Of a stretch of DNA of 64,000 bases, positions 1-64,000 are shown one piece after another. The notes under the pieces are model-generated. The model made no database searches and was not told the origin of the DNA. It was given only the letters and a program-made list of their open reading frames with translations. Source of the DNA: an uncultured virus (IMG/VR IMGVR_UViG_3300025120_000032) (Duplodnaviria; Heunggongvirae; Uroviricota; Caudoviricetes); IMG/VR virus record IMGVR_UViG_3300025120_000032; one strand, written 5' to 3'. Made by a program: the position numbers and the translations under genes. Position 1 is the stretch's first letter. Every line of letters begins with the position of its first letter.

Positions 1-136
1 TCAGAAAACGTTTAGATCCGTCTACTTTAGTTATGTCTATAGTATAATACACATATCCAGCTTTGTCCAGCATTTCTTTTATAATATCACAGTAGCCACA
101 TAGAGGTTGTGTATAAAGTCTTATTTCTTGTTCCAT
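1..136 (-). CDS. Glutaredoxin (NrdH/NrdC-like), 3' end runs off the window
   Basis: Not in the ORF track. My translation from ATG at 136 is MEQEIRLYTQPLCGYCDIIKEMLDKAGYVYYTIDITKVDGSKRFL, with a CxxC (CGYC) after a 'LYT' strand as in glutaredoxins. Confidence 0.8.
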   Translation of the reverse strand, partial: MEQEIRLYTQPLCGYCDIIKEMLDKAGYVYYTIDITKVDGSKRFL

Positions 137-426
137 AAGTGTTCCTCATTATACTTTACAAGACTGTTCGCAAACTTAGCAAAAGCCTTTATGGTTTCTA
201 TTTCTGTGCCAGTTGCACTCATAATCTCTAGTTTTTCATCCTCTGTTACACCATGCTTGATTGCCCAATGCATATGTATGTCATGACAATATATACAATC
301 ATTCTCCTTGCTTGTAATAGCAAATAGGTATTCTCTCTGACCCCTAGTATATTCTGACATTGCACCATTTACTATTACATAGTGTAATGTAGGAATAAGA
401 AATGCCTCTTGTTCTTTACTAAACAT
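121..426 (-). CDS. AhpD/carboxymuconolactone decarboxylase-like protein
   Basis: REYLFAITSKENDCIYCHDIH resembles the AhpD-family E...CxYCxxxH motif. Confidence 0.7.
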   Translation of the reverse strand: MFSKEQEAFLIPTLHYVIVNGAMSEYTRGQREYLFAITSKENDCIYCHDIHMHWAIKHGVTEDEKLEIMSATGTEIETIKAFAKFANSLVKYNEEHLWNKK

Positions 427-430
427 AGGA

Positions 431-1027
431 TTAAATCTTATTAAAATTTAGCACAAAAGAATGGTCATGTATTGTTTCTGATGGATTTGTGCTATAATAA
501 TGAATATTTTGAATTAAACCTTTTACTTTTACACCATAGATACCATACATAATATATCCTAACTTTGGTGTTTTACGGTTAGTGCGCCACTTGTTTTCTT
601 TTACTCCATTTGCTTCAACGTGTCTAGTAAAATATATAGTATCAATACCCTGTTCAGCAAAAAAAGGTTTTAAGTTATTTTTAAAGTTATCTCCTTCTAG
701 TTTCCAAAACTTAAAACCTAAAAGAAAATTATTTTGATCAGTGTTATAGGCTCTCAGTTTTCTTATAACTCTACCATCTACTTGCGGAGTTTTTTTAAAA
801 AAATAACCATATGTAGGTTTGTCGTTGACTAGATATAATGCCGTATAGTCTCTATCATAGTCTATCATACGATCATATGTAAAAGGGTTGTCATCAAGTT
901 GACTAAGGTTGTTTTTAGATGCTAAACTACAAGCATTCCACACCCACTCCTCAACATAGTTATCATTTTTATTATCAGTAAGAAGATATTTTACATTCGG
1001 AAGATTAGTATCAAATAACCTTTTCAA
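431..1027 (-). CDS. Hypothetical protein (possibly GNAT-like fold)
   Basis: 198-aa ORF overlapping its upstream neighbour. The fold guess is weak. Confidence 0.55.
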   Translation of the reverse strand: MKRLFDTNLPNVKYLLTDNKNDNYVEEWVWNACSLASKNNLSQLDDNPFTYDRMIDYDRDYTALYLVNDKPTYGYFFKKTPQVDGRVIRKLRAYNTDQNNFLLGFKFWKLEGDNFKNNLKPFFAEQGIDTIYFTRHVEANGVKENKWRTNRKTPKLGYIMYGIYGVKVKGLIQNIHYYSTNPSETIHDHSFVLNFNKI

Positions 1028-2009
1028 TAATCTGATTCCTTTTTACTTTACGTAGATTATCATCAATAGCAATGCTATCAACTTTCTTTGGAACAACCTC
1101 ATAACCACAAACATGATCTTTAATAAAGTTTTTAATATTCATATCACCAGTGAAATAAACTACACATTGCTTGCTGACTTTTCTACACAGTGCTAAACTT
1201 GCACCATTTTCTATAGCAACTTTTTCTATCTGTTCTGGATATACTCTATCACCACAGTTCTCCATTTTAAATGCGTTGTGTTGACGCCCTGCAAAGAAGA
1301 ACTCACCTTTACTATTATATTCTATAAGGTCTCCACTATTCCACCATTCATCCTGATCTTTATACTTACAAGCAAACTCTATAGATCCATCTTCATGATT
1401 AATGTTCTTATAGTCTATCATAGGATTTATATCATTGAAGTGATAAATGTCTTGCTGTTCAGTGGACATGATTAGGGGTGGAACCTCTGTGCTTCCATAA
1501 GCTGTGTTAACTTGTTGCGCTCCTTTAGACCTTAGATCTTCCATCATACCATTAGGAGTAACATCACTTCCTACTTGAAGTTGTTGTACACCACTAAGAT
1601 CCAAACTCTTCCATGACTTATGCCTGTGCCAAGTCTTCCACACATTAGGTAACATAAGAGAGTGAGTTGGATTTATTTCTCGTATTCTATTAGGATAATC
1701 TGATACTGTTGTTTCAACGAAAACATCACAATTTGCTAACGCACAAGGATATAGACTCATAGAGGTAAAGCCAATGCCTCTTGGATTATACAGAGCCATC
1801 ATAGTGCTATTTGAACTTAAACCAAATGCTTCAGCATTGTACTCAGCAATCTTATGCATAAGTTTACTATCATGCTTAAAGGTCTTAGGCTTACCAGTTG
1901 TTCCACTAGTGCTTACAGTTATGTTCCAATTTTCTAAATAATTTATGACTGACGATCTAACATGATCATTATCACTTTCAAGATATTCTATACTATCAAT
2001 GTAAATCAT
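1011..2009 (-). CDS. Adenylate-forming (ANL/AMP-binding) enzyme, N-terminally shortened
   Basis: Core motifs STSGTTGKPK (P-loop), AYGSTE, SGDL, GR..AFK...G.RVYPEQIE and a C-terminal Lys (KVKR). Confidence 0.85.
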   Translation of the reverse strand: MIYIDSIEYLESDNDHVRSSVINYLENWNITVSTSGTTGKPKTFKHDSKLMHKIAEYNAEAFGLSSNSTMMALYNPRGIGFTSMSLYPCALANCDVFVETTVSDYPNRIREINPTHSLMLPNVWKTWHRHKSWKSLDLSGVQQLQVGSDVTPNGMMEDLRSKGAQQVNTAYGSTEVPPLIMSTEQQDIYHFNDINPMIDYKNINHEDGSIEFACKYKDQDEWWNSGDLIEYNSKGEFFFAGRQHNAFKMENCGDRVYPEQIEKVAIENGASLALCRKVSKQCVVYFTGDMNIKNFIKDHVCGYEVVPKKVDSIAIDDNLRKVKRNQIIEKVI

Positions 2010-3648
2010 TTTCTAAAACCTCTGAAGGTGTTGCACCATTATACATTTTTTCTCTTAAGTAATCATATACATTGGGTGCATAATTAGATAAAGCTTCACC
2101 TTTATTTTTTATAAAGTCAAAGTTTACTTTTGCAAGTGGCATGAGAGATTCTTTTATTTTAATATCACAATTCTTATCAAAGCGATCTAGGTATAACTGT
2201 TGTTGCGCCCATTGATAATCTAAAAACATATTACGACCAGTGTAACCTCTTGGAGATCTATATTCTTGCCAGTTCTTTATGGCATCTTCTGTGTTGTTCC
2301 CCCATTTTTTCCACATAGGAGAGTCTTTTCTTTTCGACAAAGTAAAATGATAACTAATAAAATCTGAGATTTGTTTTTCTAATTTTTGCTGTTGTCTACT
2401 GTAGCTTTTTTTAGCTATCTCTGGTATATCTTTATGTTTATACTTCTCCAGTACCTGATCAAGAATCTGAATACAACTTTGTGCTACGTAAATACTGTTG
2501 GCTTCCATGGGATCTACAAACCCTTGACTCATACCCACACCAACAACATTATTTATCCATGCATCTTCATACCAACCTGATTCCCACTGAATCAATCTTG
2601 GGTCTTTTACAAAGTCGTAACCATCCCAATACTTAATAAACCTTTCTCTAGCTGAATCGGGATCTTCGGAGTTTTTATCAAAAATATAACCAGATCCCAT
2701 TCGACTGTATAACGGAATAATAAAATTCCAACCATTCTTTTGAGCATAACTTTGTGTGTACGGCTTCATTTCATTGTAAGGATCTTTATATTTTATAGGA
2801 GCAACTATCGCAGATTGCGTAGGTAGATGGGTTAACTGCTTCCACTTAGTAGGCATTTGTTTCATTAGCAATCTGTGAAACCCAGTACAGTCAACAAAAA
2901 TGTCACCTTCAATATTACTGCCATCTTTTAAATCTAATGAAACCACATCACCATTGTCAGATTTGTTTACATTCTGAACATAGCCTTTTATCCATTTAAC
3001 ACCAAGAGGGGAAGCAACCTGTTCTCTTACAATAATAGGAAATCTTTCAGCATCAACGTGCCAAGCATAAGTTTTTAAATCACCTAAAAGTAAATCGTTA
3101 TCCATATCATATGGCGATTTATTTTTCATGGCTAGGTAATATTGATCAGAAGTGTATTCAGCAACATCTTCTACTGAAATCTTACCTTCTCTGACTAGCT
3201 GTAAGGCATAGTCATAGCTTTTATTATCAATACCATAACTACCATCATTATCGTATAAGTAATCTTCTTCTATTATTTTGTTTTGAAAAGATTTCTTAAA
3301 CACACCATCTCTATGTGTTATAGAGAAGTGATAAAATTGTTGTTCGGATTTAGGTGCATTCCAATGATCAGTGACATGATTCTTAGGAGTCTCACTATTC
3401 CAACCAACAAAATGATTACCTAACTTGTAAACGGATCTAGTTCCTTTCATCCATTTATTTTCATCGACTTCTAACCAACGTAACATATCCCCAAGATGAG
3501 GGATAGTGCTTTCTCCAACACCTAAAATAGGTACATCAGGAGACTCTACTAAAGTAATTTTAAGATCGTTTTTACTATGTCTTTTTGCTAGTAATGATGC
3601 AGTAAACCATCCAGTAACTCCACCGCCTAAGATTACTAAGTTTCTCAT
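1996..3648 (-). CDS. prnA: Tryptophan halogenase-like flavin-dependent enzyme
   Basis: ILGGGVTGW FAD motif, GVGESTIP, YKLGNHFVGW (catalytic Lys position), FVDCTGF, GWNFIIPL (WxWxIP variant), FVDPMEA. Confidence 0.88.
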   Translation of the reverse strand: MRNLVILGGGVTGWFTASLLAKRHSKNDLKITLVESPDVPILGVGESTIPHLGDMLRWLEVDENKWMKGTRSVYKLGNHFVGWNSETPKNHVTDHWNAPKSEQQFYHFSITHRDGVFKKSFQNKIIEEDYLYDNDGSYGIDNKSYDYALQLVREGKISVEDVAEYTSDQYYLAMKNKSPYDMDNDLLLGDLKTYAWHVDAERFPIIVREQVASPLGVKWIKGYVQNVNKSDNGDVVSLDLKDGSNIEGDIFVDCTGFHRLLMKQMPTKWKQLTHLPTQSAIVAPIKYKDPYNEMKPYTQSYAQKNGWNFIIPLYSRMGSGYIFDKNSEDPDSARERFIKYWDGYDFVKDPRLIQWESGWYEDAWINNVVGVGMSQGFVDPMEANSIYVAQSCIQILDQVLEKYKHKDIPEIAKKSYSRQQQKLEKQISDFISYHFTLSKRKDSPMWKKWGNNTEDAIKNWQEYRSPRGYTGRNMFLDYQWAQQQLYLDRFDKNCDIKIKESLMPLAKVNFDFIKNKGEALSNYAPNVYDYLREKMYNGATPSEVLENDLH

Positions 3649-4166
3649 ACGTCTTCCTTAAACCAAGTTATTAGAACGAGCCTTCTTCCTGAGAATACTT
3701 CTTCAACCCCATGATACATTTCTCCACCATACATCAAACTATCTCCATTTTCTAGTGGCCCGGGTATCATTTTATGATAGTCTAAACTCTGTTTAGTTTT
3801 TGCAAAGTAGGCTTCACCACCTACCAAATCCTGACTTAAATCTATCATAGTAATAACTGAACAGTCTGATGCGTCAGGATTATCGGTATGTCCTTTCGCC
3901 CAAGAACCTTCTACGTAGTCACAAAGAAAAGCGTTTCTACAAGATGAGAGTTTCATTCTCGTAGTAGTCTCTGCGGCAAGTTGAACCCTATCTACCATTT
4001 CTGCTTGTATAGGATCTTCGTAATCTATGTTGTTTTGCCAAACTTTACGAAGATTATAGTTTTTTTCGTGGTATGTTTTATCCTCTTCAAAATAGTCTAT
4101 AAGATATGTTCTAGCTGACTGTGATAAAACATCTGTAGCCCATCCTAAATTATTATGTTCTATCAT
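3645..4166 (-). CDS. 2OG-Fe(II) oxygenase (prolyl-hydroxylase-like)
   Basis: HTD...GGEAYF...HGVEEVFSGRRLVLITWF matches the HxD...H...R signature. Confidence 0.8.
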   Translation of the reverse strand: MIEHNNLGWATDVLSQSARTYLIDYFEEDKTYHEKNYNLRKVWQNNIDYEDPIQAEMVDRVQLAAETTTRMKLSSCRNAFLCDYVEGSWAKGHTDNPDASDCSVITMIDLSQDLVGGEAYFAKTKQSLDYHKMIPGPLENGDSLMYGGEMYHGVEEVFSGRRLVLITWFKEDV

Positions 4167-5098
4167 TTAAACCTCACTTGAGACATTATCTCTGTCATCG
4201 ATGCAACTATATTTAGCTCGTGATCAGCAACGAATGCGTCCTTATATTGATAGTCTGCGAGAATAAGAATAAGTTGTGGGATGCTTTGAGGCTCGACATA
4301 TTCGCTAACGTTGTCATACAATGCCCTAAAGATTGCATTGGTATCCATGTCCATGTTGTCTACAACCCAACGCCGCATAGCCTTAAAGTTTTTATCTTTA
4401 AGTGAAGAGACTAGACCTGATATATCATTTCCACTAGTACTTGATACAGCATTAATGTTACCGCTACCGCCTATGGATAATCTCTGTGCTTCGTTGAGAA
4501 CTCTACGCCAATCAGGAGCGTGTTTCATAACTAGATCTATAGAAGCCTTCTGATCGACCTTAACACCTTCTTCTGATAGTATGTTTAAGAACCTCTTGTG
4601 AAACTGTGCCGCAAGTTGAGCAAGACCTTTCTTGGTTGTATTGAACTCATACACACCACAGCGTGAGTGGAGTGGTTCTATGATACGATTCTTAAAGTTA
4701 CAAGTAAGTATAAACCTACAGTTATTACTGAACTCTTCGATAAAAGCACGTAAGGCTGGTTGAGTTGATTGTGGGTTGAGATAGTCGGCTTCATCTAGAA
4801 TGACAACCTTGTAGCCACCTTGTAATGATATAGAAGATGCAAACTGCTTGATCTTACCACGTAGGGTATCAATGTTACCTTCTTCAGATCCGTTGATTAG
4901 AATGTAGTCAAGGTCAAGTTCATTACATAAGGCTTTGGCTACAGTGGTCTTACCAAGTCCAGCCGTTCCAGTAAAAAGCATATTGGGAAGTTCTTTGGTA
5001 GATACGACTGCTTTGAAGGTATCCTTTAATTCCTTTGGTAGTATACAGTCACCAATAGTCTGTGGGCGATACTTTTCTACCCATAAAAATTCATTCAT
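4163..5098 (-). CDS. g44: Clamp loader large subunit gp44
   Basis: LWVEKYRP, Walker A GTAGLGKTT, ILDEAD, SRC motif; near gp45. Confidence 0.95.
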   Translation of the reverse strand: MNEFLWVEKYRPQTIGDCILPKELKDTFKAVVSTKELPNMLFTGTAGLGKTTVAKALCNELDLDYILINGSEEGNIDTLRGKIKQFASSISLQGGYKVVILDEADYLNPQSTQPALRAFIEEFSNNCRFILTCNFKNRIIEPLHSRCGVYEFNTTKKGLAQLAAQFHKRFLNILSEEGVKVDQKASIDLVMKHAPDWRRVLNEAQRLSIGGSGNINAVSSTSGNDISGLVSSLKDKNFKAMRRWVVDNMDMDTNAIFRALYDNVSEYVEPQSIPQLILILADYQYKDAFVADHELNIVASMTEIMSQVRFK

Positions 5099-5102
5099 CT
5101 TA

Positions 5103-5615
5103 CTACCCCATCAAATCCATAATATTATTATACACTACTTCGTAAGGTTCGTCAACTATTGACAACTTAAAAAGTATCCTATCTTCACTGCCATTCCATA
5201 CACCATGAGGTAAACTGGTATTCAGTAATGCTGTTTTATATTCGTACGTATTACCAGACTGCTCAAAACTAACTGGAGCGGGTTTACCTGATAAGATAAA
5301 GTTTATTCCACAAGTAAGATCAGGGTCAACATGATAAGGTAAAACAGTATTAGCCTTAAGAAAAAAAAATCTAGGTTTAGCTTTTACACCAAACAAGTCC
5401 ATCAATGTCTGAGGATATTCTTCAAGCTCTACTTTAGATACTTTGAAGACATCTCTATCTTCCTCAGAAGATTTGCTTTTGGTTACTCTTTTTAACGTTT
5501 CAGCATCATAATCTTTACCCCAACTTCTTGCCTTTGATTTGTATTTTTCATGCCATAGTCTTAAAAGTTTAGCACGATCAAAATTTAAATTAAAGGCAAG
5601 AAATTCTTTGTTCAT
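5103..5615 (-). CDS. Putative 2OG-Fe(II)/cupin oxygenase
   Basis: LPYHVD...LLNTSLPHGVWN...DRILFKLS has HxD...H...R spacing. Confidence 0.6.
   Translation of the reverse strand: MNKEFLAFNLNFDRAKLLRLWHEKYKSKARSWGKDYDAETLKRVTKSKSSEEDRDVFKVSKVELEEYPQTLMDLFGVKAKPRFFFLKANTVLPYHVDPDLTCGINFILSGKPAPVSFEQSGNTYEYKTALLNTSLPHGVWNGSEDRILFKLSIVDEPYEVVYNNIMDLMG
5127..5155 (-). promoter_or_regulatory. Sigma70-type promoter driving gp44 and the downstream enzyme cluster
   Basis: Minus strand TTGACG-N17-TATAAT, about 30 nt upstream of the gp44 ATG and inside the 3' end of the upstream ORF. Confidence 0.75.
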
Positions 5616-5845
5616 TAATCAGAGTCTGCCGCCGCATCTTGCTGATACGTCTCAGCCATCTGAATGAGTTGCACTGACTGATCACGTAGTTGACCTAGTG
5701 TGGATAACTCTTCACCCTTAACGGCACCACGTTGGACCATAGTATCAATCACTGCTACAGTTGAACGGCATACTCGACTTGCCATATCGTATACTGGAGC
5801 ATGAGATTCATGCGCCAACTTCACTTCGTCTTCTTGTTTAGCCAT
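5615..5845 (-). CDS. Hypothetical protein
   Basis: 76-aa ORF with a GGAG SD, packed between gp45 and the oxygenase. Confidence 0.65.
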   Translation of the reverse strand: MAKQEDEVKLAHESHAPVYDMASRVCRSTVAVIDTMVQRGAVKGEELSTLGQLRDQSVQLIQMAETYQQDAAADSD

Positions 5846-5848
5846 TTT

Positions 5849-6523
5849 TTATTCTCCGTAAGTTGATGACTTTTCTAATGCAACCCAATACTTTAGGGTT
5901 GCGTCTGAGTTACTAAACTCAGAAATAAGTTTTGATGATATTTTAACCTTGTAATCGTCAGAGACCATCTTAAGATTGTTGATATTTATAACGAATTTAA
6001 ATACGTCTTTGTTGTATCCCCCATCTACTACTACTGCATAAGTGTTAGCAGTGCTATTCTCAGGATCATTCACTGATAACTTGATAGCACCATCGTCTGC
6101 TTCAATAACCATCTGTCCATGCCCAAAGATACTTGCCGCACGTTTTAGACCATTGAGTGTATTCATATCCAAGTCAAACCAGACATCTGCCTCTGGCATT
6201 TCGATTGGTTTAGTAGGACTTGTCAACATCTCTGTATCAGCATAATAATACTTAATAAGTTCTCTACCAGACTGACCATTGATATTCATGAAGTTATCTT
6301 CAAACCTAACGCTAGGAGTATCAACTAGTCCTAGCATATTTAGAAACTCAGATAGATCGTAAATACCTACAACATCATCAAAGGTTTCTTTTACTTGTGC
6401 TTCCGCTAAGATGTTCTTAGCTTCAGATATAGTCATTATCTTATTCCCCGGCCTAATGACTATGTTAGCATTAATGTTTGAGAAGTTCTTTAGCACATTC
6501 ACTGTTTCTGCACTGATTTCCAT
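5849..6523 (-). CDS. g45: Sliding clamp gp45
   Basis: LKNFSNIN, GIYDLSEFL, YWVALE motifs; synteny with gp46 and gp44. Confidence 0.93.
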   Translation of the reverse strand: MEISAETVNVLKNFSNINANIVIRPGNKIMTISEAKNILAEAQVKETFDDVVGIYDLSEFLNMLGLVDTPSVRFEDNFMNINGQSGRELIKYYYADTEMLTSPTKPIEMPEADVWFDLDMNTLNGLKRAASIFGHGQMVIEADDGAIKLSVNDPENSTANTYAVVVDGGYNKDVFKFVININNLKMVSDDYKVKISSKLISEFSNSDATLKYWVALEKSSTYGE

Positions 6524-6765
6524 TATAAAATTTCCTTTTTCACTATTGGTAGGCTTGCGGCCTCTAATAAACTTTCAGACGAGCAATCAAATTGAAGTCT
6601 GTAATATTCATTGGACATATAGTCCATCCACTTTCCTTCTGATCTCATCGATTCACATTCTGTTTGAGTCATGGGATAGTTTAAGACATACTGATTGCCA
6701 ATATATAGCCACTCATTCATTTCTGTCTTGCCCCACATACTTATGACCAAGAAAAACATTTCCAT
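6523..6765 (-). CDS. Hypothetical protein
   Basis: 80-aa ORF with overlapping start/stop codons on both sides. Confidence 0.6.
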   Translation of the reverse strand: MEMFFLVISMWGKTEMNEWLYIGNQYVLNYPMTQTECESMRSEGKWMDYMSNEYYRLQFDCSSESLLEAASLPIVKKEIL

Positions 6766-8477
6766 TATTTTATCCTACTAAAGTTTTTGTCTTTGTATAT
6801 TTCTATTTTATTCTCGAACCTATTCTCCATCATCTCACCTTTATGTGATATGACAAATACATTGGTATCGTTGTCTAAACTATATATGATTTTCATAAGA
6901 TTGTCAACCCCTTCATGATCTAAAGAAGAATCAAATGTCTCATCAAGTATAAGTAGATTAGTAGCAACACTATTCTTCATCTTGGCTATGTGCCGCCATG
7001 TAAATAGTAATGATAGATCTATACGTGACTTCTCACCTTCTGAGAATGATTGATATGAAAAGTTATCTCTATGTCTAGATCTAATAGTTTCTTGAAATGA
7101 TTCGTCTAGGTTAAATGACACAAAGAAGTCTAGTGTCTGTAAATACCTATTGACAAGCATATTAATAACTGGTAAGTATTCTTTCACAATCTTAGTCTTG
7201 ATGCCAGTGTCTTTAAGCATTTCACCTATAACAATATTATAATTGGATTGCTCATTTAATATTAGTTTCTCTTCCACCAAAGAATCACGATTGTCTGAAA
7301 GAGTGGTAAGCTCACCATTCGCTTCGTCCATATCTATGTTGTGATCAAGTTTACCTATCTCTTTTTGAGTGCGATCAATAGAAGATTGAAACTGTGATAT
7401 AGATTGGTTGTTTACTGCTAGTTCATTCTGTTTCTGTCTACAAGTTTCTATTATTTGAGCGGCAGATACTAATGCTGATTGGGCTGATAATAGTTCTTCG
7501 TCAGCCTTACTAGATGCAGTCTGAAGTTCTTTGGCTCTTTCCTTACCTTTAAACACATGATCTTTTTTAGTATCTTCTGTGATAGGTTGAGTGCAAGTAG
7601 GACATATATCATTAGTCTCAAAGAACTGTACTTCTTTCACAAGCTTCTTTATTTCTGTGCCAAACTTAGTCTTATACTTCTCAAGAGATTTTATTTCACC
7701 TTCACGTTTTGCTTTCTCTTCATCAGCAAAAGGAAGATACTGTTGAATGCTATCACTTAGTTCAGTATTCTTTCCGTTGAGAGTTTTGATTTCATTCTGG
7801 CAATCTGCAATGAGTTCGAGTTTCGCTTCTTTCTGTTCTTTGTTGATTGATTTAATATCTTTAATATACTTTTTCTGCGCCTCAAGTTGCGTCTGATTAA
7901 CAGTGCTTTGATGGGCAACATCTTTCATCTGATCCTTTAGTGTGCTATGTTTTGTTTTCAGTAAACCATTCATCTTTGAGAATACATTAATGTCCAGAAG
8001 ATCCTCAATAACATCTCTACGATTAGGTGATGAGAGTTGCATAAAAGGAATGAATGAAGACGATCCCAACACTACAATCTGGTGAAAGCTTTTATGATTA
8101 AGCTTCAAGATGTTTTGCTCAAGGATCTTCTGGTAGTCTTTTGCATGAGAAGACTGATCTATAAGTTCTCCATTATGCATTATCTCAAATATATTAGGCT
8201 TTATACCTCTACGAATAAGGTAATCAGAACCATGCACAGTAAACTCTACTTCAACCATACTATCCTTATTGTTTATAGAATTGACTAGTTGAGGTTTAGA
8301 TATGTTACGATGAGCCTTGCCGAATAGGGCAAACGACAACGCATCAAGCATTGTAGATTTACCAGCCCCATTATGGCCTATAACTAACGTAGATTTGTGG
8401 GCTGTAAAATCAACCTTAGTAAAGTTATTACCCGTACTAAGGAAGTTCTTCCATGCCAAAGTTTTAAATATAATCAT
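6765..8477 (-). CDS. g46: Recombination endonuclease ATPase subunit gp46 (SbcC/Rad50-like)
   Basis: GHNGAGKS, CPTC zinc hook, FSEGEK signature, LILDE. Confidence 0.95.
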   Translation of the reverse strand: MIIFKTLAWKNFLSTGNNFTKVDFTAHKSTLVIGHNGAGKSTMLDALSFALFGKAHRNISKPQLVNSINNKDSMVEVEFTVHGSDYLIRRGIKPNIFEIMHNGELIDQSSHAKDYQKILEQNILKLNHKSFHQIVVLGSSSFIPFMQLSSPNRRDVIEDLLDINVFSKMNGLLKTKHSTLKDQMKDVAHQSTVNQTQLEAQKKYIKDIKSINKEQKEAKLELIADCQNEIKTLNGKNTELSDSIQQYLPFADEEKAKREGEIKSLEKYKTKFGTEIKKLVKEVQFFETNDICPTCTQPITEDTKKDHVFKGKERAKELQTASSKADEELLSAQSALVSAAQIIETCRQKQNELAVNNQSISQFQSSIDRTQKEIGKLDHNIDMDEANGELTTLSDNRDSLVEEKLILNEQSNYNIVIGEMLKDTGIKTKIVKEYLPVINMLVNRYLQTLDFFVSFNLDESFQETIRSRHRDNFSYQSFSEGEKSRIDLSLLFTWRHIAKMKNSVATNLLILDETFDSSLDHEGVDNLMKIIYSLDNDTNVFVISHKGEMMENRFENKIEIYKDKNFSRIK

Positions 8478-9539
8478 TTATGCTATCTCTAAAGACTGTG
8501 CCTCTATCATGAGCGAAGACATTTCTTGTTTGATTCGGTCTTTATCCAAATCAGTGTCTACTGCATCTACATAAGTATACAACAATTCTGAAGTATCTTC
8601 AACCGAAATATCATCATCTTTGACATTTTTTCCAATAAATTCATCAAAGTTCTCAGCAATCTTTAGTTCTAGAATCTTACAAGACTGAACCTTATCGACA
8701 AACCTGTCAAACTCATATGGATTAGACTTATTAATAACAACTATCTTTACAAACTTGTTATCTACCTGATCTAGATTATATTCCAGATAGTTATCCCTGC
8801 TATCGTCATAACGAATGCGATGAAATAAAGTATGAGGATTTCGAATAGCTTGAAGATCACGGGTCTTCGTATCCAAGACATGAAAGAATTTATTATCGTG
8901 TGCATCATTCCAGAAGAACTCCATTTGTGATCCAAGGTACTTGATATTACCTTGTGCTGACTTAGTGTGAAAATGTCCTGATAGGACTTGTTCGAATCTC
9001 TGGAAGACCTTACGATCAAGACCACCATCAAACTTTATGCCCTTCATCATTTCATAGCCATTGATCTCAAAGTGACCAGCAAGCCAATCACACTTTGCAG
9101 ACTCTAAAAACTTTAAAGTTGTCTCTTCATTCTCATCATCAATCCAAGGAACTAATCCTAAACTAAAGCCATCGTATTCCATCACAGTGGGTTCATGGAT
9201 AATATTGATCTCATTCATGTAGTGACCAAGAAGTTCCTTCAGAGAGTTTAACTCACCAGTATTTTTGTAGAAGGTGTCGTGGTTTCCCCTGATAATGTCC
9301 ATAGTGATTCCAAGTTCTCGAAGAGGTTGGAGAAAATGTTTTCTATTACAGTTAAGTGCTCTAAAATTAATGTATTTCCTATTATCGTAATAATCGCCCA
9401 AGTGAACAATATGATTAATGTTGTTTTCCACAAGATACGGAAAAAAGGTATCAGTATAGAATTTATCAGCATTGGCAATAAACAAATCGCTACTATTACG
9501 TATGCCACAGTGAGTATCATTTAATATCGCAATCTTCAT
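8478..9539 (-). CDS. g47: Recombination endonuclease subunit gp47 (SbcD/Mre11-like)
   Basis: DTHCG, HLGD, GNHD, SGHFH metallophosphoesterase motifs. Confidence 0.95.
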   Translation of the reverse strand: MKIAILNDTHCGIRNSSDLFIANADKFYTDTFFPYLVENNINHIVHLGDYYDNRKYINFRALNCNRKHFLQPLRELGITMDIIRGNHDTFYKNTGELNSLKELLGHYMNEINIIHEPTVMEYDGFSLGLVPWIDDENEETTLKFLESAKCDWLAGHFEINGYEMMKGIKFDGGLDRKVFQRFEQVLSGHFHTKSAQGNIKYLGSQMEFFWNDAHDNKFFHVLDTKTRDLQAIRNPHTLFHRIRYDDSRDNYLEYNLDQVDNKFVKIVVINKSNPYEFDRFVDKVQSCKILELKIAENFDEFIGKNVKDDDISVEDTSELLYTYVDAVDTDLDKDRIKQEMSSLMIEAQSLEIA

Positions 9540-10132
9540 AAAAAGCCACTCAAGTCGGAATCAACAGAAACATTTTTCTTGAGCCGCTTGGTAGCCTTCT
9601 TTTCTTCTTTAGCAAATATTTTAAATTCATCATCTTTCTCTTTCACTTTATCAATACGTCCTTTTAACGTGTTTATAAACGCACCAGCAACATGAGTTCC
9701 AGTGTCGTTATTGCTCATAATATATTCTTCTATACCAGAAGATGCCATATACTTTAACTTAACATCTTGCTGTTTCTTTTCCTTGGCTATGCGTCTTAGA
9801 AATGCATACCAAGATATTTGTGTGAAGTAAGCAAACGCATTAGGGTTACCAGTGCGAGTAGCCGCTTCAATATTATAATTCTCAATGGCTTTAAGACAGT
9901 TCTCTACAGCATCCATAACCATCTCTTCACGATAGGTATACCGAATGAAGTTAGACTTGTGCGATAATCCTTCGCATATTTTTAGGAAGCAACTAGCTAT
10001 GTAATCAGGTACAATAGGTAACGCAATTTCAGTTTTTTTAGCTTCCGCTAGTTCAGTACAATATACTACAACAGCCTGAGAGAACTCTTTGTTGTTCACA
10101 TAATGAATACTTTTTCGCTTAGTTCGTGCCAT
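9536..10132 (-). CDS. g55: Late-transcription sigma factor gp55
   Basis: HYVNNKEF, NFIRYTYREEM, NAFAYFTQI..AFLRRI.KEKKQ. Confidence 0.93.
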   Translation of the reverse strand: MARTKRKSIHYVNNKEFSQAVVVYCTELAEAKKTEIALPIVPDYIASCFLKICEGLSHKSNFIRYTYREEMVMDAVENCLKAIENYNIEAATRTGNPNAFAYFTQISWYAFLRRIAKEKKQQDVKLKYMASSGIEEYIMSNNDTGTHVAGAFINTLKGRIDKVKEKDDEFKIFAKEEKKATKRLKKNVSVDSDLSGFL

Positions 10133-10154
10133 TATAAATCCTTCAATTCATTAG

Positions 10155-10183
10155 AGTATAGCATATATTTTTATTAGCGTCAA
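10155..10183 (-). promoter_or_regulatory. Sigma70-type promoter for gp55-gp47-gp46
   Basis: Minus strand TTGACG-N17-TATACT, about 22 nt before the gp55 start. Confidence 0.75.
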
Positions 10184-10197
10184 GTGTAAAAAAAGAC

Positions 10198-10226
10198 TTG
10201 ACGAATCACCAAAAGGTGTATATAAT
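10198..10226 (+). promoter_or_regulatory. Divergent sigma70-type promoter, antisense to the lipase/uvsW genes
   Basis: Plus strand TTGACG-N17-TATAAT. Confidence 0.65.
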
Positions 10227-10258
10227 TAAAGAGTAGGCTTTGAGGAGTAGAGAATACC

Positions 10259-11014
10259 CTAGTCTATTGCTTTGATGTGTTTGATATATTCTGTCATGGA
10301 ATGATCACTAAAGTTATCAACTTTACCTTTTTTCAAACCCATCCACATACCATTCAACTTATCTTTAACTCTTTGCCATTTGGTCAGACTAACATACTTA
10401 CCATATGCATTTATATAGTGTTGTGTTCCATGGTGAACATATCCCATCAACCGTAGAGGAACTGTAGTGACGATATCATTATTATTCTTCCACCTATGAT
10501 GGACTACAGATAAACTTTTAACATACCTTCTCCAACCTACACGAGGAGATCCGTATGTGTATAGTTCTTGAGGGTTAGGAACCTTATCATTGAAATGACA
10601 CCTACTTGCCATAATAGTAGCCATCGCCGCTCCTAAAGAATGACCACAGAACCAAAGTTCTCTTTTACCCTTTAAGCCCATTATGTCAGCCATAACTCTA
10701 GGCCACAGCATATCCACTTCATCCTTAAAGCCTCTGTGAACTCTACTAAGAGTTTCTGCTATCACTGGCATTGCTTTTAGATCAGCACTGATATCATTGA
10801 ACTCTGTAGGTTGTGTACCACGACAAGCAATAACCAGATCAGTCTTATTACCAAACCTATATGCCTGTGCTCCATCCTTATCATAAAATTCTACAGTTGT
10901 AAAACCTAACTTCTTCGCTTCAGTTTTAACTTTGCTTGGTTTGTTGTAAGATATGCTTGCAAGCTTTGCGAATAGGAGAGATCTCTCTTTGAAATTTAGT
11001 TTTTGTATGCTCAT
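10259..11014 (-). CDS. Class 3 lipase (alpha/beta hydrolase)
   Basis: IACRGT, VHRGF, GHSLG nucleophile motif, YTYGSPRVG, NNDIVTTVP, DHSM. Start moved to MSIQKL (11014), which has a GAAGGA SD. Confidence 0.88.
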   Translation of the reverse strand: MSIQKLNFKERSLLFAKLASISYNKPSKVKTEAKKLGFTTVEFYDKDGAQAYRFGNKTDLVIACRGTQPTEFNDISADLKAMPVIAETLSRVHRGFKDEVDMLWPRVMADIMGLKGKRELWFCGHSLGAAMATIMASRCHFNDKVPNPQELYTYGSPRVGWRRYVKSLSVVHHRWKNNNDIVTTVPLRLMGYVHHGTQHYINAYGKYVSLTKWQRVKDKLNGMWMGLKKGKVDNFSDHSMTEYIKHIKAID

Positions 11015-11024
11015 GTCATTTCCT

Positions 11025-11450
11025 TCAATGCATTTTGTTTCTGGGAGTTGGGAATGATAGCACATTAGGACTATCTGAATCGTGATATAATTCCATACCA
11101 TCACGCATCTCTTTTAGTTTTTCAACATACTCACCCACTTTTTCTATTAGTTCTTCTTCTGATAGTTCGTTATTATCTATTGCTTCTTTATAATTTTTTA
11201 CCATTATAAGATCTGGATTGGCTTCTCCAACAAGATGATTACCCTCTAAAGAGATAAACATATCACCACCTTCTTGCAAAGCCATCCAAGGTCTAAAGGT
11301 ATAATACCTATTACCGTTTTTATCAAAGGTAGTTCTTAGTTGTAAGACCCTACGAACAACTAGTCCACTGAAATCATCAGTAGGCCATTCTAGAACTTCG
11401 CAGATTATTTCATCTCCGCTAACTAACTTGAATTGTTTTATTTCATTCAT
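11025..11450 (-). CDS. Conserved T4-like hypothetical protein downstream of uvsW
   Basis: FKLVSGDEIICEV N-terminus and position after uvsW. Confidence 0.7.
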   Translation of the reverse strand: MNEIKQFKLVSGDEIICEVLEWPTDDFSGLVVRRVLQLRTTFDKNGNRYYTFRPWMALQEGGDMFISLEGNHLVGEANPDLIMVKNYKEAIDNNELSEEELIEKVGEYVEKLKEMRDGMELYHDSDSPNVLSFPTPRNKMH

Positions 11451-12937
11451 TATATATCTACCTTGACAATTTTATATTTGAACTGTTCTTTTTCATATAT
11501 CTTCACTCTTTCTGCGGAGTGTAGTAGTGTGTAATTTTTTTGAGCCTTCCAATGTAGATCATCTGCTACATCAAATAACCTAGTCGTTCTTCCATCATCA
11601 GACTGTCTTAGTCCACGTCCAATACTCTGTAGCACTCTTATCTGCGATTTACTTGGTGAAGCAAATATTATATTATGCAGATTGCGAATGTTAATACCAG
11701 TGCTGAAAGTTCCCAATGATGCAACAATTATCGAATCCTTTTGTTTTTCTACGATCTTCCTTATGGCTTCCCTGTCATTAGTCTTCACGTCACCACTAAC
11801 AAAAAATACTTTTCTATTAGAATCAATCTTATCACGCATCATCTCAAAGAGTGGTTTTCCATGATCTGCCACACGATTGTATAATACAAGAGTGTTTCCT
11901 TCACAAGATAAAGCCAGATTAGTGATAAGCTTATTACGAGAAGGGTTTCCAATGATGAAGTCAATTTCTTCCTGATATGTTTTTTTACCAAAGTTTTTCC
12001 TGACTTCTTTTGAATAATTTAATAGAAGCACCTTTATAGTTAAATCAGCAAGTGTGCTATCGTCTTGCAATGCTTTAGTCGTAGTAACCTTATACACTGG
12101 TCCGAATAGACCTTCTAGTACAAGTTTGTGTGTCAGTGTGCCATCAAGAGTTCCCGTAGTGCCAAATCTATATTTTGCTTCAGTCGCTTTATTCATAATA
12201 GATGATAGCGACTTAGATTTAAACCCGTGGCACTCATCACCGATAACCATTCCAAACTGTTCAAACCACTTCTTAGGGTATTTATATATGCTCTGCCAAG
12301 TAGATATTATGATAGCCTTATCAGTATTCTTATCTTTCCCTGAGTATATTCTGTGCATACCATCTTCAGACATACCATAGTCTACAAAGTCTTGGTGCAT
12401 TTGTTCTACTAAAGATGTTGTTGGAACGATGATAAGAACTCTTCCACCCTTTGGATATGATAACCCATTAGACAAATGATATAACCAATACTTTGCTAGG
12501 ATGTATATTATAAAAGACTTACCAGAACCTGTTGGTGACAAAAGTATGCCTCTACTGCGCTCTAAAGCCTTTAGAACGGCATCATACTGGTATTCTCTGG
12601 GCATGAAGGGTAAGTTATCATTTTCGAGGTAATGATTTAAATCAGTGATCTTATCTTTAACTAGAGGGAAACCATACTTAGTTTCTTCTGTATCTAAAGT
12701 ATAACCACGCTCTTGACAAAACTTTATTAGATACACATAAAGTCCAGCATTCAATTCGCCTGTCATACGGTTGAATAACTTTATCTTGCCATCCCATATC
12801 TTATTCTTATAGGCTGGCATAAACTTGTATCCCGGAACGTAAAAAGAAAAGTAATCAGATAGTTCATATGCAAAGCCACCTTCGCAATCAACATACATCA
12901 TACTATAGTCTTTTAACTTAACGGTTATGTCAGCCAT
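11450..12937 (-). CDS. uvsW: DNA helicase UvsW
   Basis: WDGKIKLF, SPTGSGKS, DECH, QSIGRGLR (SF2 helicase motifs). Confidence 0.95.
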   Translation of the reverse strand: MADITVKLKDYSMMYVDCEGGFAYELSDYFSFYVPGYKFMPAYKNKIWDGKIKLFNRMTGELNAGLYVYLIKFCQERGYTLDTEETKYGFPLVKDKITDLNHYLENDNLPFMPREYQYDAVLKALERSRGILLSPTGSGKSFIIYILAKYWLYHLSNGLSYPKGGRVLIIVPTTSLVEQMHQDFVDYGMSEDGMHRIYSGKDKNTDKAIIISTWQSIYKYPKKWFEQFGMVIGDECHGFKSKSLSSIMNKATEAKYRFGTTGTLDGTLTHKLVLEGLFGPVYKVTTTKALQDDSTLADLTIKVLLLNYSKEVRKNFGKKTYQEEIDFIIGNPSRNKLITNLALSCEGNTLVLYNRVADHGKPLFEMMRDKIDSNRKVFFVSGDVKTNDREAIRKIVEKQKDSIIVASLGTFSTGINIRNLHNIIFASPSKSQIRVLQSIGRGLRQSDDGRTTRLFDVADDLHWKAQKNYTLLHSAERVKIYEKEQFKYKIVKVDI

Positions 12938-13601
12938 TTTCTTTTAGTTCTCTATACTGTTCACGTACACTCATAAACTCTTTTAGGTAATCGTGTGTGT
13001 TAACAGTGAAGATCTGTGGGTGATCGTGGTCTACAGCAATCATAATAACACCCTGCTTGATAGGAACACCTGTTCGCTCATAGAAAGCCGCCGCATAAAA
13101 AGATGCTTGGATAAAATAGTTAGTGACCCACTCTATCTTTTTAGGCTTACGTGATGTTTTGAAATCTATTACAGATAGTTCTCCATTGTATTCAGCAATA
13201 CAATCTACTTGTCCAGCACACTTAAGTCTGTCACTATAAAGGTATTCTTCTTGAAACCAAACGTTGTCTACTCTGTCATCCATTATATCTTTGAGATGAC
13301 TAAAGGTGAATAGGTTATTGGGCATAGCATCCTTATCCCAATCATCTACATTGTCCAGATAATCTTCTGCTAACTTGTGGACAGAAGTTCCTCTGGTAGC
13401 CGCTTGAAGAGAGATCTTATTGGCTTCTTCAGCACCAACTCTCTTGCGCCATGCTATGATACTATCTTTACTGAGGATACTAAGAACTGTTGTTATAGAA
13501 GGATACGCATTGCCTTCTGGAGTGAAATACTTACGCCCACCCTTACTTGTCTTCCTAGTCATTTTTGGTAAACTAATACCGTGATCTACATGATTAAACA
13601 T
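12930..13601 (-). CDS. PD-(D/E)XK exonuclease
   Basis: YPSITTVL, RGTSVH, GQVDCIA...IDFKTS. Confidence 0.85.
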   Translation of the reverse strand: MFNHVDHGISLPKMTRKTSKGGRKYFTPEGNAYPSITTVLSILSKDSIIAWRKRVGAEEANKISLQAATRGTSVHKLAEDYLDNVDDWDKDAMPNNLFTFSHLKDIMDDRVDNVWFQEEYLYSDRLKCAGQVDCIAEYNGELSVIDFKTSRKPKKIEWVTNYFIQASFYAAAFYERTGVPIKQGVIMIAVDHDHPQIFTVNTHDYLKEFMSVREQYRELKENG

Positions 13602-14047
13602 TATCCACCCGCTTCAAATACTTTCCATTTTATAATATTACCAATAGTTTGATGCCGCCACTTAAGAGCATCTACTATGTCTGTGGTTGTATTTATAAGG
13701 GTCTTTAAGTACTCTATTTTCATCTCAGACTCTTGGATCTCAATATCAGAGTCGTAGTAATAGTTCATATCGCCCTTAAGGATCTTAAGACCGTTGAGAG
13801 GATCATAGTCCCAGCCACGGGCTTCTATTTCTTCTTGGTCCATCTTACCATTATAGTATAGCCACTTGTTCTTAAGTAAAATCTTTTGATCCATCTCTGT
13901 CTTCTTAAGACGCAACTTAGCATTCGCCAAGACTTCAAGATACTTGGCATGATGCTTTGGAGTTGAGCGAGAGGTCTCTGCTAAATCATTTCTAGGGATT
14001 TGACAATCTTCTTGCCAAGCCGCAATGACTTCTTCTAATGTTTTCAT
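13601..14047 (-). CDS. uvsY: Recombination mediator UvsY
   Basis: PKHHAKYL, WLYYNGK, I.N.IKW..F.AG; synteny with uvsW. Confidence 0.88.
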   Translation of the reverse strand: MKTLEEVIAAWQEDCQIPRNDLAETSRSTPKHHAKYLEVLANAKLRLKKTEMDQKILLKNKWLYYNGKMDQEEIEARGWDYDPLNGLKILKGDMNYYYDSDIEIQESEMKIEYLKTLINTTTDIVDALKWRHQTIGNIIKWKVFEAGG

Positions 14048-14063
14048 AATATACTTTCGTTTG

Positions 14064-14606
14064 TTACTTCAGTTCAAAATAAGAAAATCTAAATGATGCT
14101 GGGAATGTTATGAAAGATACGTCACCTGATGTAGATTCTAATGTCATGTCACCAAGACTTGTCGGGATACAATCAATGTATCTGATCTGTCTAACCTTGT
14201 TATTATTACTACTTAGAATGTTTAAAGTAATATCAGCATATGTAGGTGGCTTAGAGGATGTCCTATACAAAGGTGTGTTATCTTGTAGTTCTATAGTTCT
14301 CTCCAACCATTTATACATCTCTGTATAAGCATTAAGATTTTCGTCAACTATTATCATAGCAGTTAATTCACCAAATGTCAACTTATCTCCAGCAAAAGGT
14401 ATAGAAGAAATTCTCTTATATGGGACTTCTACGGGGTTAGATGACAACGATGGATGCATAACAGTCTGACAAAAGAACTCTAGGTTCTGAAAATGCTTGT
14501 GATCAATAGTAAGTTTAAAAGCATTTGGTTGCAAGTAGTTAACATTATTCAACGCTGAAGCTGATGTTGTGGTATCTACCGCTAATGTTGGATTTAATGT
14601 AGGCAT
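14064..14606 (-). CDS. g3: Tail completion/sheath stabilizer gp3
   Basis: NYLQPNAF, FFCQ, GDKLTFGEL...VDENL..Y.E.YKW. Confidence 0.85.
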   Translation of the reverse strand: MPTLNPTLAVDTTTSASALNNVNYLQPNAFKLTIDHKHFQNLEFFCQTVMHPSLSSNPVEVPYKRISSIPFAGDKLTFGELTAMIIVDENLNAYTEMYKWLERTIELQDNTPLYRTSSKPPTYADITLNILSSNNNKVRQIRYIDCIPTSLGDMTLESTSGDVSFITFPASFRFSYFELK

Positions 14607-14636
14607 AAGTTGTTCCTAAAAAACTCTGTATAACTG

Positions 14637-14644
14637 TATTTATA
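14637..14644 (-). promoter_or_regulatory. T4-type late promoter
   Basis: TATAAATA on the minus strand upstream of gp3. Confidence 0.75.
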
Positions 14645-14647
14645 CCC

Positions 14648-14677
14648 TTGACACAGGCTCTTTTATATGTTAATAAT
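14648..14677 (+). promoter_or_regulatory. Putative sigma70-type promoter for the plus-strand ORF
   Basis: TTGACA followed after 17 nt by TAATAAT (imperfect -10). Confidence 0.5.
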
Positions 14678-14707
14678 AGTATGTAAGCAATAGAAAAGGC
14701 GAATCAT

Positions 14708-15052
14708 ATGACACAGTTTGTGAAATCTAAGTTTAGTTATCACGGTGGTTACTTAATGTATAGAGGTGATTATGAGGGCAGACCAGTATATCCTGATGAC
14801 ATCCACGTCCACCCTACTATGGTTGGACGTGGTGCTGATCTGTTTATCGCACGTTTCAAGCATAGGGGTGCTCCTGTCACTAAGTCACAGTTTATGAAAG
14901 AACTTTGTGAGTCTTTTACTGTTGAAGAGTATGCAGTTGCTACTTCTGACAAAAGTAATTTAGGTTCTTCTCCTATTAATGTTCTGAAGGATAATAACCC
15001 TGAGTGGTATGAGAACATTATGAGCAAATGGTTAATGAAACAGGCCGCATAA
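14708..15052 (+). CDS. Hypothetical protein, the only credible plus-strand gene
   Basis: 114-aa ORF filling the gp23-gp3 gap, with its own promoter, an AAAGG SD and a terminator. Confidence 0.75.
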   Translation: MTQFVKSKFSYHGGYLMYRGDYEGRPVYPDDIHVHPTMVGRGADLFIARFKHRGAPVTKSQFMKELCESFTVEEYAVATSDKSNLGSSPINVLKDNNPEWYENIMSKWLMKQAA

Positions 15053-15084
15053 AAAAAGCGCACCATCAGGCCAGACGATGCGCT
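15051..15084 (-). terminator. Intrinsic terminator after gp23
   Basis: Minus strand AGCGCATCGTC-loop-GATGGTGCGCT stem (with G-U pairs) followed by a T run. Confidence 0.75.
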
Positions 15085-15090
15085 AGTTGC

Positions 15091-15116
15091 GGGGGGGTTT
15101 AATCCCCCCCTTTTTT
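15091..15116 (+). terminator. Intrinsic terminator for the plus-strand ORF
   Basis: GGGGGGG-TTTAAT-CCCCCCC followed by TTTTTT. Confidence 0.75.
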
Positions 15117-15126
15117 ATATTTAAAT

Positions 15127-16467
15127 CTATGTGAGAATGTTGTCTACACGGAAGATTCTGTAGTACTGGTTAGTACGTGCAGTTGCAAGACCATCAGCGG
15201 GTGCGGCACCTACGAATGGGTTAGACGCCATGCCATAACGAGTTTTGAACCCGATACGTGGCTGGAAGTCGTTCTCACCTACGGCACGAACCATTGTTAA
15301 AGGTACATATGGGCAATAGAATACACCAGCGTCATATGGGTTAGAACCTTTATAGCCTACGTTGATGTAGTCGGAAGTTGCATATGGGTCAATATATACC
15401 CGAATACGACCATTCAACACACCAGCGAAAGTGTTACCTGTGTCATCAACATTTAAGTTTGTTGACAATGCTGGAGAATAATCCAACATACCAGAAGCGG
15501 CAAGTGCAGAAGCTACGTCTGAAGAACAGATAATAAAGTTACCTTTTCCTCTTCGTGTTTCTTTTGCAATCACGTTAGCTTCACGATCAAGCTGTACGCC
15601 TAGACCTTTGAACTTCTCAGCACTCCAACGACCATCAGCATCGCTTGACAAGTCGAAGATACCTTTTACAGTAACGTTAGCTTGACGTGCGCCGATTTTG
15701 GCTTGGCTGTTGATTGTACGGATAACTTCACGGTTAATTTCCGCAAGGATCTCAGTTGACAGAATGTTGGCTAACTCTGTTTCAGCGTCAAGACCATGAA
15801 TTGCTTTCAAGTCTTGTGCTAATTCTAGAGTGTACTCAGCTTTCAAAGCACGTGACTTTGCGGTCACTGTTGCTTTTTCAATGCTGAAGCCCATTTCTGA
15901 GAATGCTTCACCACCAGATGTGCCTAAACCTTCAGCTTCCGCTGTAGTATATGCATCACCAGTGTAAGGTACATTTGCTGAACCAGAGTCAACGATAGAA
16001 CCGCCGCCATCTGTATCAGTTACACCAGCAAGACCTGAAGGTGAACCGTTACCAGTTGTTGCTGAGTCACCAGAGAAGCCTACTGCCGCTTCGTTGAATA
16101 GTGCCTCATCACCGACTGCTACGCCAGCTTTACTTGTTTTGTAGTTTGACTTCATTGCGAAGATCAAGCCTGTTGGACCTGACATTGGCTGAACACCAGC
16201 AACGTCATATGCCATCATGTTTGGCATCGCACGTCTGACGAGTGAAATCAGAATTGGGTTCCAGTTGTCAGCCGCACCTGTTGCGGCAGTACCAGCACCA
16301 GCGGCGTTAGCCGCTACTTCTTGTAAACCTTGCTCTTGCAGGGCTTTCTCAGTGTTCTCTAGAACAGCCGCCGTAACAGAACGCTTGTGAGCATCGGTAA
16401 TAGAACCCGCTGACTCTTCGTTCAATACTGGTGACCACTTCTCTACGAGACGATCATAAGTTTCCAT
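15127..16467 (-). CDS. g23: Major capsid protein gp23
   Basis: LISLVRRAMP, GVQPMSGPTGLIFAM, SRALKAEYTLELAQDLKAIHGLDAE, GFKTRYG. Confidence 0.98.
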   Translation of the reverse strand: METYDRLVEKWSPVLNEESAGSITDAHKRSVTAAVLENTEKALQEQGLQEVAANAAGAGTAATGAADNWNPILISLVRRAMPNMMAYDVAGVQPMSGPTGLIFAMKSNYKTSKAGVAVGDEALFNEAAVGFSGDSATTGNGSPSGLAGVTDTDGGGSIVDSGSANVPYTGDAYTTAEAEGLGTSGGEAFSEMGFSIEKATVTAKSRALKAEYTLELAQDLKAIHGLDAETELANILSTEILAEINREVIRTINSQAKIGARQANVTVKGIFDLSSDADGRWSAEKFKGLGVQLDREANVIAKETRRGKGNFIICSSDVASALAASGMLDYSPALSTNLNVDDTGNTFAGVLNGRIRVYIDPYATSDYINVGYKGSNPYDAGVFYCPYVPLTMVRAVGENDFQPRIGFKTRYGMASNPFVGAAPADGLATARTNQYYRIFRVDNILT

Positions 16468-16484
16468 AATTGGATCTCCTTAAC

Positions 16485-17441
16485 TTACTTAGTTGTTTTT
16501 CTTATTGCGTTTAGGTAACTTTCCATTGCCGCTGAAGTTTCTACAGTGTCATCCGCTGTATCATCTTCTGTTTCTTCTGCGATAATAGATGTTGCAGTTT
16601 TCTGTGAGAAATATGATTCTTTCAGAGTTGCCACTTTATTAGTGAAAGCCTCTTCTGATTCAAAATCAACAGATTCTGCTAGTTTGGCAAGCTTTTCAAC
16701 CTGAGTTTCTGCTAGATCCTTAGAAGCTTCACGAATAATCGCTTCACGCTTGTATGTTTCTAACTCTTCTGAGATTGTCATAGCTTTAGCTACTGCTTCG
16801 TTGTACTGCTCTTCCAGTTCTTCGTTTGCAGTTGCAAGTTCGTCTACTAGGTCAACTTTGGACTCAGGGACTTCAACATAAGATTCTACAAACAAGTCTT
16901 TCAACTTATCCATAAAGCCTTCTGCAATTTCTGAACGTAGTCCAGATTGTATTGCAAGTTTGTTGTCATCCATCCACTGTTCAACCACATAGTTTAGGTA
17001 GCTGTCCACTTTCTCTACAAGATCGTTTTTAGTTGTAGCAACTTCTTCTGCCAACTGATCGGCATATTCTGTTTCTAAACGATTGATCTCTGTTGAGATT
17101 TTGGATTTAACCGCTGCTTCAAAGATTACTGCTGTTTTAGCTTTAAACTCATCACTGAGTGTGGCTTCAGATTCAACAAGAGCATTCAAGTCTTCACTAA
17201 AATCTCCATCGATATCGACAGACTCGGCTTTCATTGCGCCAGCATCGCCTTTTTGCATTGGTTCGCTTGTTCCCTTATCACCCTTACGCTTCTTAGCGAC
17301 CGGGCCTTTTTTCTCAGCGGCATCAACAGATGCTACTGATTGGGCTTCAGCATTCTTAGGATCGTGAGCTTCTTTCTCTACAAGATCGGTTTCCGACTCG
17401 TCTAGAAGTTCTACATCCTGTTCTTCGATTTGATCAGCCAT
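16485..17441 (-). CDS. g22: Prohead core/scaffold gp22
   Basis: Acidic coiled coil, FKAKTAVIFEAAV, YLNYVVEQW; lies between gp21 and gp23. Start at MADQ has an AAGGAG SD. Confidence 0.9.
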   Translation of the reverse strand: MADQIEEQDVELLDESETDLVEKEAHDPKNAEAQSVASVDAAEKKGPVAKKRKGDKGTSEPMQKGDAGAMKAESVDIDGDFSEDLNALVESEATLSDEFKAKTAVIFEAAVKSKISTEINRLETEYADQLAEEVATTKNDLVEKVDSYLNYVVEQWMDDNKLAIQSGLRSEIAEGFMDKLKDLFVESYVEVPESKVDLVDELATANEELEEQYNEAVAKAMTISEELETYKREAIIREASKDLAETQVEKLAKLAESVDFESEEAFTNKVATLKESYFSQKTATSIIAEETEDDTADDTVETSAAMESYLNAIRKTTK

Positions 17442-17455
17442 GTTAGACTCCTTAA

Positions 17456-18112
17456 TCATGTTTGTTTCAATAACGAGAGGAAATTCTTGTACTCACGCAC
17501 TTGCGTCTCATAAAGATCCGCACGTGGAGCATTTTTTATTTCAGTCTCTATTCTTTCAATTTCTTGAGCTTCAATGATGCCATTATTCCAAACCCACTCT
17601 ACACCTTCCATTATCCCATTAACAAAAGCATTTGGTGCAGATGGATCTTGTACGATATCAACCGTATTAAGCATAAAATCATCTTTGACGTACATAGTTC
17701 CGTTACGTTGCTCAAGGCTACCCATACCACGAGTTGACACACCTAGTTGAACGCCGCCCTCAAGTAAACCTTTTACGATATTACCCATTGGAGTATCCAG
17801 TATTTGTGCCTTACCCACAACATCATTTCCCTTCCAAGAAAGTTCTGTGATTTTGTGGGATACTTTATCCAAGTTAACAGTTGGTCCTTCAGGGTGATTT
17901 AACTCACCAACCGCTCTGTTCTTGGAAACCTGTTCGTTCACATACTTACCAACTGCCTTTTCCATAATAGGCTTTGGATATATGCGTCCGTTTCTATTCT
18001 TTGACTCAGCTTGCATGAAGACGCCTTCAATCACATGAGATTTTGTGCCATCTTCTTTTTTCTCTACTATGCACTGAACATCTGTTTCAGTGTATTCTGT
18101 GATCAGCTTCAT
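17456..18112 (-). CDS. g21: Prohead protease gp21
   Basis: KNRNGRIYP, GELNHP, GVSTRGMGSL, DIVQDPSAPNAFV. Confidence 0.95.
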   Translation of the reverse strand: MKLITEYTETDVQCIVEKKEDGTKSHVIEGVFMQAESKNRNGRIYPKPIMEKAVGKYVNEQVSKNRAVGELNHPEGPTVNLDKVSHKITELSWKGNDVVGKAQILDTPMGNIVKGLLEGGVQLGVSTRGMGSLEQRNGTMYVKDDFMLNTVDIVQDPSAPNAFVNGIMEGVEWVWNNGIIEAQEIERIETEIKNAPRADLYETQVREYKNFLSLLKQT

Positions 18113-18116
18113 CTAA

Positions 18117-18332
18117 TTAACCTCTATATTGTTTAACAAATTCTTTAGCCATTTTCTCAGCTTCTTTCTGAGACTTATAGTCATCGAGTCTGTCACCATC
18201 TATATACACAACAAAACCGTTCTTCTCTTTATGAATCATTACGGGAAGGCCACTGATCTTTTTCTTAAAGACCATTTCACCAGAAGGTTTCCTACCAGCA
18301 AGTTCCCTCATATTTCTAAACGTTTTCGTCAT
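18117..18332 (-). CDS. Small prohead-region protein (gp68 position)
   Basis: 71-aa basic ORF between gp20 and gp21, with a late promoter upstream. Confidence 0.6.
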   Translation of the reverse strand: MTKTFRNMRELAGRKPSGEMVFKKKISGLPVMIHKEKNGFVVYIDGDRLDDYKSQKEAEKMAKEFVKQYRG

Positions 18333-18343
18333 ATTATTACCTT

Positions 18344-18351
18344 TATTTATA
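18344..18351 (-). promoter_or_regulatory. T4-type late promoter
   Basis: TATAAATA on the minus strand. Confidence 0.75.
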
Positions 18352-18377
18352 CTAAAAAGATTTTTGACATGATATAA

Positions 18378-18683
18378 TTATTCTTCTGTATCGTCTTCTT
18401 CTTCAGTATCATCGTCATCTTCATCGTCTAACTCATCTATAGCCGCATCGATATCTTCTTCAGAAGGATCATCATCATCTAATTCTTCTTCTGCGCCATT
18501 AAACATCTGAGCCGCAACAGCAATTTTTTCTTGATCTAACGCATCATCCATTTTTGCTTGTAGCAATTCGTGGAATGTAGGTGCCGCTTTAGCAAAGTCA
18601 TCATCTACTACATTCTGAATAAAGCTATTCATTTTAGCATCTTGACTCATTTCTGGCTGTTCAAGTGGTTGATCTATACTCAT
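18378..18683 (-). CDS. Acidic prohead core protein (gp67-like)
   Basis: Very acidic C-terminus, immediately downstream of the portal gene. Confidence 0.65.
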   Translation of the reverse strand: MSIDQPLEQPEMSQDAKMNSFIQNVVDDDFAKAAPTFHELLQAKMDDALDQEKIAVAAQMFNGAEEELDDDDPSEEDIDAAIDELDDEDDDDTEEEDDTEE

Positions 18684-20194
18684 TGTTGTTCTTCCTCATC
18701 ATCGGTTTCAATTTCGCCAGATTCTTTTTCTTTAGTAATCTGATCTTTCATTTGCTTTATACCATCATCATCTAGCATTAATACATTCTTAAGCACGTAT
18801 TCTTTAGAGAAGAACTCTCCGACATACTGTTGTACTTGATCTAGTTGTTGTAATCTATTCGCTAATAACTCTGCATCTTTAAGTTCTGTAAAATGATTGT
18901 CTCTTATATAGTCAACTGTAATATCGTTTTTCCAGTTGTTCCAATCATCTTCAGTGATAAGACCCTTCATGATTAGTTGCTTCTTCAGAACTTCTGTGAA
19001 AAGCATACCAAATCTATTACGTAGTCTGTCAATAAACTTCTGGAACTTAACTTCATCTCTAGAGATCTCTGTGGATCTACCTAAAGAGAACTGTGTCTCT
19101 TGCTCAAGCCTACTAACTGGAACGTTTAGCGATCTATACAAACGCTTCTGGAAGTATATGATATCATCAATCTGTCCAAGGTTCTCACCGCCGGGGAGTG
19201 TTGATATCTCTGTACCTCTACCACCTTCACGGCGAGGTAGCCAGAAGTCTTCAAGCATTGACATATGCTTACGATCATCTCTAATCTTACCAGTGTCTGC
19301 ATCATATACAAGTTTATTACGGTAACGAGCCATAATATCTTTCATATATGTTTCAGCTTTACCTCTTGGTAAGTTACCTACATCGATATAGAATATACGT
19401 CTTTCGGGTGCTCTGGCTAGTCTGTAAATAACTAGAGAGTCTTCCATCATACGCAACTGATTGATTGGCTTTAGTGCTTTGTGTAAGTGAGAAACTACAC
19501 GCTTACGAGTGGCATCCAAAAGACCTGATGTTACATAAGAAACTGAGTCATTAGATAGTTTGACACCAGAGGTTTGTGACCCCGGTTTCTCTTGGTAAAT
19601 ATAGAACTCATTAACTGAGTCTATCAAACTAGCACCTGTTACTACATCTTTTTTCTTCTTAACTTCTTTTACTTTGCGGATCTTAGAAGAATCGATTGGT
19701 CTTATTTCCTGAATACCAGCCTTTAAGTTCTTCTCATCTACGACTAAGTGGTGGTAGATACGACCATCGACATACCAACGTCTGAACATATCGTGACCTA
19801 AATCATTAAAGTTTAACATGGATACGATGGTGTCAAACTCTTCAGTGATTTGTTTCTTAAGTGAGTCACTGAGACCTTCAACATTATCTAATATTAGATT
19901 TACCGAACTCTCACTCTCGCTTGATATAACGCTTTCGTTCACAATATCTTCTATCGCCGCATCAACCTCAGGGTGAGTAGCAACTGCACGATATTGTTGA
20001 ATATTCTGTAAGTTATCTTTAGCGTGGTCTTCACCACCAATATTAACATAAGTGCCATAGTGAGCACCAGCCGAAGTAACATAACCAGCACCATCCTGAT
20101 CAACAGGTGGAACAATAGAAGTAAGCTTTTCATCTTGCTTCTTCTTAGAACGTTTGATTTCAAAACCAAATAATTTAATAGAATCGTCTGCCAT
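18680..20194 (-). CDS. g20: Portal protein gp20
   Basis: RRWYVDGR, NQLRMMEDSLVIYRLARAPERRIFYIDVGNLP, EDFWLPRREGGRGTEI. Confidence 0.97.
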   Translation of the reverse strand: MADDSIKLFGFEIKRSKKKQDEKLTSIVPPVDQDGAGYVTSAGAHYGTYVNIGGEDHAKDNLQNIQQYRAVATHPEVDAAIEDIVNESVISSESESSVNLILDNVEGLSDSLKKQITEEFDTIVSMLNFNDLGHDMFRRWYVDGRIYHHLVVDEKNLKAGIQEIRPIDSSKIRKVKEVKKKKDVVTGASLIDSVNEFYIYQEKPGSQTSGVKLSNDSVSYVTSGLLDATRKRVVSHLHKALKPINQLRMMEDSLVIYRLARAPERRIFYIDVGNLPRGKAETYMKDIMARYRNKLVYDADTGKIRDDRKHMSMLEDFWLPRREGGRGTEISTLPGGENLGQIDDIIYFQKRLYRSLNVPVSRLEQETQFSLGRSTEISRDEVKFQKFIDRLRNRFGMLFTEVLKKQLIMKGLITEDDWNNWKNDITVDYIRDNHFTELKDAELLANRLQQLDQVQQYVGEFFSKEYVLKNVLMLDDDGIKQMKDQITKEKESGEIETDDEEEQQ

Positions 20195-20218
20195 TGTAAT
20201 TCCTAGTGTTGTGGAGGT

Positions 20219-20256
20219 AGAGGGGCCATCACAGCCCCTCTTGTTCTTTATTTATA
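20219..20256 (-). promoter_or_regulatory. Late promoter followed by a GC-rich hairpin upstream of gp20
   Basis: TATAAATA at 20249-20256, then the inverted repeat AGAGGGGC/GCCCCTCT at 20219-20241. Confidence 0.65.
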
Positions 20257-20262
20257 CTTCGT

Positions 20263-20790
20263 TTAAGAAGTGGTTGCGGCTTCCCAATATTGCATTTGGA
20301 ACTCTACCGTAAACTTCTCAATCTCATTTTCTGAAGCATAGTTCAGATCGATTGGAGAAACGTTAGTAGGGAAACAACCTCTAAAGTTATAAGTCTTTAA
20401 TGTAGAACCATCTTTGTCAAGTTGTTCAACAACAAGATCTGCTTCGTAATCAACAGGATTGGTTAAACCAGTATTTGTTGCGTGAGCATTCATACCATTC
20501 ATCCAACGTTCCATTGCGTCACGAACATTAAAGTCTGTGTCATTAATGATAGAGGGTGTCCATGTTTCAAATGTACGATCCCCTGCCATTTTTAATTGTC
20601 TACCTCTAAAAGGAACAATTATTGTTGCCATAGTGGAAGCGGGAAGTTGTGCCGCTTCACACATGAAAGATGTAAGCTCTACATCTCCGTTTGCATAGCC
20701 CGGAAAGTTAATCGTGGCTTTGAAGAGATTAGGTCTCGCTCCACCACCACGTAACTTGGCTTTAAAATCATCTACGCCTAGTACTGCCAT
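20263..20790 (-). CDS. g19: Tail tube protein gp19
   Basis: GGARPNLF, FRGRQLKMAGDRTFETW, synteny. Confidence 0.95.
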   Translation of the reverse strand: MAVLGVDDFKAKLRGGGARPNLFKATINFPGYANGDVELTSFMCEAAQLPASTMATIIVPFRGRQLKMAGDRTFETWTPSIINDTDFNVRDAMERWMNGMNAHATNTGLTNPVDYEADLVVEQLDKDGSTLKTYNFRGCFPTNVSPIDLNYASENEIEKFTVEFQMQYWEAATTS

Positions 20791-20802
20791 CTTCTTATCT
20801 CC

Positions 20803-22416
20803 TTATACCGATAGGCCAGCGACTTCTTCAAAGTCAACGCCTGATCTTACAGCTACAAAGTTAAGAGTTATGTAGTTAATAGAACGTGCTGGTTTGATGA
20901 AGATGTTTGCAATGAACTCGTTTCTATCTATAACGGCAGTAGTGTTGTTTGTCTCATCGCATACAACCCTAAAGTCGGTGATACCACGTCTACCTTTGAT
21001 TTCTCTCAGGAATGGTTCTACGATGTTAACAAATTCCGCTCTAGTAAACTCATCGTTAAGTTCAAACAATGTGTTTCTTGCCGCATTTGCGATTGCTCTT
21101 TCAACAACATTAAACAACCTACGAACATTAATACGATCAAATGCTGATGGTCTGTTCATGTGTGTTTTGTCACCATATAGTAAGATACCTTGCCCCGGTA
21201 AATTAGCAATCGGGTTGATCCCTGCTTTATACAGTGTGTCTCTTTGAGCCTTGGTAGGAGTGTAGGCCAAGCTTGTTACGCCTAAGTACTGACCTCTACG
21301 TGAACCCGCTGGTGAGAACCATGGTGCGGAGTTTGCATCCGAAGCCGCCATAATACCCGCTGTTTGTCCAGCGGCTGGCACGTTGATATACTTATCGTTA
21401 AACTTGTCATACATCTTTAACCAGTTGTTGTCAACAAATAAGTAATCACTATAAGTGTAACTACCAGTATCTGTTACTGTAGCAGTATCTGGAGTAGCAT
21501 TACCTACTACTGATGCAGAGGCTGGCGAAGATACTACAACAGCATCTTTACGTGTAGTACCCGCTGTTGTTACAAGATCGTTCACTACTGTAGCTTGATC
21601 ACCAGCAACTGCCTTGCCCGGTGCGATTAAGAAGTCAACTTGAATAGTATCTTTATCTTCGAAACTATTAAACCCTCTTAGATAATCGTCTGTGCCAGCG
21701 GCTGATCCGTCAACACCACCAAGTAAAGATTTTGATCCTGTGCTATCTACGTGTGTAGTAGCATAAATGTAGTTTGATTTTCTGTTAATAACGTTCTTCA
21801 TATAGTTAGAAGTACCGTCTGTGTTAGTAGCAGTAGAAGAGTTTGATACGAATGGATATCTCTCTAGAACAGTTCCCGCTGTCCCTGTGATAACACCATC
21901 TTCATCAAGAACAAGAACATGACGTTCATTTCCTGTTGGGGTTGCATCGAACTGTGCTTTATAGGCACTTCCCCATGTTGCCCAATTACTTCCATCTGAC
22001 CAAACAATTTGTAGTGAACTACCTAAAGCACCAGCATACTTTCCGTAGAAAGTCGATTTGCCAGCTAGAGTAGTTGATACATCAAAAGCCGCTTGGTTTT
22101 TAATTTGTTCTGCCGCACCCGCTGAGTCAGCCGCATTTAATGCGGTTGTATCTGCGACACGAACTGTTTGAAGACTATTTGAGAATTTTAAAAATCCTCC
22201 CGCCGTATGAAAATCTACGGTATGTGCGTCATCAGGAGCACCGAATTTAGAGGCAAGACTTGCTTCGTTGTCTATTAATACTGCCTCTTCGATTGGCCCC
22301 CAACGAAATTTCCCTGCAAATGCGCCTGTGGTAGTTTGAACATTAGGCACACCGCCTGTGAGATCAACTTCCTTAACGACAATCGCTGGGGATTCTGATG
22401 GGCTAAATATTGCCAT
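20803..22416 (-). CDS. g18: Tail sheath protein gp18
   Basis: SPAIVVKEVDLT, PWFSPAG, FDRINVRRLF, IKPARSINYITLNFVA. Confidence 0.96.
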   Translation of the reverse strand: MAIFSPSESPAIVVKEVDLTGGVPNVQTTTGAFAGKFRWGPIEEAVLIDNEASLASKFGAPDDAHTVDFHTAGGFLKFSNSLQTVRVADTTALNAADSAGAAEQIKNQAAFDVSTTLAGKSTFYGKYAGALGSSLQIVWSDGSNWATWGSAYKAQFDATPTGNERHVLVLDEDGVITGTAGTVLERYPFVSNSSTATNTDGTSNYMKNVINRKSNYIYATTHVDSTGSKSLLGGVDGSAAGTDDYLRGFNSFEDKDTIQVDFLIAPGKAVAGDQATVVNDLVTTAGTTRKDAVVVSSPASASVVGNATPDTATVTDTGSYTYSDYLFVDNNWLKMYDKFNDKYINVPAAGQTAGIMAASDANSAPWFSPAGSRRGQYLGVTSLAYTPTKAQRDTLYKAGINPIANLPGQGILLYGDKTHMNRPSAFDRINVRRLFNVVERAIANAARNTLFELNDEFTRAEFVNIVEPFLREIKGRRGITDFRVVCDETNNTTAVIDRNEFIANIFIKPARSINYITLNFVAVRSGVDFEEVAGLSV

Positions 22417-22485
22417 AACTGTTTCCTTCTTTTTCCAGTAATCGAATTATATGTTTTTCATAATACGGTTATTTTCAATCACTTG

Positions 22486-22493
22486 TATTTATA
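22486..22493 (-). promoter_or_regulatory. T4-type late promoter
   Basis: TATAAATA upstream of gp18. Confidence 0.75.
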
Positions 22494-22498
22494 ACAAA

Positions 22499-24130
22499 TT
22501 AAAAGTCGAAGTTTGGTGTCCAATTTCGTTCAACTGTCCAGCCTTTTAACTGATCTCCTTGAAGAACTGCTTCGTCATCTTCTTTTTCAGGATCACCAGC
22601 ACCATTTATAAATCCAAATGGCACCAAGTCATTTTCTATTTCTTTCATACGTTGTTCAAACATCATATCTTTTAAGTTCACGTCTGTTAGTTCTTCAAAG
22701 TTATTACCAACAGCAAAGAAACCAAATAGAACAAGGTTCATTATTAGATCATCATGGTTGCCTTCTGACGCTTCATAGGAAATACCTTTGGCTACGAATG
22801 TAGACATTTCTGATATAGTCTGTGGATCTAGTATATTAAGTTTACGATTTTCTATGATATCTTTTATAGCCGCACACCCAATACGCTTAACCTTCTTATT
22901 CATTTCAACACCAATGCGGTCAGCCTTTACCACAGATTCCATGTGAAGGTTCTCATATTCTAAGTCTTGATATAACCCATTAGTTACTAGTGTGCCTTGA
23001 TCGTTTGATTCAATAATAACATATGCTTCGTTATACAAAGTTGCGTACTTATATATAATGCTAGGGTAGAGAATAGGAGAGATAGTATTACAGCGATAAA
23101 CGGCAACCTGTTTAAAAGGTCTTTGGCTAATGTCGATCAAATTAAATGTAGAATAATCCTGTCCTCTACCCTTCGCAACATCAACACACATAACATAATT
23201 AGTCTTTGGCTTTGGTGTTTCGTATATAAGAAGATCTCCACCCTCTAAAACTTCTATATGACTTTGGGCTACTTGCTCTAAAAGAATATGTGGTGCTATA
23301 AGAGTATCGCCTGTTCCAAAGAATGTATTACCAAACTCCTGATCAAACTGTAGTTGAGATGTGTTTGATATGGTCTTAAGTTTCCATTCCTCATCTCTCC
23401 CCGGTACGTCCCACCAATCAACCCTGAACGGAATAAACTCGTTCACTTTTTGCATTGCGCCTTCCCACAGTTTATGATACATATTACCTATACCATTTGC
23501 TGTAGAAGTTATTATGATCTGCGTGTCTTTACCAGATGATACAACAGGATATGTTGAGGTATAGAAGTCAGCCGCTCTCTCAACAAACGCAAACTCATCC
23601 AAGTATAGAAGGTTGACAGACATACCACGAATAGAAGATCCAGAAGTAGCGGCTGATACGATGCGGCTATTGTTACTGAACTCAATACTTCTTTTATTAA
23701 GAGCCTTACACCCCGGCTGTAAGAAGAAAGGTAAGTTCTCTAGCATAAGGTGAATACGTCCTAGCATCTCTTGTGCAGTCGCACCCTTGTTGGCTAGGAT
23801 AGCAATAGTCTTCTCTGGGTTAAAACAAGCATACCAAAGAAGATAGGCAACAGAACTAATGGACTTACCTGATTGCCGACAAGCCAACACAATGCTAAAC
23901 CTATTTTCTTTGAAATGGTTAAACATTTTTTCTTGATATGGGTAAAGTTCGAAGTTGACAAGACCTCTATCTAGGTGTATAATCTTACAATAGGTCTTAG
24001 CAAAATAGCTAGGATCTGACATACACCTTGAGTATTCTTGTAATTCTTTTTTACTGTAATTATGGTTGATCCCGTCACGTTTAACGTTGGGATTACCCAT
24101 GTAGGTATCATTTATCTGATGTGTATTCAC
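22499..24130 (-). CDS. g17: Terminase large subunit gp17
   Basis: RQSGKS, LYLDEFAFV, STANG, DVAKGRGQDYS, HDDL. Confidence 0.96.
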   Translation of the reverse strand: MNTHQINDTYMGNPNVKRDGINHNYSKKELQEYSRCMSDPSYFAKTYCKIIHLDRGLVNFELYPYQEKMFNHFKENRFSIVLACRQSGKSISSVAYLLWYACFNPEKTIAILANKGATAQEMLGRIHLMLENLPFFLQPGCKALNKRSIEFSNNSRIVSAATSGSSIRGMSVNLLYLDEFAFVERAADFYTSTYPVVSSGKDTQIIITSTANGIGNMYHKLWEGAMQKVNEFIPFRVDWWDVPGRDEEWKLKTISNTSQLQFDQEFGNTFFGTGDTLIAPHILLEQVAQSHIEVLEGGDLLIYETPKPKTNYVMCVDVAKGRGQDYSTFNLIDISQRPFKQVAVYRCNTISPILYPSIIYKYATLYNEAYVIIESNDQGTLVTNGLYQDLEYENLHMESVVKADRIGVEMNKKVKRIGCAAIKDIIENRKLNILDPQTISEMSTFVAKGISYEASEGNHDDLIMNLVLFGFFAVGNNFEELTDVNLKDMMFEQRMKEIENDLVPFGFINGAGDPEKEDDEAVLQGDQLKGWTVERNWTPNFDF

Positions 24131-24494
24131 TTATATCTACCACGTTATCTTGTTCATCATCACTGTCTTTCGACAAAAGCATTCTTTGTAAGTCGCTTGT
24201 AGATCCTACAAATAGATTGTTATTTGTTGTGCCTTGAGGAAGTTCTTTTAAAGCATCTTCTTTGTTATATTCTTTTTTCTTTTTGTGTAGATCAAGAAGG
24301 TTACCATTAACATCAGCAACGTTCTTCATCATGCCAGACAAGACTTCAAACGCACGAGGATGCTCAGTGGCACGTGCGACTTCCATCATCTCTTCAAGTG
24401 CTTCAGACCCCTTTACTAATAAATCGTAATAGGTCTTTCTAGCAAACTCAAAATCATCATCAACATGATCTACTGGTTCATTATTATCAGCCAT
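24108..24494 (-). CDS. g16: Terminase small subunit gp16
   Basis: EHPRAFEV, NNNLFVGSTSDLQ. Confidence 0.9.
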   Translation of the reverse strand: MADNNEPVDHVDDDFEFARKTYYDLLVKGSEALEEMMEVARATEHPRAFEVLSGMMKNVADVNGNLLDLHKKKKEYNKEDALKELPQGTTNNNLFVGSTSDLQRMLLSKDSDDEQDNVVDISEYTSDK

Positions 24495-25273
24495 TAAAAA
24501 GGTGCCTGAAAATCAAAAGTTTCGGTAAAGCCAAAGTCGCTATCGGCAGAGGCCAGTGCTGGATTTGTTGTTACAGATATCTTACCTAGTTGAACGTCTG
24601 AGTCGGCTAGTCCATTTCCTATCTGACTAATGTTATTTATAGAGGTTCTGATGACACCAGTTTCATTGATAGCACCATAAAAGTTTACTCTCATTTCAAA
24701 TGTTAATGTGTATATAATAGTTCTACGTGATTCCAGAGTTCCTTCAAAGTCATCATTAAAATCCACACTTTGTAGAGTTATAGGTGTATCTTCAGTTATA
24801 GATGGAAACTCAGCAAATGGTTTTATTGTAAGACTATACTGTGGATTGAACGTAGGAAGTATTTGTTCTACCATCTGTAGAGCATCATCCTGTGTCTTGG
24901 CGTATATACTAAGTTGAAACCCAATGTTGTAAGGAACAAAACTATAAAACTTGTTTCTAAGGTTACTAGTTGTTCCAGCCTGTGTAAAGTTGTTCATCTT
25001 CTGTAGTTGTCTTTGAGCATCATACGTAACGTTTGTAATCTCAAAAGACATTCTGGGAAGCTTGATAGCAACCTTAGTGTTCGTATCTAGGTCAGGGTTC
25101 TCTCTTATTCTCTCAAGAAACTTTCTCTGAGGACCATAGGCTAGTGGAACTTTTACTTGACTTATAACTTTATTTGAACTATCTTTGCGTAGAACATACA
25201 GATTATTGAATAGCGTACCAAATACTGCTACACTCTTCCGTATTCTTTCATGATAGAAATGGGTTCCGAACAT
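24494..25273 (-). CDS. g15: Tail sheath stabilizer/terminator gp15
   Basis: FGTLFNN, VPLAYGP, LPRMSFE, EQILPTFNP. Confidence 0.92.
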   Translation of the reverse strand: MFGTHFYHERIRKSVAVFGTLFNNLYVLRKDSSNKVISQVKVPLAYGPQRKFLERIRENPDLDTNTKVAIKLPRMSFEITNVTYDAQRQLQKMNNFTQAGTTSNLRNKFYSFVPYNIGFQLSIYAKTQDDALQMVEQILPTFNPQYSLTIKPFAEFPSITEDTPITLQSVDFNDDFEGTLESRRTIIYTLTFEMRVNFYGAINETGVIRTSINNISQIGNGLADSDVQLGKISVTTNPALASADSDFGFTETFDFQAPF

Positions 25274-25275
25274 AA

Positions 25276-25515
25276 CTAACCTTTATATATTTTCGTGAGG
25301 TGATCCTCAAACTGTTCAACTTTATTTAATCTATCAGGCCAAAGGATATAATCCTTTTCGGGGTTCTTCTTCAGATTATTTAGCAGTGGTATTACTGCGT
25401 TATATAAAGCGTTTAGTTTATCATCAGATGACGATGCTTCACTCTTAACATTCTTAACTGCGTCAAGTTCATCCTCATCAACTGCCGTAAATCCAAAATC
25501 AAATATGTCAGCCAT
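25276..25515 (-). CDS. Hypothetical protein
   Basis: 79-aa ORF (FDFGFTAVDEDEL...NPEKDYILWP) coupled to gp14. Confidence 0.7.
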   Translation of the reverse strand: MADIFDFGFTAVDEDELDAVKNVKSEASSSDDKLNALYNAVIPLLNNLKKNPEKDYILWPDRLNKVEQFEDHLTKIYKG

Positions 25516-26417
25516 TAGTTATTCTCCGGGTCACCAAAAGGATTGTTCTCAGAGAAGTCTAAGAACCCTGCTCCTATTGTACTAAAGTCAGTGTTCTGTT
25601 CGTTCTGACTAATCTGGTTGTCTTCACCTACAGCGGTGACTGTTGAAGTGGCTTTCTTACCACCAACGTTTAAGTCTGTAGTTCCCACTATAAACCTATT
25701 AGCAACAAACTCGTGATACTTACCATCGTCTGCGCCGATATGGATAAGCTTAAGAACATTATCTGAGTCTGAGAAGGATGAAACTTCTCCTGACATAATT
25801 ACTCCCGTAGATAGTGTCTGATTAACAGCTTCTCCTACTGTAAAGCCTCCTCCAGCACTGTCAAGGGTCAACAGATACTCATAAGCATAAGATGTTTCTA
25901 TTCCATCAATAGCGGCAACGTTTGTATCAAAATCTTCATCGTTGTATTCAAATAACTCACATCTGAGTTTGTATGTAGACAAGTTACTTAATTGATAGAA
26001 TGGTTGCTCATGCTCTACTGCCATGATCTGGAACATAGAGTTTGACATTGGGATGTATACTAGATCACCTTCTCTTGGTCTTTCACTATTGATATCATTA
26101 TCAAACCTATTGATAGTTGAAGTCCATCTGCGTCTAGCAACTACGAATGTTGCTTGGTCTCTTATCTCCACACCAAACTTAGTAAACAGATCTCCTTCTC
26201 CATCAAAGCCATCTGTATTCTCAATATACATTTCTATCTTATATGAAGAGTTAAACCTAGAAGGAACGTCATCACCAAATATTCTGTCTTCATTAACTAT
26301 GTCTCTAGGCAAGTAATAAACGTCTTGCCCAAACATCTTCAAAGACTCTATGGTAATATCTTCATAGAGGTTCTGTTCAGAGCTTACCTTTTGACTGAAG
26401 TAAAGATTAGTTGCCAT
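25515..26417 (-). CDS. g14: Neck protein gp14
   Basis: GQDVYYLPR, FTKFGVEIRD, RPREGDL, FSENNPFG. Likely start at MATNLYF. Confidence 0.92.
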   Translation of the reverse strand: MATNLYFSQKVSSEQNLYEDITIESLKMFGQDVYYLPRDIVNEDRIFGDDVPSRFNSSYKIEMYIENTDGFDGEGDLFTKFGVEIRDQATFVVARRRWTSTINRFDNDINSERPREGDLVYIPMSNSMFQIMAVEHEQPFYQLSNLSTYKLRCELFEYNDEDFDTNVAAIDGIETSYAYEYLLTLDSAGGGFTVGEAVNQTLSTGVIMSGEVSSFSDSDNVLKLIHIGADDGKYHEFVANRFIVGTTDLNVGGKKATSTVTAVGEDNQISQNEQNTDFSTIGAGFLDFSENNPFGDPENN

Positions 26418-26613
26418 TCGACTTTCCACCAATGTAGCCGCCTACGATACCAATCACGCCAGTGAGTGACATTTGAAGCAAGCCAATTACACTTTCATCC
26501 AACTCTCCACCATGCTCATTAGCCATCATAAATTCGTCTACGACTATAAGTCCTAAAATTCCCATAAGCCCCATAACCAAAACTAATACTATTAGATCTT
26601 TTGTATATTTCAT
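26407..26613 (-). CDS. Small protein with two predicted transmembrane segments
   Basis: MKYTKDLIVLVLVMGLMGILGLIVV...LLQMSLTGVIGIVGGYIG; ATGA overlap with the upstream ORF. Confidence 0.6.
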   Translation of the reverse strand: MKYTKDLIVLVLVMGLMGILGLIVVDEFMMANEHGGELDESVIGLLQMSLTGVIGIVGGYIGGKSNGN

Positions 26614-26918
26614 TTCTTGTACACCGTTGCCTTTAAGTATTCTAGTTCTAGTCTTAACATTTCCATTTCTGTTTTTAACTTTTGAACATCTTTTGTTGTT
26701 TGTTGAACTGATGCTGGGGGTGACCATTCATCAATCCAGTCATCGTTTTCTTCAATCTCTTCCCAATGGGTTAATAGTTCTCGTTCAATAAAAGTAAGTC
26801 TTTCAGTAATACCAAAGTATCCCCAAACAGCAATGCCAGTAAAAGCAATTAGTGCTATTAGGTTTTTCAAAGGTATAGTGAATTCACTACCTTCATTAAG
26901 TTTATTTGGTTGTGCCAT
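26610..26918 (-). CDS. Single-TM coiled-coil protein
   Basis: LIALIAFTGIAVWGYFGI hydrophobic segment followed by a heptad-like tail. Confidence 0.6.
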   Translation of the reverse strand: MAQPNKLNEGSEFTIPLKNLIALIAFTGIAVWGYFGITERLTFIERELLTHWEEIEENDDWIDEWSPPASVQQTTKDVQKLKTEMEMLRLELEYLKATVYKK

Positions 26919-26919
26919 A

Positions 26920-27669
26920 TTATCCTACAAAAAAATCCGCTGGAAGTTCATGCTCAAGACGTATAACCTCTTTTAATCTTGCTATCTCTTGTAAAGCATC
27001 TTCATATATTTGTCTACCGTTTAGTGTTACTCCACCGGGCATTACCATACCTTCAAACTTGATAAGGTTTGATCCCCACTGATGTTTGATTAGGGCTGTG
27101 GTATATTCTTTCAACCATAAGTCATTCCAAACAGCGGTATAAGAGTTTCCATCTATAACGCTATAAACTTCAGCGACAATATATTCGCCCACTTTTATAT
27201 CTTCTCCAAACTCACCATGAACATAAAGACGATTTTGCTTTCTGACATAATCTACTTGAGGAGTTCCGTTTAATCTCATGTCAAGTAAAGACAGATACTG
27301 TTGAACTTGTTCATAGTAAGCAAGGTCTCCAACATAAGAATGCATATTAGCTATGTCATTCATATGCATTTGATACTTGACACTAAACATATTACGTGAG
27401 AACATACCACCTTGTAACTTGAATAGTTTCGTAACCTGTTGTACGTTAGAAGATATTGTCACATACTTATTTGTCACATCATCCGCTGTCACTAGGTGTT
27501 GGATATATCCTCTATAACTTGCTTCTGAATGAAACTCTCTAAAATACTGTAGTGCCTCATCTACACGATCACTTATCTGATCTTCGTCCACGTTGATTTC
27601 GATGACAGGATCACCTAGTCTGCGTAAGCAGTAGTCTATTAAACCTTGTCTTGTACTAGGGTTAGCCAT
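26920..27669 (-). CDS. g13: Neck protein gp13
   Basis: LRRLGDPVIEINV, KHQWGSNLIKF, PGGVTLNG. Confidence 0.92.
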   Translation of the reverse strand: MANPSTRQGLIDYCLRRLGDPVIEINVDEDQISDRVDEALQYFREFHSEASYRGYIQHLVTADDVTNKYVTISSNVQQVTKLFKLQGGMFSRNMFSVKYQMHMNDIANMHSYVGDLAYYEQVQQYLSLLDMRLNGTPQVDYVRKQNRLYVHGEFGEDIKVGEYIVAEVYSVIDGNSYTAVWNDLWLKEYTTALIKHQWGSNLIKFEGMVMPGGVTLNGRQIYEDALQEIARLKEVIRLEHELPADFFVG

Positions 27670-27690
27670 ATGTCGTTCCTATTTTACTAG

Positions 27691-27698
27691 TATTTATA
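27691..27698 (-). promoter_or_regulatory. T4-type late promoter
   Basis: TATAAATA upstream of gp13. Confidence 0.75.
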
Positions 27699-28739
27699 TC
27701 AGTTTAAAAGAGTTCCAGACTGACTGTACACGTTAATGCGATAGTGAGAACCATGCTGTCCATCAAGTTTGTCTGCATCTAAATTATTACCAGCACCATC
27801 TCTTGCAAGCATTTCAGTGTATATTGCGGCACCATATTCAGATCTTAGTTTTGTGGCTGTAAGTAGAGTAGTCACATTAAACGCCGCACCATCAGCCGTA
27901 CCGACTGTTAGTATACCATCTGCCGAATCAAATGTTGTGCTTGCTACTCCAGCAACTGCTACTGTTCCAGCACTATCCACAAATCCTTGAGCATCAATAG
28001 TTAGAACAGGGACTAGAGAACCAGATCCATACACACCCGCCGTGATTGAAGATGCCGAAGCCTTGGACACAAGTGTCCCTGATGTCGGTAAAGTGACGCC
28101 AGTGTTTCCAGTAGTTGTTAAAGTGGTGGTATGTGCGCCACTTGTTATAAAGCTTCCAGCAAGAGTTAAGTCTCCAGTAAGACTGATAGTTCTATTAGCA
28201 TTGTTAACATCAAGTGTAAGAGTTCTATCAGCGGATAAAGCTGGGCTTGCGCTATTGGAAACTACTAAAGTTTCGAAGTCAGTAGTAGTAGCATCTCTAA
28301 GACCAAAGGTAGTTACATCATTAAGAGCTATTGGACCATTAATATCTCCACCATTTATAGTAGGACTAGTTAGTGTCTTGTTAGCAATAGTTTGAGTTGC
28401 TTGACTGCCTACAACATTATCTCCACTAACAGCGGCACTAAGTTGACTAAGTGTTGTAGTAAGAGTGTTGTTACTTAAGTTTAGAGTTTTTCCAGTAAGT
28501 GTCTGTGTTCCAGTTCTTGTGGCAATAATGTCGCTATCTATTTGGATAACTCCATCCAAAGAATGTGCCGCCGCTGTTACAGTTAATCCAGCCGAACCTG
28601 TTAGAGTTCTGATATAGTTACCACTAGTACCAGAATCTAACTTTATTATTGTTGATCCAATAATAGACACAATTCCAGCGGAGTCAACTGGAGCCTCACT
28701 AAATGAGGTGCCTAAAAAGTTACTTAGTTTTTGTACCAT
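27699..28739 (-). CDS. Virion fibre-like structural protein
   Basis: T/S/G-rich; QTLTGKTL/QTIANKTL repeats; LDADKLDGQHGS fibre motif. Confidence 0.7.
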   Translation of the reverse strand: MVQKLSNFLGTSFSEAPVDSAGIVSIIGSTIIKLDSGTSGNYIRTLTGSAGLTVTAAAHSLDGVIQIDSDIIATRTGTQTLTGKTLNLSNNTLTTTLSQLSAAVSGDNVVGSQATQTIANKTLTSPTINGGDINGPIALNDVTTFGLRDATTTDFETLVVSNSASPALSADRTLTLDVNNANRTISLTGDLTLAGSFITSGAHTTTLTTTGNTGVTLPTSGTLVSKASASSITAGVYGSGSLVPVLTIDAQGFVDSAGTVAVAGVASTTFDSADGILTVGTADGAAFNVTTLLTATKLRSEYGAAIYTEMLARDGAGNNLDADKLDGQHGSHYRINVYSQSGTLLN

Positions 28740-28757
28740 TTCTATACCTTCTTATGG

Positions 28758-31691
28758 TTATGCTTGGGCTTCGCCCCATCTTAACTGAATAGTTCCTTTC
28801 ACGTCACCTGATTTGGTGAAAGCATTAATAGCAAGAACGTCTGGACCATCTGGATATTTAAAGTCTCCACCTAAAGGAGCACCTGATAATTCTTTTAGAC
28901 CCGTAAGATCCAAATCAGTTACTAAGGCATCCGCTCTAGATGCATTAACAACGAAAGCAAAGATACGCTCTCCCGGAAGTGCATAAGTTCCACTGCTCCA
29001 CGTAATATCATCTTTCTCTGCTACTTGAGCAAATGATGGCTGTCCACCCTCATTCACAGCATTCAAAGATTTCCATGTTGCATCACTGAAGTTTCTAGGA
29101 TTAATAATACCCTGAACAACCACCTCACCAGAAGTTGACGATCCACGAGACATTCCAACTGCACATTGCTGTAGTAGGAGTTGAGACCTGTTTAGTAGTT
29201 CTTTGGCACCCAATCTTCCGACTGAAGAGTTTGATACTGAAGGAGCCAATCTAATCATGAATGACGTGATGGGTGTTGAACCAATCTTGTCACCTGATGT
29301 GTTGTGAGAGTTTGCGTAGTTAAAGATGTAACCTCTATCTGTATCAAAGCCGCCATCCATTACTAGGGCAGAACCCCAATGAGAAAGAGTTGGTGAACAA
29401 GTGTTAGATATTTCAATAATACCAGTGTTACTACTGTGACCTATCGCACCACCCGCCGTAAGGTTATTTGTATTACCTTGTAGGTATTGAGTTAATGTTG
29501 CTGAACGAGTACAGCCTGTGAAGTTTCCAGCACCGTCTGTTACGCTACGACCTGTGTATGAAATGATTTCGTTATCAATCATTAATATACCAGTATCATC
29601 AAACTCTTGTAAGTTAGCCCCCGGAATTGATGTGGCATTACTATCCACAGTGTTTGTTAGGTGCGTAATAGGCGAGTCATTCTCAATAGAGTATCTAACA
29701 GGAAGGTTACCTGATCTCATATAGGCTTCATCATTTACGTTATTGTTTTTCATCCTATGAATATACAACCATCTACCATCATCACCTCTAACCATGAAGT
29801 GAATGAAACCAGCACCATACCAAGAGTATTCAAGGCCAATCATTTGCATCTTGTTGAAGTCCCAATGATAGCCAGAACTACCTTGACCATTAGCTTTATC
29901 CATGTTCCACTTAGATTGCGGCACTCTAACCTCAGTTACTTTTTGTGCTCTTACACCAGCTTGAGTAATACCCCTATAGTCTGGTGTAATAAACATTGAA
30001 GTGTTGCTAACAATTTCAGTGACAAAGTGTGTCATACCTCTAATACATATTTTAGAACCAGCCCGAAGTTGTTCACTTAATCTAGTGTTACTTCCAGTAA
30101 CAGCACTACTATTTTGAGTTACAGATATAGTTCCTGTTACGTTTTCTGTACAAGATCTTCTGCAACAGAACATTTGATTACCATCGTATTCTATATAGAT
30201 ACCATTCTGATCATCAAACATACCCGCACGAACAGCGGAACCAACCCATCCTGTCACATTTACTTTACAAACTTCTTCCAAAACCGCTGTGGTATCTGCT
30301 AAAACTGATTTAGCGGCAACTCTAAATGTATAGTCATCCACAATAGATGATACAACGTAGGTGTCAGCATATCCAGAAGTTAGCACTCCACTAATTTTAA
30401 TATTTGCCCCCGCTTGAAGACCATGATCAATATCGTCCGTTCTAATAGTAATAGCAGAACCCACTGATGTGCCAGCGGCTGTAATACTTTGAATATCATA
30501 GTTAGGAGCAAATAGTGTTCCTGATGACCATAAGAATCCTTTACCTGACTGATACCTGAAGAATCTCTTAGACTGTCTTACAACAGCCGCCGCATAAGTA
30601 GGTGTTTTTGTAGCAAGAATAACACCACCATCCGAAGGTCTGTGTAGAATAGTTGCGTTAGAAACAGCAAACAACGTAACATTAGATGGACTTCCAACTG
30701 CCGCACCAGCTCTTGCTGAATAGGTTAGAGTTCTGAGGCTTGGTGTTGACTTAATAACAAATGGTCCAGTAGCATTAGCGGCATTAGTTCCACTAGCCAC
30801 AGTCGTGTGTATAGGACACCCCGGAATTAATCCATGAGGATTAGTAAACGTGAGGGTTATTACGCTTGGATCTGCACCATTCGATGCGATTGATGCTACT
30901 GGAATAGAAGCGTTAGCATAAACGCCGCCTTTTCTACCAATAGTTTCTTCTGTTTTCAAAGACTGTCCACCAGTTGTTCCAACCGTACCACGAGCAAAAT
31001 ATGTTACAGTAGTAGTATTTGGGACAGTATGTAATAAGAAGCTACCATCAGCACGAGAAAATCCTGCTATACCAGCACTCAATCCTGAAACGTTTACAAC
31101 GTCACCAACCACTAAGTTGTGAGCCGCTGAGAATACTATTGTGATAAGACTATTGGATGTACTAGACGTTTGATAATCTGTTGTGATAGTGCTGACTGTA
31201 ACATCAATCCCCGGCTCATCATACGTAGATGGATATCCTTTAATGGTTCCGTAACCAGCCCATTTAGTAGGCTGTAGACCATATTCAAAGTCAGCGTCAA
31301 TCAATGACTCAGGATTTGATACACGCATTCTTTCGATAGCATCTGTGCCAAACTGCCATGGTCTGATAGTCTGACCATATTCAACTTGAGGTTCTACAAA
31401 GATTTGTAAAGCATCTGATGCCGACATACCTGATGTAGTTTTACCAAGAGTAATAGTGGTAAACCCACTGGTAAGAGTGTCTACTGTAGGGAAATCTGTG
31501 TTAGTTCCCTTTGTAAATACTGCCGTAGTTCCAGCAAAGGATGCGTCACCAAAGTTGTATATAATAACATTGTCGGTTACGTTTGTTATTAGAAGGAGTG
31601 TGTCAATAGTATGCCGCCCCGGAACAACAATAGTGCCAGCACCCGCATTCCCCGGTGTAAAAACGTAATCTCTTAGTAGTATTTTCGCCAT
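28758..31691 (-). CDS. Large virion structural protein
   Basis: 977 aa, beta-rich, RMRVSNPESLIDADFEYGLQPTKW; located in the structural module. Confidence 0.7.
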   Translation of the reverse strand: MAKILLRDYVFTPGNAGAGTIVVPGRHTIDTLLLITNVTDNVIIYNFGDASFAGTTAVFTKGTNTDFPTVDTLTSGFTTITLGKTTSGMSASDALQIFVEPQVEYGQTIRPWQFGTDAIERMRVSNPESLIDADFEYGLQPTKWAGYGTIKGYPSTYDEPGIDVTVSTITTDYQTSSTSNSLITIVFSAAHNLVVGDVVNVSGLSAGIAGFSRADGSFLLHTVPNTTTVTYFARGTVGTTGGQSLKTEETIGRKGGVYANASIPVASIASNGADPSVITLTFTNPHGLIPGCPIHTTVASGTNAANATGPFVIKSTPSLRTLTYSARAGAAVGSPSNVTLFAVSNATILHRPSDGGVILATKTPTYAAAVVRQSKRFFRYQSGKGFLWSSGTLFAPNYDIQSITAAGTSVGSAITIRTDDIDHGLQAGANIKISGVLTSGYADTYVVSSIVDDYTFRVAAKSVLADTTAVLEEVCKVNVTGWVGSAVRAGMFDDQNGIYIEYDGNQMFCCRRSCTENVTGTISVTQNSSAVTGSNTRLSEQLRAGSKICIRGMTHFVTEIVSNTSMFITPDYRGITQAGVRAQKVTEVRVPQSKWNMDKANGQGSSGYHWDFNKMQMIGLEYSWYGAGFIHFMVRGDDGRWLYIHRMKNNNVNDEAYMRSGNLPVRYSIENDSPITHLTNTVDSNATSIPGANLQEFDDTGILMIDNEIISYTGRSVTDGAGNFTGCTRSATLTQYLQGNTNNLTAGGAIGHSSNTGIIEISNTCSPTLSHWGSALVMDGGFDTDRGYIFNYANSHNTSGDKIGSTPITSFMIRLAPSVSNSSVGRLGAKELLNRSQLLLQQCAVGMSRGSSTSGEVVVQGIINPRNFSDATWKSLNAVNEGGQPSFAQVAEKDDITWSSGTYALPGERIFAFVVNASRADALVTDLDLTGLKELSGAPLGGDFKYPDGPDVLAINAFTKSGDVKGTIQLRWGEAQA

Positions 31692-31700
31692 TTTATTTTC

Positions 31701-33626
31701 CTATCCTAACGCAACTGCGAATGCTATCGATTGACTTTGTGTACTAAATGTTGCAACATCCGCTGAATCACCCTTGTCACCTTTTTGGCCTCTTTGACCA
31801 ATAGACGAATATAGTTGCCAGTTATTATTTATATGTATCAATTCTATAATAGATTGACCTAAATCGAGTTCAAAATTATCCGCAAATCCCTCAATAGTTT
31901 CTCCGTTTCTATTAACGATAACAGAGTTAGTAGAGTAGTTCGCAACGTCTATGAGTCTCACATAATCTCCTGTTACGGGATTTTGTGGAAGGGTTACATT
32001 AACTACTCTTGAAGAAGTATCGATTGCATATCTTCCAGCCGATACCGCCGTAAAATCAGATTCGTATATTGTATAGTTCGTAGAGAATACTCTAAAGTCA
32101 GAGTCAAATCCTAAGTAACTTCCTCTGAGTTTTCCGAAGTTCCAAGTTCCAAGTTGAAATCCATCACCACTAGTATTGATAACTGAATCTGGAACAGAGG
32201 AATCTAAACCATCTTGAATTAGATTTGTGAATGTTGTCCACTCACCACTGGTAGCATCTCTGAAGAAACCAGCCCTTCTCTTTGGACCAGCCGCTGAGTC
32301 TCTGTATCTACCCACAACCCCGATATCAACAGCATCGCCATTGTTCGAGTCTGCAAGTTTGATTAGAGCGTTTGTAACTCTAAGGTCAGTTGTGGTGTTA
32401 AGAATATAATCGCCACCAACTGTGAGGTTTGCTCCAACTACCAAATTTCCTGAAGTATTAAGAGTTGCAAATGTAGGGGTTGCTGATGTGCCAACATCTT
32501 GTCCAATGGCAACAGAACCATTAGTAATAGTGACACCAGTTCCATTACTGAAGTGTGCTCTTACTTCACCAGCATTGGGGCCAGTGTATGTTATAACTCC
32601 TGTGGTAGAATTGTAAGCTAAACCACCATCGCCACCACCATCAGTAACTGATATAGCGTTTTTAGCGTCACTGTCTGCCCTAGCAGTTGTATAATAAAGA
32701 TTAGAACCTTCAGACACATCTGATGTTAAGATAGATGCATTGATGTAAGAGTCTACTCTTGCACTTGTATAGTAAAGGTTTGACCCTTCGCTTAAGTCTG
32801 TTGTAGATCTTGCACTAAGAGACGCCGCTGATAGAGTACCAAATAATGAACCTGTGGCAGTGACATTACCCGCCGCAATTATATCTTGACCTCTGATATT
32901 CTTATCAACACCAAGGCCACCTGAGATCATGAAAGCTGCATTAGTTTTTGATGCCGCTTCAGTTCCACTATGAATAGTAAATCTACCGTCTGTAGACATA
33001 GTAAGACGATCTGTCCCACCAGTTAAATTAAATGGAGCTTTTCCCACACCACTTTTTATTTTAAGTTCAGTGTTAGCCCCTTCAAATCCAATAACCATAT
33101 CGTTATCAGCGGATGTTCCTATAACACCAATACCATGATTAAACTGTCCACTAACTCCTAAACTTAATACGGCTGATCTACTCGAATCACTGGACGCAAA
33201 GTTTAATACAGATTGCGTTGAATCTCCTAACAGCCCATCATCGTTAAATGATATGCCACCATACTGAAGACCAAACATTTTAGATGAGTCTATAATAGGA
33301 TCTACAAGAGTTTTATTAGTAAGTGTTTGAGTTGAAGTTAACCTAACATACTCAGGAGTTCTTAAGGTGATATAAGCAGAGTCTACTAATGCAGTTGCGT
33401 CTGTGTTGACTCTACCAGTAGTATAGTATAGATTACTACCTTCTGATAAACCACCAGTGTTATGATTGGATAGAGTGGATACTTGACCAGTGACGTTACC
33501 AACAACACCGCCCGTAGCAGTAATGGCACCCACAACTGTTGCGCCACTGCGAACACGTAGGTTATTAATATTTGCACTATCAGTTACAAATAAACCGTTC
33601 TTAACTTTAAAATCTTTTTCTGCCAT
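31701..33626 (-). CDS. Tail-fibre-like protein
   Basis: Three SEGSNLYYT repeats; C-terminal VTLP..P..GD.V..ID module and a short collagen-like GQRGQKGDKGD. Confidence 0.75.
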   Translation of the reverse strand: MAEKDFKVKNGLFVTDSANINNLRVRSGATVVGAITATGGVVGNVTGQVSTLSNHNTGGLSEGSNLYYTTGRVNTDATALVDSAYITLRTPEYVRLTSTQTLTNKTLVDPIIDSSKMFGLQYGGISFNDDGLLGDSTQSVLNFASSDSSRSAVLSLGVSGQFNHGIGVIGTSADNDMVIGFEGANTELKIKSGVGKAPFNLTGGTDRLTMSTDGRFTIHSGTEAASKTNAAFMISGGLGVDKNIRGQDIIAAGNVTATGSLFGTLSAASLSARSTTDLSEGSNLYYTSARVDSYINASILTSDVSEGSNLYYTTARADSDAKNAISVTDGGGDGGLAYNSTTGVITYTGPNAGEVRAHFSNGTGVTITNGSVAIGQDVGTSATPTFATLNTSGNLVVGANLTVGGDYILNTTTDLRVTNALIKLADSNNGDAVDIGVVGRYRDSAAGPKRRAGFFRDATSGEWTTFTNLIQDGLDSSVPDSVINTSGDGFQLGTWNFGKLRGSYLGFDSDFRVFSTNYTIYESDFTAVSAGRYAIDTSSRVVNVTLPQNPVTGDYVRLIDVANYSTNSVIVNRNGETIEGFADNFELDLGQSIIELIHINNNWQLYSSIGQRGQKGDKGDSADVATFSTQSQSIAFAVALG

Positions 33627-33656
33627 AGTTCACTTTCCCCAAGGCGTTACTTGTAT

Positions 33657-36600
33657 TTATGATATTACAGTTTTCACTGGCTTCACTTTTATATTACCCA
33701 TTCCAGTTGATCTTGTAAATATTAGTCTAATATCAGCACCAACAACATCAGCGGTTAAAGTTCCAATGTCACTGTCATTTGAGAACGAACTTGTCATGCC
33801 ATACTCTGTATAGAACACATTCGTTTTATTATATGTTAGTAACAACTTTGATAGTTGAACATTCCCACCAGCACTGTCATCCATATGAACAAGATACTCT
33901 ATAGACTTAAAGTCGCTATCGTGTGTCTCGGTATCAATAACTGTAGCCGAACCATCTACTATAGAAATGTCGGTGGGCTTAGTGAACAATTCACCGCTAG
34001 TATTTGTTACTTTACTAAACACTGCGCTATAGGCAGAGTCCATATCAACTTTACCGTTGGTGATCCCAATACCATTGCCACCAGTAAAGTGTGCTCTAGT
34101 TTCAGTTGCCGAAGCTCCCGTGTAGGTGAACGTTCCTGAAGCAGAGTCATAAGCAAAGCTTCCATCTCCACCAGCATCAACGGCTCTTACAGATTCTCTG
34201 GTTCTAGACTTAGTGTAATCTGAGTCGAAGAGAGTGGTTGGGAAAGATCCCCCATCCGCTGTGTTTATCGTGAAGATACCTTTATCACTATCAAATGATG
34301 TTGAGGATACTCCAGCAACAGATACTGTAGAAGCAGAGGTAACTTGTCCTTGAGCATTGATTGCTAGGACAGGAACTAAAGAAGCAGAACCATAACTAGC
34401 CGCTGTTACGCCAGTATTGGTTATGCTTAGAGTATTACTATCAGCCGCATAAGATATTCCTGTTCCACCTATCGCCGCCGCATCTAATGTTGTATTGAAG
34501 TCGCTATCAAAGTTACCTTGAGTGTAGACATTTTCAACATCAAAACTAAACACACCAGTAGAAGAGTTATATGATAAGTCTCCACTTGCGCTAAGATGTG
34601 CTCTGACTTCTGCCGCACTTGGACCCGTGTATGTGAATGTGCCTGAGGCAGAGTCATAAGCGAAACTACCGTCACCGCCAGCATCAACTGATCTAATAGA
34701 TTCTCTGGTTCTAGACTTTGTAAGATCACTGTCAAGAATAGTAGTTGCGAATGAATTACCATCCGCTGTGTTTATTGTAAATATTCCTGTGGCTTCAACG
34801 AAAGCGGCACTCGACACGCCAGCAACAGATATCGTTCCTATAGAGTCTACTTGTCCTTGAGCATTTATTTTAACTTGAGGTACTAGAGATGCAGATCCAT
34901 ACGTGCCAGCAACTACTGTAGTGTTGGTAAGAGTTACTTCACCACTACCACTATTATAGGTGATGCCTGTGCCACCTGAGAAATGAGCACGTACTTCAGC
35001 GGCACTTGGTCCTGTGTAAGTTATAACACCATTTACTGGATTATATGTTAGAGACCCATCTCCACCAGTGTCAGTTACTGATATAGCGTTTTTAGCGGCA
35101 GAATCTGCTCTTGATGTTAAATAGTATTTGTTAGTACCTTCTGATAGATTAGTTGTACTAAAGTTAACTAAATGATTTCTAGTCGAACCTAATGGCTTAT
35201 TAAGATCCCAAGTGTCTGAAGTAGCATTATATTGTATGAGAGCATTAGATCCTGTTACAGTAATACCAGAACCATTAGAGGCGGCACTATCAACCGCACT
35301 ATCTGCTAATATAATATTTTTATCATTGATGGATAATGCTGTTGAGTTTATAGTTGTCTGAACACCATCTACTTGAAGGTTACCAGCAATAACAACCTTA
35401 CCAGTATTGTCTCCAACACCAGCGGGATCAATAACAAGTGTGGCTGGACCAGCAATATAGCCAGTTGTAGTTATGTTTCCATATGTTCTATCACCAGAAA
35501 TGAATTCACTAGTCCCAGAGTCGTTACGTGCAGTTGTATAGTATAGATTCGATCCTTCAGTTAAATCAGTGGTGGTATTAGAAGTCATTGCAAATTTAAC
35601 TACGACACCATTACTATCTAATACTCTTAACTGACTATTATGGTCTTCTAATCTTACGCCACCAAGATAAAGTGTTTTACCAGATAAATATAGTTCTTTC
35701 CATTTATTGGTGGGAGATCCTAAATCATATGCACTATCTGCACTTGGTATTATGTTACTTCCAATACTAGGCAGAGATGCAGTATTAGTTTCGTCTATAA
35801 GTTTTAACCAATTTCCACCATGAGCATAATACGCTCTTTGTGTTCCATGAACATGAGCAAACATTCCATGATAACTACTTGCTGAAGGTAAGTCACCCTC
35901 ACTAGAATACACGTTGGAGTAAAGTATTTTACCTGTTCCAGCATCTATGTTGCCAGTAATAGTGAGCCCGGTAGATGTTGTTTCAAGTTTTTTGTTCGCA
36001 TCGTGAAATAGAGCAATAGATGCACCATTAACAGTTTGTGTGGTTTCTAGCACCTGTTTATTATTTTTACTTATTATCGCAAGATTGGTAGATTGTAGTA
36101 GAATTCGGTTTGAAGAATCTGTTGAAAATAAAACTGTGTCTGAAACATTTGGAATGTCTTGACCAGTATCTGGATCTACACGAGTTTTACTTTGTAGTTT
36201 TGCTGACTCAAGACCACCAGCACCTAATGTACTAGTTAAGGTTTCGGTCACGACATTAGCACTTAGGGCGGCTCTAACTCTTACATCAGTGTAGTATAGA
36301 TTACCAGAACTTTCAACAAGATCATTTGTGCTAAAAGCTTTTAAGCCAATACGAGTATTAAATGTGCCACCATCTGCCGTTCCAATACTAACTGTAGCAT
36401 TATTGGAGTCAAATACTAATGTTGACACGCCAGCAACAGAGACAGTGCCTATGCTATCAATATGGCCTAGATCGTTTACTGATATTGTTGGCACTAGGGA
36501 AGCACTACCATATGCTCCAGAAGTAACACCTGAGTTAGTATGAACTACTTGACCTGTTGCTGAGTTATAAGATAACCCAACATCTGCACTTATTAGGTTT

Positions 36601-36806
36601 CTACCATCACTATCGAAGTTTCTATGAATATACTTTTGAGTTGCTGAGTCAAATCTAAGATACGAACCGCCAGCGAGACCAGTTATACCATTCACATCAT
36701 CAAGAGTAGTAATACGTCCTGTGGAAACCTGTCCTATTCTGTTGGGAGTTCCAACAGTTATTTTCTTAACAATCGTTGTCCCGGCTGATACGATGCGAAT
36801 AGCCAT
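33657..36806 (-). CDS. Long tail-fibre-like protein with internal repeats
   Basis: 1049 aa; repeated YGSASLVP..I..QG...SVAGVS and GGDGS..Y....G..TYTG.SA.E.RAH modules. Confidence 0.78.
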   Translation of the reverse strand: MAIRIVSAGTTIVKKITVGTPNRIGQVSTGRITTLDDVNGITGLAGGSYLRFDSATQKYIHRNFDSDGRNLISADVGLSYNSATGQVVHTNSGVTSGAYGSASLVPTISVNDLGHIDSIGTVSVAGVSTLVFDSNNATVSIGTADGGTFNTRIGLKAFSTNDLVESSGNLYYTDVRVRAALSANVVTETLTSTLGAGGLESAKLQSKTRVDPDTGQDIPNVSDTVLFSTDSSNRILLQSTNLAIISKNNKQVLETTQTVNGASIALFHDANKKLETTSTGLTITGNIDAGTGKILYSNVYSSEGDLPSASSYHGMFAHVHGTQRAYYAHGGNWLKLIDETNTASLPSIGSNIIPSADSAYDLGSPTNKWKELYLSGKTLYLGGVRLEDHNSQLRVLDSNGVVVKFAMTSNTTTDLTEGSNLYYTTARNDSGTSEFISGDRTYGNITTTGYIAGPATLVIDPAGVGDNTGKVVIAGNLQVDGVQTTINSTALSINDKNIILADSAVDSAASNGSGITVTGSNALIQYNATSDTWDLNKPLGSTRNHLVNFSTTNLSEGTNKYYLTSRADSAAKNAISVTDTGGDGSLTYNPVNGVITYTGPSAAEVRAHFSGGTGITYNSGSGEVTLTNTTVVAGTYGSASLVPQVKINAQGQVDSIGTISVAGVSSAAFVEATGIFTINTADGNSFATTILDSDLTKSRTRESIRSVDAGGDGSFAYDSASGTFTYTGPSAAEVRAHLSASGDLSYNSSTGVFSFDVENVYTQGNFDSDFNTTLDAAAIGGTGISYAADSNTLSITNTGVTAASYGSASLVPVLAINAQGQVTSASTVSVAGVSSTSFDSDKGIFTINTADGGSFPTTLFDSDYTKSRTRESVRAVDAGGDGSFAYDSASGTFTYTGASATETRAHFTGGNGIGITNGKVDMDSAYSAVFSKVTNTSGELFTKPTDISIVDGSATVIDTETHDSDFKSIEYLVHMDDSAGGNVQLSKLLLTYNKTNVFYTEYGMTSSFSNDSDIGTLTADVVGADIRLIFTRSTGMGNIKVKPVKTVIS
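34090..34907. repeat. Internal ~310-bp diverged duplication in the fibre gene (units about 34090-34400 and 34597-34907)
   Basis: Near-identical peptide GIFTINTADG.SF.TT..DSD.TKSRTRES.R.VDAGGDGSFAYDSASGTFTYTG occurs twice, 507 nt apart. Confidence 0.8.
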
Positions 36807-36816
36807 TAAGGTCTCC

Positions 36817-37173
36817 TTAGTTTCTGGTGACCGAAGGCGATACGGTGATCTGTCCTTCTAATATTCTTTCAACAAGAGTGTTTGAAGCACTATCGTTAGA
36901 GGAGATCTCTACGTCATAAACATAACGACCAGATTTCATCGCACTGGTCTGAGCATTAGTTAACTGTAAATTTAATATACCATTACTTGCTGGTGAAGGT
37001 ATTCCTACAGTAAACGTAACTGCATCTGAATCACTTGATGAGTAAGTTTTACGGATTTGCCCTTTACCAGTATACCCAGACAAGGATTTCTTTGCTTGAT
37101 TTTTATCGACTAGCTCTAGCTGTATACTAAAGTCTGCGCCTTGATTTAGTGTGAAATCTTCGTACTGCGACAT
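36817..37173 (-). CDS. Small virion structural protein
   Basis: QGADFS...GRYVYDVEI...RILEGQITVSPSVT; late promoter upstream. Confidence 0.7.
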   Translation of the reverse strand: MSQYEDFTLNQGADFSIQLELVDKNQAKKSLSGYTGKGQIRKTYSSSDSDAVTFTVGIPSPASNGILNLQLTNAQTSAMKSGRYVYDVEISSNDSASNTLVERILEGQITVSPSVTRN

Positions 37174-37207
37174 ATGTAAATCTCTTATTTATTTTCAACT
37201 TTACCTT

Positions 37208-37215
37208 TATTTATA
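37208..37215 (-). promoter_or_regulatory. T4-type late promoter
   Basis: TATAAATA overlapping the stop codon of the glycosyltransferase gene. Confidence 0.7.
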
Positions 37216-37906
37216 AGAAATATTTCTCTAAACTTTTATAATGTTGGTCTTCACACTGAGATAAAATACATATTGTTCTATCAGGATCGTAGTTAAACAA
37301 GTTATCATCTAACTTATCTTCAGACAACCAACCCTTCGCCCTATGATAGTAGTCACGTTTGAAATCAAAACAAGACAGGTTGCTGTATTCATGAGTAATG
37401 AACCTGTCTAATCCATAGTAGTGTATGATATTATAATCAATATTATCTATAAACTTATCGTATATTTCTTTATGTTGCTTGGTATATAACAACATTATAG
37501 ATGTATTTATGTTAGTTGTGGGGATAGTTAAAATGTTATCAGGTGAGCCATCATAAGGATAATCCTCGCCAATATCTTCACCATTGATAATTCTAAGCGT
37601 ATCATCAATGTCATCAAACATATAATCTATGTTGTTTTGTATCACAACATCTAAGTCAAGATACAACGTTGGGTCATCAAAGTCAAGATTAAAAAGTTCT
37701 ATTTTCCACCAATAAGTTTCTAAGTCTAGACTCTTATCAATAAAAATAGTATTGACTTCTTGCTGAACATCTGATATACAATAAAAAGAAAATGGTAGAG
37801 TACAGTTTCGCTCTACCATTCTGTGTAATCTATTAACGTGTTCTTTAGTATACTTTGTTCCTACACATACACATACTATATTAACTTTCTGTTTCAAGAT
37901 CCTCAA
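37211..37906 (-). CDS. Glycosyltransferase-like (GT-A fold)
   Basis: IVCVCVGTKY, FYCISD, WWKIELF, LYLDLDVVI (DxD), INTSIM. Confidence 0.75.
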   Translation of the reverse strand: MRILKQKVNIVCVCVGTKYTKEHVNRLHRMVERNCTLPFSFYCISDVQQEVNTIFIDKSLDLETYWWKIELFNLDFDDPTLYLDLDVVIQNNIDYMFDDIDDTLRIINGEDIGEDYPYDGSPDNILTIPTTNINTSIMLLYTKQHKEIYDKFIDNIDYNIIHYYGLDRFITHEYSNLSCFDFKRDYYHRAKGWLSEDKLDDNLFNYDPDRTICILSQCEDQHYKSLEKYFL

Positions 37907-38564
37907 TCACCTCTTCCCAAAATGCATCAGCCTCTGCAAAAATAAATGATACAGTAATACGGTAACAGTCTGTATAAGCGGCATGATAACATAGGCTATC
38001 TGGAGTATGATACTCACCAAAGTAACTCATCTTTGCTTGCCAGCCTTTCTTATCTTGAACTCTAATACGTTCTTTCTTTTCAGTATCCCAATAGTCGAAC
38101 CATCCTTCACCTGTTTCTGAATAGGTTATAATGATGTTAAAGCCTGAAGCATTAGCATTATTGTGCCAAGAGATAAATCCTTTTGGTGGATAGCAAGCAT
38201 TAAGGGCATTATTTCTACAAGAAAGAAACGCAATAAGTTTTGAATTTAAAGTTGACGTAGCGTCTTTAATAATCTTTCCATCTTTATGATGTCCATCAGT
38301 ATGTTTAATCCCCATAAACCCTTTTAACACTACTGGAAATCCATCGTGCCTATCACCCATAGACATAATCTCTTTCAGATACTGATCTGAAACATAGTCT
38401 TCAGATTTACTATCTTCATTACTGATGCGAAGTTCTTTTGCAATCAGTGGATCATCATCAGGCTGATCTCTCTTAAGCAAGACATCTTTATATTCATCTA
38501 ATATATCTAAAAACTCTTTATTTTTTAGATCAATATCTCTCATGTAGTTGTGTTTAATGTTCAT
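37881..38564 (-). CDS. Putative cupin/2OG-type oxygenase-like protein
   Basis: YPPKGFISWHNN...CYHAAYTDCYRITVSF. Start placed at the TAATG overlap (38564). Confidence 0.5.
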   Translation of the reverse strand: MNIKHNYMRDIDLKNKEFLDILDEYKDVLLKRDQPDDDPLIAKELRISNEDSKSEDYVSDQYLKEIMSMGDRHDGFPVVLKGFMGIKHTDGHHKDGKIIKDATSTLNSKLIAFLSCRNNALNACYPPKGFISWHNNANASGFNIIITYSETGEGWFDYWDTEKKERIRVQDKKGWQAKMSYFGEYHTPDSLCYHAAYTDCYRITVSFIFAEADAFWEEVIEDLETES

Positions 38565-39403
38565 TATAAAAACCCTTTTTCTCCATATTTGTCCATCCAA
38601 CTTGAATAGTGTATTACTACGGGGGCTGGATCTGTCTTCCAATAATCTCTTTTAGAATCTACCCTATGACAGTTATAACCACCTTCTATAGGAAACCCAA
38701 ATGAAGTGAAGTAGTTCCAACGATAGTTATCGTCAAAGAACTTCCACTTAAGAGATTTATATTTGGGCGAATGATAAATCAGCCACCACAAAGTAAGCTG
38801 ATCCCATTCTCTAAAGTTTCCTACTTTAATATTATCAAATTCTTTAGGTGTCCAGAAACCACCTCTTTGTTCTAAATACAAGTTGTACCAATCCATCATA
38901 AACTGGTTTATTAATGGGTTTCTAGTATCATATAACGCAACACCACCGCAATGAGCAAGATGATCTGGAGCACCTTTATATCCATCATCAAAAATATTTG
39001 GCCCCCAATCCCAATCAGCAAAATGCTTTGCACCTTCTTTTGTGAGATTAACATAAGCCATATCATACTTACCATCCTCAAGATGATCGAATACGCTAGA
39101 GATTTCTTTGCTAATGATTTCTACATCAGCATCCATATAGAAAGTTAAATCATAGGGAGAGTTAGCCATTCCCCACATTTTTTCTCTATTAGTATTATTA
39201 GGAGTAGGTAAAACGTGATCGAAATCTCTGAAATACTTTTGACATTCAGGATCATCTATAAAATGTTGTTCAGTAAAAAGAGTAATTTTTGCTTCTGGAT
39301 AATGATCTAGAATAGATTCTTTTACATTATCGGCACCCATTAAAAACTGTTTGCGTTTAGTCGCTACAATTAAAAATCCTTTAGTCGGATTTTTCTTCTT
39401 CAT
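38564..39403 (-). CDS. Glycosyltransferase-like (GT-A fold)
   Basis: KMWGMANSPYDLTFYMDAD (DxD), GGVALY, WDQLTLW, RWNY, VIHYS. Confidence 0.72.
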   Translation of the reverse strand: MKKKNPTKGFLIVATKRKQFLMGADNVKESILDHYPEAKITLFTEQHFIDDPECQKYFRDFDHVLPTPNNTNREKMWGMANSPYDLTFYMDADVEIISKEISSVFDHLEDGKYDMAYVNLTKEGAKHFADWDWGPNIFDDGYKGAPDHLAHCGGVALYDTRNPLINQFMMDWYNLYLEQRGGFWTPKEFDNIKVGNFREWDQLTLWWLIYHSPKYKSLKWKFFDDNYRWNYFTSFGFPIEGGYNCHRVDSKRDYWKTDPAPVVIHYSSWMDKYGEKGFL

Positions 39404-39833
39404 TCATAATCTCCATTAATAATATAGTAGCATATGCTTGCATTTCAATAGCATTTTTAGCTTTTCTAATTTTAGATTTCAGTGTGCGATTAGTAGATTC
39501 TTTTATCTGAGGAATTTCAAAAGTCTGTAATTTAAAATTAAATAAATCTTCAAGTCTTTTAGACTCATTTTTTTCTGCTTGTTTTTTAATATTACTTTCA
39601 CGTTCTTGCTTATGACGATCCAAACGTTCTTGAGTAAATTCATCAATTTTAGTCATAGTATTCTGTTTTAAAATTTCTTCATAGTCTGAAGTTATTTTTC
39701 CATCAGCATCAAACTTAGAAACTTTAGCAACACTTGTTGAATAAGAACCATCATCATGTGTGATATTCAATCTAACAGTTAACCTGTCTTTTGCGGCGTT
39801 TTCCCAAAATGGATGTACCCATTCTTTTTTCAT
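39381..39833 (-). CDS. Hypothetical protein (possible chaperone or adaptor)
   Basis: 150-aa helical ORF between the repeat protein and the GT genes. Confidence 0.65.
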   Translation of the reverse strand: MKKEWVHPFWENAAKDRLTVRLNITHDDGSYSTSVAKVSKFDADGKITSDYEEILKQNTMTKIDEFTQERLDRHKQERESNIKKQAEKNESKRLEDLFNFKLQTFEIPQIKESTNRTLKSKIRKAKNAIEMQAYATILLMEIMNEEEKSD

Positions 39834-39845
39834 TATATTAATCTC

Positions 39846-41852
39846 CTATGATATTCTTACGTATAGTGTATAAGTTTCGTTTGTTGCGCTTGCGGATTGT
39901 ATAGTTTCACCCTCAAAGTTTCCTTGAAAGTTTCCAAGATAGTCTGTTATATATGAAGTATCAAAAGCTTTATCATATATATTCTCATAGTTACCTTCGT
40001 ATGCTGTAGAGTAAGCGGTATCAAAGGCTCCTTCATATGATGTGGTATACACACCCGTAAACACTCTGTCATATGTAGCAGTATAAACAGCACCATCATA
40101 GTCGCTTAAATAACCAGTAGTATATGATGTAGTATAATTCTGACTAAACTCGTTTTGATAGTTACCTTGATAAGCCGTGGTATAGCTGATAGTATACTGC
40201 CCCTCATATTGTGTTGTATAGTTTACTGGAAATGGACTTATATAATTGATATTGGTCAGTCTATTATAATTCCTGTCAATCCCAAGCACATATGCCGTGA
40301 GGTAGTTGTTACCATAGTATATAGGTTGGATTTGTAGTTCGAAAGTACCTGTAAACACTCTGTCATACACAACCCCCACACTTCTAGTGTAATTGCTTTG
40401 ATAATTTCCAACAAAGACACGAGCATAATTACCAGCATATGCCGTTCCTGGAACGTCAGGCGCATTGTAGGTTGTTTGACCACCACCCCTACCTGAACCT
40501 TGATAATAAGTTGGTGGAGCATTCCTTGTATAAGATTGGGGTTGTGCTGGCCCAACAAAGTTGCTAATAAACTCACCAGTATATTGAATGGTGAAAACAC
40601 GTATATAATCTGAGCTAACGTTGCCGCCAAATTGCCCATTAAAATCTCTAAGGTAATTTACGAGACCTTGATATCGAAGGAAGTCTCTGGTATAGTTTGT
40701 CGAAAAGTAATACAACTGTTGACCAACATAGTTGTTATTCTCCGTTCGATTATAAGCTCTCTCAACAGTGCCTTGATAATTTGTACTAAATTGACCTGTG
40801 AACTGCCTATCGTAATTAACACTAGTGTTTCTTAAAAAGTTTCCAGTGTATTGGGTAGTATATTGTGTGTCGTAGTTTTGGTTAAAGGTTCCAGTAAAAG
40901 TAGAAGTATATCCCTGATTAAAACCACCAGTATAATCTATAGAATACCCTTGATCAAATACTCTGGTGTAAGCAGAGGTATAATTCACATTACTTATACT
41001 TGTGAAGTTTGTGGCATACCCTGTTGTATATGATGTCGTGTAATTAGCTTGAAAGTTTACAGTGCTATCTCTAGTAAATGCTTGATTAGCAGTAGTATTC
41101 CTAGTATCAGTCGCAGTACCTTTGGCAACCCACGTTCCAGTATCAGTAGGAGCACCCTGTGAAGAGTTCCTAAGTTGATACGAACCTATCTTGGATGCCG
41201 CTATACGTGTCTTTGCTCTTTGTCCAAATGAGAACTTAATCTCAGCATCAGACATTTCCTGAACACCAGCAAAGGATGCTTCGTTCTTTAGGCGCATAGG
41301 TCTAACAGCCGTTGGTGCAGTTCCACCAGTTCTTTTCCATAACTTATGTGCTATAGAAGCTCCATCAGTTCTAGTGTCTATAAATGCCGTTTGCTGTTCT
41401 GTCCAATCACCACTTGGTGCTGATGTGGATAGTCGGTATGATCCGGGAAATTCTTGAGTAAATATTATACTTAAGTATCTATCAACAGTCTCATTTAGAT
41501 CTACGTCTGGCATCATTTTAAAACCAGTTTCTGATCCTGAGTCTACCCACATAAGAGGTCTAAATACATCAGAATCAGTTTCTGCCGCCGTACCGTTTGT
41601 CTGATAGATTACAGTATTAGTTGTACCTGTGGTAATACTTGTAGAGGGATGTGTTCCTACAGCCTGATTAAAAAATGTATTAGAATATGTTCCTACAGTA
41701 TCACCAGTTGTGGCTCTGTTCAAAGATCCTACTTCCGCTGAATCAGCGGTGCTCAAGTGTAGTCCTACTTGATACGCAATATAGTTTTCTTCAGTAGTCG
41801 TTAACTCTTGAATATTACCATTAGCATCTTTTAACTTAAGAGGTGTTGCCAT
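39846..41852 (-). CDS. Fibre-like protein with a long xxx[Y/F] tetrad-repeat region
   Basis: About 400 residues with an aromatic roughly every fourth position (NYTTSYTTGYATNF...). Confidence 0.75.
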   Translation of the reverse strand: MATPLKLKDANGNIQELTTTEENYIAYQVGLHLSTADSAEVGSLNRATTGDTVGTYSNTFFNQAVGTHPSTSITTGTTNTVIYQTNGTAAETDSDVFRPLMWVDSGSETGFKMMPDVDLNETVDRYLSIIFTQEFPGSYRLSTSAPSGDWTEQQTAFIDTRTDGASIAHKLWKRTGGTAPTAVRPMRLKNEASFAGVQEMSDAEIKFSFGQRAKTRIAASKIGSYQLRNSSQGAPTDTGTWVAKGTATDTRNTTANQAFTRDSTVNFQANYTTSYTTGYATNFTSISNVNYTSAYTRVFDQGYSIDYTGGFNQGYTSTFTGTFNQNYDTQYTTQYTGNFLRNTSVNYDRQFTGQFSTNYQGTVERAYNRTENNNYVGQQLYYFSTNYTRDFLRYQGLVNYLRDFNGQFGGNVSSDYIRVFTIQYTGEFISNFVGPAQPQSYTRNAPPTYYQGSGRGGGQTTYNAPDVPGTAYAGNYARVFVGNYQSNYTRSVGVVYDRVFTGTFELQIQPIYYGNNYLTAYVLGIDRNYNRLTNINYISPFPVNYTTQYEGQYTISYTTAYQGNYQNEFSQNYTTSYTTGYLSDYDGAVYTATYDRVFTGVYTTSYEGAFDTAYSTAYEGNYENIYDKAFDTSYITDYLGNFQGNFEGETIQSASATNETYTLYVRIS

Positions 41853-41857
41853 AGTTT

Positions 41858-41897
41858 ATTATACCTATACATTACTAATCTGTCAAGGGTATTTATA
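41858..41897 (-). promoter_or_regulatory. Tandem late (TATAAATA) and perfect sigma70 promoter
   Basis: TATAAATA at 41890-41897, then TTGACA (41881-41886)-N17-TATAAT (41858-41863), ending 5 nt before the ATG. Confidence 0.8.
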
Positions 41898-41903
41898 ATA
41901 GAT

Positions 41904-42548
41904 TTATCGCCAAAACATATTGGTGCGCCAAGCCAAAGTAGTTGTTGTAGCCGCTGGCCAAGTTAAAGTAATGGTTCCAGTTGAATAATCAAAGTTGCCC
42001 ATTTGGGAACTATTGCGTGGCGAAAGCATTCGGCTTCCATATCCACTAGTTTGATTCCCATACGGTGCGCCACGCTTTGGATAAATCCAAGTCCCACCAC
42101 TACTGGTATCGGCATCATAAGTTTGCCAACTTTCTAAAAATGTCTGTGGGTATGTTGCGGCGGTTGTTTTTGTATTACCTACTCCAGTATTCTTAAAATA
42201 GACCATAACTCTGGAATTAATCTTAATTTTCACCGCCGCATCATCTATTGTCATGTTTCTAGAATTGCCAAACTGAATTTGGATACTGCCCGACCAACTT
42301 GGTGGACTAGAAGTACAAAGCCAACAATCAAGAACAAGGATAGCTTCACCAAAATGATTTGTAGTAGGTTGAACCCCAAGAGTGCGAAGATTTTGCGTCC
42401 CTGCACCCCAAGAGCCAGAACCACCTCTGGATGCCTGAGTACCTTTTGTCCAGCTATCCATATCATGTATAGCAGTATTAGATGACGCTAGATTGGTTAG
42501 TTTTCTTGTGTCATCAATAACAGAGGTTGTTCCAATTTTAAAAGCCAT
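41904..42548 (-). CDS. Putative fibre-tip/adhesin paralog 3
   Basis: Begins MAFKIGTTSVIDDTR and ends WRTNMFWR. Confidence 0.6.
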   Translation of the reverse strand: MAFKIGTTSVIDDTRKLTNLASSNTAIHDMDSWTKGTQASRGGSGSWGAGTQNLRTLGVQPTTNHFGEAILVLDCWLCTSSPPSWSGSIQIQFGNSRNMTIDDAAVKIKINSRVMVYFKNTGVGNTKTTAATYPQTFLESWQTYDADTSSGGTWIYPKRGAPYGNQTSGYGSRMLSPRNSSQMGNFDYSTGTITLTWPAATTTTLAWRTNMFWR

Positions 42549-42560
42549 TTTATTATACCT

Positions 42561-43157
42561 TTATCTCCACCAAACCTGATGTTCCATTGTCATTATTGAG
42601 GTTCCACACGTTGGCCATTCTATTGAAACCGCACCACCACTCGTTGAATACGCATTATCTTTCTCAGTAACATCAAATCTACCTAAAATATCAAAGGTAT
42701 TACTGTTAGTATCAGCCATTGCGGTAATAAAACTATGTGGAGCGGCATAACTAGTGCCACTGATACTTTGTCTGGCAGTTTTTATCATGAGATAGAAACA
42801 AGAGCCAACTTTAACGGTCGTGTTGTTATTAAGAAGTAAGGCATTCCATGCCATCGAAGTGCCAACTTGATACAAGGGGAAAGCACTAAAAGTTCCGGGG
42901 TTACCACTTGCCGCTGTGATTTTAAATCGATATATTGCATCAGTAAAATCAGTGTTGGTGGGGTAAACATTAACACTTCGTAGGTCTACAGTTCCACTCG
43001 TCCAAGAGAATGCCCCCGAACCACCACGAGTGTAAACTCCCGAACTATTGGATGTTCCTGTGGTCCAGTGTCTCCAACTGTTAACTTCTTCCACAGTCCC
43101 TGCGGTTAAATTTCTGGAGTTATCAATAATATTACTACCGTTGATTTGAAAGGCCAT
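42561..43157 (-). CDS. Putative fibre-tip/adhesin paralog 2
   Basis: Begins MAFQINGSNIIDNSR and ends MEHQVWWR. Confidence 0.6.
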   Translation of the reverse strand: MAFQINGSNIIDNSRNLTAGTVEEVNSWRHWTTGTSNSSGVYTRGGSGAFSWTSGTVDLRSVNVYPTNTDFTDAIYRFKITAASGNPGTFSAFPLYQVGTSMAWNALLLNNNTTVKVGSCFYLMIKTARQSISGTSYAAPHSFITAMADTNSNTFDILGRFDVTEKDNAYSTSGGAVSIEWPTCGTSIMTMEHQVWWR

Positions 43158-43192
43158 CTATCCCATCCCGATTTTAACTGAATAAAAATAAT

Positions 43193-43858
43193 TTATCGAA
43201 ACCAGCATTGGGTTCTCCATGTGTAGGTTGAGGCTGACATAGCTGGGAAGGTCAGCAAGATTTTGTTGGTATCAGAAGCAGATTCGATGCTTTCATCCCA
43301 ACAATTCTCACCCATTAAAGACCCCGGATCGTAGGTGGATTTCGCAGAAGATTGGAGGAGATCTTCGTTGTATGAAACGTTTTGATTTTTATTTACCCAT
43401 GCTCTTGCTACAAAAAAAGGTTTATTGTTAATTTTGTAATCATATGTATTCATAACATGAATATAAATTGCGTGATTAACCTTTATCCATGTCGTACTTT
43501 TACACATACAATTTGCTGGAGCAAACCCAGATGATGAAGCACTGGGGTCTCCAAAATGCCATGTGGCATCACTGTTAAATGTATGGGAACCTGATGCTAT
43601 TGCAGTACATCTCATTTCCCAAACAGCTTCTCTAAAATTATTTGAAGAGGGCCATATTGCACCACTACCACCCGCACCTGTTCGAAGATTTATGACTGCT
43701 GAGTTGTTGCTAAAACTATAACTATTACTTCCTGTCCATTTACCATAGCCAAATTCTTGTCGCAAGAATCCTGTTGGCTCTCCGGGTGCAAGAGATTCCA
43801 TATTCTCAATATTACTAGAGTTTGATATGACTTCAACACCATTAATCTGAAAGGCCAT
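43193..43858 (-). CDS. Putative fibre-tip/adhesin paralog 1
   Basis: Begins MAFQINGVEVISNSS and ends WRTQCWFR. Confidence 0.6.
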   Translation of the reverse strand: MAFQINGVEVISNSSNIENMESLAPGEPTGFLRQEFGYGKWTGSNSYSFSNNSAVINLRTGAGGSGAIWPSSNNFREAVWEMRCTAIASGSHTFNSDATWHFGDPSASSSGFAPANCMCKSTTWIKVNHAIYIHVMNTYDYKINNKPFFVARAWVNKNQNVSYNEDLLQSSAKSTYDPGSLMGENCWDESIESASDTNKILLTFPAMSASTYTWRTQCWFR

Positions 43859-43861
43859 TTA

Positions 43862-44170
43862 TTATACCTCTGGTAAACTGGGCCAATCGGAAGAATCCAA
43901 TAGAGGCCAATTTGAATGAGTCGGCAAATCTCTTAGAGCTTGTCTGTATGCTACATAAGGTGTTTTAATAGAACTTGGCATATCTCCAACTTGAGTCCAA
44001 TCACAAGCATCCAATAAAAGTGTTCTTTTTAACTTTTCATTGGCGATGAACTCCGCATTAGTAGAGAGAAACACTCTATGATCAGAATCGGCTGATCTCT
44101 GTTCAGGTGTCATATCTACTGTTTGTATAGCCCCGTCACTGTCTATATATTGATATTTATATATTGGCAT
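43862..44170 (-). CDS. Tail fibre assembly chaperone-like protein
   Basis: R.LLL..CDWTQ..D.P......YRQALRDLP....WP motif. Confidence 0.75.
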   Translation of the reverse strand: MPIYKYQYIDSDGAIQTVDMTPEQRSADSDHRVFLSTNAEFIANEKLKRTLLLDACDWTQVGDMPSSIKTPYVAYRQALRDLPTHSNWPLLDSSDWPSLPEV

Positions 44171-46618
44171 TTACTTACCCTTTAATTCTTTTATTTCTTG
44201 CTTCAATTCTTTAATCGCTTCAATAAGAACACCGACCATTTTACCGTAGTCAACTGATTTCATACCATCTTCATTAGTGTTAACAACTTCTGGAAGAACT
44301 TCTTCTACTTCTTGAGCAATTACACCGACTTTACGATCATCATGACCAATCTTATTATACCATACACCACGTAGTTGTGATACTAGATCTAAGCCACTCT
44401 CAACTGTTACAATGTTTTCTTTTGTGCGAACATCAGATAGAGAATTTACATCACCTTGAACTGTTATGTCTTCGTTTCGAATAGTCAAGGCCAGCGGATA
44501 CGTGTCACTAGCACCTACTTGATTTCTGTTATAGAAATTTATCTCACCATAACCACTGCCATCCTGTTTGAAATCCATGTATGATTTAGTTGCGTTTGAT
44601 GTTTGAAAATGAATCGTTCCAGTTCCTGAACCCGAATTGAAATACATGATAGAGCCACTGGTAATAACTGATGCCGTTCTACCTAGCGACAAAGCATTAG
44701 TTGGTAAGGCTGAAACATCAGACGCTGTTAATGCACGTGTAGCAACCGTAGCATTAGCATCTGTAACGTGACCAAGAGTGTCTGTTGTGACATTGAAGTC
44801 CAAGTCAGAGATAACAGTAGCACCTGAGAGAGCACCAGTATCAACAGCCGCATCATCTCCGGGGTGGGTTGGGTGAGAATAATTATTAGCATTAGTAGCA
44901 ATACCAGTTAACTTAGTATTTAAGGCTGTAGTAAAGTTCTTTTGTGTGAGTCCACCATCTCCAACTGTATACTCTGTGTTAGTATCAGTAACTGTTTCAG
45001 TTGCCGTAGCAATGCCAGTAACGTGTCCATACGTATCAAGTGTGATATCTTGGATGTATGTTCTACCACTATTCTCAGAAGATGATGCTGTGGAAGTATC
45101 TGTGTGACTAAGAACTTCACTACTAATACTTAATCCACCACCAACTTTTACACCACCTTTAGTGCCAGCCGCCGCTGTAGGCAACGTGTAGGTGAAGTTA
45201 GTAGCACCACTATCAATACCATTTAGTTTACTTTGTAGCGTAGTAGTAAATGCTTCTGTATTAGCATTACCCTCGTATGCAGTTTTAATCTGAGAGGCTG
45301 TCTGATCTGCCGTGGCGTTGTTTTCTATCCCTGCAAGTTTTGATCCCAATGAGGATACGTCATATCCATCTACTGTTGCGGAGTTAGCCATAGTTATGTT
45401 ACCAGATAGTGTGAGTCCAGTTCCACTAATATTGGTAGCAAAGGTTGACCCACTATCATTCATTCTGAGACGTTCTACACCACCAGTGAAGAAGGTTAAG
45501 GTATCACTATCATTACCCGCCGATCTCTCAGCAAGAACTTTAGTATCACCATCAACATCAATAAGTCCACCTAGACCTGACCAAGCAGATCCGCTATAGC
45601 CTTCGAATGAAGCATTGGTAATATTGTAACGTATCTGACCCTGTTTGGCTGAAGGTCTTTGTCCTGTTGTACCCGCTGGTATTCTAGTGGCACCAGTACC
45701 AGTTTGCATTATGTTTGAGAATACTGCACTATCGTTCTGTCTAGCGACTCTCTTCATGTCAGATGAAGAACCACCGTCAGTCTGGTTAGTTCCTATCTCC
45801 CAAAAGTCTCCTAGCTCATTCCATTGTATAACAGCACTATCCAAAGATGGTCTGTCAACTGCAAGACCAGCCCTGTTAGTATTGGCAACAGTCACCCCAT
45901 CATTAACAACAGAGAATGAATTAGCCGCTCTAGTAGCACCCGCTGTGGTGAAAGCACCGCTCACAGTAAAGTTTGTGGCTGTAATACTTCCAGAAACATC
46001 AAGTTGACCTACAACATTAGTGGAATCTAGATTTGCTATACCATGTACAGTTAGATCATTATCTAAAATGAGGTTGCCTGAGTTTAAGTTACCTGATGTA
46101 AAATTGCCTGTTACGTAAGCACTATCTTGCACAGTAATAGTATTTGCGAAAGTTGTATCACCACCAACAGTTGTATTTCCAGCAACATTTAAGTTACTGC
46201 CTAAAGCTAGGGTTCCTGTGATATATGCTGAGTCTTCAACAGTGAGTGAGTTTTCAAAAGTAAGATCACCCTTAACTGAGAGATTGGTATCTACTTGAAG
46301 ATTGCCACGAATAATATTGGTTGCTGAACTATCGCTTAGTGTCATCCTTGGCGATAGTAACTGTGTAGTATTAATTGAGTCTAGGCGTCCATCTATTTCA
46401 CCTATTGCTGTTGAAACTGTGCTTGCAGTAGTACCCATAGCACCCGCTGTAATGGTTCCTAATTCAGCATCAAGTTCTAATATAGCACCAGTAACATTTT
46501 TAGAGGTTGTAGTTAAAGTTGAAACATCACCAACTGAGTCAACAAGGGAGTTAAACCTATTACGTTGAGTATTGAATGTGTCCGTTAACTGGACTGTGGG
46601 TATCTTTGAATTAGCCAT
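44171..46618 (-). CDS. Tail fibre with C-terminal intramolecular chaperone (peptidase S74-like)
   Basis: IPAGTTGQRP...GQIRYN....FEGY; C-terminal SDVRTKENI...GVIAQEVEEVLPEVV...VDYGKMVGVLIEAIKEL. Confidence 0.85.
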   Translation of the reverse strand: MANSKIPTVQLTDTFNTQRNRFNSLVDSVGDVSTLTTTSKNVTGAILELDAELGTITAGAMGTTASTVSTAIGEIDGRLDSINTTQLLSPRMTLSDSSATNIIRGNLQVDTNLSVKGDLTFENSLTVEDSAYITGTLALGSNLNVAGNTTVGGDTTFANTITVQDSAYVTGNFTSGNLNSGNLILDNDLTVHGIANLDSTNVVGQLDVSGSITATNFTVSGAFTTAGATRAANSFSVVNDGVTVANTNRAGLAVDRPSLDSAVIQWNELGDFWEIGTNQTDGGSSSDMKRVARQNDSAVFSNIMQTGTGATRIPAGTTGQRPSAKQGQIRYNITNASFEGYSGSAWSGLGGLIDVDGDTKVLAERSAGNDSDTLTFFTGGVERLRMNDSGSTFATNISGTGLTLSGNITMANSATVDGYDVSSLGSKLAGIENNATADQTASQIKTAYEGNANTEAFTTTLQSKLNGIDSGATNFTYTLPTAAAGTKGGVKVGGGLSISSEVLSHTDTSTASSSENSGRTYIQDITLDTYGHVTGIATATETVTDTNTEYTVGDGGLTQKNFTTALNTKLTGIATNANNYSHPTHPGDDAAVDTGALSGATVISDLDFNVTTDTLGHVTDANATVATRALTASDVSALPTNALSLGRTASVITSGSIMYFNSGSGTGTIHFQTSNATKSYMDFKQDGSGYGEINFYNRNQVGASDTYPLALTIRNEDITVQGDVNSLSDVRTKENIVTVESGLDLVSQLRGVWYNKIGHDDRKVGVIAQEVEEVLPEVVNTNEDGMKSVDYGKMVGVLIEAIKELKQEIKELKGK

Positions 46619-46826
46619 TTGTACCGTTCTCTAATAGTTTTTGCAACATCATTTTTATATCACCTACATCAGATTTTAGTTGATCTATTTCAGCACGTTC
46701 TTGCTTCTTAGCCTCTTCAACTATTCTCTTGTGTCTACTTTTACTCTTATTTATATTCAAAACCATATTAGTATTGGGATCTCTGACTAAATCAGGATAA
46801 TCTTTCACAGGTATGTAATCAGTCAT
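46611..46826 (-). CDS. Small conserved T4-like hypothetical protein
   Basis: LVRDPNTNMVLNIN followed by a coiled coil (EIDQLKSDVGDIKMMLQKLL). Confidence 0.7.
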   Translation of the reverse strand: MTDYIPVKDYPDLVRDPNTNMVLNINKSKSRHKRIVEEAKKQERAEIDQLKSDVGDIKMMLQKLLENGTNG

Positions 46827-48496
46827 TATGATGTTGCTATTGTTCTCAAGTTTGCAAAACGTGGAATTCTTGTGGATTTCTCAGCGTTCATTGTTATTTT
46901 TATTTGGTATTCATCGAAAGCCGCAAGATCAAATACATTGAACTCGTATTCTGAGAATAGACGTAAGTTATCAGAAGGTGGAATATCGATATAGTTATTA
47001 CCCTTAGTTGTCCTACTATCTTTAGAAAATAATGTCCAATCTTTTTCAGAAAGTTTTGCGCCAGTAGAGTTTAAACTAGTTCTAAACCAAACATCAAAGT
47101 CTGCTCCAATAGGTCTTACCGCATCAACAAGTGCTACAATAGATGTTGAAGAGTTTGAAAGAACATAGGGTGTGGTTATGTGCTTACTTGCATTTGTTCC
47201 ACCAACAGCATTTGTTTCAGCCGTATATGGAACAGTCGAGATCTTGTTTCTATTAGTAAGAGTTCCAGTGCTATCTTGTTGGTGATCAATAAAGAAGGAA
47301 ATAGTTTCAAGAGAGGCGTTGTTGATATTAAAATATGGTGCTACGTTTGCGTTACTTGTATTCAAGTTAACTGTAATGTCAGTAGATGCCGCACCACTTA
47401 ACTTCAAGGTTTCTTGCTTTTTAGCGGCAATAACCGAAGGTGTGTTAAGTAGTTGAGATCTTTCTAGATTAAGATCTACATTAGTAACAGCGTTATATCC
47501 AGTGGCAGTATCTTGCCAAGCACCTAATGAAGTAAAGTTTCCTTTGGCTGTAATATTTGTATTTGGTGGAGACATGAAAGGGAGTTTCAACATCATCTCA
47601 TTTATCTCATGCTGTTCTGTAGCATATAGCCCTGTGCCGCCAGCCCTTATTGATGCTGTCGCACTTGCTGAATCCATCTTGAATGTATACCCAAAAGGAT
47701 CAGCCTTAGTGATAGTTCTTTGACCAAGAATACTACTACCCTTTACTCCATTAACTGTCGTAGCTGAATCGAAACCACTAGCATCTGTAGATAGGGTAAC
47801 TACGTCACCAACTCTAAATCCATGTGCGGGGTGTAGGACAGAAAGATCTGAATCACCAGCGGTGAACCTTAGGGGATCAAAAACATAATCACCTAGTTGA
47901 TTTGTGATCAAACTCTCTGTAAGTTTTTTCACAGGTGGTATATTAGTTTTGAGTTTAGCAGTTGCCGCAAGTGAAGTATCAAACTGTGCTTTATATACTT
48001 TGAAGGTCAGGTCTTTATTATTGTCACCTTCCCAAGTAGTGCCATTAGATGACGCATACAGTGCTCCGCTAGAAGTATTAACTGTAGAGTTATACCTTGC
48101 TGTAGTAGTCCCGAAGTTAAAATCTCCGTTCTTTGCAAAGTAAGTTTTGTACGTGTCACCTGAAGCTGAAGAATAAATGCATACTGATAATAGTGTATTA
48201 CTAGGAACATATATTGGAGATGTGAACTCGAACTTATATTCTGTTGCCGCAGAAAATGTTGTAGCCGCTTTAGCACCAATCTGTGCCGCTGTAGCTGTCA
48301 CTCTACTCCCCGGAACATATCTTTTTCCAGAAGGTTGCCCCCCTTCAGTAGTCGGTCTAAGTTCTAAAGTGATTGGTAAAGTAGGATCTGCCGAATAGAA
48401 GAAAATACCAATGCCTGTTAGAACACTAGCCTCATCAACCACAAAGGTTTGTGCTGTAGGACTTTTCTGTTCTGTTAGCTGTAAAATGCCAGTCAT
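46826..48496 (-). CDS. Virion structural protein resembling the C-terminal part of VrlC/DUF4815-type proteins
   Basis: PTAQTFVV...GIGIFF; S.NG.TW....DL.FK.Y.A.F; FSEYEF...YQIKI.M....P....LR.IA. Confidence 0.7.
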   Translation of the reverse strand: MTGILQLTEQKSPTAQTFVVDEASVLTGIGIFFYSADPTLPITLELRPTTEGGQPSGKRYVPGSRVTATAAQIGAKAATTFSAATEYKFEFTSPIYVPSNTLLSVCIYSSASGDTYKTYFAKNGDFNFGTTTARYNSTVNTSSGALYASSNGTTWEGDNNKDLTFKVYKAQFDTSLAATAKLKTNIPPVKKLTESLITNQLGDYVFDPLRFTAGDSDLSVLHPAHGFRVGDVVTLSTDASGFDSATTVNGVKGSSILGQRTITKADPFGYTFKMDSASATASIRAGGTGLYATEQHEINEMMLKLPFMSPPNTNITAKGNFTSLGAWQDTATGYNAVTNVDLNLERSQLLNTPSVIAAKKQETLKLSGAASTDITVNLNTSNANVAPYFNINNASLETISFFIDHQQDSTGTLTNRNKISTVPYTAETNAVGGTNASKHITTPYVLSNSSTSIVALVDAVRPIGADFDVWFRTSLNSTGAKLSEKDWTLFSKDSRTTKGNNYIDIPPSDNLRLFSEYEFNVFDLAAFDEYQIKITMNAEKSTRIPRFANLRTIATS

Positions 48497-48546
48497 TATT
48501 TTCTGCCTTTATCTCTTTAAATACTTATTAATGGCTATTATCACCA

Positions 48547-49362
48547 TCAAAATGGTCTACTCATTGGACGATTACCACCGCCGTTATATGTATTGCCAGT
48601 GCCACTCACCACCCTTGAACCACCTGACAGTGTTGTTCCCTTTCCCGTAGGTAAGTTGGCTACTTGGCTTTCGGTATATGCATTATGCCATGTATTGCCC
48701 ACTCGCACACTAATCAAAGGTGTTGGATTATCATTATCTGATTGGTTATTTGATGGTGGAGAAGGAGGATTTTGATAAAACTCTTGCTCAGTATAACTAT
48801 ATGTTTCTGAAAATGTTCTGGACTCACTGACACTATACTCATACCAATTTTCATATTGACCGTTGGCAAAAAACTTAGTTGCCGCATATGATAGTGCTTC
48901 ATTTCTAGACATAACTGAAACATCAAGCGCACTAAAGTTTGTGCCATCTGTTTTAGTGTTCCAGTTCAATGAGGAATTAGATTGTAGATAGAATAATCCT
49001 TTTAATGATCCATCAGAACTACTGATTAGAGGATTATCTGCTCCACCATTTGTTGCGCCCCCAAGAGCGGTTGGAAAAGAAGTTGATGCCACATAAGCAT
49101 CTCCTGTTTCTTTTATGTTAGAATCTCTTGCGGCAGAAGTGTAGTCAGTTAAACTATAAGAAGTGTTACAGTATTTCGTGATCTGTTTATCTCCAAAGAA
49201 AATCCAATGTGGAGTATTGGGTCTTAATCCTTGAAATTCAAAAAATATAATCTTAGGTCTATGCACTTCAATCTCAGTATAACCAAGCCTGTCTTGTTTT
49301 ACAACATCTCTAGATTGTGTAACTGTTCTAGTGCCTGTTCTATTTACTGTTCTATATGGCAT
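48547..49362 (-). CDS. Virion structural protein resembling the middle part of VrlC/DUF4815-type proteins
   Basis: GLRPNTPHWIFF...L.S..DG.L.G.F motif. Confidence 0.6.
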   Translation of the reverse strand: MPYRTVNRTGTRTVTQSRDVVKQDRLGYTEIEVHRPKIIFFEFQGLRPNTPHWIFFGDKQITKYCNTSYSLTDYTSAARDSNIKETGDAYVASTSFPTALGGATNGGADNPLISSSDGSLKGLFYLQSNSSLNWNTKTDGTNFSALDVSVMSRNEALSYAATKFFANGQYENWYEYSVSESRTFSETYSYTEQEFYQNPPSPPSNNQSDNDNPTPLISVRVGNTWHNAYTESQVANLPTGKGTTLSGGSRVVSGTGNTYNGGGNRPMSRPF

Positions 49363-49378
49363 ATCTTTACCTTAATGT

Positions 49379-52333
49379 TTAACTATATGAGCCAGTACTT
49401 ATTGTAGTAGTACCTTGTGAACTTATTTCTGTTGTGCCATCTGGCACTAGCGAAGAGTTGGATTGTGAAGCAAAAGATTTATCCACTATTCTTTTGTTTG
49501 TCCAATAATCTCCATCTGGAGTTAATTCGGCTGTACCCACACTCTGTGGAAGATCAAACTGGTTGACTGATATTACACCAGTAGCAGATGTTTGTCCAAA
49601 GTCTGATACAACCTCTGTGTATTTAGGCCAAACATTATTACCTTTTATCACACAAGTATCTAAAGATAAATCTGAGTCATACGATAGACTAACAGACTTA
49701 TTGAAAAATAATGGCATAAGTTCATTACCATCATTGTGAATGGTTGCCCTATAATCATCATCATACCATGCAGTTTGACGCACATCACTGAAGTTATCTC
49801 CTGTGATACCTTCTGTCTGTCTAATGAATGTGGCATTGGTTGGATCGTAGACTTCTAGTGAAGCAAGCTCTGCTTCCATTAATGATAGAGCAGAAACTCT
49901 TTCAACGTTGTTAAGTCTGCTTTCCAGTTGACGTAGATCACTCATTTTAAATCCACGATTGTCATAACGAGATGTGCTTAAGTCTTCTTCGTTAAAAGTA
50001 AAAGGATTTAATGTTATATTGTAAAGAGGCATATCTCTTGGATTTAAGCCCTTAGGTTCATCCATATCATAAGAGGGTTTACCAACATGATAGTTCAATG
50101 TGCCTGAAGGAGACAATGTTAACACATCTCTTCTAGGCAACCAATACTTAGCAGTTCCCACTGTGATAGTAGATTGACTTTTAGGAAGATCTTCTATACG
50201 AGCAATACCACCTGAGAAAGTTGAGTTTGCAGGATTCTGTAAAGATCTCATATCTATCACATCTGCTAGGTGATGTGTTTCACCCTGAGTTGTAGTATAT
50301 TTTGGTATCTCGCTAAAGGTAACATCACTATAAGAAGCGGCTCCACCAAAGTAGCCTGTTCCTGATGGTGTGTCATGCTGAAAGTATTTGTATTGAACTG
50401 TAACATTTCCAGCGGGTGCTGAAACGCCAGATTTCAGTTTACCTGTCCCCGGTCCATAATAGTTATCTCTTTGACCATTATCTAAAACAAACTTATAGGT
50501 TATGTCTTCACTAGTTGTTGCGTCTGTTACTTTATAGAACCTAAAGATATCTGCTTTGGCGAGTGTAAATACTCCACTACTTAATGATATGGTTTCTGAT
50601 TCCCAAGAGTTTGCCGCCACACTAGGTTTAAGTGACTTGTTCTTACGTGTCAGAGTTTTATTCTGATAAGCAATAACATGACCATTACCAGTTGCTGGTC
50701 CAGAAATTGTGGCCTGAGTGTTGCCACTATTTAAAGATACTGTAGGTGTAGATAATGCTCCACCAGTATTTACTTGATATAACCAATCGGCTGTTTCTGT
50801 AAATGTATCAGTCCCAGCATTAATAACTACAGTGCTTCCTGTCTTATTGACTGTATATACAGTGCCTATAACAGCGGTCACAGTGCTTATCTCTTGTACT
50901 CTTGAACTAGGTAACTCAAATAATAGATCATTCTGTTCTCTATTATAAACATCAAATCTGTTTTGAATGGATTTTAAGTTCGCATAGTTGTTCGCATCGA
51001 CACCGATACTTCTGATATCACCTGTGCTAAATGCTGTGTTAGTTATCTTGATATCAAATATATTAATACGGAAGTTTGTTTGTATAAGTTGTATGCCACG
51101 CACACGTGCAGTTCCGAAGCTAGTGCCACCTCTATTGACCGCACTGTATAGGTTAACTTCTGTAAAGTCTTCAACGTAACCTACTAAACCATAAGCACTA
51201 TCAGCTTGAACAAAGTTACCTAAATTAGTTCCAACTTTTTCTGTTGTATGTGTCATCACATCATTGATTAGACTTCTAGGTTTCTGCACTCTAAGTGGGA
51301 GATTGAAATCTCTTTCAATACGAGAACCGCCAACAAATGCTGTGCCACTAGAGACTTTAAACTGTAAGAAATCGTTGTCACTATCTTTTGTGATATCTAA
51401 ATCAAACTCGCCTGTTTTTCTTTGTTCAATAAAATCTCCTGTTTGAGAATATGTTCTAGAGTCTATGATGTTACCTATTTTAGATAAGATCTTATCAGGA
51501 GTTCTTGTTAGTGATACTAAACCATTGCGAACCTTGTATACTTCATAGAAAGTATCACTTGATGTAATATCAGCCTTAGTAGTCAAAGTCAAAGTTATTC
51601 GTAGACGATCCGCACCGGGGGATGTTAGGTTGGGTGTAGACCCTGAGTTGTCAAAGAGTGCTACATTATCAGCGGTAGTGACGATCTCTTCTACTACTTT
51701 AAATCCAACAGTTCCTGAAAATGAGGCACTATACTTTGAAAGAACTAAAGTCTGTGCTTCGACCATAACCAAATGTTGTCCAGCAAACGTATCGAACTGT
51801 GGGATCTCTACAATAGAAGACTTGCCCACAGCATCGTTTGCCGCTAGGATAGTCACATTACCTAAAGTCGTAGTAAGAGTTGATCCTGAACTGAATGGTT
51901 TTGACACTGAAGTATTGGTTGCTGTAGCAGAACCTCCAGCTTTACCTTTAGTCATTTTTACAAATAGTGTTGCGGGATCAGAACCAGTTGCCGCTACTAC
52001 TTCTTTTACAACAGCAAACAAATCACCATCGTTTATTTCTGTGCCTTTTAACTGTGCAAATCCAGTGGGAAGAGAACTAACTTTTAAGTATGTATATGAA
52101 AATGCATTAACACCAGAAGCCAGATTACCACTGTTGTTGAAAATAGCACCTTCGTTAACAATGAATTTCGCAAGTCTACTAAGCTCTTGTTGAACTATAG
52201 TTTGAGATTGTGTTAGTTCACGTGCTTGTAGTGCTCTGCCGTTATTAAACAATATGCGGTGGTAATGATCACTATCTCTATAGTCATCATTGTACTCGCT
52301 TAAAAATGTTGTACTAGTAAGATTAGTGGCCAT
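49379..52333 (-). CDS. VrlC/DUF4815-like virion structural protein (N-terminal part)
   Basis: YNDDY...YHRILF..GRALQARELTQSQ, SPGADRL, LDNGQRDNYY, MSDLRQLESRL.NVE. Confidence 0.8.
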   Translation of the reverse strand: MATNLTSTTFLSEYNDDYRDSDHYHRILFNNGRALQARELTQSQTIVQQELSRLAKFIVNEGAIFNNSGNLASGVNAFSYTYLKVSSLPTGFAQLKGTEINDGDLFAVVKEVVAATGSDPATLFVKMTKGKAGGSATATNTSVSKPFSSGSTLTTTLGNVTILAANDAVGKSSIVEIPQFDTFAGQHLVMVEAQTLVLSKYSASFSGTVGFKVVEEIVTTADNVALFDNSGSTPNLTSPGADRLRITLTLTTKADITSSDTFYEVYKVRNGLVSLTRTPDKILSKIGNIIDSRTYSQTGDFIEQRKTGEFDLDITKDSDNDFLQFKVSSGTAFVGGSRIERDFNLPLRVQKPRSLINDVMTHTTEKVGTNLGNFVQADSAYGLVGYVEDFTEVNLYSAVNRGGTSFGTARVRGIQLIQTNFRINIFDIKITNTAFSTGDIRSIGVDANNYANLKSIQNRFDVYNREQNDLLFELPSSRVQEISTVTAVIGTVYTVNKTGSTVVINAGTDTFTETADWLYQVNTGGALSTPTVSLNSGNTQATISGPATGNGHVIAYQNKTLTRKNKSLKPSVAANSWESETISLSSGVFTLAKADIFRFYKVTDATTSEDITYKFVLDNGQRDNYYGPGTGKLKSGVSAPAGNVTVQYKYFQHDTPSGTGYFGGAASYSDVTFSEIPKYTTTQGETHHLADVIDMRSLQNPANSTFSGGIARIEDLPKSQSTITVGTAKYWLPRRDVLTLSPSGTLNYHVGKPSYDMDEPKGLNPRDMPLYNITLNPFTFNEEDLSTSRYDNRGFKMSDLRQLESRLNNVERVSALSLMEAELASLEVYDPTNATFIRQTEGITGDNFSDVRQTAWYDDDYRATIHNDGNELMPLFFNKSVSLSYDSDLSLDTCVIKGNNVWPKYTEVVSDFGQTSATGVISVNQFDLPQSVGTAELTPDGDYWTNKRIVDKSFASQSNSSLVPDGTTEISSQGTTTISTGSYS

Positions 52334-52342
52334 GGTTTACCC

Positions 52343-53749
52343 TTAAAGTTTAATAACGATTTTTATATCTTCAGTTTGATTAGCGTCTCTAGCAATCTTT
52401 GCTTGATTATTTAGGAACAATAATTCGCCAGAGTGTATGTCTATCTGCCTAGCAACTCTGCTACCAACAGTGAAAGATCCTGATTTGCCTGAGATTGTTA
52501 CGGTCTCAGCATCTCTGAATGGAGTAAATCCTGTGGTTTCATCTTGGTGATACCATAGTGTTGCAGAGTCATCAAAGTAGTCAATCCATGCTTTGGCATT
52601 ACTATCACCATTGATTGTAACATCATCAGCCCAAGATAGACCCCCTGCGATAGCAGAAGTCAATACAAGTTGCTTAACGGCTCTTCCTTGTGATAGTTGG
52701 AACTTAGTTCCACTAGCAGAATCTTTTAGATTTTTGAGTAGACCAACTTGACGATATTCGTTGTTAACAATGAATGTTCCACTAACATTACCTTCAGGCT
52801 TAATGTTAAACATCATGTTAGTAGATCTTAAGTCTGAACGTGCATCTGCGCCCATACCGCCGGGGTTGGCAAATATTGGGAACACTTCCGCTGTAACTCC
52901 TGAGGTCAAACTTGTTGCCGCAACTCTAACAGAGGCTTGATTGTAGCCAGTGCCTAAAGCAGGGATGAATGGTGTTCCACCAACACTGCCCACACCAGCA
53001 CTATCGCCTACTTCAACTGCCGCCAACTTACCTGTGGCATCAAGAATACCATGAGCTTTTGCGCCACTACCATCACCAACAACAGTGAGTATCGGTGCCG
53101 CTGAATACACTCCAGTGTTAGGTGCTACACGATATCCTATTACCTGACCATCAACAGCCGCATTTTGTACAGACTTTTGTGAGAAGTTAGGATCAGTTAC
53201 CGCCGCTGAGTCAACAAACTTAACAGGCATAAAGTTAGAAGTCAAGAACCTATTTGAATCGGCAGTAGTAATTGTGTACATATATTTCCAGATATACCCA
53301 TCACTTTCTATTGGAAGAGATGTATTAGTATGATCTGGCACAAACTGTGATACTACAGCCGCCCCAAAACTATTTTTACCTTGACGAATACAAACATATA
53401 TGTTATTGTCAGAGGTTCTTACATAGTATGAAGGAGTTGGTTGTCCAACAACGTTGTCGCTAAAGGCAGGGTAAACTGTGTTGGTTGTCCAATCAGTTAG
53501 AGGTACTACAAAGGAAAATGCTTCGACTGCTTTTACTGATTGAAGATTGTATCTAAACTGTTTACGATCTCTTTCAGTATTGCTTGGAGACACTGTAGTA
53601 TCAGTATTAGCAGATGGTTGCCAGATCTGAGAATGACCAATCCCAATGTAGAAATAGTTATCAGAGTCACCACGATTTGTACCTTGGTTCTCATCAAATA
53701 TTTGCTGTGCAAACTGTCTTTTTAATCTGTCTGTAATAATTGCTGGCAT
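52343..53749 (-). CDS. g8: Baseplate wedge gp8
   Basis: MPAIITD, YVCI, DGYIWKYMYTI, SGELLFLNN...R...QTEDIKIVIKL. Confidence 0.88.
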   Translation of the reverse strand: MPAIITDRLKRQFAQQIFDENQGTNRGDSDNYFYIGIGHSQIWQPSANTDTTVSPSNTERDRKQFRYNLQSVKAVEAFSFVVPLTDWTTNTVYPAFSDNVVGQPTPSYYVRTSDNNIYVCIRQGKNSFGAAVVSQFVPDHTNTSLPIESDGYIWKYMYTITTADSNRFLTSNFMPVKFVDSAAVTDPNFSQKSVQNAAVDGQVIGYRVAPNTGVYSAAPILTVVGDGSGAKAHGILDATGKLAAVEVGDSAGVGSVGGTPFIPALGTGYNQASVRVAATSLTSGVTAEVFPIFANPGGMGADARSDLRSTNMMFNIKPEGNVSGTFIVNNEYRQVGLLKNLKDSASGTKFQLSQGRAVKQLVLTSAIAGGLSWADDVTINGDSNAKAWIDYFDDSATLWYHQDETTGFTPFRDAETVTISGKSGSFTVGSRVARQIDIHSGELLFLNNQAKIARDANQTEDIKIVIKL

Positions 53750-53759
53750 TGTCTATTTC

Positions 53760-54761
53760 CTATACGACTGCATATCCAAAACCACCGATAATATTCCATC
53801 CGTTGGTTCCGTCCCAAATTAGTTGTGCTGTATCTAGTGGATCAAAGTTAATACTTGTTCCTTGAGCAAAGGTTGCTGGTGTTACTGATACTGTACCTGA
53901 ACCACCACCACGTCTTGCAAATGTCTTCATTTCACCGTTGAGTGTGCCATCAGCTAATGTAACTGTGCCTGAAGAAGATCCTGTTAGAGATATAAATCCA
54001 GCACTAGCTGAAGCCGCCGCACTATTTGCCGCTGTAGCATAACTAACAGCCGCTTTACTTATCTTAACAGATCCAGTTCCTTTAGAAGTTAGATCTAAGT
54101 TTAGATTAGCATCCGAACCTATAGCTTCTATAACAGGTGATGTTCCAGCCGCTTTAGAAGACACTTTAACATTATTTCTAGAAGGTGTAAAAGTGTTTGT
54201 AAAGGATATGACTGCGTTACTAGCAGAATCGGTTAAGTACTCATGAACTTTAGGTCTTTGCACAACAGGATCTGTCAACGTTTTATTCGTTAAAGTTGCT
54301 GATGTGTTATTCATAACCATAGTATCACTAGCAGATAATGCTGGTATTGTTATATTACGATTTGCGCTCAACGCTCCAGCAACAAAAGTATATCTGTGAC
54401 TAGAGTCTGCATCCCACAATCTCATATCATGTAGTGATGGATTATTGAGTTGTGGGTTAGTTAGTGTCTTATTACTCATAGTTTGTATAGCGGTGTCAAC
54501 CAATACTATACCAGAAGAATCTCCGAAATCTATATTGATTTCAGAGGCAGGGTTAATGGCTCCAAGTTTAGTGCGTCCACCAGCACTTATAATATCCATT
54601 CCACTATCAGTAAGTTGTGATGTGCCAGCACTAATGGTAGATCCACCTAAAAGATTATACAGTTCTGTGAAGTTGGCATTAATCTTTGTACCAGCACCAC
54701 GTAATGTATCACCCGTCCTGTCATTTGCAGATGTACCCGTATTGATTGTCTGTTTTGCCAT
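53760..54761 (-). CDS. Baseplate wedge/tail fibre connector (gp9/gp10-like N-terminus)
   Basis: KQTINTGTSANDRTGDTLRGAGTKINANFTELY; T.TNKTL repeats. Confidence 0.8.
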   Translation of the reverse strand: MAKQTINTGTSANDRTGDTLRGAGTKINANFTELYNLLGGSTISAGTSQLTDSGMDIISAGGRTKLGAINPASEINIDFGDSSGIVLVDTAIQTMSNKTLTNPQLNNPSLHDMRLWDADSSHRYTFVAGALSANRNITIPALSASDTMVMNNTSATLTNKTLTDPVVQRPKVHEYLTDSASNAVISFTNTFTPSRNNVKVSSKAAGTSPVIEAIGSDANLNLDLTSKGTGSVKISKAAVSYATAANSAAASASAGFISLTGSSSGTVTLADGTLNGEMKTFARRGGGSGTVSVTPATFAQGTSINFDPLDTAQLIWDGTNGWNIIGGFGYAVV

Positions 54762-54786
54762 AACTTACTCTCTAGCTAGTTTATTA

Positions 54787-54794
54787 TATTTATA
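54787..54794 (-). promoter_or_regulatory. T4-type late promoter
   Basis: TATAAATA overlapping the upstream stop codon. Confidence 0.7.
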
Positions 54795-55854
54795 CGTGAT
54801 TAAAGGGGTAATGTGCTGAATCTGCACTATTATCTGAGTCAAATAGTGTTGAGAACTTACCCATATCCATAGTTGATTGTATTGTAATAACACCATCTGA
54901 ATCCATATCCATAGTTGGAGACCCTGATGCAAGACCTGAGTCACTCATGAACGTTCCTGAAAGACCAAGAATATCATAAGTGCTTCTATCAGGCATAGAT
55001 GAATCTATCGTGCGAGTTCCAATATCCCTAAACTCATTACCAGTTGCGAAACGTCTGATGCCCAAAGCACTATCTTGTAGAAGAAGTGTCTGAGAGGTTT
55101 CAGCACCTATCGACATAGTAGCAAATGCCTCTGAACTTACCGCCTCTGCTATCGGGTCACCAATCTCATCTTGAGCAATAGAAAGTCCAACAGTGTTTAC
55201 AAGTTCAAGTAAAAGTTCCGCACCAAGATACACACCCGCTGGATGCACAAATAACTTGTAGGTATCAATCCATTCGTTAAGAGGCAGACCTATTCTAATA
55301 AGAACTGACATAACTTGATATAGTTTATCATCTGTAATGAACTTACGTGACTCAGGACCAATGACTGATGCTGGTTCTTTTATCTGTTGACTACCCGTAT
55401 TAATACTATCTTGTTCATAATCAATCGAAGGACCAACTTTGAATATATCGTTTTTAGGATATATGATTTGAGGATCTTGTGCAAAGAACCCTCTAAAGAA
55501 TTGTTCGATACTATACTTAGTACCTTTAGATCTATAAAGAGTATTTGAAAACTTAATGGCTTCTCTTTTATTAAGGAACCCACCAAAGTATGCCTGACCT
55601 AAAAGAAGTTCATCTTCAAGGTATTGTAGTAAACTTTCTGGAACCTGTGTAGCATCTCTGGAAGAAGATAACCTTTTAATCTGCCCAGAAGGATTATCGG
55701 CAGAATCCATAAACTCATAGTAGGCTTCGAACAAACTTTTTAGTTTAGGAAAATCTTCCTGAAAGTATTCTGGCAATACTTTATCGATCTCACTATTTAA
55801 GAGATTTATATTAGTACGATTATTATCCAGTAATGTTTGATCTCTTTTAGCCAT
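54790..55854 (-). CDS. Baseplate wedge subunit (short gp7-like)
   Basis: LPEYF..D.P....F.AYYEFM, YRSKGTKYS..QFFR, VHPAG; follows gp6. Confidence 0.7.
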   Translation of the reverse strand: MAKRDQTLLDNNRTNINLLNSEIDKVLPEYFQEDFPKLKSLFEAYYEFMDSADNPSGQIKRLSSSRDATQVPESLLQYLEDELLLGQAYFGGFLNKREAIKFSNTLYRSKGTKYSIEQFFRGFFAQDPQIIYPKNDIFKVGPSIDYEQDSINTGSQQIKEPASVIGPESRKFITDDKLYQVMSVLIRIGLPLNEWIDTYKLFVHPAGVYLGAELLLELVNTVGLSIAQDEIGDPIAEAVSSEAFATMSIGAETSQTLLLQDSALGIRRFATGNEFRDIGTRTIDSSMPDRSTYDILGLSGTFMSDSGLASGSPTMDMDSDGVITIQSTMDMGKFSTLFDSDNSADSAHYPFNHV

Positions 55855-57860
55855 TAGTTAATTGCACTTACTGTTACAGCGGTTGTTGTCGATCTATCTG
55901 TATCGAAGTTTAATATCTCATTACGTGTTGGTGCCAGAGCACTCTGATTAGAAGGAACTGCCGCTAATTTAATAAATGTTAATCCAGCGGATATACTTGT
56001 AGGATTAAAATAGTTAATCGTAACTACACCTGTTGCGGCCATATAGCTTCCTACATTATCTACTATTATTGCCCCGCCAGCAATGGCTACAATCTGAATA
56101 ATATTTGAACCTAGTTTATTTCTAAGCATACACGTTTGACTTTGGAATGTAAATTCATTACTTGTAATAATATATTCATTATCGTCAGGTGCCGCAATCG
56201 ATACTGGAAACTGTAACTGTTGATTAATAGAAACTTTGGCGGCTGATAGTTTTGACTTAATGTATGTAGTGTTTTCACCACTAAGATCGTTTAATACCAT
56301 ATAGTTTGCCGCATCATTATATCTTTGACTGACAACAAAGTCAACTATTTTATTAAGGTCAGTAGCAGATGTTGTAAGAGGATTTGAAAGCAACTTGTTT
56401 ATAACACTGATCAAAGTCGGTGCTGTAGGCGTAAATCTTTGTTGCAGTCTAACATTCGATCTTGATGAGAGAACAGCGGGAGAAGATTCGTCTACAAGAG
56501 ATAGGACATTTGATCTTCTGAATGCCTGTTTAAAGTTACCAGTATTTGTGGCAAAGTATCCTGAAATAATAGTATTAATAGAATCTTGTACGGCATTTAA
56601 AGTTAAGTCTGTGAGTTTTGGGTTGAACTGAAAGAACGTATCCATTTCAACAAATGTTTGAACAGGATCTATAAATCTAATATTGAAAGATACAATAGAC
56701 AGTTGTGTTGCTAGATCTCGTATTGCTTGTTTTGTTGTGGCAATAGTTTCTGTAGTAACATCACTCTCAAACAATATTGATATGTATACAGCACCAAACT
56801 CAGGATCTACTGCCACTTCTCCACCCCATGAAGCAATGTCTTGTATGAGAGTAGAATAACTCTGAAGTATAAGTGATGAGTAATCTTCTGCCGTGACCAT
56901 ACGGTTTTGAGTAGCATATCTGAAAGGCGCATTCTTACGAATAGATTCTATGCTTTCTTTCTCTTCACCACCAATAGAGTTCACATATGTCACAACATTA
57001 ATATCAGAAGTTATGTTTCCTGATGTGAACTGTGCTGAAGGAACAAACACACTAGCACCATTAGCAACAGCACCTTTTACTGATAGGTATTCAACTTCAA
57101 TACGATTACCAGCACTAGGAGCAACACCGAATGTTACACCATCACCAAAAGATAGTTCGAAGTATCCGTTAGGAGATTCTTTTAGAATATAGATTGTTGA
57201 GTTGGCACTAAGAGTGGTAGCACTTTTAATGTTTTGATATGTAGTAAAGTCTGTTGACGTAGCACTTGTGAATACTTTTATCGTAACAGTATCCGCATCA
57301 GCCGTTCCATCTGGAATAACATAAACAGGGTTATCTTCGTATTCTCCAACTAGGAATGTTTTTGTTTTCAGTGTACCTTCAAAGATTGGAATACGATTTG
57401 ATCCAGCGTTTGTTTTAAACTCATAGAAACCTGTGCCATCATCTGTAGCAGAAAAGTTTTCTACATTCTGGAAGCTGTATGTCGCATCATCTACACTTGA
57501 AGTGAATTTGGTGTATGCTGGTAGAGTAATAGTTTGCTCACGGGCAACAGCGGTTGAGTTCAAAGTAAGTCTAACCTTTGCCTGAGATGATGTATCAGTG
57601 TCTGGCACATATCCTATACCTTCTGATAGGGAAACAACTGAACTTCTTAACTGTGCAGTCGGAAGGTATGATTCATTAAGAGCAAAGTTTGCTATAAGAG
57701 CATTGAGATGTGTGTTGTAGGCTAGAACATCAAGGATGTTTGAAAGACCTGATGCCTCAAAGTTATAATCTTTAAACTCATCTTTATTAGCAAGATAATC
57801 TTTTAAATTACTCTTGATATTGTTAAAGTCTAAGGCTGATGATTTAATCGTTGTTGCCAT
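55854..57860 (-). CDS. g6: Baseplate wedge gp6
   Basis: LDFNNIK, DYNFEASGL..LDVLAYNTH, FGDGV.G, QNRMVTAEDY. Confidence 0.93.
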   Translation of the reverse strand: MATTIKSSALDFNNIKSNLKDYLANKDEFKDYNFEASGLSNILDVLAYNTHLNALIANFALNESYLPTAQLRSSVVSLSEGIGYVPDTDTSSQAKVRLTLNSTAVAREQTITLPAYTKFTSSVDDATYSFQNVENFSATDDGTGFYEFKTNAGSNRIPIFEGTLKTKTFLVGEYEDNPVYVIPDGTADADTVTIKVFTSATSTDFTTYQNIKSATTLSANSTIYILKESPNGYFELSFGDGVTFGVAPSAGNRIEVEYLSVKGAVANGASVFVPSAQFTSGNITSDINVVTYVNSIGGEEKESIESIRKNAPFRYATQNRMVTAEDYSSLILQSYSTLIQDIASWGGEVAVDPEFGAVYISILFESDVTTETIATTKQAIRDLATQLSIVSFNIRFIDPVQTFVEMDTFFQFNPKLTDLTLNAVQDSINTIISGYFATNTGNFKQAFRRSNVLSLVDESSPAVLSSRSNVRLQQRFTPTAPTLISVINKLLSNPLTTSATDLNKIVDFVVSQRYNDAANYMVLNDLSGENTTYIKSKLSAAKVSINQQLQFPVSIAAPDDNEYIITSNEFTFQSQTCMLRNKLGSNIIQIVAIAGGAIIVDNVGSYMAATGVVTINYFNPTSISAGLTFIKLAAVPSNQSALAPTRNEILNFDTDRSTTTAVTVSAIN

Positions 57861-57861
57861 G

Positions 57862-58308
57862 TTATCTTAACCTTGATAGGGAAGTCGTGAACGTCACAAC
57901 TTCTTCTGTGTTTACAATTTGAAACTCTATTGTTATTGATATAGAGTTTCTTTCTTCTTGATAATTTACATCAATAGCCCTAATAATTGCTCTTGGTTCA
58001 TAGGCATTTATAGCTCTGACTATATTTTCACGTGCATCATCTTCAATATCGTCATCGGCTAATTCGAATAGTAGTGCTCTTATATTTCCACCAAAGAAAG
58101 GCTCGAATGGCTTCTCAAAGAAGTTAGTCATAACAAGATTTTTTACTGACTGCTTAACAGCCGCCGCTTCTTTCTTAGTGAATATTTCGCCATTAGGTTT
58201 AGCAGTAAAAGATAAATCAATATCTTTATACTCAGACTTTCTACTTACTATTAAAGCAGACTTACTGAGGTTGCCATCCTCTCTTGATAATACTCTATTG
58301 GTTGCCAT
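57862..58308 (-). CDS. g25: Baseplate wedge gp25
   Basis: YKDIDLSF, AVKQSVKNLVMTN..EKPF.P.FG, YEPR. Confidence 0.92.
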   Translation of the reverse strand: MATNRVLSREDGNLSKSALIVSRKSEYKDIDLSFTAKPNGEIFTKKEAAAVKQSVKNLVMTNFFEKPFEPFFGGNIRALLFELADDDIEDDARENIVRAINAYEPRAIIRAIDVNYQEERNSISITIEFQIVNTEEVVTFTTSLSRLR

Positions 58309-58330
58309 AAGTTCTTCTCTATTTTACCTT

Positions 58331-58338
58331 TATTTATA
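58331..58338 (-). promoter_or_regulatory. T4-type late promoter
   Basis: TATAAATA upstream of gp25. Confidence 0.72.
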
Positions 58339-60784
58339 CGATTTTTGCGAAGGAAACATTAAAACCATTACTCCAAGTTCCAGCATCATCTGCACCCGCT
58401 TGTCTCCATTCACTCTCATCATAGTGAATAAATGTTGAATAGCCACCAATACCGGGGCGAACACCACGTGCCTTTGCGTTTCTGACCAGTATCCTAATGT
58501 AACGTTGATACAAGATCTTATTCTGTGAAGGATTGATACGAACCCCGTCAAGCAGTAAGAAGTGATCTGCCGCTTCACCAACAGGATGATTATTAGTCCC
58601 ACTATCTCTTTTCGCTCTACCACCATTTGATGTTATCTGTGCTGTGTAACCTTCACCAAGCTCTCTCACTGCTTCAGCAATGGAGTCTACTATTCTTTGA
58701 TCAGGCCAGTGTATTCTATCATTTCCTCTAGCGTGGGTAACAACATTGTCAGTTGGTGGTATAGCAGATTTATTTCTTGCACGTTCCTCTAAAGTCTCTG
58801 TGGTTTCTAATAGACATTCGATAAACTCACCTTCAGATAACAACTGTCTATTATATTCAGTAGATATTTTTCTTCTGAATGTGCCTGTCCACTGATCATC
58901 AATGTCTGGCATGACTATGATTAGTCTTGAACTCAATACAACCTGATCACCTACACACTCTAAAGTGTCATAAGATAGGATCATCTCATCGAAGAAACTA
59001 ACGTCCTTTAAGTATTCTGCAATATCAAATAAGTCTAGGTTATTTGGCTTACCGCTTTTATCGATTGCTTTATAGACTACGGCTTTTCCTTTAGCCTTTA
59101 GATCATTTATACTATCAGGTGTTATTATTTCCGAAGCACTTGGTCTATAGACGCCCTCAGATACTACTAGGTTGACACCTCTAAATCTTTCATTGTTAGT
59201 CTGTATTTTTTTAAGTATAAGTGAATGAGCATACAAGTTCTTAGCAATATCTCTTTTCACTGAAAGAGACTTTATAAACTTAAGGTTTGTAGGGTCATCA
59301 GATCCTAAAAACTTGGCTATAGTAATATTGTCAGACAACTTAGTCTTGATTGTAATATCACCTTGTCTTAAAGGATTATACTTATCTTCAGGTACAATAC
59401 TTAGAGAGGATATTTTGGTTATAAATGTTGCGGAAATCTCTGGTGAGTAAATGTTTGCTGGCATATTACTTAACACAGGAGTAGATTCCTGTCTTACCGT
59501 TCTACCAGTTCTCTCTGGTAACGGGTTGTTATAATCAGAACAAATGATATCTTCTTTTAATAGTTGCCCCACAAACTGAGCATTACCAGAGTTAACAACA
59601 TCTCTTAACTTTGATCTGGCCTGTCCTGTTGTCATATAACCATTAGACACGCCACTATAGTCATTGGACTTATCAATGAAGTTCTTAATGTAGTCACCCT
59701 TGTCAATGATTACCTTACGAATACCGCCAGCGGCCTTTAACAAATATGTAAGAACCTTGGTTGAGGTTGGCGTTGTGATAGAAGGAGTTGCCGTATTTGT
59801 AATAGCCGCACCAGCCGACCCCGTAGCATTTTCAGCATAAGGCTGAGATCTAGTTGATCTTGATGTTTCAGCAACGCCATTCAAATCTCCATGAAATGTA
59901 GGAGCCTCAACACCTTGATCAAAGATAGCACCATTACCCACAAAGTTCATTGCAGTGCCGCCTATAACCCCTGTGCCGCCTTGTAGTGTCATGTTGTTAG
60001 CAGAGGCAGTGAAGTTATCGGTAGACATATTAAGATAGTCTTCTGATGTAACGTCCATCGTTCCACTTGAAAACAAACCAACGTTGCCATTGATGTTATA
60101 ATCTAGATTACCTTTGACGTTATGTTGATGACCACCCAAGAATACATCTGTAACCAAGCCAGTAGAGTATGTTGTTATCGGTCCTGTTACAGATGACTGT
60201 GATCCATTACCTACGTGCTTTTCTTCAGACCCTCTTATAGTTTCAACCTTATTACCGTTCACTTTAACATTATAGTCTAGGCAATCAACATTGAACTCTC
60301 CGACAACTTTAATGTTTAGGTTTCCCTTATAGACTAGTTGTGCGTCTCCCTCAACGATAACTTCATTAGAGCCGCCAATGACTTCTACTTTTCTTTTCTT
60401 GGTGCTAATAAGAATACTTCCATCAGGAGTAAGTTCAATACCACTACCTTCTGAATGCTTGATAAGAATACGTTCATTACCATCAGTGTCATCTACTTCC
60501 CATATATGACCCTTTTCTGATTTAGATACTTGGTTCTTACCATAAACAGAAGAAACTTTATTACCCGTTTCCAACTCAACGTCATCATACTGAGCGAAAA
60601 ACTCTAGGTCATTTCTGGCAACGCCTCTTGCTTCCTTGGAAATATTGCTTGAAAAGAAGTAGTCTGTCTCTGGATACTGACCAGTAGGATCTTCTGGACG
60701 ATTTTTAGATTTACTTGAAACTCTAGCATCTATAAATTCCTGAGGAATTCCTGAAAGGTTATTTGAATATTTACCATACGCCAT
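58334..60784 (-). CDS. gp5 C-terminal (beta-helix spike) part fused to a peptidase M15-like domain
   Basis: GHIWEVDDTDGNERILIKH gp5 motif and VxG repeats; C-terminal R....S...H..GEAAD...GIGGYSTFIHYD. Confidence 0.78.
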   Translation of the reverse strand: MAYGKYSNNLSGIPQEFIDARVSSKSKNRPEDPTGQYPETDYFFSSNISKEARGVARNDLEFFAQYDDVELETGNKVSSVYGKNQVSKSEKGHIWEVDDTDGNERILIKHSEGSGIELTPDGSILISTKKRKVEVIGGSNEVIVEGDAQLVYKGNLNIKVVGEFNVDCLDYNVKVNGNKVETIRGSEEKHVGNGSQSSVTGPITTYSTGLVTDVFLGGHQHNVKGNLDYNINGNVGLFSSGTMDVTSEDYLNMSTDNFTASANNMTLQGGTGVIGGTAMNFVGNGAIFDQGVEAPTFHGDLNGVAETSRSTRSQPYAENATGSAGAAITNTATPSITTPTSTKVLTYLLKAAGGIRKVIIDKGDYIKNFIDKSNDYSGVSNGYMTTGQARSKLRDVVNSGNAQFVGQLLKEDIICSDYNNPLPERTGRTVRQESTPVLSNMPANIYSPEISATFITKISSLSIVPEDKYNPLRQGDITIKTKLSDNITIAKFLGSDDPTNLKFIKSLSVKRDIAKNLYAHSLILKKIQTNNERFRGVNLVVSEGVYRPSASEIITPDSINDLKAKGKAVVYKAIDKSGKPNNLDLFDIAEYLKDVSFFDEMILSYDTLECVGDQVVLSSRLIIVMPDIDDQWTGTFRRKISTEYNRQLLSEGEFIECLLETTETLEERARNKSAIPPTDNVVTHARGNDRIHWPDQRIVDSIAEAVRELGEGYTAQITSNGGRAKRDSGTNNHPVGEAADHFLLLDGVRINPSQNKILYQRYIRILVRNAKARGVRPGIGGYSTFIHYDESEWRQAGADDAGTWSNGFNVSFAKIV

Positions 60785-60785
60785 A

Positions 60786-62279
60786 TTAGTTTCCTACATA
60801 TCCATCTACCAGTTGTTTTTGCGTCAAAGGTGCAGTCGTATTGGGATTATAATCTTTTATATTCTCTTTACCAAATACATTCTTTACATTAAGAGATACG
60901 TTCCACCAAGGAGATTCAGTGGTTCTTATAATATCATGAATCCCAAATACCTGAACCCCCGGCTTGACATTAAATATGCTCTGAAACATCTTTCGAATAG
61001 TATTCATCTGTGCAGTACTAGCCATATAGTTTGGTTCTTCAAGAGCAATCAATATACTTCTCTCTGAATGATCTGGCACACCACTATAGTAAAATCCTGT
61101 TCCTTTTATATCTACTGGTCTTCCTCTGAAAAGCACACCAGCATAGTTGATGTAATAGTGTGGCTCGAACCCTTGATCATATTTATCAACGTATAACTGA
61201 TGCCATTCTTCAACTGTCGTTGTGCTACCATCGACTGTGGCAAAGGCTTCTACTATAACTTCAGTAACTTCTCTGGTCATATTAGCAAGTTCAGTTTCTA
61301 GTTCACTTATGTCTGCTATAGGATCAAATATCTTTGAGTTAATATCTGTAGTTGCTTCACGCCACACATTGTTGTAGTCATCGGTTCTTTTACTTGGTAT
61401 ATGCACTGAAACTGCGGCTGGTTCTAAAACTGTGGATGCTCTATTGTCTATTTTCAATATAACATTTTTTAAATCAGCATCAGACTTATCAGAATATTTT
61501 TTTAATATTTTAACAGCATTATCAATATTACCATTATTTTTTGATGTGACAATATCTTTTACATCTTCAGGTGGAACGTTATATGTAACGTCACCCTTTT
61601 TTGCTACTGAGTTTAAAAGAACTTCAGTTGATTGAAAAGTTGTCTCTACCAAGTTTTCTATTGTGCCATTAAATCCAGAAGAAGAGTTATTCAGTACTTT
61701 AGATCTAGAGTTGTTTTGATTTGAAATGGCATTGATTACTTTATTACTTGTGCCTTTTTTAGTATTTAATACGTCCCCTAACACGTTGTCCAAAATATCA
61801 TCTCTGGCAAGTTCTGTTGATACATTATTACCGACAATAGTTTTTACCTCACTAGATGAAGAGGTTGTTGTGGATTTAACAACTTCAGCCAAGGCTTCTG
61901 GGAACGGAGCACTAACAGCCACGTCAAGAAAACCATCCGAAGACAATCGACTATCTCCTGTGATTGTAGTCAAATCTGTCTCATCAGATCCCACATCTTT
62001 TATTAGATCAGACGATTTAGCACTTGGATCTAATTTGACAACACCTAAAGACTTTTGTATCTGATCTGGCACAGATCCTTCGACACCAGACACGATATCT
62101 CTATCGGCACTGGCTAAAGATTGAAACCCACCAGAGGTTGTATTATCAGGTTTATACTTAAAACTAACAGAAGTATCATAAATTTCTCTCAGTTCTCTTG
62201 TAGCACTACTAGAAGATTGCTGGCCTAATAGTCTACTTAAAGCATTCATACCATCTTGTAATAAATCTTTAGAGGACAT
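60786..62279 (-). CDS. Baseplate-associated protein with a degenerate amidase_2/PGRP-like C-terminal domain
   Basis: HYYINYAGVLFRGRPVDIKG...H..RSILIAL...Q......VFGIHD; S/T-rich N-terminal two thirds. Confidence 0.6.
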   Translation of the reverse strand: MSSKDLLQDGMNALSRLLGQQSSSSATRELREIYDTSVSFKYKPDNTTSGGFQSLASADRDIVSGVEGSVPDQIQKSLGVVKLDPSAKSSDLIKDVGSDETDLTTITGDSRLSSDGFLDVAVSAPFPEALAEVVKSTTTSSSSEVKTIVGNNVSTELARDDILDNVLGDVLNTKKGTSNKVINAISNQNNSRSKVLNNSSSGFNGTIENLVETTFQSTEVLLNSVAKKGDVTYNVPPEDVKDIVTSKNNGNIDNAVKILKKYSDKSDADLKNVILKIDNRASTVLEPAAVSVHIPSKRTDDYNNVWREATTDINSKIFDPIADISELETELANMTREVTEVIVEAFATVDGSTTTVEEWHQLYVDKYDQGFEPHYYINYAGVLFRGRPVDIKGTGFYYSGVPDHSERSILIALEEPNYMASTAQMNTIRKMFQSIFNVKPGVQVFGIHDIIRTTESPWWNVSLNVKNVFGKENIKDYNPNTTAPLTQKQLVDGYVGN

Positions 62280-63217
62280 TATCTAGCTCCTGACGATAAG
62301 TTAGAAGATAAAGAAGCTATCAAAGTTGCTTTGTATTCATCATAAGCCGCTCTAGCCGCCAACGGTCTTGATCTACCACTATTATTACTATAGTTTGCTG
62401 GATCTGCTCTTTCAAATATGTGAAAGAAGTGGAATGTGGAATTTCTATCATCCTTATCTCCATCAAAGTTAGTTATATTCATCTCATTACTTAAATGATT
62501 CCAACAATCATGTGGTACGCCTGTCTTCATATCATATATTAAAAACTTTAACTGTAGAAAAAGATCGTAGGGATCTTCGTTTAAGTCAGAAGCATATGCC
62601 TCAACTCTTTGCCATCTACCCACTGCCGTGTTCCATTGAGCAATACCTCTAGAGTCTTCTGAGCCAGCCGAAACAGCTTTAGGATCAAAGTTGCTTTCTA
62701 TTTCTAGGTTACCGCAAACACCAGCCGCTGATTTTATTGGAAGGCCGTTACTAATCAAAAAGTCCATGACCAAAACTCTTAACTGTCTTATTTCAGCACT
62801 ACCATTTTCATACATCTGACGTTGTTGTTCAGATACTGTGACACCTTCTTTACCAATGTTTCTAGAATCAAGAAGATTTACTCTTCCAGATTCAGCCGCC
62901 GCTTTTACTTGAGAAGAAGAGGGCTGTTCTATATGACTCATAGAACCAATTATCATAGGGTTTTGAGAAGCTTTACCGTCCAAGAAGATCCCAAATACTA
63001 AAGCATTATTCTTCAACTGTGGTATTCTACCTACACCAGATACTCCACCCTCTGTAGTAGGTACGACTGTTTCAGCCCAAGGTAGAAACTTATCTTCAAC
63101 TTCTTGAGAGTGTACACCAAATATTCTTACTTGAAATCTACCAGCCTGTTGAGGATCATTACCATTAATAACTCTCGCAACAAACCACCTATTATTATCG
63201 CCATAGTATTCATTCAT
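62279..63217 (-). CDS. g5: gp5 N-terminal OB-fold plus phage tail lysozyme domain
   Basis: WFVARV....DP...GRFQVRIFGVH....LPWA, VFGIFLDG...Q.P.I.G; then AAGVCGNLEIES.FDP...GIAQW...QLKFL..D...FER. Confidence 0.82.
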   Translation of the reverse strand: MNEYYGDNNRWFVARVINGNDPQQAGRFQVRIFGVHSQEVEDKFLPWAETVVPTTEGGVSGVGRIPQLKNNALVFGIFLDGKASQNPMIIGSMSHIEQPSSSQVKAAAESGRVNLLDSRNIGKEGVTVSEQQRQMYENGSAEIRQLRVLVMDFLISNGLPIKSAAGVCGNLEIESNFDPKAVSAGSEDSRGIAQWNTAVGRWQRVEAYASDLNEDPYDLFLQLKFLIYDMKTGVPHDCWNHLSNEMNITNFDGDKDDRNSTFHFFHIFERADPANYSNNSGRSRPLAARAAYDEYKATLIASLSSNLSSGAR

Positions 63218-64000
63218 TAGAAATACTCCGACCAGCAAGTTTACACAGATCTAAAGAAACGTTATGTCTTCCACCAGCAACATCTAAACAATGGCGTTTA
63301 GCCATTATTATGAATCGTCCAGATCTCTTCTCATCAATTTTTCCTCCAACAGCATAGGTTATATCATTTTTATATACTTCCATGGATATTTGATGCCCAA
63401 CACAAGCTGCAATATTGCTCGTAGAAAACAATAACCCCGGAACATTTATGTTATATTTGTTTTTTAGCAAATGTGCAAAAACACTTCTTTTAGTCAATTT
63501 TAAAGTTTCACTTCCTTCGTAGGATTCTTGATCAAATCCATTAGCATCATCATAGGGATTGGTGACTACTCTAGTATGTATCTTTGAATTAAAATCAGTT
63601 ATTTTGGATTGATCTATTTTTTTAGGATCTGATATAAACTTACTATCAAAGGCAATAAAGTTTTGATCTTTTGGAAGTAATTCTTCTTTTATTAACTTAC
63701 TGAAATGTCTGTTCATATCCTGATGATATTGAATGTGATTTCCCGTAGTTGCATTAATAGATTCGTACTGAGACCCCATTCCACCTTCTAGTGCTAGGTT
63801 TAAAGTATTCTCTAAGAGACCTGATTCGAAATGTGTTATGTTCGTAGCTTGAGATTCTATGTCATTTTTATTGACGTTTTCTTGATCGTAAACGAATGGT
63901 TTCATATGATTAAAGGATTGAGTATTAATAATAGTTTCAAGATCAGTCAAGTAAAAGTTATCATCTACTATAGATGAGTAAAAGAAAAATGGATAGCCAT
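63210..64000 (-). CDS. Baseplate hub/tail protein, 5' part outside the window
   Basis: The frame stays open to the window edge (GYPFFFYSS...). C-terminal VPG...VG..I...SGRFII...RH; upstream of gp5. Confidence 0.6.
   Translation of the reverse strand, partial: GYPFFFYSSIVDDNFYLTDLETIINTQSFNHMKPFVYDQENVNKNDIESQATNITHFESGLLENTLNLALEGGMGSQYESINATTGNHIQYHQDMNRHFSKLIKEELLPKDQNFIAFDSKFISDPKKIDQSKITDFNSKIHTRVVTNPYDDANGFDQESYEGSETLKLTKRSVFAHLLKNKYNINVPGLLFSTSNIAACVGHQISMEVYKNDITYAVGGKIDEKRSGRFIIMAKRHCLDVAGGRHNVSLDLCKLAGRSISNE

Follow-up and report, generated by a model that had tools for sequence, protein, structure and literature searches.

N-acylation by an ANL adenylating enzyme working with a GNAT-fold transferase is known from mycobactin assembly (FadD33/MbtK), from FeeM and from the CoA-dependent AHL synthases RpaI and BjaI. 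In siderophore and lipoamino-acid pathways of this kind (MbtK is Rv1347c, and FeeM is an N-acyl amino acid synthase), the adenylating enzyme adjoins the GNAT-fold transferase, an arrangement shared by the phage module described here. The phage module differs from these pathways in that the cassette has no carrier protein gene, its ANL enzyme is shorter by ~150 residues, and its genes are found only in viruses. Moreover, neither of the two phage GNAT families is detectably related in sequence to MbtK, FeeM or the AHL synthases, with only faint hints from two giant-phage members (FeeM, E 0.033; Acetyltransf_1, E 0.0026).

The closest described phage neighbourhoods are those of Syn9, a T4-like marine phage with arrays of ten dioxygenases and two halogenases (Iyer et al. 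2010, PMC2938197), and as far as the relevant passages of that paper go, the halogenase gene lies beside 2OG-Fe(II)-type dioxygenases both in Syn9 and in proteobacterial TonB/SapC loci. The same passages predict that dioxygenase-halogenase neighbourhoods modify amino-acid-derived metabolites or peptides. An adenylating enzyme or GNAT partner in phage clusters is not mentioned in the halogenase and cyanophage passages, and "AMP" occurs 0 times in the text of the paper. The locus described here departs from Syn9-type clusters in that the dioxygenases are dispensable and the ANL and GNAT-fold genes are constant. The preliminary description took it as known that marine T4-like phages carry halogenase and 2OG-Fe(II) genes singly, a view made outdated by the Syn9 arrays described in those passages.

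The window is a 64,000-nucleotide stretch of DNA from an uncultured virus (IMG/VR IMGVR_UViG_3300025120_000032). Near its start the minus strand carries gp44, encoding the clamp-loader large subunit (4163-5098; phrog_168, E 1e-111), and behind it six packed ORFs, whose coordinates and junctions are all as first reported: a probable 2OG-Fe(II) dioxygenase of 173 aa (3645-4166), a flavin-dependent halogenase of 550 aa (1996-3648), a short ANL enzyme of 332 aa (1011-2009), a GNAT-fold protein of 198 aa (GNAT_A, 431-1027; AlphaFold2 model), an AhpD/CMD-like protein of 101 aa (121-426) and an NrdC-like glutaredoxin (2-136) that is incomplete at the window edge. The first two junctions, gp44/dioxygenase (4166/4163) and dioxygenase/halogenase (3648/3645), are 4-nt overlaps; halogenase and ANL overlap by 14 nt (2009/1996), the ANL stop and GNAT_A by 17 nt (1027/1011), and the AhpD-like and glutaredoxin genes by 16 nt (136/121), with a 4-nt gap between GNAT_A and the AhpD-like gene (431/426). 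The usual order of gp44 followed by gp62 and regA, to which the preliminary description had compared the locus, is seen in relatives; in one related contig (L001) gp62 and regA come after the glutaredoxin gene, just outside the edge of the window. Contigs at least 99% identical over the whole stretch are present in four marine metagenome runs other than any marked as its source, and no RNA run contains it.

With gp44 as its left border, the stretch is a cargo island in the hypervariable hotspot that separates the two clamp-loader genes, gp44 and gp62, of a marine T4-like phage. Phage C48C1 has the empty site, gp44 directly abutting gp62, and so do 11 of the 67 complete intervals in related contigs; of the same 67, 16 hold glutaredoxin only (gp44-glutaredoxin-gp62 without the cassette), and 33 other genes only. 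Such varied contents favour a reading without any pathway, in which the genes are independent morons found together only through the insertion hotspot, as does the occurrence of the oxygenases, the AhpD-like gene, a desaturase-like gene and a 194-aa ORF each with and without the cassette. This holds for part of the island, its passengers: both oxygenases, the AhpD-like gene and the glutaredoxin, all of them independent and exchangeable. The 173-aa oxygenase gene, the AhpD-like gene and a 170-aa ORF are found in only some cassette-bearing relatives, and elsewhere a fatty-acid-desaturase-like gene or unknown ORFs take their place. The 173-aa protein, with an HTD...H...R pattern, matches phrog_61 (2OG-Fe(II) oxygenase, E 2.8e-6) and, below cut-off, NCBIfam PRK05467 (E 1e-6), has no Pfam match, and has a homologue split into two ORFs in the related contig L004. 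The AhpD-like protein has a CxxCH motif and falls below cut-off for PF02627 (E 3.5e-3, 17.7 against 23) and TIGR00778 (20.3 bits against 27.8); in other relatives it is replaced by an FA_desaturase-family gene (PF00487, E 6e-9 to 3e-11) or unknown ORFs. The glutaredoxin scores 27.5 bits with PF00462 (cut-off 22.9), and its full-length form, 101 aa in the 100%-identical contigs L001 and L002, matches phrog_22 in L001. Because glutaredoxin occupies the gap by itself in those 16 intervals, participation of a thiol-redox pair in a pathway, as had been proposed, is not indicated. A second oxygenase-like gene had also been placed across gp44; the 170-aa cupin/2OG-oxygenase-like ORF is present there (5103-5615, minus strand), but without a family match in Pfam, PHROG or NCBIfam, its own viral ESM Atlas clusters being unnamed and the nearest named ones (Asp/Asn-hydroxylase or 2OG-FeII) serving as a lead only. 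This ORF is a separate insertion between a 76-aa ORF and gp44, and 1 of 78 related contigs carries it in the gp45-gp44 interval.

The promoter assigned to the island, a sigma-70-like TTGACG-N17-TATAAT pattern on the minus strand (5127-5155), is present in the sequence, but such sites are no commoner than chance (30 in positions 1-7000 against 30.9 expected from shuffles). Since it also lies within the 3′ end of the 170-aa ORF, upstream of gp44, and is kept only in the close relative L004 among seven aligned cassette-bearing relatives, it is to be regarded as a candidate promoter only. The T4 late-promoter motif was not found in positions 1-5700, which fits early or middle expression alongside the replication genes.

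The six-gene operon originally proposed does not hold as a unit, in that only the halogenase, ANL and GNAT_A genes travel together. In all, 109 ANL-family loci were found, and the best 80 were analysed (26 T4-like, 54 giant-phage); these are metagenomic, with many near-duplicates and 49 distinct full-length ANL sequences, so that the locus counts represent non-independent events. Among the 26 T4-like loci in this best 80 of 109, GNAT_A adjoins ANL in 23 (the remaining 3 stop at ANL), a halogenase gene lies at most two genes away in 24, and all three genes are present in each of the 14 that are fully flanked. Block conservation therefore stands for the trio, but not for the oxygenases, the AhpD-like gene or the glutaredoxin. 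Within the 54 giant-phage loci of the same set, a second GNAT family adjoins ANL in 47; nine of these 47 modules also contain a PF04820 halogenase (in the orders ANL-halogenase-GNAT and GNAT-ANL-halogenase), and it is missing from the other 38, so halogenation is not obligatory. Overall, 70 of the 75 loci with downstream sequence (best 80 of 109) have a GNAT-fold gene directly next to ANL; they span two phage lineages and three gene orders, and gene overlaps are of 1-26 nt in every arrangement. Three more loci pair the giant-phage GNAT family with a halogenase in the absence of ANL. The adjacency of ANL and GNAT, the linkage of the window's halogenase clade to ANL in all 29 informative loci and the halogenase-GNAT pairs without ANL argue against independent morons where the trio is concerned, and we regard that reading of the whole island as very unlikely.

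The giant-phage loci belong to T4-superfamily phages of about 350 kb or more (contigs of 76-170 kb have CheckV completeness of 20-48%, and Gp23 matches were found in two of the four records searched), and their neighbouring genes are wholly different from those of the T4-like lineage. In the ANL tree, eight giant-phage ANLs nest within the T4-like clade yet adjoin the giant-phage GNAT family, and the two ANL lineages thus appear interchangeable with that partner. A recognisable GNAT neighbour was not found at five fully flanked ANL loci (L074, L077, L098, L106 and L107), where DUF2061 or DUF6356 membrane proteins take its place; two others (L210, L214) read halogenase-ANL-DUF6356, likewise with no recognisable GNAT. 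The trio is phage-specific, translationally packed and the probable functional core of the island, and a description of it was not found in the literature searched.

The halogenase belongs to the Trp_halogenase family (PF04820, E 1.1e-89), aligns with RebH at E 8e-57, and is matched to cyanophage VirX1 (PDB 6qgm) at E 2e-49. In common with RebH, PrnA, Thal and VirX1 it has the FAD motif (GGGxxG), GVGE(S/A)TIP, and the lysine (YK) and glutamate (FV(D/E)P(M/L)E) that align with those of RebH. In marine T4-like phages halogenase genes are widespread, with matches in 67 phage records, but the window enzyme is only 25-30% identical to those of cultured phages, carries an ~80-residue insertion around 105-190 relative to RebH, and has Phe in place of the second Trp of WxWxIP (GWNFIIP); an ANL-linked halogenase of giant phages likewise has Phe (GWIFKI). 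Window-type halogenases (at least 53% identity) form one clade (SH-aLRT 100), and, as distinct from known halogenases, this clade is always ANL-linked at informative loci, ANL coming next after the halogenase in 29 of 29 relatives with downstream sequence. The ANL-linked halogenases as a whole are split between two clades, neither of which is the exclusive sister of the other.

The ANL enzyme is the centre of the module. It resembles canonical ANL enzymes (acyl-CoA synthetases, NRPS A domains, luciferases) in scoring above the PF00501 cut-off (48.1 bits against 29.9, over profile positions 170-335 only) and in the shared motifs TSGTTGxPK, YGSTE, SGD, GRxxxxFK and C-terminal lysine, represented in the phage family (320-355 aa) by the invariant nucleotide-binding core motifs SG..G.P, YGS.E, S.D and GR....FK and by the equally invariant lysine. 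It differs in lacking ~150-170 N-terminal residues, so that its P-loop is at residue 33 rather than ~184 (residue 184 of PDB 6ihk), and in NCBIfam best scores far under every equivalog cut-off. In canonical enzymes the missing N-terminal subdomain contributes to the acyl pocket, and the chemistry may therefore be atypical. The family was not found in 185,579 prokaryote species, each represented by a single genome, which yielded 7 generic matches (21-34%). Bacterial look-alike clusters of similar length (~345 aa) appear in the ESM Atlas, as a lead only.

GNAT_A has no match in Pfam, PHROG or NCBIfam, and its family comprises only 24 clusters, all unnamed and all from marine samples. The AlphaFold2 model (pLDDT 86, pTM 0.84) gave 117 Foldseek matches in the PDB at E ≤ 1e-3, with GNATs throughout among the matches listed, and the top 50 VIA-align matches are all of the GNAT superfamily (best LasI, Z 9.9), although Z scores of 8-10 are only moderately over the aligner's background. 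The model thus predicts a GNAT acyltransferase fold in a new sequence family, in agreement with the possible acyltransferase first suggested; a predicted fold alone is no proof of acyl transfer, and a clear Q/RxxGxG/A CoA-binding loop was not seen in the alignment. The giant-phage partner is likewise predicted to have a GNAT fold (~200 aa; pLDDT 91.6, best Z 12.3, FeeM Z 9.6) but has no detectable sequence relation to GNAT_A. Structural matches include Rv1347c (1yk3, Z 8.2 and 9.5), FeeM (2g0b, Z 9.6), LasI, RpaI and BjaI.

Protein N-acetyltransferases (NatD, RimI, GCN5, HP0935) make up many of the best structural matches. They favour a reading in which the GNAT uses an ANL-made donor to acylate a protein or peptide of host or phage, at a lysine or at the N-terminus, and the halogenase modifies Trp or Tyr of the same target; the module would then modify proteins or peptides instead of making a metabolite. 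AHL synthases, FeeM, aminoglycoside acetyltransferases and the MbtK-like Rv1347c score alike, within 1 Z unit, so the matches fail to separate protein-acting from small-molecule GNATs. A ~480-aa glycine-rich ORF immediately preceding the giant-phage module could be structural, and the relevant passages of PMC2938197 argue that dioxygenase/halogenase neighbourhoods target peptides or else collagen-like and tail-collar proteins. Against a macromolecular acceptor, a small precursor-like ORF is not conserved alongside the trio (62/63-aa ORFs occur in two relatives only) and the neighbour genes are entirely different in the two lineages; we consider it rather improbable.

Phage Mu Mom (8bv8, Z 8.2) is also among the matches, and with the cassette's location within the replication gene cluster and a twitch radical-SAM gene (NF033640, 298 bits) as the divergent neighbour in giant phages, it brings to mind nucleic acid or nucleotide modification, such as a protective base hypermodification by a Mom-like GNAT with an ANL-activated group. 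Mom ranks only 36th, tied with dozens of other GNATs; position means little in a generic hotspot, and the trio contains no nucleotide-metabolism domain. No flavin halogenase is known to act on DNA, and nucleic acid or nucleotide modification by the module seems very improbable. GNAT-ANL regulatory pairs are established biology; 4u5y, in which the GNAT domain of PAT is complexed with the C-terminal domain of Acs, is among the matches (Z 8.4) and, together with the invariant C-terminal lysine, could suggest a GNAT that acylates the catalytic lysine of ANL and switches it off or on, as Pat/AcuA do with acetyl-CoA synthetase. Tight translational coupling at roughly 1:1 stoichiometry is unusual for a regulator in a lytic phage, GNAT-halogenase pairs exist without any ANL, and the same role would have had to arise in two unrelated GNAT families; we consider this the most remote of the alternatives.

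The reading that we favour, with middling confidence, is that the trio constitutes a halogenase/ANL/GNAT-fold pathway in the infected cell. The hydroxylate/halogenate-activate-transfer logic of the preliminary description finds support in the three-gene core, but not for six genes as one pathway unit. We infer that ANL would activate a carboxylic acid to an acyl-AMP, possibly an acyl-CoA, and that the activated acyl group would pass via the GNAT-fold transferase to an amine acceptor, most likely a small amine, amino acid or lipid-like molecule; the halogenase would act on an electron-rich moiety, probably aromatic, of either the substrate or the product. A lipidic partner is hinted at by small membrane proteins and desaturase-like genes, which recur next to the module. 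The product formed during infection would be a conjugate joined by an amide bond and optionally halogenated.

Every open reading frame (ORF) and gene junction that a preliminary description had placed in positions 1–5615 of the window was confirmed in the ORF listing, and all lie on the minus strand. From the window edge inward, these are a glutaredoxin gene cut by that edge (2–136), an AhpD-like ORF of 101 aa (121–426), an ORF of 198 aa (431–1027), an ANL enzyme of 332 aa (1011–2009), a halogenase of 550 aa (1996–3648), an ORF of 173 aa (3645–4166), the clamp-loader gene gp44 (4163–5098), and an ORF of 170 aa (5103–5615), beyond which lie a 76-aa ORF, gp45, gp46 and gp47. Neighbouring genes overlap by 4–17 nt or are spaced by 4 nt. 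Contigs at least 99% identical across the whole stretch were found in four marine metagenome runs not flagged as its source, and the stretch is therefore real and widespread; runs from 15 studies carry it, two of these studies possibly being its source. No RNA run is among the sequencing runs listed as carrying the stretch. In four DNA runs, reads cover the stretch fully and no contig bridges across the cassette, so that no deletion variant is seen in those runs. A cultured-phage collection gave no megablast match to positions 1–5700 and no tblastn match to the ANL enzyme.

The halogenase, the ANL enzyme and the 198-aa ORF make up a three-gene core whose reality as a linked unit is well supported. 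A profile of the ANL family recovered 109 viral loci, and the best 80 of these 109 were analysed, comprising 26 T4-like loci and 54 others. The family of the 198-aa ORF (GNAT_A, named for its predicted fold) adjoins the ANL gene in 23 of the 26 T4-like loci, the remaining three ending at the ANL gene, and the halogenase lies no more than two genes from the ANL gene in 24 of the 26. The trio is complete in all 14 T4-like loci with full flanks, and these linkage data argue strongly against the explanation that its genes are clustered by chance. They do not argue against that explanation for the passenger genes (the oxygenases, the AhpD-like gene and glutaredoxin). The preliminary description had proposed a pathway of six genes; its three-gene core stands, whereas the six are not a conserved block, the constant part being halogenase–ANL–GNAT and the other genes varying or occurring independently.

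The 54 other ANL loci have a different backbone. Contigs of 76–170 kb from this set are rated 20–48% complete and two carry a Gp23-type capsid gene, features indicative of giant T4-superfamily phages, about 350 kb or larger. A second family of about 200 aa, GNAT_B, adjoins the ANL gene in 47 of the 54, and nine of these 47 loci also carry a PF04820 halogenase, in the order ANL–halogenase–GNAT or GNAT–ANL–halogenase. A further three loci (L254:2813–4847, L257 and L263) lack an ANL gene but have a halogenase beside or close to GNAT_B. Whatever the arrangement, the genes overlap by a few bases. In a quick tree of 49 distinct ANL sequences, eight giant-phage enzymes nest in the T4-like clade, about 73% identical to the ANL enzyme of the window, yet adjoin GNAT_B. 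The simplest reading of this topology is that one ANL lineage has replaced the other in place, which would imply equivalent function. A twitch-domain radical SAM protein of 457 aa (NF033640, above cut-off at 298 bits), encoded at L028:9562–10935 on the minus strand and by equivalents in about 40 giant-phage loci, is a constant divergent neighbour of the ANL–GNAT_B module.

In five ANL loci no GNAT is recognisable and a membrane protein of the DUF2061 or DUF6356 type is present; two loci read halogenase–ANL–DUF6356. The neighbours of ANL in GNAT-less loci (216 aa in L077, 172 aa in L074 and 187 aa in L214, the last being amidase-like) are unrelated to both GNAT profiles. DUF6356 proteins of 72–95 aa directly adjoin the ANL gene in several otherwise different contexts (L076:4605–4823, L106:1345–1575, L214:6176–6442), and DUF2061 proteins follow it in L074 and L098. 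An ORF of 72–83 aa adjoining the giant-phage ANL gene was considered as a carrier protein and rejected, being a DUF6356 membrane protein and not a PP-binding one.

The window halogenase belongs clearly, by profile, to the Trp-halogenase family (PF04820; 301.9 bits, cut-off 21; E = 1e-89), and halogenating activity is predicted from that membership. In an alignment with RebH, the FAD-binding GxGxxG is kept (GGGVTGW opposite GGGTAGW), GVGExTIP is retained, and YKLG and FVDPMEAN align with the YKVA and FVEPLEST of RebH. The lysine of YK(L/V) is the catalytic lysine of Trp-type halogenases, in which a glutamate is also conserved; K75 and E382 are invariant in the halogenase alignment (A6). WxWxIP is the named motif of this enzyme type, and here the sequence reads GWNFIIP, with the second tryptophan replaced by a phenylalanine, F309, that is itself invariant in A6. 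The catalytic lysine is mentioned in PMC2938197. Halogenases at least 53% identical to that of the window are accompanied by an ANL gene in 29 of the 29 loci that have downstream sequence, and a quick tree unites these ANL-linked enzymes in a single fully supported clade. Paired halogenase genes occur on some viral contigs, side by side in L269 and L270 and with one ORF between them in L260; these belong to clades far from that of the window, and the contigs have no ANL gene.

The ANL enzyme scores 48.1 bits against PF00501 (cut-off 29.9), over profile positions 170–335 of 384 only. The core motifs of ANL enzymes are the P-loop (T/S)SGTTGxPK, YGxTE, (S/T)GD and GRxxxx(I/F)K; the enzyme has every one of them, with little or no variation among 16 family members. 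In an alignment to an ANL structure of 539 aa (PDB 6ihk), the P-loop at residue 33 falls opposite residue 184 and the YGSTE motif opposite its counterpart; of the N-terminal domain, which spans about 400 aa in full-length enzymes, about 150 residues are absent, the first subdomain among them. Since the whole family is 320–355 aa long, with a conserved N-terminus (MIYIDG) and invariant core motifs, this is a minimal enzyme with about 150 fewer N-terminal residues and not a truncated gene. Near the C-terminus K321 is invariant in NLRK(V/I) and is a candidate for the catalytic A10 lysine. A motif-seeded scan of prokaryotes, one genome for each of 185,579 species, returned only seven generic ANL matches of 21–34% identity, although such a scan could miss divergent members; judged from these sequence comparisons, the trio module appears confined to viruses.

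The 198-aa ORF has no Pfam, PHROG or NCBIfam match at E ≤ 0.1, and so no Acetyltransf profile membership; its relatives fall in 24 clusters only, unnamed and marine. An AlphaFold2 model built from 27 sequences (pLDDT 86, pTM 0.84) confidently predicts a GNAT fold. Foldseek returned 117 PDB matches to the model at E ≤ 1e-3, every listed one a GNAT, and in a VIA-align comparison (all-against-representatives) 50 of 50 matches were to the GNAT superfamily, the best being the acyl-homoserine lactone (AHL) synthase LasI with a Z score of 9.9. The loop that binds the acyl-CoA pyrophosphate in GNATs, Q/RxxGxG/A, follows strand 4; in the GNAT_A alignment (A1), R89, R92 and Y94 are invariant on this strand and GxG/A is not evident. 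GNAT_B is also modelled as a GNAT fold (pLDDT 91.6; best Z 12.3; FeeM Z 9.6; 50 of 50 matches GNATs). An hhalign comparison of GNAT_A with GNAT_B was not significant (probability below 1%), so that common ancestry cannot be claimed.

The passenger genes are less constant. The 173-aa ORF probably encodes a 2OG-Fe(II) dioxygenase, judging by phrog_61 (E = 2.8e-6), a sub-threshold match to NCBIfam PRK05467 (28.4 bits against a cut-off of 143) and an HxD…H…R pattern read from the residues GHTD, YHGV and RRL; it has no Pfam match. It is present or absent among the T4-like cassette loci. In L004, where gp44 and ANL are 97–99% identical to those of the window, its homologue (4536–5080) is split into ORFs of 106 and 91 aa and may represent a frameshift or a decaying gene. 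The AhpD-like ORF falls below threshold (PF02627, 17.7 against 23; TIGR00778, 20.3 against 27.8) and has CxxCH as CIYCH; its place is taken in other loci by an FA_desaturase-family membrane protein of 238–247 aa (PF00487, with weak DesA-family matches) or by unknown ORFs of 194–201 aa. The 170-aa ORF has no family match, the ESM Atlas giving a lead only, towards cupin hydroxylases.

The insertion site lies between gp44 and gp62. Elsewhere the window consists of a T4-like module of structural and replication genes, and its gp46 has its nearest cultured relative in Phage C48C1 (Kyanoviridae, 55%), followed by OM43 phage Melnitz and cyanophages (about 45%). In C48C1, gp62 and regA come immediately after gp44; contigs identical to the window have these two genes behind glutaredoxin, just outside the window edge. 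Among the best 80 of at least 599 gp44-similar viral contigs, the gp44–gp62 interval was complete in 67: it was empty in 11, held glutaredoxin only in 16, glutaredoxin with other genes in three, other genes only in 33, and the halogenase–ANL–GNAT cassette in four, with two more cassettes cut by contig ends. The 170-aa ORF marks a second hotspot and was found in one of 78 gp45–gp44 intervals. From the contents of both intervals, the stretch is a mosaic island in a hypervariable site. The gp44 relatives L117–L193 hold dozens of different small gene sets in the gp44–gp62 gap, and a recurrent 194-aa ORF and an FA_desaturase-like gene each occur there both with and without the cassette. The photosystem gene psbA (PF00124) was found in none of five related viral records, all fragments. 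Elsewhere on the minus strand of the window, a 281-aa esterase/lipase-like gene (10259–11104; phrog_21992, E = 7e-28) is flanked by the genes for a helicase and for the late sigma factor gp55 within the replication/recombination block, and a glycosyltransferase-like gene (37211–37906; phrog_1962, E = 2e-11) lies among tail-fibre genes, followed by seven ORFs (37881–43858) with no PHROG match at E ≤ 1e-10.

The TTGACG-N17-TATAAT promoter of the preliminary description is present on the minus strand (5155..5127), but such promoter-like sites are no more frequent than chance (30 against 30.9 in shuffled sequence), and among the relatives aligned it is retained solely in the closest. The T4-type late-promoter motif TATAAATA occurs at 16 sites between 5983 and 58338, all on the minus (coding) strand and many directly upstream of structural genes, against 7.6 expected; none of 100 shuffles reached 16. 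A motif scan of the window found none in 1–5700.

Beyond the observed families or folds, linkage and gene packing, the reaction steps proposed here are drawn from established ANL and GNAT chemistry. The ANL enzyme would adenylate a carboxylate, with a CoA thioester possibly formed, and the GNAT-fold protein would move the acyl group onto an amine; the acceptor could also be a protein or peptide. The halogenase would target an electron-rich ring, either in the substrate or in the product. With no halogenase in 38 of the 47 giant-phage modules, halogenation appears optional there, so that ANL and GNAT would form the core, to which the halogenase would add a tailoring or precursor step; a Pat/Acs-like regulatory pair is a possible reading of the same two genes, as is a nucleic-acid modification system of all three. 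The cassette has no carrier-protein gene, and a hydrophobic partner is weakly suggested by the small membrane proteins and desaturase-like genes that recur. Siderophore and lipoamino-acid pathways of bacteria are known to use the same logic of acylation by an ANL enzyme plus a GNAT. It is conceivable, though rather unlikely, that the minimal ANL enzyme and the AHL-synthase/FeeM-like GNAT constitute a self-contained virus-specific pathway in marine T4-superfamily phages. On this reading, its product would be a halogenated amide of the N-acyl or N-aryl type (such as a lipoamino acid or a signal resembling an acyl- or aryl-homoserine lactone), which infected cells would release and which would affect bacteria nearby, or rival phages, as a chemical signal or antibiotic of viral origin.

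Phage-encoded halogenases abound in the ocean, but for none of them is a natural substrate known. VirX1, reportedly the one characterised viral halogenase, is said to have been studied on non-native substrates; its structure was matched by the window halogenase in an alignment search. Passages in PMC2938197 and PMC10452541 already describe halogenases in phages and their occurrence together with dioxygenases. Searches of the literature outside subscription journals, and passages in PMC2938197, PMC7029224 and PMC10452541, gave no description of a phage halogenase–ANL–GNAT module. What is apparently new is the tight linkage of one halogenase clade with a minimal ANL enzyme and a GNAT-fold protein, confined to viruses and shared, in shuffled form, by ordinary T4-like phages and giant ones. 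The module defines a virus-restricted lineage of minimal ANL enzymes without the N-terminal subdomain and two new families of predicted GNAT fold, and it records an exchange of partners between ordinary T4-like phages and giant ones. The three-gene core merits bench work. The ANL- and GNAT-locked halogenase clade offers a concrete three-gene system for reconstituting native chemistry. If a product is made, the module would be among very few phage-encoded small-molecule or lipid-modifying pathways, in widespread marine viruses.
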